A DNA stretch of 20,000 nt from the IMG/VR virus record IMGVR_UViG_3300035698_026801; one strand, written 5' to 3'. The translations under genes were made by a program, and so were the position numbers. Shown piece after piece: positions 1 through 20,000 of the stretch (the stretch's first letter is position 1; every line of letters begins with the position of its first letter). The DNA is from an uncultured virus (IMG/VR IMGVR_UViG_3300035698_026801) (lineage: Duplodnaviria; Heunggongvirae; Uroviricota; Caudoviricetes). Under the pieces are notes generated by a model, which was not told the origin of the DNA, ran no database searches, and was given only the letters and a program-made list of their open reading frames with translations.

Positions 1-146
1 GCGCTAGATCAGAAATAACTCCAACAGCTTCAGCAACATGGGAACGAAAAACAGTAAATGGTCATTATTATTGGGTTATAAAAGATGATTATTGTTATTC
101 CGATGGAATATTAGATTATAAGGTCATTGTTGAATCAAATATTTAA
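1..146 (+). CDS. 3' end of an upstream gene (partial, hypothetical)
   Basis: Frame starting at base 3 is open (ARSEITPTASATWERKTVNGHYYWVIKDDYCYSDGILDYKVIVESNI) to TAA at 144-146, 22 nt before the next ATG. Confidence 0.6.
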   Translation, partial: ARSEITPTASATWERKTVNGHYYWVIKDDYCYSDGILDYKVIVESNI

Positions 147-168
147 AACATTATTGAGCTGAGGGAGA

Positions 169-3100
169 ATGAAAGTAAGATTATTATTATTTTTAGTAGG
201 TATGATATTAGTTTCAACATTTGGTTCTGCACTTATTTTTGAAGCAGAGGGCTCTGTAAACACCATACCCACAGTTTCTACAGTAGTTTTATCCCCTACG
301 ATTTTATACGCCGACACGAATTTAATTTGTAATACAACAATTACAGATCCAGAAGATTCTACTTTTACGGCATATTTTACTTGGTACAAAAATGATGCGA
401 ATATACTTTCTGGTTCAACTGGCAGCGTTGCAAATAACACAAATACAGAAATAGCGACTTTATTAAGTGGCAATTTTTCTAAGGGCGATGTTTTAAAATG
501 TGAGATTGAAGCGTATGATACAAAAGATAATTCCACGGCGGTTAATTCATCCATAAAAACAATTACGAATTCGATTCCAACTCTAGGTAATCCTACTTTA
601 AATGATTATTCACCTTATACTTCAGATATATTAACTTGTACTCCTACAGGGTATTCTGATGCTGATTCAGATGGTGCCACGTATTATTACAAATGGTATG
701 ATGATGGCGCTATTGTTGCAGATCAAGTTTCTTCCACACTAGATTTGGGCGTTGCAAATTTAGATAAAATAAACGAAATTAAGTGTTCTACAGTTGCTTC
801 AGATGGTACTAGTAATGCAACTGCATGGACTAATTCCAGTGTCGCAACTATTCAAAATTCTATCCCTACTATTGGAACACCAATTTTAAATGATCTTTCG
901 CCTTATACTTCAGATACTTTAACTTGTACTCCTCAAGATTATTCAGATTTAGATGGAGATGGGGCCACTTCTTATTATAAATGGTATGATTCTGATGTAA
1001 TAGTTGCTGGTCAAACTACGAGTACATTAGATTTAAGTGTGGCAGGATTGAATAAAGATGATACAATTATTTGCTCTGTGATTGCAGATGATGGAACCTC
1101 AAATGCCACAGCATGGAAGAATACATCAACAGCTACTATTTTAAATTCTATCCCAACAATTGGAACTCCAACATTAAGTACTTTAATTCCAAATACAGAT
1201 AGTGTTTTAACGTGTACACCACACGATTATGCTGATTTAGATGGAGATGGTGCTACTCAGTATTATAAATGGTATAATACAGGAGTTATAGTTGCAAGTC
1301 AAACAACTAACACTCTAGATTTAAGTGTTTCTGGATTGGACAAAGGGGATACAATTATTTGTTCTAATATTGCAGACGATGGAACTTCAAATGCAACAGC
1401 ATGGATAAACTCATCAGAAGCAACTATTGATAATTCTTATCCAATAATTTCAAATGTAAAATTAATAATAACAGAATTTGGTGGAACTCAAGAAATTACA
1501 TTAAATATAACCGCATCGGATCCAGACGGTATTGCGGATTTGGCTTACGGTAATTTTTCTACGGTTTATGGAGTTTTTTCAGCAGGAGTTTCTGAATTAG
1601 ATATCCCAAATGGTTTAGTTCAAGTACAAACAATTTGGATTAATGATTCATCTAATGGGCAAGATTCATTTTTATTAAATTTTACGCTTTTAGAAGGAGC
1701 ATTAACCAGTAATTCTTCTTACTCTCATACGTTAGCCTTACAAGGTATTGAACTTAATTCAACTTTGTATAATAACGGTTCAAGTTCTATTTCATATGAC
1801 ATAACAGCATACACTCCTCCCTCAGGAGTATTAGATGGCGGTGGTACGTTCACAGGGACTGCCACCGCATTATCTACGAATTATTTGTATAGTAATTGGC
1901 ATGGAGATTTTATCACTTTAGAAGATACAGCTCTTGAAGGTCAAACGGAAAATGCCACAAAATTACACACAGAATCTACACAATATCTTTTGAATACCAC
2001 ACATTTAAATGCTACCAACTCTCAGGCGTTTACATTTGTTGGTGTTGATATTTCTGCTGAATGTACCGAGACCATTTCTGCGGATGTAGGCGCTGGAGCC
2101 ACTAAAATTACAACCACATGTGACACAACAGAGTACACGGTGGATACAATTGACACATATACCTCGGCTGAGTTGTTAGATTCCGCCACAGAGTCAACAT
2201 TAGACACACAGTATATTTACAAGTATAGATGGATCAACAACACGGGAAGTATTGGTTTTACTAATGTGTCTATGGCAACTGCAACTATTTCAGGAACTTG
2301 TTTAAACTGTGAGGTACGTTACAATTCTTTAACTGATGGGCAAAATTCTCAACAATTTTATAACGCATCTTCTACTTGGATTCCATATACAGAAGGGACT
2401 TGGAAGCAAGATACAACAGAAATAACAGAAGCCAATGGTATTTCATATAATACAAAGAATTTGAGTGCTTATAATAACCACTCTAGTATTGATTTTACAG
2501 GCGTTGTTTTAAATTTAGCAAATAAAACTAGTTGGACGTGTGATCCAGTCATTACAGGTACTATTACGTCTACTGGTTGGTTAAATATTACTCAAAGCAA
2601 TAATTGTTCAAAATCCAATGCTTTGACATTTGCTGAGACTTATCATGAATTACTCGATTCAGAAGGTATTATGAATGAATCAAATAGTTTGAATATTACT
2701 GTGACAATAAATAATACCGATGATGTAGCTTACACAAATGTTAAAGCGAATTTTACAACAACGTATCCAAATAATGATATTGTAAGGTATACAAATACTT
2801 CTCAGAATATCTACTCCAATTTGAACATATTGGCAAGCACCGAAACAAATCACTCATATACTGCAACTGGGATCGTAATAGATCAACTATCCGCTAATGA
2901 CCTTGGAGGGTGTGCTACAGGCTATGTTAATTACGGCGCTTATTGTCGAAAGGTAGTTGATACTTCTACTGGTGGAAAATTCTATTATTATGAATATTAT
3001 TTTAACGTAACGCATAACGTGACAAATAGTGTGGATTTAATTCATGAAATTGCTAAAACTAGTTTAACAGATTGGTCTGGAAGAAGCGGCGAAACCTATA

Positions 3101-3957
3101 ATGTAAATGGAAGTGCGATTGATATGTCCATTTCTGAAGATTTAGTTTCAGTTAATCTTACTATTGGAGATTCTCATTCAACATCTTCTTCATCTGAAGG
3201 AATTTGGTATTTATATTTAAATTATTTTAAATCAGGAACATCTCCTGGAGGTGGAGGAGGAAGTGGTAGCAGTACACCAACGGCACCAATAAATCTGACA
3301 ACACTTGGAGAGCCAGTAAAAGTCTTTGAGTTAGAAACAGATTCGGCATTAAATTTATCAGGATATCCTGGACAAACGATTGATTATAAACAATTTGTTA
3401 TTAAAAATTTATTAAGTGAAGAAATAAATGTTTCTTTAGTGCTTTTAGAAGGCCCCGCATGTGCTTGGATCACATTTACAATGGAAGAAGAAGGATTAAA
3501 ATCACTTGATGGATATATTATTTCTGCGCCAGGAGGAACAACTAGATCTGGCGTTTTATATGTAACTGAAAAAATAGAAATTCCAAAGAATGTTACGATT
3601 AAAGATACAAAAGGCTGTAGATTTTTAGTTTCTGCAGCTAACGGATATTCGGAAGAATTTGAATACCAAATTACAATTAAGGAAGGATTAGGTAGCGATA
3701 TTCAAGCCAGTTTTACATCATTTTTTATGAGAACTATAGATTTTGGTGATGGATTGTGCATCGGATCTTGGGGCGCAATGTTTGGTGAAGAAGAAGAATG
3801 TACTTTCAGATTATTTGAAGGTGTCAGATTTAAAGTTTGGCACATTTTCGCAAGTGGTTTGGGACTAATTTTCACCATAGTGTTATTTTGGTGGTTGATT
3901 AGATATGTTAAAGATAAAAAATCAGGGATTCCAGGTTGGATTAGTGGTTTGAAATAG
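169..3957 (+). CDS. Large membrane-anchored cell-surface (glyco)protein with tandem Ig-like repeats, 1262 aa
   Basis: N-terminal signal peptide (MKVRLLLFLVGMILVSTFGSA), tandem 96-aa beta-rich repeats, many N-x-S/T sequons, Gly/Ser linker (SPGGGGGSGSSTP), C-terminal TM helix plus basic tail (FASGLGLIFTIVLFWWLIRYVKDKK); GAGGGAG upstream. Confidence 0.9.
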   Translation: MKVRLLLFLVGMILVSTFGSALIFEAEGSVNTIPTVSTVVLSPTILYADTNLICNTTITDPEDSTFTAYFTWYKNDANILSGSTGSVANNTNTEIATLLSGNFSKGDVLKCEIEAYDTKDNSTAVNSSIKTITNSIPTLGNPTLNDYSPYTSDILTCTPTGYSDADSDGATYYYKWYDDGAIVADQVSSTLDLGVANLDKINEIKCSTVASDGTSNATAWTNSSVATIQNSIPTIGTPILNDLSPYTSDTLTCTPQDYSDLDGDGATSYYKWYDSDVIVAGQTTSTLDLSVAGLNKDDTIICSVIADDGTSNATAWKNTSTATILNSIPTIGTPTLSTLIPNTDSVLTCTPHDYADLDGDGATQYYKWYNTGVIVASQTTNTLDLSVSGLDKGDTIICSNIADDGTSNATAWINSSEATIDNSYPIISNVKLIITEFGGTQEITLNITASDPDGIADLAYGNFSTVYGVFSAGVSELDIPNGLVQVQTIWINDSSNGQDSFLLNFTLLEGALTSNSSYSHTLALQGIELNSTLYNNGSSSISYDITAYTPPSGVLDGGGTFTGTATALSTNYLYSNWHGDFITLEDTALEGQTENATKLHTESTQYLLNTTHLNATNSQAFTFVGVDISAECTETISADVGAGATKITTTCDTTEYTVDTIDTYTSAELLDSATESTLDTQYIYKYRWINNTGSIGFTNVSMATATISGTCLNCEVRYNSLTDGQNSQQFYNASSTWIPYTEGTWKQDTTEITEANGISYNTKNLSAYNNHSSIDFTGVVLNLANKTSWTCDPVITGTITSTGWLNITQSNNCSKSNALTFAETYHELLDSEGIMNESNSLNITVTINNTDDVAYTNVKANFTTTYPNNDIVRYTNTSQNIYSNLNILASTETNHSYTATGIVIDQLSANDLGGCATGYVNYGAYCRKVVDTSTGGKFYYYEYYFNVTHNVTNSVDLIHEIAKTSLTDWSGRSGETYNVNGSAIDMSISEDLVSVNLTIGDSHSTSSSSEGIWYLYLNYFKSGTSPGGGGGSGSSTPTAPINLTTLGEPVKVFELETDSALNLSGYPGQTIDYKQFVIKNLLSEEINVSLVLLEGPACAWITFTMEEEGLKSLDGYIISAPGGTTRSGVLYVTEKIEIPKNVTIKDTKGCRFLVSAANGYSEEFEYQITIKEGLGSDIQASFTSFFMRTIDFGDGLCIGSWGAMFGEEEECTFRLFEGVRFKVWHIFASGLGLIFTIVLFWWLIRYVKDKKSGIPGWISGLK
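568..1431 (+). repeat. Three in-frame 288-bp (96-aa) tandem repeats; a more diverged copy at 259-567
   Basis: NSIPT starts at 568, 856 and 1144, NSYP at 1432 (exact 288-nt period); each unit has LTCTP, D-x-D-x-DG, YYKWY, TLDL, I-x-CS, DGTSNATAW. Confidence 0.95.
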
Positions 3958-3967
3958 AGGTAATTTT

Positions 3968-6900
3968 ATGGACTTTTTAAATATTGTTACAACACACAAA
4001 GGTAGAATTGTTAAGCTTAGTGTTGGTTTTATTTTTATCGTTGTAGCATTTTCAACTGTGTTTTTGTCAACAATTACTAGTTCTGCTAATGCAGATGAGC
4101 AAGAAGTACAAAGTATGATGATCAATAATGAGGTGTATCACGTCGAAGCATTTCAATCAGATAAAATCAATGTTAGTATCAATCAATCTCACATATTATT
4201 TCAAACGAAGGAATTTAATCATACAATAGAGTTTATCGATTTTTATGTTCCATCAGAGCTTCAAACATATTTAGCTTATGTGACTCCTTGTGATCCAAAT
4301 AATATGATTTGTCAGGGTGATTATTTTGATCCAATCTATGATCAAAATAGTTTGTTTCATATTTTGAATGATGGTTGGAACATGACTGAAGATCGACTTT
4401 ACACAAAAACAGATTATTTGTTTAATTCTACGGAAGCTTCTTCAACAGATGTTTCGTCTGCTACAGAGTATTGTTATTATATTGCAGGCGGCGATTGCAT
4501 TTCTACATATTATCCAGTCGGAAGTCTCATCAAATATAACGATCGATACTATCTAAATATTGTTGGAACTTATAATACATATTATCCTGATCAAACAACA
4601 ACAGTTTGGAATGAAATTCAAGCTGAAGCGTCTTCAGGTATACCGGTTGGTTTTGGTAATACAAGGGTCAATCAACTTTTAACAATAGACTATTCTTCGA
4701 ATAATATTGGATTGAAAGATATTTTGGACTCGGGTATTGTAATAGATGCAAGCAGACGAATTGATGTTTCTTTAGATGTACACACAAATCATTTAATTTT
4801 AAATTGGACTTTCATTTACAATGAAGAAATAACAGGAAGTTATCAAGATATTTATTCGGTGCCGATAGAAAAAGTAACATTTAATGCGAGTGTCGATCAA
4901 AAAGGTAGAAATCTTTATCAAAATATTACATATGATAATTTGTATGATGCTGCAAAAAGTGAAGTGTTGCATATTTTATATGAGAAAGATTTAACTTTTA
5001 ATACTGTGAATTTTAATGGTCTCGTTCAAACAAATTGTAGTGTTGATTATAATAGCTATACGAAACCGCATTTAATGACGGCCGGAATAAATTCTAATTA
5101 TATTTTAGATGATTTAACAAATTATAATGAACTATGTTACAATGTTACGTTTCCCGAAGACATGATTAATGTGATTGAAATGCAATTCATTACTCCAGAA
5201 TTATCCGATGGACCAATTTTAACTATCGTTCCGTATCATATAAATTCTTATATCATAGGATCAGGTGGTTCGTTGACAGTATCATCTTCTGTTGAATTAT
5301 GTGGAAATAATGATACATATTCTACAGTGCACGTTACTTCTGGTGGAATATTAAGTATTTGTGAATATAATGGCACCGCTGGTACAGGATATTTAAATTT
5401 GACGCTAGGTCTTACGGGTAATTTTACAGTTGATGTAGGGGGTCTTGTCGATGCCACTGAGAAAGGATATTATTTAATAGCTTCTAAGTACTCACGAAAA
5501 GATGGCTTGGGTCCTGGCGGTGGATTAATGAGTGAAAGTGCGAGTCATGGTGCTGGCGGTGGCGGAGGACATGGTGGTGCTGGTGGTAAAGGTGGCGGCG
5601 GGAGTGGGTATCCTACAGCTGGTGGAGATGGAGGCCCGACATATGGTTCTTTATCTAATATTTCTACAATTGGGAATGTAACTGTTGCAGGAGATATGAA
5701 TATTGGTTCAGAAGGTGGTAGTGATAGTGGCCCAGATAGAAAGGCTGGTGAAGGCGGAGGCTTGATATATATTAATGCGCGTAATGGTATAATTAATATA
5801 CAAGGTAATATGAGTGCGAATGGTGGAACTGGTCATTATGGGGGAACTGGTTATGGTGGTCAAGGCGGTGGTTCTGGTGGTGAAATAATTCTCGTTGGTC
5901 GTATTATGAATATATCTACCGGAACTTTTGAATCGTTTGGGGGTTATGGTGGCAATGGTTACCAGACTTCTGAGGGGGATGGTGGTGGAGGTGGAGGTGG
6001 AAAAATAAGATTTTTTTATATTACTATGATAAATGCTAGTACAAGTCTTAATATTTCTGGTGGTGGAACTCGTGGTTTGTGGGATGCACAACCAGGAGAA
6101 AATGGGGTTATTTATTATGAACAAAGTAAGACTCTATTTTCAGGACCAGAAATTTTTTCAGTTCAAATTGAACCGACAATAGCCGTAAGTACTAATAATC
6201 TATTAGCAAATGTTACATGTACTAGTTATAATGGAGATAATATGTCTGTATATTATATGTGGTATAATAATAAAGCTGTAAATAAAACGGGTATATACAA
6301 TGAATTAGTAAACGGAAGTAATACACAAATTGCAACTTTATTAAGTGGAAACACGTCTGTAAGTGAAGAATGGAAAATCGGAGTAATTTGTTCAGATGGA
6401 ACTATAAATTCTTCCCAAACTAATTCATCAATGGTTAAAATTATAGCATATCCTAAAATTGAAAATATAGCTTTTAATACTACAATATTAGATGTAAATG
6501 AGTCTGTTTTAATAAATATTACCGTAACAGATAAAGACGGAAATGGTACAGTAGAAATTGTAAATGCAACTTTTAAATATCCAAATTCTACACTGCTAAA
6601 TGAAAGTTTTGTACAGTATGTAATTTTACAAGACAATATTAATTCCGAAGATTTTGAAAATGGTATGATTTCTTTTATCGGAGAAACATTTCCAGGGGTG
6701 ATTTTAAGCACAGATGGACTACAAACTCTAGGTAGTTCCAGAGGTTATTATTGTAATAATTATATGGTTGGAACAGAAATAAAAGCAACAGAAACAGGAA
6801 AAATTAATGCAACTTATGCTTATCTTGTAGCTTCTGCTGAAAATACTTGTAAAATGGCAATATACGATTTGTCTAAAAATCTTTTAGGATCTAGTGACGC

Positions 6901-8104
6901 AACTACAATAAATATAGCTAGCAAATTTTTCGAATTTTCATTTTCAACACCGGTTTCGGTAGTTTCAGATACTAGCTATGATGTAGATGTGTGGTGTGAT
7001 GGATCTACAGCTCAAGATTATACTCGATATAATGCTGTAACAGGAAATTGGAATTCTAAATCTGCAACGTATGGAACCTGGCCAAATCCTGGGGGTTATA
7101 CAGAGTCAACAAATAGAAAACATTCTATGTATTTTACAGTAATCTCAGATAGAGTGGTAGATATTGAAAAAAATAAAACATATACAACTTATGATAATAT
7201 TAACGATTCTGTTACAAAAGATTTAACAAATATTAGCGTAACCATAGATATAGATGTTTACGATAATTCTGTCTCTTCTGGTATTGCTAATAATGCAGCA
7301 GATTTAGAATTAAATTTATACGATGGCTCTGATTGGATTAATTTGGGCGAATTTGATGTTTCAGGAACTGGGAATATTTCATTTTCAACACAAAATGCAG
7401 CACTATTAACTGCATGGGACACAATAGCGAATAGAGATTTAAGAATAAGAGGCGTGTGGTTTGATTCTAATTCAACAGATTATGATGAAATAAATTATTC
7501 AGGTGTGTGGGTTGAAATTGAACATGAAGAGATAACAGCAATTTGGCAACATACTTGGACAGATACAGTAAATTCTGGTGTTTATAATATTACTGATGTT
7601 TATGCGCAGGATAATGATGGTGGATTAAATCATACCACATTTTCAGGAAAGATTTTCACTGTTTCGGGCGGAGAAACAACAACATATTTCAATCTAACTC
7701 TTCCAGATGCTTCAGAAACAGAATATGGAAATTCAACACCAACTTCAGAATCAAATGGATCTCAAGATACAAAATATGTTAACTGGTCTGTTCAAGCCAC
7801 AAGTGAAACTCAAAACGAATCATGGGGGTTTTTCCGCTTTGAATGCACTGGAAGCGCCAATTGTCAATGGGATATGTTATTAAATTCGTCGTTGCCAGCA
7901 TCTATGAATATTTATTGTTCTAAAGATAATAGCCCATTTACTAATTTATATAATATAAATTCTACAAATAACGCCACAATTAATACCTCAATACCTAGTG
8001 GAGGCGGAATAGAAGAACTATGGTGCTGGACAAATTACACAAATGCGGTTGTAGCGGATACTGTACGATTGAAAATTACTCATTATAGTTCGGAAGGAAC
8101 GTAA
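3968..8104 (+). CDS. Large secreted adhesin-like protein, 1378 aa, with glycine-rich domain, Ig-like domains and C-terminal pilin-like domain
   Basis: N-terminal hydrophobic segment ending SSANA; Gly-rich region ~5500-6110 (GGGGGHGG, GGGSGG, GGGGGG motifs alternating with hydrophobic beta strands); Ig-like domain sharing IATLLSGN with the preceding gene; no C-terminal TM; RBS GAGGT. Confidence 0.88.
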   Translation: MDFLNIVTTHKGRIVKLSVGFIFIVVAFSTVFLSTITSSANADEQEVQSMMINNEVYHVEAFQSDKINVSINQSHILFQTKEFNHTIEFIDFYVPSELQTYLAYVTPCDPNNMICQGDYFDPIYDQNSLFHILNDGWNMTEDRLYTKTDYLFNSTEASSTDVSSATEYCYYIAGGDCISTYYPVGSLIKYNDRYYLNIVGTYNTYYPDQTTTVWNEIQAEASSGIPVGFGNTRVNQLLTIDYSSNNIGLKDILDSGIVIDASRRIDVSLDVHTNHLILNWTFIYNEEITGSYQDIYSVPIEKVTFNASVDQKGRNLYQNITYDNLYDAAKSEVLHILYEKDLTFNTVNFNGLVQTNCSVDYNSYTKPHLMTAGINSNYILDDLTNYNELCYNVTFPEDMINVIEMQFITPELSDGPILTIVPYHINSYIIGSGGSLTVSSSVELCGNNDTYSTVHVTSGGILSICEYNGTAGTGYLNLTLGLTGNFTVDVGGLVDATEKGYYLIASKYSRKDGLGPGGGLMSESASHGAGGGGGHGGAGGKGGGGSGYPTAGGDGGPTYGSLSNISTIGNVTVAGDMNIGSEGGSDSGPDRKAGEGGGLIYINARNGIINIQGNMSANGGTGHYGGTGYGGQGGGSGGEIILVGRIMNISTGTFESFGGYGGNGYQTSEGDGGGGGGGKIRFFYITMINASTSLNISGGGTRGLWDAQPGENGVIYYEQSKTLFSGPEIFSVQIEPTIAVSTNNLLANVTCTSYNGDNMSVYYMWYNNKAVNKTGIYNELVNGSNTQIATLLSGNTSVSEEWKIGVICSDGTINSSQTNSSMVKIIAYPKIENIAFNTTILDVNESVLINITVTDKDGNGTVEIVNATFKYPNSTLLNESFVQYVILQDNINSEDFENGMISFIGETFPGVILSTDGLQTLGSSRGYYCNNYMVGTEIKATETGKINATYAYLVASAENTCKMAIYDLSKNLLGSSDATTINIASKFFEFSFSTPVSVVSDTSYDVDVWCDGSTAQDYTRYNAVTGNWNSKSATYGTWPNPGGYTESTNRKHSMYFTVISDRVVDIEKNKTYTTYDNINDSVTKDLTNISVTIDIDVYDNSVSSGIANNAADLELNLYDGSDWINLGEFDVSGTGNISFSTQNAALLTAWDTIANRDLRIRGVWFDSNSTDYDEINYSGVWVEIEHEEITAIWQHTWTDTVNSGVYNITDVYAQDNDGGLNHTTFSGKIFTVSGGETTTYFNLTLPDASETEYGNSTPTSESNGSQDTKYVNWSVQATSETQNESWGFFRFECTGSANCQWDMLLNSSLPASMNIYCSKDNSPFTNLYNINSTNNATINTSIPSGGGIEELWCWTNYTNAVVADTVRLKITHYSSEGT

Positions 8105-8151
8105 CTTATATATATGATTCAAAACAAAATAAGAGTAAGTAAGGTGACTTA

Positions 8152-8697
8152 ATGGAGCCAAACACAGAAAAACAATCTAAACTAGCAAAAACTGCTTCTA
8201 AAAAGCAAGGTAAGAAAAAGTCTGTTGGAAAGATAGTTTTTGTAAGTATTATGGTTCTTTTAATCGCTGGCGCAACTGGAATGTATTTCTTTCAAGATGA
8301 GATTTTTGGAACGGAAGCAGCTACAGAAGTTAAGGTTAATCAAAAAGACACCCCCAAAATTGAATATTCAGGTCAAGTCTTATATGACAATCACATTGAT
8401 ACTGAAGACCATTTTGCAGTTTCTTTGAATCTTGCTTCAAGAAGTAGAATTCAAATGATTATGAATATGGAAGAACCAGTATTATTCTTTGTTTATGATC
8501 AATTAAAATATGAGGCGTATCTTGATGAAGATTTTTATAATCCAAAAGCAACTTCAGGATGGAGCACATATATAAATACATATAACCAAATATTTGATAT
8601 AAACGAGGGTGAAGGGGGAACTTATTGGATTATAATTGAACCTCAAAATACCAAAATAAAAGGAGACATCAAATTAATAAAATACGCAGACTTATGA
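8152..8697 (+). CDS. N-terminally anchored membrane protein with a beta-sandwich-like extracellular domain
   Basis: Lys-rich N-terminus, one TM (IVFVSIMVLLIAGATGMYFF), beta-rich soluble part; RBS AAGGTGA. Confidence 0.8.
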   Translation: MEPNTEKQSKLAKTASKKQGKKKSVGKIVFVSIMVLLIAGATGMYFFQDEIFGTEAATEVKVNQKDTPKIEYSGQVLYDNHIDTEDHFAVSLNLASRSRIQMIMNMEEPVLFFVYDQLKYEAYLDEDFYNPKATSGWSTYINTYNQIFDINEGEGGTYWIIIEPQNTKIKGDIKLIKYADL

Positions 8698-8709
8698 GGT
8701 TAAAAAAAA

Positions 8710-9261
8710 ATGAAACTAAAAATACCCTTAGCACTTTTCTTAAGTGCAGTATTGTTTGTGGGCGCCGGAGGTTTTGTAAGTGCAGCAACAGAAACAGTTA
8801 CTGTTGATCTTTTATTCAACGTTGCTGCAAATGATGCATTTACCGTTACGCTATATCTAGAAAGCGCAGATAATTCTCCTGGTGCTACGTCTAAAAACAT
8901 TGAATTTAATAGTACAACAGGGACTGATTTATGGATGAGTCCTTCTGTTGAGGGTGGAACAGGAACACAAGAAAGTTCACATCCGATTATTGAAATCGAT
9001 AATACAGGCAACACAAATTTACAGATAAATATCAGTATAGACTCTTCTGTTGGTGCATGTTTGGGATTAAGATATAATGCCACAGATTGGTGTGCAACAC
9101 CAGCAACATGTGCGACAGCATTAGATACAACAGAAATTGAATTAGATGATTCATTTACTCCGGTAGAAGGAGCAATTGGATTGTATTTGTACGGTAATTT
9201 TTCAAGTTGTGCTTCAACAGCAAGCGATACCGCAACAATGACAATTGAAGGAACATCTTAA
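8710..9261 (+). CDS. Small secreted protein, candidate major pilin/fibre subunit
   Basis: Signal peptide ending VSA/A; alternating beta strand right after cleavage (ATETVTVDLLFNV); I-x-NTGN-x-x-L-x-I-x-I motif; acidic, Thr/Ser rich, four Cys, no TM anchor; RBS GAGGT. CDS is solid, function is inference. Confidence 0.75.
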   Translation: MKLKIPLALFLSAVLFVGAGGFVSAATETVTVDLLFNVAANDAFTVTLYLESADNSPGATSKNIEFNSTTGTDLWMSPSVEGGTGTQESSHPIIEIDNTGNTNLQINISIDSSVGACLGLRYNATDWCATPATCATALDTTEIELDDSFTPVEGAIGLYLYGNFSSCASTASDTATMTIEGTS

Positions 9262-9288
9262 ACAATTTACTCAGAGGTAATCAGTAAA

Positions 9289-10317
9289 ATGAAAAAAGTA
9301 TTATGTATGACTTTAGTGTTACTTTTATCTTTTTTCAATACAGGATTAATAAATGCTCAGGAGGATTATGACTCCTCCCGACCAATTTATTTTGATTCGA
9401 TTGAAGATCAAAAGTACATATTCCACGAATTAGATCAATTATATCCTTATCCTTCTGATTTTGAAATGGTAAAGAATATGTATGTTAAGAAATTTATTCT
9501 GCCAACGTCAGCTAAAATAACCGAAGAATACACAATGCAACCAGAATGGAGCGAAGGTTGGTCTCGCGACGCATTAACTAGAATTAGAGAAAGATATTCA
9601 ACTTATATTGGTTCTGGAACTGGAGAAAACCCAAAAGGAAGTTTAAGACCTCAAGTATGGTCTACAGAAATATATCCTGCAGATTTCTATTGGGGTATTC
9701 AAAATCTTTCAGCTAATTTAGGTAGTGAAAGATGTATGGAATTTACAACTTGGGTTAAAAACACAGAAGGACAAGAAGATTTTTTGGGAACAAAATTAAA
9801 TATATATTATCCAGAAACTGTAGAAACCAGATATAAAGGTGATTTTTTAGAAAATAAAACGGTAATTCAAGATCCTGAGTTCGTACAAAAATATATTACT
9901 ATGAAAATTAAAAATAATGATCAATTTACACTTGCGCCAACTTTCCCATATTATCATGTACAAAATGAAGACATACAATATAAAAAAGAAATTATGATGG
10001 AAGTTTGTGTTAAAAAGAATATACCAGATGGTTTTTATATAATTGGGTTTAAATCAGAAAAACCATCTATAGATTATGCTAGAGTTCAATATGAAAAATA
10101 TAATTTACATTACACAGACCCAAACTTTGAATTCTATACAACCCCCGCAAAATATCACCTATTTGTTCAAATAGACAATACGGGAGGAGTTACCTCTTCT
10201 TTAAACCTTATTTGGTATATTATTGGTGGTTTTGTTGGCCTTGTCAGTATTGGAATAGGTATAAAATTCCTTCTCAGTAAAAAGGGAGGTATAAAAATAA
10301 AAAAAGGTAATAGGTAG
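9289..10317 (+). CDS. Secreted, C-terminally anchored membrane protein (hypothetical)
   Basis: Signal peptide ending LINA, C-terminal TM (LIWYIIGGFVGLVSIGIGIKFLL) and basic tail; RBS GAGGT. Confidence 0.85.
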   Translation: MKKVLCMTLVLLLSFFNTGLINAQEDYDSSRPIYFDSIEDQKYIFHELDQLYPYPSDFEMVKNMYVKKFILPTSAKITEEYTMQPEWSEGWSRDALTRIRERYSTYIGSGTGENPKGSLRPQVWSTEIYPADFYWGIQNLSANLGSERCMEFTTWVKNTEGQEDFLGTKLNIYYPETVETRYKGDFLENKTVIQDPEFVQKYITMKIKNNDQFTLAPTFPYYHVQNEDIQYKKEIMMEVCVKKNIPDGFYIIGFKSEKPSIDYARVQYEKYNLHYTDPNFEFYTTPAKYHLFVQIDNTGGVTSSLNLIWYIIGGFVGLVSIGIGIKFLLSKKGGIKIKKGNR

Positions 10318-10319
10318 AT

Positions 10320-10973
10320 ATGATTAAAATATTACCTATTTTACTATTTATTTTGTTTCTTCCGTCTATTTTTGGAGTTTCAGAAGCGGTTTATGGAACA
10401 ATTTATTTCACGCCTTATGCATCACACACGGATTATTATCTCATTGTAAAACCAAATATTGATCAGGGATTTGTGCCCAATACAGAAAATAATATTACAG
10501 TTCAGGTATGGAAACAACACATTTCTAGACCACCAGAATACCCGGGCGCTTATGTCACATATGAATACGCCGACGTTACAGGTAATTTAACGTTACCTAA
10601 CGGTACAATTATTGAAAACATTTCATTTAGTAACTCTAACGATGGAAATTATACGTATTCTTATGACTTTTTGAATGATGGAAAATATATTCTAACATTT
10701 AAAGCAGATAATGCGACCGTAGGTTATACCCAATCTAGAAGTTACATTTATGTTGATAAAATTAATGACGCATCTTATAATTTTGATATCGAAGAAGTTC
10801 CAATTAAAGAAGTAGATCTAAGAACTCAAACTTTGTTTCGCATTCCGTTATGGATCTGGATAGTGATTATTCTATTGGTCATTACATCACTAGGTTTTGC
10901 AGTTAAGAAATACAAAGGTAGGTTCAAGTTTATGGTATTCAAATGGTTTAGATTGAAGAAACAGAGCAACTAA
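10320..10973 (+). CDS. Single Ig-like-domain surface protein with C-terminal TM anchor
   Basis: Signal peptide, Ig-like pattern (LTLPNG...DGNYTYSY...DGKYILTFKA), TM (LWIWIVIILLVITSLGFAV) and basic tail. Confidence 0.85.
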   Translation: MIKILPILLFILFLPSIFGVSEAVYGTIYFTPYASHTDYYLIVKPNIDQGFVPNTENNITVQVWKQHISRPPEYPGAYVTYEYADVTGNLTLPNGTIIENISFSNSNDGNYTYSYDFLNDGKYILTFKADNATVGYTQSRSYIYVDKINDASYNFDIEEVPIKEVDLRTQTLFRIPLWIWIVIILLVITSLGFAVKKYKGRFKFMVFKWFRLKKQSN

Positions 10974-10998
10974 AGTTAAGATTTATGATAACTAAGTT

Positions 10999-11715
10999 TT
11001 AGCAACTTATAGGAAACTGATAATAGGTATTAGTTTTGCTCGCATTCCTTTCTTCCCAATATTGGTAAGCACATTGTAGCAATAATTTAACATAAAATCC
11101 AAACTCAATTAATATTACTGCCAAAATACAGGAATAAATAACAAAGTCCCATGAAAACATAGATAGGATCACATTTAATTCGGCAGTCCATTCTGAAAAG
11201 ACGTATAAACTGCATAACATCAAAATAAAAGTTAATATCCCATTGAAAATATTTCTCCATTTTAATCTTTTGAAAGGTCTAGCCCATAAAAAGACTATCG
11301 AAACATAAGTTAGCATAGCCAATACAAGAATTTCGTAAATCATGTAAGCCGTTTTGAATTTTAAATGGCCCATTTCGTGTAATATTACCTCCTTACTAGT
11401 TACAACATTACGGTTTAAATAGATTTTTGAAGGATCATCTGGATAAACGAACCCATTTACATAGTCACTATCAAATACAATTATTTCAACGTCGCCTTTT
11501 AAATCTACCTCTTGGGATAACGTTTTGGTATCTAATTTGTCACTCATGTTTATAGTTGAAAAATTAAATTCATCCCAATCTTCCGGGAACGCGTAGGAAT
11601 TTAATATTCTATTAACACTTGTAAGCATTCCAGGAGATAAATGTAAAATTATTGAAAATATAAAAATTACGCTCAATAATCTTAAAACTATTATTTTCTT
11701 GTTAAATTTTACCAT
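10999..11715 (-). CDS. Membrane-bound zinc metallopeptidase-like protein (HExxH)
   Basis: VNGFV...IYLN...VILHEMGH zincin signature, downstream E-x-x-A-E (SEWTAE), about four hydrophobic segments. Start placed at ATG 11715 behind GGAGAGG. Confidence 0.7.
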   Translation of the reverse strand: MVKFNKKIIVLRLLSVIFIFSIILHLSPGMLTSVNRILNSYAFPEDWDEFNFSTINMSDKLDTKTLSQEVDLKGDVEIIVFDSDYVNGFVYPDDPSKIYLNRNVVTSKEVILHEMGHLKFKTAYMIYEILVLAMLTYVSIVFLWARPFKRLKWRNIFNGILTFILMLCSLYVFSEWTAELNVILSMFSWDFVIYSCILAVILIEFGFYVKLLLQCAYQYWEERNASKTNTYYQFPISC

Positions 11716-12029
11716 TCTATTCCTCTCCACAATTTATATGTTACTGTAGTCATTTTTTCAACGTCTTTTTCAGTTGGATGTACCAAAATATTTTTTAAAG
11801 TTTCTTCTAAAGCCAAATATAGAAAAACTCTACCAATAGTTTCTGGTTTTAGTTTTTCTTGAATTGCAATCTTTATCTTTTCTTCCGCAATTTTGTAATA
11901 ATTTCGTATTACTCTTTCATGAAATTCTGAATTAAGATACAATTTCTGTTTAGATTTTTTAATGATTCCATAAAGCGTTAAATCATTTACTAGATATGTT
12001 TGAGTTATGGCATCTAATTCAAAACTCAT
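11709..12029 (-). CDS. Hypothetical protein
   Basis: Open frame overlapping both neighbours; ATG at 12029 preceded by GGTGA. Confidence 0.7.
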   Translation of the reverse strand: MSFELDAITQTYLVNDLTLYGIIKKSKQKLYLNSEFHERVIRNYYKIAEEKIKIAIQEKLKPETIGRVFLYLALEETLKNILVHPTEKDVEKMTTVTYKLWRGIEW

Positions 12030-12261
12030 TTCTTTCACCAACCAACCATAAAATTATCAAAGCTCCAACCACACTTATTACCAAAGCAAAGTATAACCAA
12101 AAATGATACACAATCTGACAGTTATACTGCGCCCAGCCGTTCTGTAGGATACAATAGTCCTTTGGAGCCATAGTTAACTCGTTCATCCACGCAAAAGAAA
12201 ACGTTACAACTACCTGAAGTAGTGCGAATGCTTTAATTATTAGTCTAATTGCTTTATTCAT
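12019..12261 (-). CDS. Small two-TM membrane protein
   Basis: Two hydrophobic segments flanking a loop with two Cys; ATG 12261 overlaps the end of the upstream gene. Confidence 0.7.
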   Translation of the reverse strand: MNKAIRLIIKAFALLQVVVTFSFAWMNELTMAPKDYCILQNGWAQYNCQIVYHFWLYFALVISVVGALIILWLVGERNEF

Positions 12262-12472
12262 TATATTCGTCCAATTTATCTGCAATAGCGCGTAATTCTG
12301 CAGAAGCTAGGCAATGTGTTCTATCTAAATGCATAGCATAACCAAAGTTTTTTACTAACTTTAACTTTACTGTTGTGTATTGTAACCAATTTTTTGAATC
12401 GGTTAATCTAACATATAGCTTATTCTTATATGTAGGAAGAACGTCTAATGTTTCTGCTTCTTTTACTGTCAT
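12254..12472 (-). CDS. Hypothetical protein (MTVKEAE..., 72 aa)
   Basis: ORF-track start at 12493 lies inside the tRNA; first ATG (12472) begins immediately after the tRNA discriminator base. C-terminal AELRAIADKLDE resembles small virus-type proteins. Confidence 0.65.
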   Translation of the reverse strand: MTVKEAETLDVLPTYKNKLYVRLTDSKNWLQYTTVKLKLVKNFGYAMHLDRTHCLASAELRAIADKLDEYNE

Positions 12473-12546
12473 TAGCAGCAAACGGAATTGCACCGCTCTC
12501 TCCAGGTTATGAGCCAGGTATGTTTTAACTACTACACTATGCTGCT
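12473..12546 (-). tRNA. tRNA with CAT anticodon (Met, initiator-like; non-canonical)
   Basis: Minus strand folds: acceptor AGCAGCA/TGCTGCT + A73; D stem GTGT/ACAT; anticodon arm CCTGG-CTCATAA-CCTGG (one U-U mismatch); T arm AGCGG-TGCAATT-CCGTT; no encoded CCA. Confidence 0.85.
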
Positions 12547-12549
12547 ATC

Positions 12550-13395
12550 CTATAACTTTAAGTCTGGACCATATTTGGATAATACTCCTTTTTTAGCTAG
12601 TTTCTGTGCTAAATGGATGTAGATCTCCGTGGTTTTTACGTTATCGTGTCCCAAATAGATTCTTAACTCTTCTTTAATGTCTGCATCACTGAATTTTCTT
12701 GCACTTAATCTTATTGCCCAATTTGTCGAAAAACTGTGTCTAAGAGTGTGAGGTGAGATCTCTTCACCAATTTCTTTTCCAAGCTTCTTAATAATTTGAT
12801 AAATTCTGCTATCTGAAACTTTGAAAATTAGTTCCTTCTCTTTTCCCTTTAGTTTTACCAATAGATCTTCTGAGGCAGAAAATTCGACCTTTCTGCTCGA
12901 AGTTTTTGAAATTCTTCCAGGAATCCAAATACTTTTCTTCTCAAAGTTAATCATGCCCCAGGTTAATTGAGCAAGTTCTCCTCTACGGCATGCCGTTTCA
13001 TAAGATAATATTATCAGAAGTTTGTCTCGATCCGTTTTCGCTAATCGATACATCATTTGTACTTGCTCAGGAGATACAATAGAAATGTCCCTCTTTCCGC
13101 CTTTTTTAACATTAAGGCGTTTTATTCGAGTAATTAACAAATCACTCTCGTTTATTAGGGTTATATCGCTAGTTTTAGTCTGGAGAAAGGTGATATACTT
13201 AATAAACGCAGACTGAACCGCGACAGTTGGAATTACCCCAAATTTCTGAACTATTTTTATATTTTGGGATAATCCATTCTCTAAATTAATGGGCTTTTTT
13301 AATCTCTGAATGTACCTCCTGTACATATCAGCCGTTTTAGGTCTAAGATTAATTCTAGCCCAAGTTTCAAATTCATCTAAATGTTGTTTAAACAT
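12550..13395 (-). CDS. Tyrosine recombinase/integrase (XerA/XerC-like)
   Basis: Full catalytic set: ETACRRGEL (R), SKT (K), PHTLRH (HxxR), LGH, TTEIY (Y); N-terminal PKTADMY SAM-like helix. Start at ATG 13395 behind AAGGAGGT. Confidence 0.93.
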   Translation of the reverse strand: MFKQHLDEFETWARINLRPKTADMYRRYIQRLKKPINLENGLSQNIKIVQKFGVIPTVAVQSAFIKYITFLQTKTSDITLINESDLLITRIKRLNVKKGGKRDISIVSPEQVQMMYRLAKTDRDKLLIILSYETACRRGELAQLTWGMINFEKKSIWIPGRISKTSSRKVEFSASEDLLVKLKGKEKELIFKVSDSRIYQIIKKLGKEIGEEISPHTLRHSFSTNWAIRLSARKFSDADIKEELRIYLGHDNVKTTEIYIHLAQKLAKKGVLSKYGPDLKL

Positions 13396-13408
13396 GAATT
13401 TTACCTCC

Positions 13409-14092
13409 TTACCCACTCTCAAAAGATGATTCTAAGTCTAGGTTATCTTCTGGGTGCAAATCATTAAGCACTTCATCATATCCATTCCCAAGTTTTTTTT
13501 CAAGTAATAACCAAAAAAATTGTTCTAATACTTTGCGCAAATAATAAAATGTAACCTTATCAAAATGCACAACCGGACGAAGCCCAAGTTCTTTTTGTAT
13601 TTGTTCTATATGAGTAAATAAATAATCAATATTTTTTTTAGAAAAACTAAATGAAAACATAATATCTTTTTCGTTTTCAAATCCCCCATTCAATTCGTGA
13701 ATCTGCAATACAGAGATTTCAGAAATCCCCAATATTTTAGAAATTTCAGTAATAGATTTATGTTGGACATCAAATCTTTGAATAATATTCTTGGCCTCAT
13801 CAAAATTAATCAACCCCTTATACAAATTACATTGGAGATTCCATTTAGCACAATCCTCCATTGCTAATTTTGATTTAATAATACATGGCACTTCTTCCAT
13901 TTTTAATTCACGCGCAACAATCAATCTATGATTACCGTCTATTACCACATTGTCTTCAGAAACAATTAAAGGCTCAAATATGCCTTCAAGTTTAATGGAG
14001 TGTTTTAATTCGTTAAATTTGTCTTCTGACATATAATTCGTATTATTACGAAATAGTTTCAAATTATCTGTTTGTTTATATTTTATTTTCAT
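13409..14092 (-). CDS. ParB/Sulfiredoxin N-terminal-domain protein with following HTH
   Basis: LKHSIKLEGIFEPLIV...VIDGNHRLIVARELKMEEVPCII is the ParB/Srx signature; SITEISKILGISEISV is HTH-like. Confidence 0.85.
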   Translation of the reverse strand: MKIKYKQTDNLKLFRNNTNYMSEDKFNELKHSIKLEGIFEPLIVSEDNVVIDGNHRLIVARELKMEEVPCIIKSKLAMEDCAKWNLQCNLYKGLINFDEAKNIIQRFDVQHKSITEISKILGISEISVLQIHELNGGFENEKDIMFSFSFSKKNIDYLFTHIEQIQKELGLRPVVHFDKVTFYYLRKVLEQFFWLLLEKKLGNGYDEVLNDLHPEDNLDLESSFESG

Positions 14093-14154
14093 TGTTCCTC
14101 TTTAATTCCTTCTTTAATCTTATTTTCAGTTTCTTTATCACAATTAAATGTCAT
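14089..14154 (-). CDS. Possible 21-aa micro-ORF (MTFNCDKETENKIKEGIKEEQ)
   Basis: Fills the gap, stop overlaps the ParB start (ATGA), purine-rich AAGGGG upstream. Confidence 0.35.
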   Translation of the reverse strand: MTFNCDKETENKIKEGIKEEQ

Positions 14155-14156
14155 TT

Positions 14157-14338
14157 CTACCCCTTCTTTTGATCATCTAACTTTTTATTTTGTTTTTTCT
14201 TGGGTTTAACAAATTCTAAAAAACACCATAAAAAAGCCACTCTAAGAACTTGCCAAACTTGTTTGACAGATATATAAGTCCTACTAAAGCACAAATACCA
14301 TAAATAATCCACACCCACGTTGGCCAATCAAGTATCAT
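14157..14338 (-). pseudogene. Small membrane protein MILDWPTWVW..., apparently frameshifted in a T6 run
   Basis: RBS GGAGGT; frame stops at 14216-14218 after 40 aa, but one extra T would continue FLEFVKPKKKQNKKLDDQKKG to TAG 14157-14159, matching the tail of the adjacent ORF. Confidence 0.55.
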
Positions 14339-14481
14339 ATTTTAACCTCCGTCTTTAATTTTTTATCTTGTTTTTTCTTAGGTTTAACAACTTCTAAAAA
14401 AATCATTAAAATAACCCATAATGCTGTTGCTAATCCAAAACCTAAAATCATTCCATTTGCAAAGCAACCGAAATAACTCAT
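14335..14481 (-). CDS. 48-aa single-TM protein (MSYFGCFANGMILGFGLATALWVILMIFLEVVKPKKKQDKKLKTEVKI)
   Basis: Hand-translated; ATGA overlaps at both ends; hydrophobic helix plus basic tail. Confidence 0.7.
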   Translation of the reverse strand: MSYFGCFANGMILGFGLATALWVILMIFLEVVKPKKKQDKKLKTEVKI

Positions 14482-14597
14482 TTTTTCTTAGCTCCGGATT
14501 TATGTGAGTTACAAAACTTAGCTGTTTCGTCGCACGCATCCTCAATAACTTTTTTTAAGCCTTCAAAAACATATGATTTTCTTTTTGGGTTTTCCAT
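14478..14597 (-). CDS. 39-aa hypothetical protein (MENPKRKSYVFEGLKKVIEDACDETAKFCNSHKSGAKKK)
   Basis: Hand-translated; AAGGAG upstream; stop overlaps next start (ATGA); first gene of the leftward run. Confidence 0.6.
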   Translation of the reverse strand: MENPKRKSYVFEGLKKVIEDACDETAKFCNSHKSGAKKK

Positions 14598-14980
14598 TTT
14601 TAATTATCGCGCTCCTTAATACTAATATATTAATGAATTTCAGTACTTAAATACTTTTATATTCTAAATACCATACTTTAATTAAGTTAATTAAACTATG
14701 TAAGATAAAATCAATAAATGAAACTTAATCGTTTTTGGGATAAAAATGTGACCCAAATACCCTATATTAACTGCCCTCGGTATGGGTTAAAAAATACACA
14801 GAAACGTATATATAGATCAAAAGATAATCTATAGGTATTACTATGTCTGGTACGCATGGTTTTTCATTTAGTTTTTCACTCGATAGGTGAAATTAAAGGG
14901 GTTATAATAACCCCTCCCCTTTTCTTTTTTCAAAATAACTAAAAAACGAAACGTATAAATACTAACTTAATTAAGTTATG
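14598..14980. promoter_or_regulatory. Divergent promoter/operator region
   Basis: Large non-coding gap between divergent gene runs; GAAACGTATATATA (~14801-14814) and GAAACGTATAAATA (14948-14961) fit BRE+TATA; AAAAGTATTTAAG on minus strand (~14646-14658); palindromes at 14677-14695 and 14963-14978. Confidence 0.65.
14897..14930 (+). terminator. Hairpin followed by pyrimidine/T tract
   Basis: AGGGGTTA-TAA-TAACCCCT (8-bp stem) followed by CCCCTTTTCTTTTTT. Confidence 0.5.
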
Positions 14981-15271
14981 TATAGAATGACTAAAAACGA
15001 GAAAACATCATTAAAGAAAAGTTCTTATAAAATAAAGTTGAATAAAGAAGTTCTAAAAATCATTGCTAAAAAGTCTCCAATATCTCAATGGGACCTTGCA
15101 ATTTTCTTGAAAGAACTTCCAGAATATAAGGATAAAGAAATCAAAACACTTCGCGCATATGTTTCGTCAAGTGCAGCAGATTTAGAAAAAATGAAACAAA
15201 TCACAAGAACTGATGATTTTACCGGGAAGGGATCCATTCCAAAGAAGATTTGCGAGGTTTTAAAAAAATGA
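14978..15271 (+). CDS. Putative winged-helix DNA-binding protein
   Basis: Basic ~95-aa protein, pattern VLKII..KSPISQWDLA...TLRAYVSSSAADLEKMKQITR plus wing; first gene behind a TATA box and palindrome (ATG 14987 is an alternative, leaderless start). Confidence 0.65.
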   Translation: MYRMTKNEKTSLKKSSYKIKLNKEVLKIIAKKSPISQWDLAIFLKELPEYKDKEIKTLRAYVSSSAADLEKMKQITRTDDFTGKGSIPKKICEVLKK

Positions 15272-15681
15272 TATTACAAAATTTTAATCAATTACTTGAA
15301 TCTTTAAATCACAATAATTTAGACGAATTGTGTGAAGTATTCAAAACAATGACGGGGGACGCTAAAATCGTTTTTCCGAATAAAGGCGCAATTATACCAC
15401 AAAAAGACAAGAATGGAAACCTTGTTTTAGACAAAAACAGAAACATTATTTTAAAATTTGAATTAGAAATGGATTTTATAAGTGAGAAATTAAAACATCC
15501 TATGTCAGGATATAAAATTAATAATATCCTTCTTAAATCCGCAGAAGTTGCAGAAACAACCGTTAAACGCGGTAAAAAAGAAAACGCTCAATTCTTCACT
15601 AAAACACACACAAACTTGAACTATATCGGAAAATATGGCACATATTTGTTTGAATGTGAAGAAGAACACCTTAATAATTAA
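15268..15681 (+). CDS. Hypothetical protein
   Basis: ATG 15268 overlaps the upstream stop (ATGA) with GAGGT RBS. Confidence 0.75.
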   Translation: MILQNFNQLLESLNHNNLDELCEVFKTMTGDAKIVFPNKGAIIPQKDKNGNLVLDKNRNIILKFELEMDFISEKLKHPMSGYKINNILLKSAEVAETTVKRGKKENAQFFTKTHTNLNYIGKYGTYLFECEEEHLNN

Positions 15682-15694
15682 CAGGAGACTAAAA

Positions 15695-15820
15695 ATGAAT
15701 CCAAGACCGGATCTAGATACAAGAAAAACAGACGATATAGTTGTAAAACTAAATCCAATCAATGAGAACGAAGTAGAACTCGTTCTTCAAAATATTCCTA
15801 TGCAAAATCGAGATGAATAA
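15695..15820 (+). CDS. 41-aa hypothetical protein (MNPRPDLDTRK...)
   Basis: AGGAG RBS before ATG 15695; fills gap in operon. Confidence 0.55.
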   Translation: MNPRPDLDTRKTDDIVVKLNPINENEVELVLQNIPMQNRDE

Positions 15821-15823
15821 ATT

Positions 15824-16147
15824 ATGGAAAAAGCAATATCATTTATTTTTATTATAGCATATTGTATTGCACTTGGTTTTGTAATTTTTGCCGTTATAAA
15901 CCTTATTTTTACTACCAGCATAATTCCTGTAACACAATATCGGGAAGATCAAACGCTATATGGTAAAACAAATTTATTTGAGATAGTATTCAATAGAGAT
16001 TGCCTACGAGTTTTTGTGCCAAAAACATATAATTGGACAATATCAAAATACAATGAACCACTTTGGGTATCCGAAGTAGATTGTGCTGCAGGAACTAGAA
16101 TTGGCAAATCTAGTAGACCTTCAAAGAATTTGGGTGATAAAAGATGA
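15824..16147 (+). CDS. Single-TM membrane protein
   Basis: N-terminal hydrophobic helix; stop overlaps next start. Confidence 0.7.
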   Translation: MEKAISFIFIIAYCIALGFVIFAVINLIFTTSIIPVTQYREDQTLYGKTNLFEIVFNRDCLRVFVPKTYNWTISKYNEPLWVSEVDCAAGTRIGKSSRPSKNLGDKR

Positions 16148-16401
16148 GTGAAAGATACTGGATTACTGGCGCGCAATTAGGATTATTAACTGTAAATGCT
16201 GGTCAATGTGCTAAAAAAATATTAAATAATATTATTGATACTCAATTTGTCGATAATATTCCGTTTGGACAAGATCCTAACTCTTTCGATTTTATAATGC
16301 AAAAAAAGATAGAAGTATTAAATACACGTAGGCAACCTAGTTCGGGTGTTGAACGCGGAAACTTCGTGAAACCTAGAAAAAGGATGGTGAAAAAGAAATG
16401 A
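16144..16401 (+). CDS. Hypothetical protein
   Basis: GGTGA RBS, ATGA coupling on both ends. Confidence 0.7.
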   Translation: MSERYWITGAQLGLLTVNAGQCAKKILNNIIDTQFVDNIPFGQDPNSFDFIMQKKIEVLNTRRQPSSGVERGNFVKPRKRMVKKK

Positions 16402-16574
16402 TCAAAGCAAGTGATTGTACGTGTATTACCTGCGAAAAACAAGCAGTAGCTTTTTGGCCAGTAATAGATCCAGATATACCTCAAAATCCATATTGTAGAA
16501 AACATTTAGATGAGGCTAAGAATAGGGTTATGGCAAAGATTTTCAAAATAGATAACGAGAAGGTGAAAAAATGA
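16398..16574 (+). CDS. 58-aa zinc-finger-like protein, missed by ORF track
   Basis: MIKASDCTCITCEKQAVAFWPVIDPDIPQNPYCRKHLDEAKNRVMAKIFKIDNEKVKK: CxxC...CxxH; GGTGA RBS; ATGA overlaps at both ends. Confidence 0.75.
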   Translation: MIKASDCTCITCEKQAVAFWPVIDPDIPQNPYCRKHLDEAKNRVMAKIFKIDNEKVKK

Positions 16575-16786
16575 AACCAAAAAAATATTGTAAATGGTGC
16601 AATAACCCGATATTTATCGCAACGTCTACGTTTGCTAAACTGGACTTATGTGTAAATTGTCATATGGCCTATCTAGAAGGATTGCGTGGTGAACCAGAAA
16701 TAATTAAAGTAATTTTCAGAAATATTAACAAAACAGAAATAGAGATTTGGCCTATTGTATTGGCTTATCGAGGGTGCAAATCATGA
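16571..16786 (+). CDS. Small CxxC-CxxC zinc-finger protein
   Basis: CKWC...CVNC; AGGTGA RBS; ATGA coupling. Confidence 0.75.
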   Translation: MKPKKYCKWCNNPIFIATSTFAKLDLCVNCHMAYLEGLRGEPEIIKVIFRNINKTEIEIWPIVLAYRGCKS

Positions 16787-17328
16787 CAGCAGCAAAAAAT
16801 CTAGCATTTTTATGTTTAATAACAATCATATTTGTAGGAGGCTTCTTAATCGGCTTAAGTTTACAGGTAAAACACATTCCTGTTGTGCCTGAAATTGTGG
16901 TTAACGCCTCTTGCCCGCAAGATATTATTAATTTATCTTGTAATTTCCCTGAATTTGAATTCCCATCAACCTCTGGCCCCTCTTTCATTCAGCCAGCACG
17001 ACAAACGATCCAAGTCGAAGATTATGGAACAAATATTTTAATCAAAGACGCGGATGAAGTCGGTACAGTAACGGGTAACAGTATGCAACCCACACTTTGG
17101 ACGGGTCATGAGGTCATTTTACGGGAATACACATCAGGTATGAAGCTAAAAGAAGGCGGTCTTATTAGATTTGAAGACGGAGCGGGATATACCATTCATC
17201 GAATTATTGCAATGTATGACGGATATGTATTCACACAGGGGGATAATACTAAATACAAAGAGCAAGTTTTATTCGAAAATATTACACATGTAGTCTTGGG
17301 AATATTATTCACGGAGGATACGATTTAA
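16783..17328 (+). CDS. S26-family signal peptidase, Ser/His (SipW/archaeal SPase I-like) type
   Basis: N-terminal TM; GNSMQPTL (catalytic Ser), TIHRII (His base), TQGDN box. Start at ATG 16783 (ATGA overlap). Confidence 0.85.
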   Translation: MTAAKNLAFLCLITIIFVGGFLIGLSLQVKHIPVVPEIVVNASCPQDIINLSCNFPEFEFPSTSGPSFIQPARQTIQVEDYGTNILIKDADEVGTVTGNSMQPTLWTGHEVILREYTSGMKLKEGGLIRFEDGAGYTIHRIIAMYDGYVFTQGDNTKYKEQVLFENITHVVLGILFTEDTI

Positions 17329-17589
17329 ATGGTAAGTAAATCTGAATTTATTAAATTCCTCGATCAGGCTTCAAAAATTAGAGGAAACAGCAAATTATGT
17401 GAAAAAGTAAACATGACTGTGTATAACGTAGGTCATATGAGAGCCATTGCAGAATTTAATGGATATTTAAAACAAGTTCCAGAAGATAAATGGGAAACGG
17501 CACCAAGCACGTCCAATTCCGTGCCTGTCATTTTATATAATTTGACAGAGAAAGGTAAACAGTACTTAAAAGAAAATGGTGAAAAATAA
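17329..17589 (+). CDS. Putative winged-helix protein
   Basis: C-terminal GYL...YNLTEKGKQYL motif typical of PadR/MarR-like wHTH domains. Confidence 0.6.
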   Translation: MVSKSEFIKFLDQASKIRGNSKLCEKVNMTVYNVGHMRAIAEFNGYLKQVPEDKWETAPSTSNSVPVILYNLTEKGKQYLKENGEK

Positions 17590-18059
17590 TGGGAAAAGCA
17601 ATAACAATTACTCATAGTATGCTAATTCTTGGACTTGTAGCCTTATGGTTTGTAGCCACGTTTTCAATTCATAGTCTACAAACAAACACAGAAACTATGC
17701 AAGATCAAATAGCTAATTTTACTAGTACTGATTTCTGCTGGTGCTGGAACGTAACACAAATGCAACGTGGTAACGGGACAGTTTATGGTAGCTTCTACGT
17801 AGAAAACATACCTAGTAACTTAGGAGTGACCTGTTTACCTGAATTAATGGATATGCTCATGCAAGAATACAGTAGAAGTGATGAGAATGTACATGTTTTA
17901 ACAAAAGATTTAGATGTTGAAAATGGATTTTTCCATTCAGAAATAAGGATCTATAATGAAACAGAGTCTAAAAACCCATTTTACACTAATTTTCAAATTG
18001 ATTTAAATCCAACGCAATGTGTTGCTTGGTTGCCACTCATCAAAAAAGAGGGATTGTAA
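17589..18059 (+). CDS. Membrane-anchored/secreted hypothetical protein
   Basis: N-terminal TM, N-x-S/T sequons, four Cys; GGTGA RBS, TAATG coupling. Confidence 0.75.
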   Translation: MGKAITITHSMLILGLVALWFVATFSIHSLQTNTETMQDQIANFTSTDFCWCWNVTQMQRGNGTVYGSFYVENIPSNLGVTCLPELMDMLMQEYSRSDENVHVLTKDLDVENGFFHSEIRIYNETESKNPFYTNFQIDLNPTQCVAWLPLIKKEGL

Positions 18060-18532
18060 TGGGAGTGCACTATCCGTTTGGTTATAGTGGACATGAAGGT
18101 ACTTTTTTGAAAACATTCATAACTCTATTAGATAATTTTTGTAGTGGTTGCCACACCAATGATGATGTGGGCGGTAACTGTAAAATATGCCCTATTGGTC
18201 AATTAATTTACGCCTCCAAAGATTATTTACTTAATTCTTATGAAAGCGAAGGTTGTTCAGATGAAAACGTAGTGCTCAGAAAGATAAAAAAACAAATTAA
18301 AAAAATAGAACCTGAACCGCTATTTAATGGCAGTTTTATATGGCAAATTGAAAGAACAAAAGATACTTTGGAAAATTTAAGGATCTTGAACAAAGATCTA
18401 AACTTCATAACTAATCACAGAATAAGTGCCTTCTTACACTTAGAAGATCACAGAAATACATATTATAAACAAGCAATGAAACTTGTTGAAAAAAAGACTA
18501 ATCAGATCAAAAAAAGCCTAGAAAAAGAATAA
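18059..18532 (+). CDS. Hypothetical protein with CxxC-x9-CxxC metal-binding motif
   Basis: ATG 18059 (TAATG overlap); FCSGCHTNDDVGGNCKICP. Confidence 0.7.
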   Translation: MGVHYPFGYSGHEGTFLKTFITLLDNFCSGCHTNDDVGGNCKICPIGQLIYASKDYLLNSYESEGCSDENVVLRKIKKQIKKIEPEPLFNGSFIWQIERTKDTLENLRILNKDLNFITNHRISAFLHLEDHRNTYYKQAMKLVEKKTNQIKKSLEKE

Positions 18533-18703
18533 AATATAAATACCACCCTTTCTAAAATAACATTATGAGTAATATTTTAACAAGCAAAAATATAGTCCCG
18601 CAAGAACAGGAGGATAACGAGTAATCGTTAGATTCATAGTTCTTTTGTTTGTTTTGGTTCACTGCATAAGGGCTGTGAATTATCGATTTCTAATATATCT
18701 TAT

Positions 18704-18774
18704 GGGGTGGTGGTGTAATGGTAACACTTGGGGTTTGGATCCTCAAGTTCCACGTTCGAATCGTGGCTATCCCA
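18704..18774 (+). tRNA. tRNA-Pro (TGG)
   Basis: GGGGTGG/CTATCCC acceptor, GTGT/ACAC D stem, TGGGG-TTTGGAT-CCTCA anticodon arm, CCACG-TTCGAAT-CGTGG T arm; no CCA. Confidence 0.92.
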
Positions 18775-18776
18775 AA

Positions 18777-18851
18777 GCTCTTGTAGTGTAGTCTGGTCAA
18801 GCACAGGGGGTTTTCATCCTCCTAACATGGGTTCAAATCCCGTCAAGAGCA
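18777..18851 (+). tRNA. tRNA-Glu (TTC)
   Basis: GCTCTTG/CAAGAGC acceptor, GTGT/GCAC D stem, GGGGG-TTTTCAT-CCTCC anticodon arm, ATGGG-TTCAAAT-CCCGT T arm; no CCA. Confidence 0.95.
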
Positions 18852-18853
18852 TT

Positions 18854-18907
18854 GCCTTTATGGTGTAGTGGCTATCATTCGAGATTGTCTATCTTGAGAC
18901 GTGGGTT
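18854..18907 (+). pseudogene. 5' three-quarters of tRNA-Asp (GTC), truncated in the T-loop
   Basis: GCCTTTA-TG-GTGTAGTGGCTATCAT-T-CGAGA-TTGTCTA-TCTTG-AGAC-GTGGG-TT, then no CCCAC T-stem strand and no TAAAGGC acceptor strand. Confidence 0.8.
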
Positions 18908-19011
18908 TTCTCGCTCGCAAAGTGATAAAACAAGCACCTAAGAAAAAGATCTATATTGATCTAACGTTTTAACGATAAATCTGTTTAGTCTCAGTCAAAA
19001 TTCAAATTCAA

Positions 19012-19149
19012 TTACCCAATTCTGAAAACTTTTGTTCCACAATGAGGACAACTTCCTTTTGTTGCTGGTCTACCATTTTTCATGGTAATTTTCTCAGGAT
19101 TAGTAATTTCAACTTTTTTCTTACATTTGACACAATATGCTTCTGTCAT
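19012..19149 (-). CDS. DUF5679-like 45-aa zinc-ribbon protein, missed by ORF track
   Basis: MTEAYCVKCKKKVEITNPEKITMKNGRPATKGSCPHCGTKVFRIG matches from memory the DUF5679 pattern (AYCVKCK...MKNGRPA.KG.CP.CGTK.FRI). Confidence 0.88.
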   Translation of the reverse strand: MTEAYCVKCKKKVEITNPEKITMKNGRPATKGSCPHCGTKVFRIG

Positions 19150-19154
19150 CGTAC

Positions 19155-19397
19155 TTAACTACTCGCAACCATCTTTTTTATACCTTTCGTGCTTACGCCT
19201 AAGATGAGCAGTAAAATAACTACAATTCCAAAGATCACCCACATTTGTACTATTGAGTTTTGTAACCAAGAAATGTCATATTTTGTAGCTAGAGCTGTTA
19301 ATGCGCCTACAAACGTTTCTCTTATCGCATAGTAAAACGCTGCAGCTCCTACGAGACTTAAGATAGTCACTATTGAAGTTTTGGATAATTTATTCAT
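19155..19397 (-). CDS. Small two-TM membrane protein (MNKLSK..., 80 aa)
   Basis: Two hydrophobic segments, basic ends; start moved to ATG 19397 because the longer start lies in a GC-rich hairpin. Confidence 0.7.
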   Translation of the reverse strand: MNKLSKTSIVTILSLVGAAAFYYAIRETFVGALTALATKYDISWLQNSIVQMWVIFGIVVILLLILGVSTKGIKKMVASS

Positions 19398-19458
19398 TTT
19401 AATCGTGAAACATGAGCCCCCTTGAATTTTCATTCGCTGGGGGCATGAAGGGGCAACT

Positions 19459-19989
19459 TCATTTTCCTAGTTTTTTACCTCTATGTGTAAAATACCAAGG
19501 AGCATAACTTGCGGCAGCTACTAAGGATAACAAAGTAACTACAACTAAGGGGAATTTGATTCGTGTTCCTAAATTTGCTCGTCCTAAGGAAGTGAATCCA
19601 TGAGGTTCATATGAAGTTCTTTCACTCCAATGTTCCACATCTAATAAGTATACAGATCTTTCGAAACTTCCTTGTATTAATGCCTCTGGTTCAGAATATG
19701 GGAATATGCCACCGAGACCTCCAACAAAGAAGAATATCGAAAATAAAATCAAGAAGACTCCAGGAATATATAAATATACTTTTCTACGCTTTAATCCGAA
19801 AAATAATGATAATGATCCAAGACCTAATAGAATGAACCCTAAAACGTTATTACCATAAGAAATGGAGTAATAAGCCGCACTTACACCCCATCCTTGTAAA
19901 TACATTCCCTCAGAAGATCCGATAGCGGCTTGAAATAGTTTTAAATCTTCTCTAACATTAATACTTTCTTTTGGGTCAGATCTTTGCAT
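19459..19989 (-). CDS. Multi-pass membrane protein (may extend beyond window)
   Basis: Three to four hydrophobic segments, basic C-terminus; frame stays open to the window edge. Confidence 0.7.
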   Translation of the reverse strand: MQRSDPKESINVREDLKLFQAAIGSSEGMYLQGWGVSAAYYSISYGNNVLGFILLGLGSLSLFFGLKRRKVYLYIPGVFLILFSIFFFVGGLGGIFPYSEPEALIQGSFERSVYLLDVEHWSERTSYEPHGFTSLGRANLGTRIKFPLVVVTLLSLVAAASYAPWYFTHRGKKLGK

Positions 19990-20000
19990 ACAATGTTGAA

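Follow-up and report, generated by a model that had tools for sequence, protein, structure and literature searches.

The question raised by the window (the whole stretch of 20,000 nucleotides analysed here) is what the consecutive genes at positions 3968 to 10973 build at the cell surface. In the present analysis they were judged, with moderate confidence, to specify a fibre, or at the least a tether, that would be secreted by Sec to the cell surface and have its parts joined by donor-strand complementation. The best reading of its polarity is that of a chaperone-usher-like pilus or tether in DPANN-type archaea, a polarity also proposed to agree with that of Elr/WxL pili. The features concerned, together with a surface protein gene upstream, are listed here.

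169..3957, + strand: 1262-aa surface protein (signal peptide, three 288-nt tandem repeats, C-terminal TM segment)
3968..8104, + strand: giant secreted protein of 1378 aa, candidate tip adhesin (ORF with an N-terminal signal peptide)
7682..8092, + strand: C-terminal pilin-like domain of the 1378-aa protein, residues 1239-1375 (small-family profile)
8152..8697, + strand: 181-aa protein, candidate accessory factor (N-terminal TM segment and extracellular beta domain of ~110 aa)
8710..9261, + strand: 183-aa protein, candidate shaft pilin (Sec-type signal peptide, N-strand, Ig-like sandwich)
9289..10317, + strand: 342-aa membrane-anchored extracellular protein, candidate chaperone or assembly factor (signal peptide, C-terminal TM segment, fold)
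10320..10973, + strand: 217-aa protein, candidate base subunit or membrane anchor (signal peptide, Ig-like domain, C-terminal TM segment)

The gaps between the genes across 169-10973 are 10, 47, 12, 27 and 2 nt. The gene of the 1262-aa protein lies 10 nt upstream of the cluster in the same orientation, and possibly forms one operon with it. A sequence-only reading of this DNA had proposed a tip adhesin, a shaft subunit and membrane-anchored partners. These roles fit the data, and are sharpened by a PapD/WxLIP-like sandwich and a pilin-like anchor strand found among the partners. It had also noted that the 1378-aa and 183-aa proteins have no hydrophobic C-terminal TM anchor and that the neighbours beginning at 8152, 9289 and 10320 are membrane-anchored, which was borne out.

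The starting point of the argument is the C-terminus of the giant protein, of which the last ~140 aa had been aligned by eye along the mature 183-aa protein. Direct BLASTP comparison of the two proteins gave an E value of 0.12 (25% identity over 114 aa), which is not significant alone, in the same register as the alignment drawn by eye. A profile of 76 small members of the family alone (~180-200 aa), searched against 403 ORFs, matched residues 1239-1375 of the large protein with an E value of 5.3e-13 (43.6 bits, profile positions 41-184 of 186), confirming the kinship. The same C-terminal stretch was aligned by BLASTP with the C-termini of 20 of the 23 long family proteins (E 2.7e-20 to 9e-4), which had been recovered by the small-protein profile from a library of 1.8 billion proteins with E values down to 2e-8. 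A word-based search with residues 1130-1378 returned nothing among proteins of 757-2412 aa; these were found by the exhaustive profile search. Because of the profile match and the BLASTP alignments to the long proteins, the likeness of the two proteins is homology and not chance.

The body of the 1378-aa protein is variable. It contains a Gly-rich region at about residues 515-690, which showed a weak match to AgmC_N, and a conserved module at about residues 1063-1235. Residues 1063-1372 align with protein P0127 (E 4e-36) and residues 1064-1274 with protein P0097 (E 1e-32). An Ig-like repeat at residues 714-858 is common to the upstream 1262-aa protein (E 4e-11), which has no pilin-like domain.

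The homologous stretch begins exactly past the signal peptide and N-terminal strand of the small protein. The first profile position matched is between 22 and 42 in each of the 23 long family proteins (and 41 in the window protein), and in 22 of the 23 the domain is followed by at most 14 residues. The large protein terminates in a pilin domain that lacks the donor strand, a feature shared with chaperone-usher systems, and we propose that this domain is an acceptor-only attachment module. Large domain-bearing adhesins of the family reach sizes of at least 5757 aa.

In the 183-aa protein a signal peptide (residues 1-25) precedes the N-strand (residues 26-38, nt 8785-8823). An Ig-like sandwich follows (residues 44-183); two Cys are conserved, and there are four N-x-S/T sequons. 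The gap of 4-5 residues between the N-strand and the next strand would also permit a hairpin in cis. Its family has at least 150 representatives; among 153 family proteins, 130 have up to 260 aa and 23 have 290-3529 aa. Signal peptide and N-strand are included in 114 of 118 full-length small members. No Pfam, NCBIfam or PHROG family matched the 183-aa protein. In the Pfam searches the 183-aa protein itself matched nothing at E <= 0.1, and none of the 76 family members matched a pilin family at E <= 0.01. Wherever sources name members of this family, the name is 'hypothetical protein'. A match of 31 residues in a Corynebacterium MAG (locus L002, E 3e-4) was discarded as chance, having no profile match.

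Conservation of the N-strand is 2.05 bits per column, compared with a mean of 1.69 for the mature protein, placing it among the most conserved segments. In the AF2 monomer model (pLDDT 91, pTM 0.78) residues 26-43 form no DSSP strand and are unpaired, with pLDDT of 79-92, which agrees with the earlier expectation that the strand is not folded in cis. A Foldseek search, which had been suggested as a check, returned the donor-strand pilins AbpA, Csu, CupE and CfaB as the best matches (E 0.01, probability 0.96-0.98), and in structure the protein comes nearest to major shaft subunits, for example CsuA/B, CfaB and AbpA. Both the unpaired segment and the above-average conservation of the strand speak against a reading with no strand exchange, in which a self-sufficient Ig- or lectin-like module was duplicated, the small protein is a monomeric secreted or surface paralogue with its strand in cis, and the neighbours are unrelated surface proteins. 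We regard this reading as quite unlikely.

The recurrence of the gene order in divergent lineages, i.e. large protein, pilin, 342-aa protein and anchored protein bearing an N-strand, likewise disfavours unrelated neighbours. Nine metagenome or genome loci include sequence upstream of the small gene (the window, L001/L007, L004, L005, L006, L010, L011, L013 and L014), and in each of the nine that sequence encodes a large protein with the domain at its end. In 10 of 10 fetched regions the next gene after the pilin belongs to the 342-aa family. The conserved neighbourhood on which the sequence-only reading depended is thus present. Among 301 sampled genomes the family was found in 12, and 11 of these have one small and one large domain-bearing protein (with two C-terminal matches in G069). 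In 10 of the 11 genomes the large protein is encoded upstream on the same strand, and in one of these 10 the pair spans a contig joint. That a genome has just one or two carriers of the domain is evidence against its being a generic sorting tag.

No partner accompanies the pilin more constantly than the 342-aa protein, in which a PapD/ASH/WxLIP-like beta sandwich is combined with a helical part. The sandwich resembles pilus chaperones and WxLIP in fold, in a model of moderate confidence (pLDDT 65.7) built from 20 sequences. This resemblance makes the protein a candidate membrane-bound chaperone or assembly factor. Homologues of the 181-aa protein lie between large protein and pilin in some loci (L001/L007, L004, L006, L030, L032 and L033) and are absent from L010, L011, L014 and others. 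Searches of the ESM Atlas, the models of which are of low confidence, gave no named family for either protein; for the 181-aa protein a GOLD/emp24-like lead was obtained and nothing more.

The 217-aa protein has a homologue in L006_11635 (E 4e-12), and its mature N-terminus has a short segment that is putatively pilin-strand-like. Such mimicry was scored over the loci by comparing the 12-mer of the pilin strand with the N-terminal 85 residues of the anchored protein encoded downstream, in cognate and in permuted pairs. In 16 loci the cognate sum was 330, compared with 210 +/- 22 for permuted pairs, and was reached by none of 100,000 permutations; because the related loci are partly kin, such permutation p-values are optimistic. 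With 10 non-redundant loci the cognate sum was 207 compared with 139 +/- 18 (p = 0.0004). The 16-locus test replaced an earlier permutation of seven loci (p = 0.04). In 12 of the 16 loci the score exceeded the 95th percentile of 272 control N-termini, and in 14 the best match was at ORF residues 20-30, right behind the hydrophobic signal segment. With the pilin strand of its own locus, the 217-aa protein of the window reached a score of 9, which is the mean of the controls. With a strand-only HMM, which at 17 columns is too short to decide, it gave 0.3 bits; the best downstream proteins apart from pilins gave 6.7, 3.7 and 2.4 bits. That the downstream N-terminus tracks the cognate pilin strand over the loci would not be expected if the small protein were a monomer with its strand in cis. 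These results make the 217-aa protein a candidate base subunit or membrane anchor donating the last strand.

In relatives the anchored protein is longer (546-1434 aa) and contains CARDB/DUF11-like Ig domains. Some of these anchors are fused to a HerA/FtsK-type ATPase, and a MinD-like ATPase is encoded nearby. The earlier statement that no ATPase was in view is accordingly correct for the window and does not extend to its relatives.

In the fibre that we favour, the 183-aa protein would be the repeating subunit, with its conserved N-terminal donor strand ahead of an Ig-like acceptor domain. The 1378-aa protein would be the distal adhesin; it would accept the strand of the first pilin and be unable to donate, because its domain has no donor strand. 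At the other end, the 217-aa protein would place its pilin-like strand in the groove of the last pilin and, through its TM helix, fix the fibre in the membrane. The 342-aa PapD/WxLIP-like protein may hold or prime subunits at the membrane, with the 181-aa protein as an optional accessory. The same domain logic would serve a short, non-polymeric tether, in which one or a few pilins adapt the C-terminal domain of the adhesin to a membrane-anchored strand donor for surface display and no long fimbria is formed. What the data themselves show is the homology of the domains, the missing strand of the large proteins, the conserved order of the genes and the resemblance in fold; insertion of the strand in trans, the length of the polymer and the roles as chaperone and anchor are what the fibre reading adds by inference. 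The tether would agree with one pilin gene and one adhesin per genome (apart from the two C-terminal matches in G069) and with the length of the anchored protein in relatives, which could act as a stalk. On the other side, a subunit combining donor strand and acceptor domain is the polymerising unit in known systems, as is established for chaperone-usher pilins, and the best structural matches of the pilin are shaft subunits. The tether is considered the less likely form, with a real share of the probability.

It was also asked whether the cluster belongs to an integrated virus or plasmid and encodes proteins for its structure or for host recognition. An integrase (PF00589 4e-20; phrog_1 7e-30) and a ParB_N protein adjoin tRNA-Met 1.5 kb downstream of the cluster, a block of small ORFs adjoins the cluster, and an integrase-like or P-loop gene lies downstream in L004 and L012. 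Against such an origin, the family profile had no relative among 2.9 million viral contigs, the cluster proteins matched nothing in PHROG and, at E <= 0.001, no fold in BFVD, and every cluster protein carries a secretion signal or TM anchor. Moreover, the proteins of window positions 10999-18532 have no counterpart in loci L001-L015, and a gene for a ribosomal protein is no more than ~10 kb away from the cluster in L001 and L032. A direct-repeat search of the window, including its tRNA genes, detected no att-like repeat. A viral or plasmid function is highly improbable on these data, and the suggestion that the system is carried on a mobile element was not upheld, with nothing corresponding to the integrase/ParB block next to related clusters.

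Attachment to other cells is the way of life of DPANN archaea. How they achieve it is, to our knowledge, largely unknown, and we know of no means by which their abundant giant surface proteins are displayed. Chaperone-guided donor-strand exchange is known in Gram-negative bacteria and, very recently, in Gram-positives. As a tentative extension, possible rather than probable, the cluster may represent the first chaperone-assisted donor-strand-exchange pilus of Archaea, with a membrane-anchored PapD/WxLIP-like primer, a new pilin family, fibres grown from the base, interchangeable giant acceptor-only adhesins and a strand-donating membrane anchor, serving as a host-attachment organelle of DPANN episymbionts. 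Its adhesins would range from 0.3 to more than 5.7 thousand residues, and the ATPase fusion of some lineages would hint at energy-coupled or regulated assembly. Such an organelle would parallel chaperone-usher, Elr and CPR Pam pili by convergence. If true, it would give a concrete, testable candidate for DPANN host contact and explain the C-terminal module of the giant proteins, and chaperone-guided donor-strand exchange would reach a third type of envelope, with a single membrane and no wall.

Among known surface fibres, type IV pili and archaella have no trace in the window, where the Pfam families of prepilin peptidase, PilB/ArlI ATPase and PilC platform were not detected. The signal peptide of the pilin has a hydrophobic core followed by a small-x-small cleavage site and is not of class III (prepilin). 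Nor was a sortase Pfam family found in the window, in line with the missing hydrophobic tails of pilin and adhesin. This agrees with the earlier statement that no type IV prepilin motif or sortase was in view. No sequence match of the cluster to a fimbrial or pilin Pfam family was obtained.

The cluster differs from chaperone-usher systems (archaic Csu/CupE, type 1/P) in the lack of an outer membrane and usher, and in a chaperone candidate that is membrane-anchored, with a single sandwich and a helical part. Among the 10 window and 23 neighbour proteins there was no usher or PapD Pfam match, the PapD likeness of the 342-aa protein being at the level of fold.

The label 'undescribed' given earlier applies to the protein family, for which no description was found in the literature searched (subscription journals and preprints outside that search may contain one). 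It does not apply to the kind of system, since archaeal donor-strand filaments (threads, bundling pili, cannulae and tafi) and, as a close analogue, the Elr/WxL pilus of Gram-positives have been published. Archaeal threads (Saci_0406), AbpA bundling pili, cannulae and TasA-like fibres are, in the accessible text, either chaperone-free or of unknown assembly, and unlike the present cluster they appear there without giant tip adhesins ending in a subunit domain (PMC9715654). No Pfam match to the TasA/camelysin (Peptidase_M73) superfamily, including AbpA and CanA, was obtained, and a PDB profile search with the pilin family gave AbpX alone, at E 2.9.

The Tat-fimbriae (tafi) of Euryarchaeota, encoded by DUF1102-type clusters, have the opposite polarity as far as the accessible description goes: in the published model it is the N-terminus of the tip protein that supplies the donor strand, and the clusters are defined by the TafD signal peptidase and TafG (DUF5305), with Tat signals in haloarchaea (PMC11821415). 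These defining features are absent from the conserved cluster studied here. DUF1102 and DUF5305 had no Pfam match in window, family or neighbour proteins, and the pilin signal peptide has no twin arginine. The sole signal-peptidase-like ORF (16747-17328, TIGR02228 1.3e-6, below its cut-off) lies 5.8 kb off and has none corresponding to it in related loci.

The closest likeness in logic is to the Elr/WxL pilus of Enterococcus faecalis. [quoted passage not shown] The present cluster, known from genes and models, differs in having no WxL, DUF916 or DUF3324 signature by Pfam. Set against that same partial account, it also differs in belonging to archaea with no cell wall and no sortase/LPxTG step, in adhesins of the far larger size given above and in the fusion of some anchors to an ATPase. 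On the reading proposed here this four-part logic would be common to both, and Elr and tafi, for which donor-strand assembly is predicted or shown in the accessible parts of the two reports, provide precedents for it (10.64898/2026.10.17.759780; PMC11821415).

Six plus-strand genes lie head to tail at 169-10973 of the window (G+C content about 33%), separated by gaps of 10, 47, 12, 27 and 2 nt:

169-3957, plus strand: 1262-aa protein, signal peptide, C-terminal transmembrane (TM) segment
3968-8104, plus strand: 1378-aa protein (candidate tip adhesin), signal peptide, no anchor
8152-8697, plus strand: 181-aa protein, N-terminal TM segment
8710-9261, plus strand: 183-aa protein (candidate pilin), signal peptide, no anchor
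9289-10317, plus strand: 342-aa protein, signal peptide, C-terminal TM segment
10320-10973, plus strand: 217-aa protein, signal peptide, C-terminal TM segment

None of the six proteins gave an above-threshold match in Pfam, NCBIfam or PHROG. Three tandem 288-nt repeats (630-1465, 68-77% identity) in the gene of the 1262-aa protein encode repeated Ig-like modules, one of which recurs in the 1378-aa protein at residues 714-858 (E 4e-11). The mature pilin (8785-9258) is very acidic, with 21 D+E versus 2 K+R, and net charge is -88 and -89 in the two giant proteins. Three DNA runs from three studies, labelled salt lake metagenome, hold 0.48-0.51 of the sampled words of window 7600-11000, and the source sample may be among them.

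The sequence-only reading had aligned the C-terminus of the 1378-aa protein with the pilin by eye, and the two were found to be homologous. Direct BLASTP reproduced this alignment at no better than E 0.12, with 25% identity over 114 aa. A word-based search returned four relatives of the pilin, and exhaustively searching 1.84 billion representatives with a profile returned 150 at E <= 0.001; the matches were mostly 180-200 aa long, and about one in seven was a long protein in which the match was confined to the last ~140 residues. A profile built from 76 small members (alignment A2), with no long protein included, was run against 403 ORFs and matched residues 1239-1375 of the 1378-aa protein with E 5.3e-13 (profile positions 41-184 of 186). 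By plain BLASTP, the same stretch aligned with the C-termini of 20 of the 23 long family proteins (best 40% identity, E 2.7e-20). Judged by these sequence comparisons, the homology between the small protein and the C-terminus of the large one is real.

The 153 family proteins surveyed fall into 130 of at most 260 aa and 23 of 290-3529 aa. In 22 of the 23 long proteins no more than 14 residues separate the end of the domain from the C-terminus, the remaining match being partial, and in all 23 the profile match starts at position 22-42. The large proteins are without the N-terminal strand, whereas signal peptide and strand were also matched in 114 of 118 full-length small proteins, which match partly by construction because the profile was built from small proteins. 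In the pilin family, few parts are as well conserved as the strand that follows the signal peptide (2.05 bits per column versus 1.69 for the mature protein).

AlphaFold2, with A2 as the alignment, modelled the 183-aa protein with pLDDT 91 and pTM 0.78. The model has eight strands at residues 44-182, and residues 26-43 are unpaired according to DSSP despite a pLDDT of 79-92; a monomer that pairs its own strand in cis is the less likely reading. Foldseek gave no match at E <= 0.001 for this model, the best rows being archaeal bundling pili, Csu, CupE and CfaB (E ~0.01, probability 0.96-0.98). VIA-align against 48,161 representatives returned TLP-1b (7.0), Csu (6.9), AbpA (6.6), TasA (5.6), cannulae (5.3), thread (5.2) and tafi (5.1), together with generic Ig, PapD and MSP domains. 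A second look with VIA, which re-scores only Foldseek's own top 1000, listed nearly exclusively pilus subunits and TasA-like proteins, with CsuA/B at 7.3 (rmsd 3.0 over 106 residues).

Scanning contigs of genomes and metagenomes yielded 15 loci, one of which was dropped as a chance match. The gene neighbourhood of the cluster proposed in the sequence-only reading turned out to be conserved. In all nine loci with visible upstream sequence (the window, L001/L007, L004, L005, L006, L010, L011, L013 and L014), the protein encoded upstream carries the shared domain at its end; in the L001 genome its open frame runs to 5757 aa or more and lies on a contig abutting the pilin contig. Among 301 small genomes (0.6-2 Mb) sampled independently from the phylum of the L001 genome, 12 contained a family match, and 11 of these had exactly one full-length small protein. 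The same 11 each had one large protein with the C-terminal domain, so that positive genomes holding both have one of each, genome G069 showing two C-terminal matches. The large protein was encoded upstream on the same strand in ten of the 11, and the two genes were divergent in the other. A homologue of the 342-aa protein directly followed the pilin gene in all ten regions examined from positive genomes, and the next gene encoded a signal-peptide protein of 546-1434 aa in nine, the tenth stopping at a contig end. The 181-aa protein was present in only some loci. Since the named relatives are MAGs of Candidatus Woesearchaeota and Candidatus Micrarchaeia, the family appears to be DPANN-associated, as judged from only two labelled records.

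The model of the 342-aa protein (20 sequences, pLDDT 65.7, pTM 0.59) places helices in residues 38-107 and a sandwich in 126-296. Foldseek matched it to Fn3-like domains of subtilases (E 1e-5), FaeE (E 9e-4), CsuC (E 1e-3), PapD (E 1.4e-3), Caf1M and WxLIP (E 2e-3) and CfaA (E 2.4e-3). A membrane-anchored, chaperone-like factor is a lead offered by this model, and no more. A second, shorter paralogue of the 342-aa family (225-243 aa), with a signal peptide and not a TM anchor, adjoins the large-protein gene in three loci: it lies between the large-protein and pilin genes in L036 (11825-12502) and L037 (11791-12510). In L038 (5442-6173), where the large-protein gene is placed divergently, it lies just downstream of that gene.

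In the anchored proteins encoded downstream, a segment resembling the strand of the cognate pilin starts just past the hydrophobic signal segment. Over 16 loci, which are partly related, the resemblance scores of cognate pairs summed to 330 versus 210 +/- 22 for permuted pairs, a value reached by none of 100,000 permutations; ten non-redundant loci, also partly related, gave 207 versus 139 +/- 18 (p = 0.0004). Against 272 control N-termini, 12 of the 16 scored above the 95th percentile. The window's own 217-aa protein scored 9 against its pilin strand, equal to the control mean, and in a seven-locus matrix its pairing with the pilin N-terminal region of L004 gave 36, the tied second-highest value. 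The 17-column strand HMM was too weak to detect downstream anchored proteins reliably.

What the analysis shows is a shared domain, an N-terminal strand that the small protein has and the large proteins lack, a fixed gene order, and pilin-like and PapD-like folds. In the proposed mechanism, the 183-aa protein would polymerise, each copy lodging its N-terminal strand in the subunit before it, and the large protein, able only to accept a strand, would form the distal cap. The anchored protein would give the last strand, fixing the fibre to the membrane, where the 342-aa protein may chaperone the subunits. A short tether in place of a long fibre is possible.

In L001, the protein at the anchor position (2465-4639, 724 aa) has a signal peptide, a pilin-like N-terminal strand, a Cys-rich and Ig-like ectodomain, a TM segment and, on the cytoplasmic side, a HerA/FtsK-type P-loop ATPase domain (DUF87, 2e-13). 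Such a fusion of a surface strand donor to an ATPase is unusual; proteins of ~730 aa at L030 6799-8994, L032 7075-9267 and L033 11964-14147 resemble it in length and N-terminus. A MinD/ParA-type ATPase gene, confirmed by Pfam, lies near the cluster in L001 (7253-7972) and L010 (3937-4713), and none was found in the window. By eye, ORFs with the same N-terminal P-loop motif occur in L011, L014, L030-L033 and L036-L039, in varying positions and orientations.

Further genes lie downstream of the cluster:

10999-11730, minus strand: HExxH polytopic membrane protein, 243 aa, weak M48/HtpX-like matches (Pfam 0.038, phrog_87 8e-4), convergent with the cluster's end
12472-14092, minus strand: tRNA-Met, tyrosine integrase (PF00589, 4e-20) and ParB_N protein, in this order
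beyond ParB_N: block of small plus-strand ORFs, then tRNA-Pro and tRNA-Glu

Only 2 nt separate tRNA-Met from the integrase stop codon, and the ParB_N gene overlaps next. The sequence-only reading had considered that the cluster might be carried on a mobile element. This was not supported, as the integrase/ParB block had no counterpart beside related clusters and the window yielded no att-like direct repeat of the tRNA. The membrane protein at 19459-19998 (minus strand) has a homologue at L006 19283-20296 (E 8e-18), downstream of the L006 cluster by about 9 kb. This hints at chromosomal synteny, and suggests that the integrase block may be an insertion beside a chromosomal cluster. A viral origin of the cluster is unlikely. 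A 61-nt direct repeat (14178-14238 and 14356-14416, 178 nt apart, 84% identity) follows shortly past the start codon of the ParB-like gene on the minus strand and could be a site at which a mobile element is partitioned or replicated. A 193-aa membrane protein (16747-17328, plus strand) has a signal-peptidase-I-like catalytic region, its matches to archaeal TIGR02228 (E 1.3e-6) and SipW (4e-4) both being below cut-off. Dedicated signal peptidases serve the TasA and tafi systems; the 193-aa protein is encoded 5.8 kb away from the cluster, within the block on the integrase side, and had no homologue in L001-L015.

Archaeal bundling pili and cannulae count among the established archaeal donor-strand filaments. 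So do threads (PMC9715654) and tafi (PMC11821415). The polarity proposed here is that of chaperone-usher and Elr pili and is opposite to that of tafi, for which the published AlphaFold model has the tip protein donating its strand (PMC11821415). In the Elr/WxL pilus the four roles are those proposed here (10.64898/2026.10.17.759780), and the Pam pili of CPR (PMC13278184) are an analogous case in episymbiotic bacteria. No description of the pilin family was found in the literature searched. The kind of system is already known and the variant is new: the protein family itself, its occurrence in DPANN-type archaea, the candidate giant modular adhesins, proposed to be plugged in via a C-terminal acceptor-only domain, and, for an archaeon, a candidate PapD-like partner bound to the membrane.
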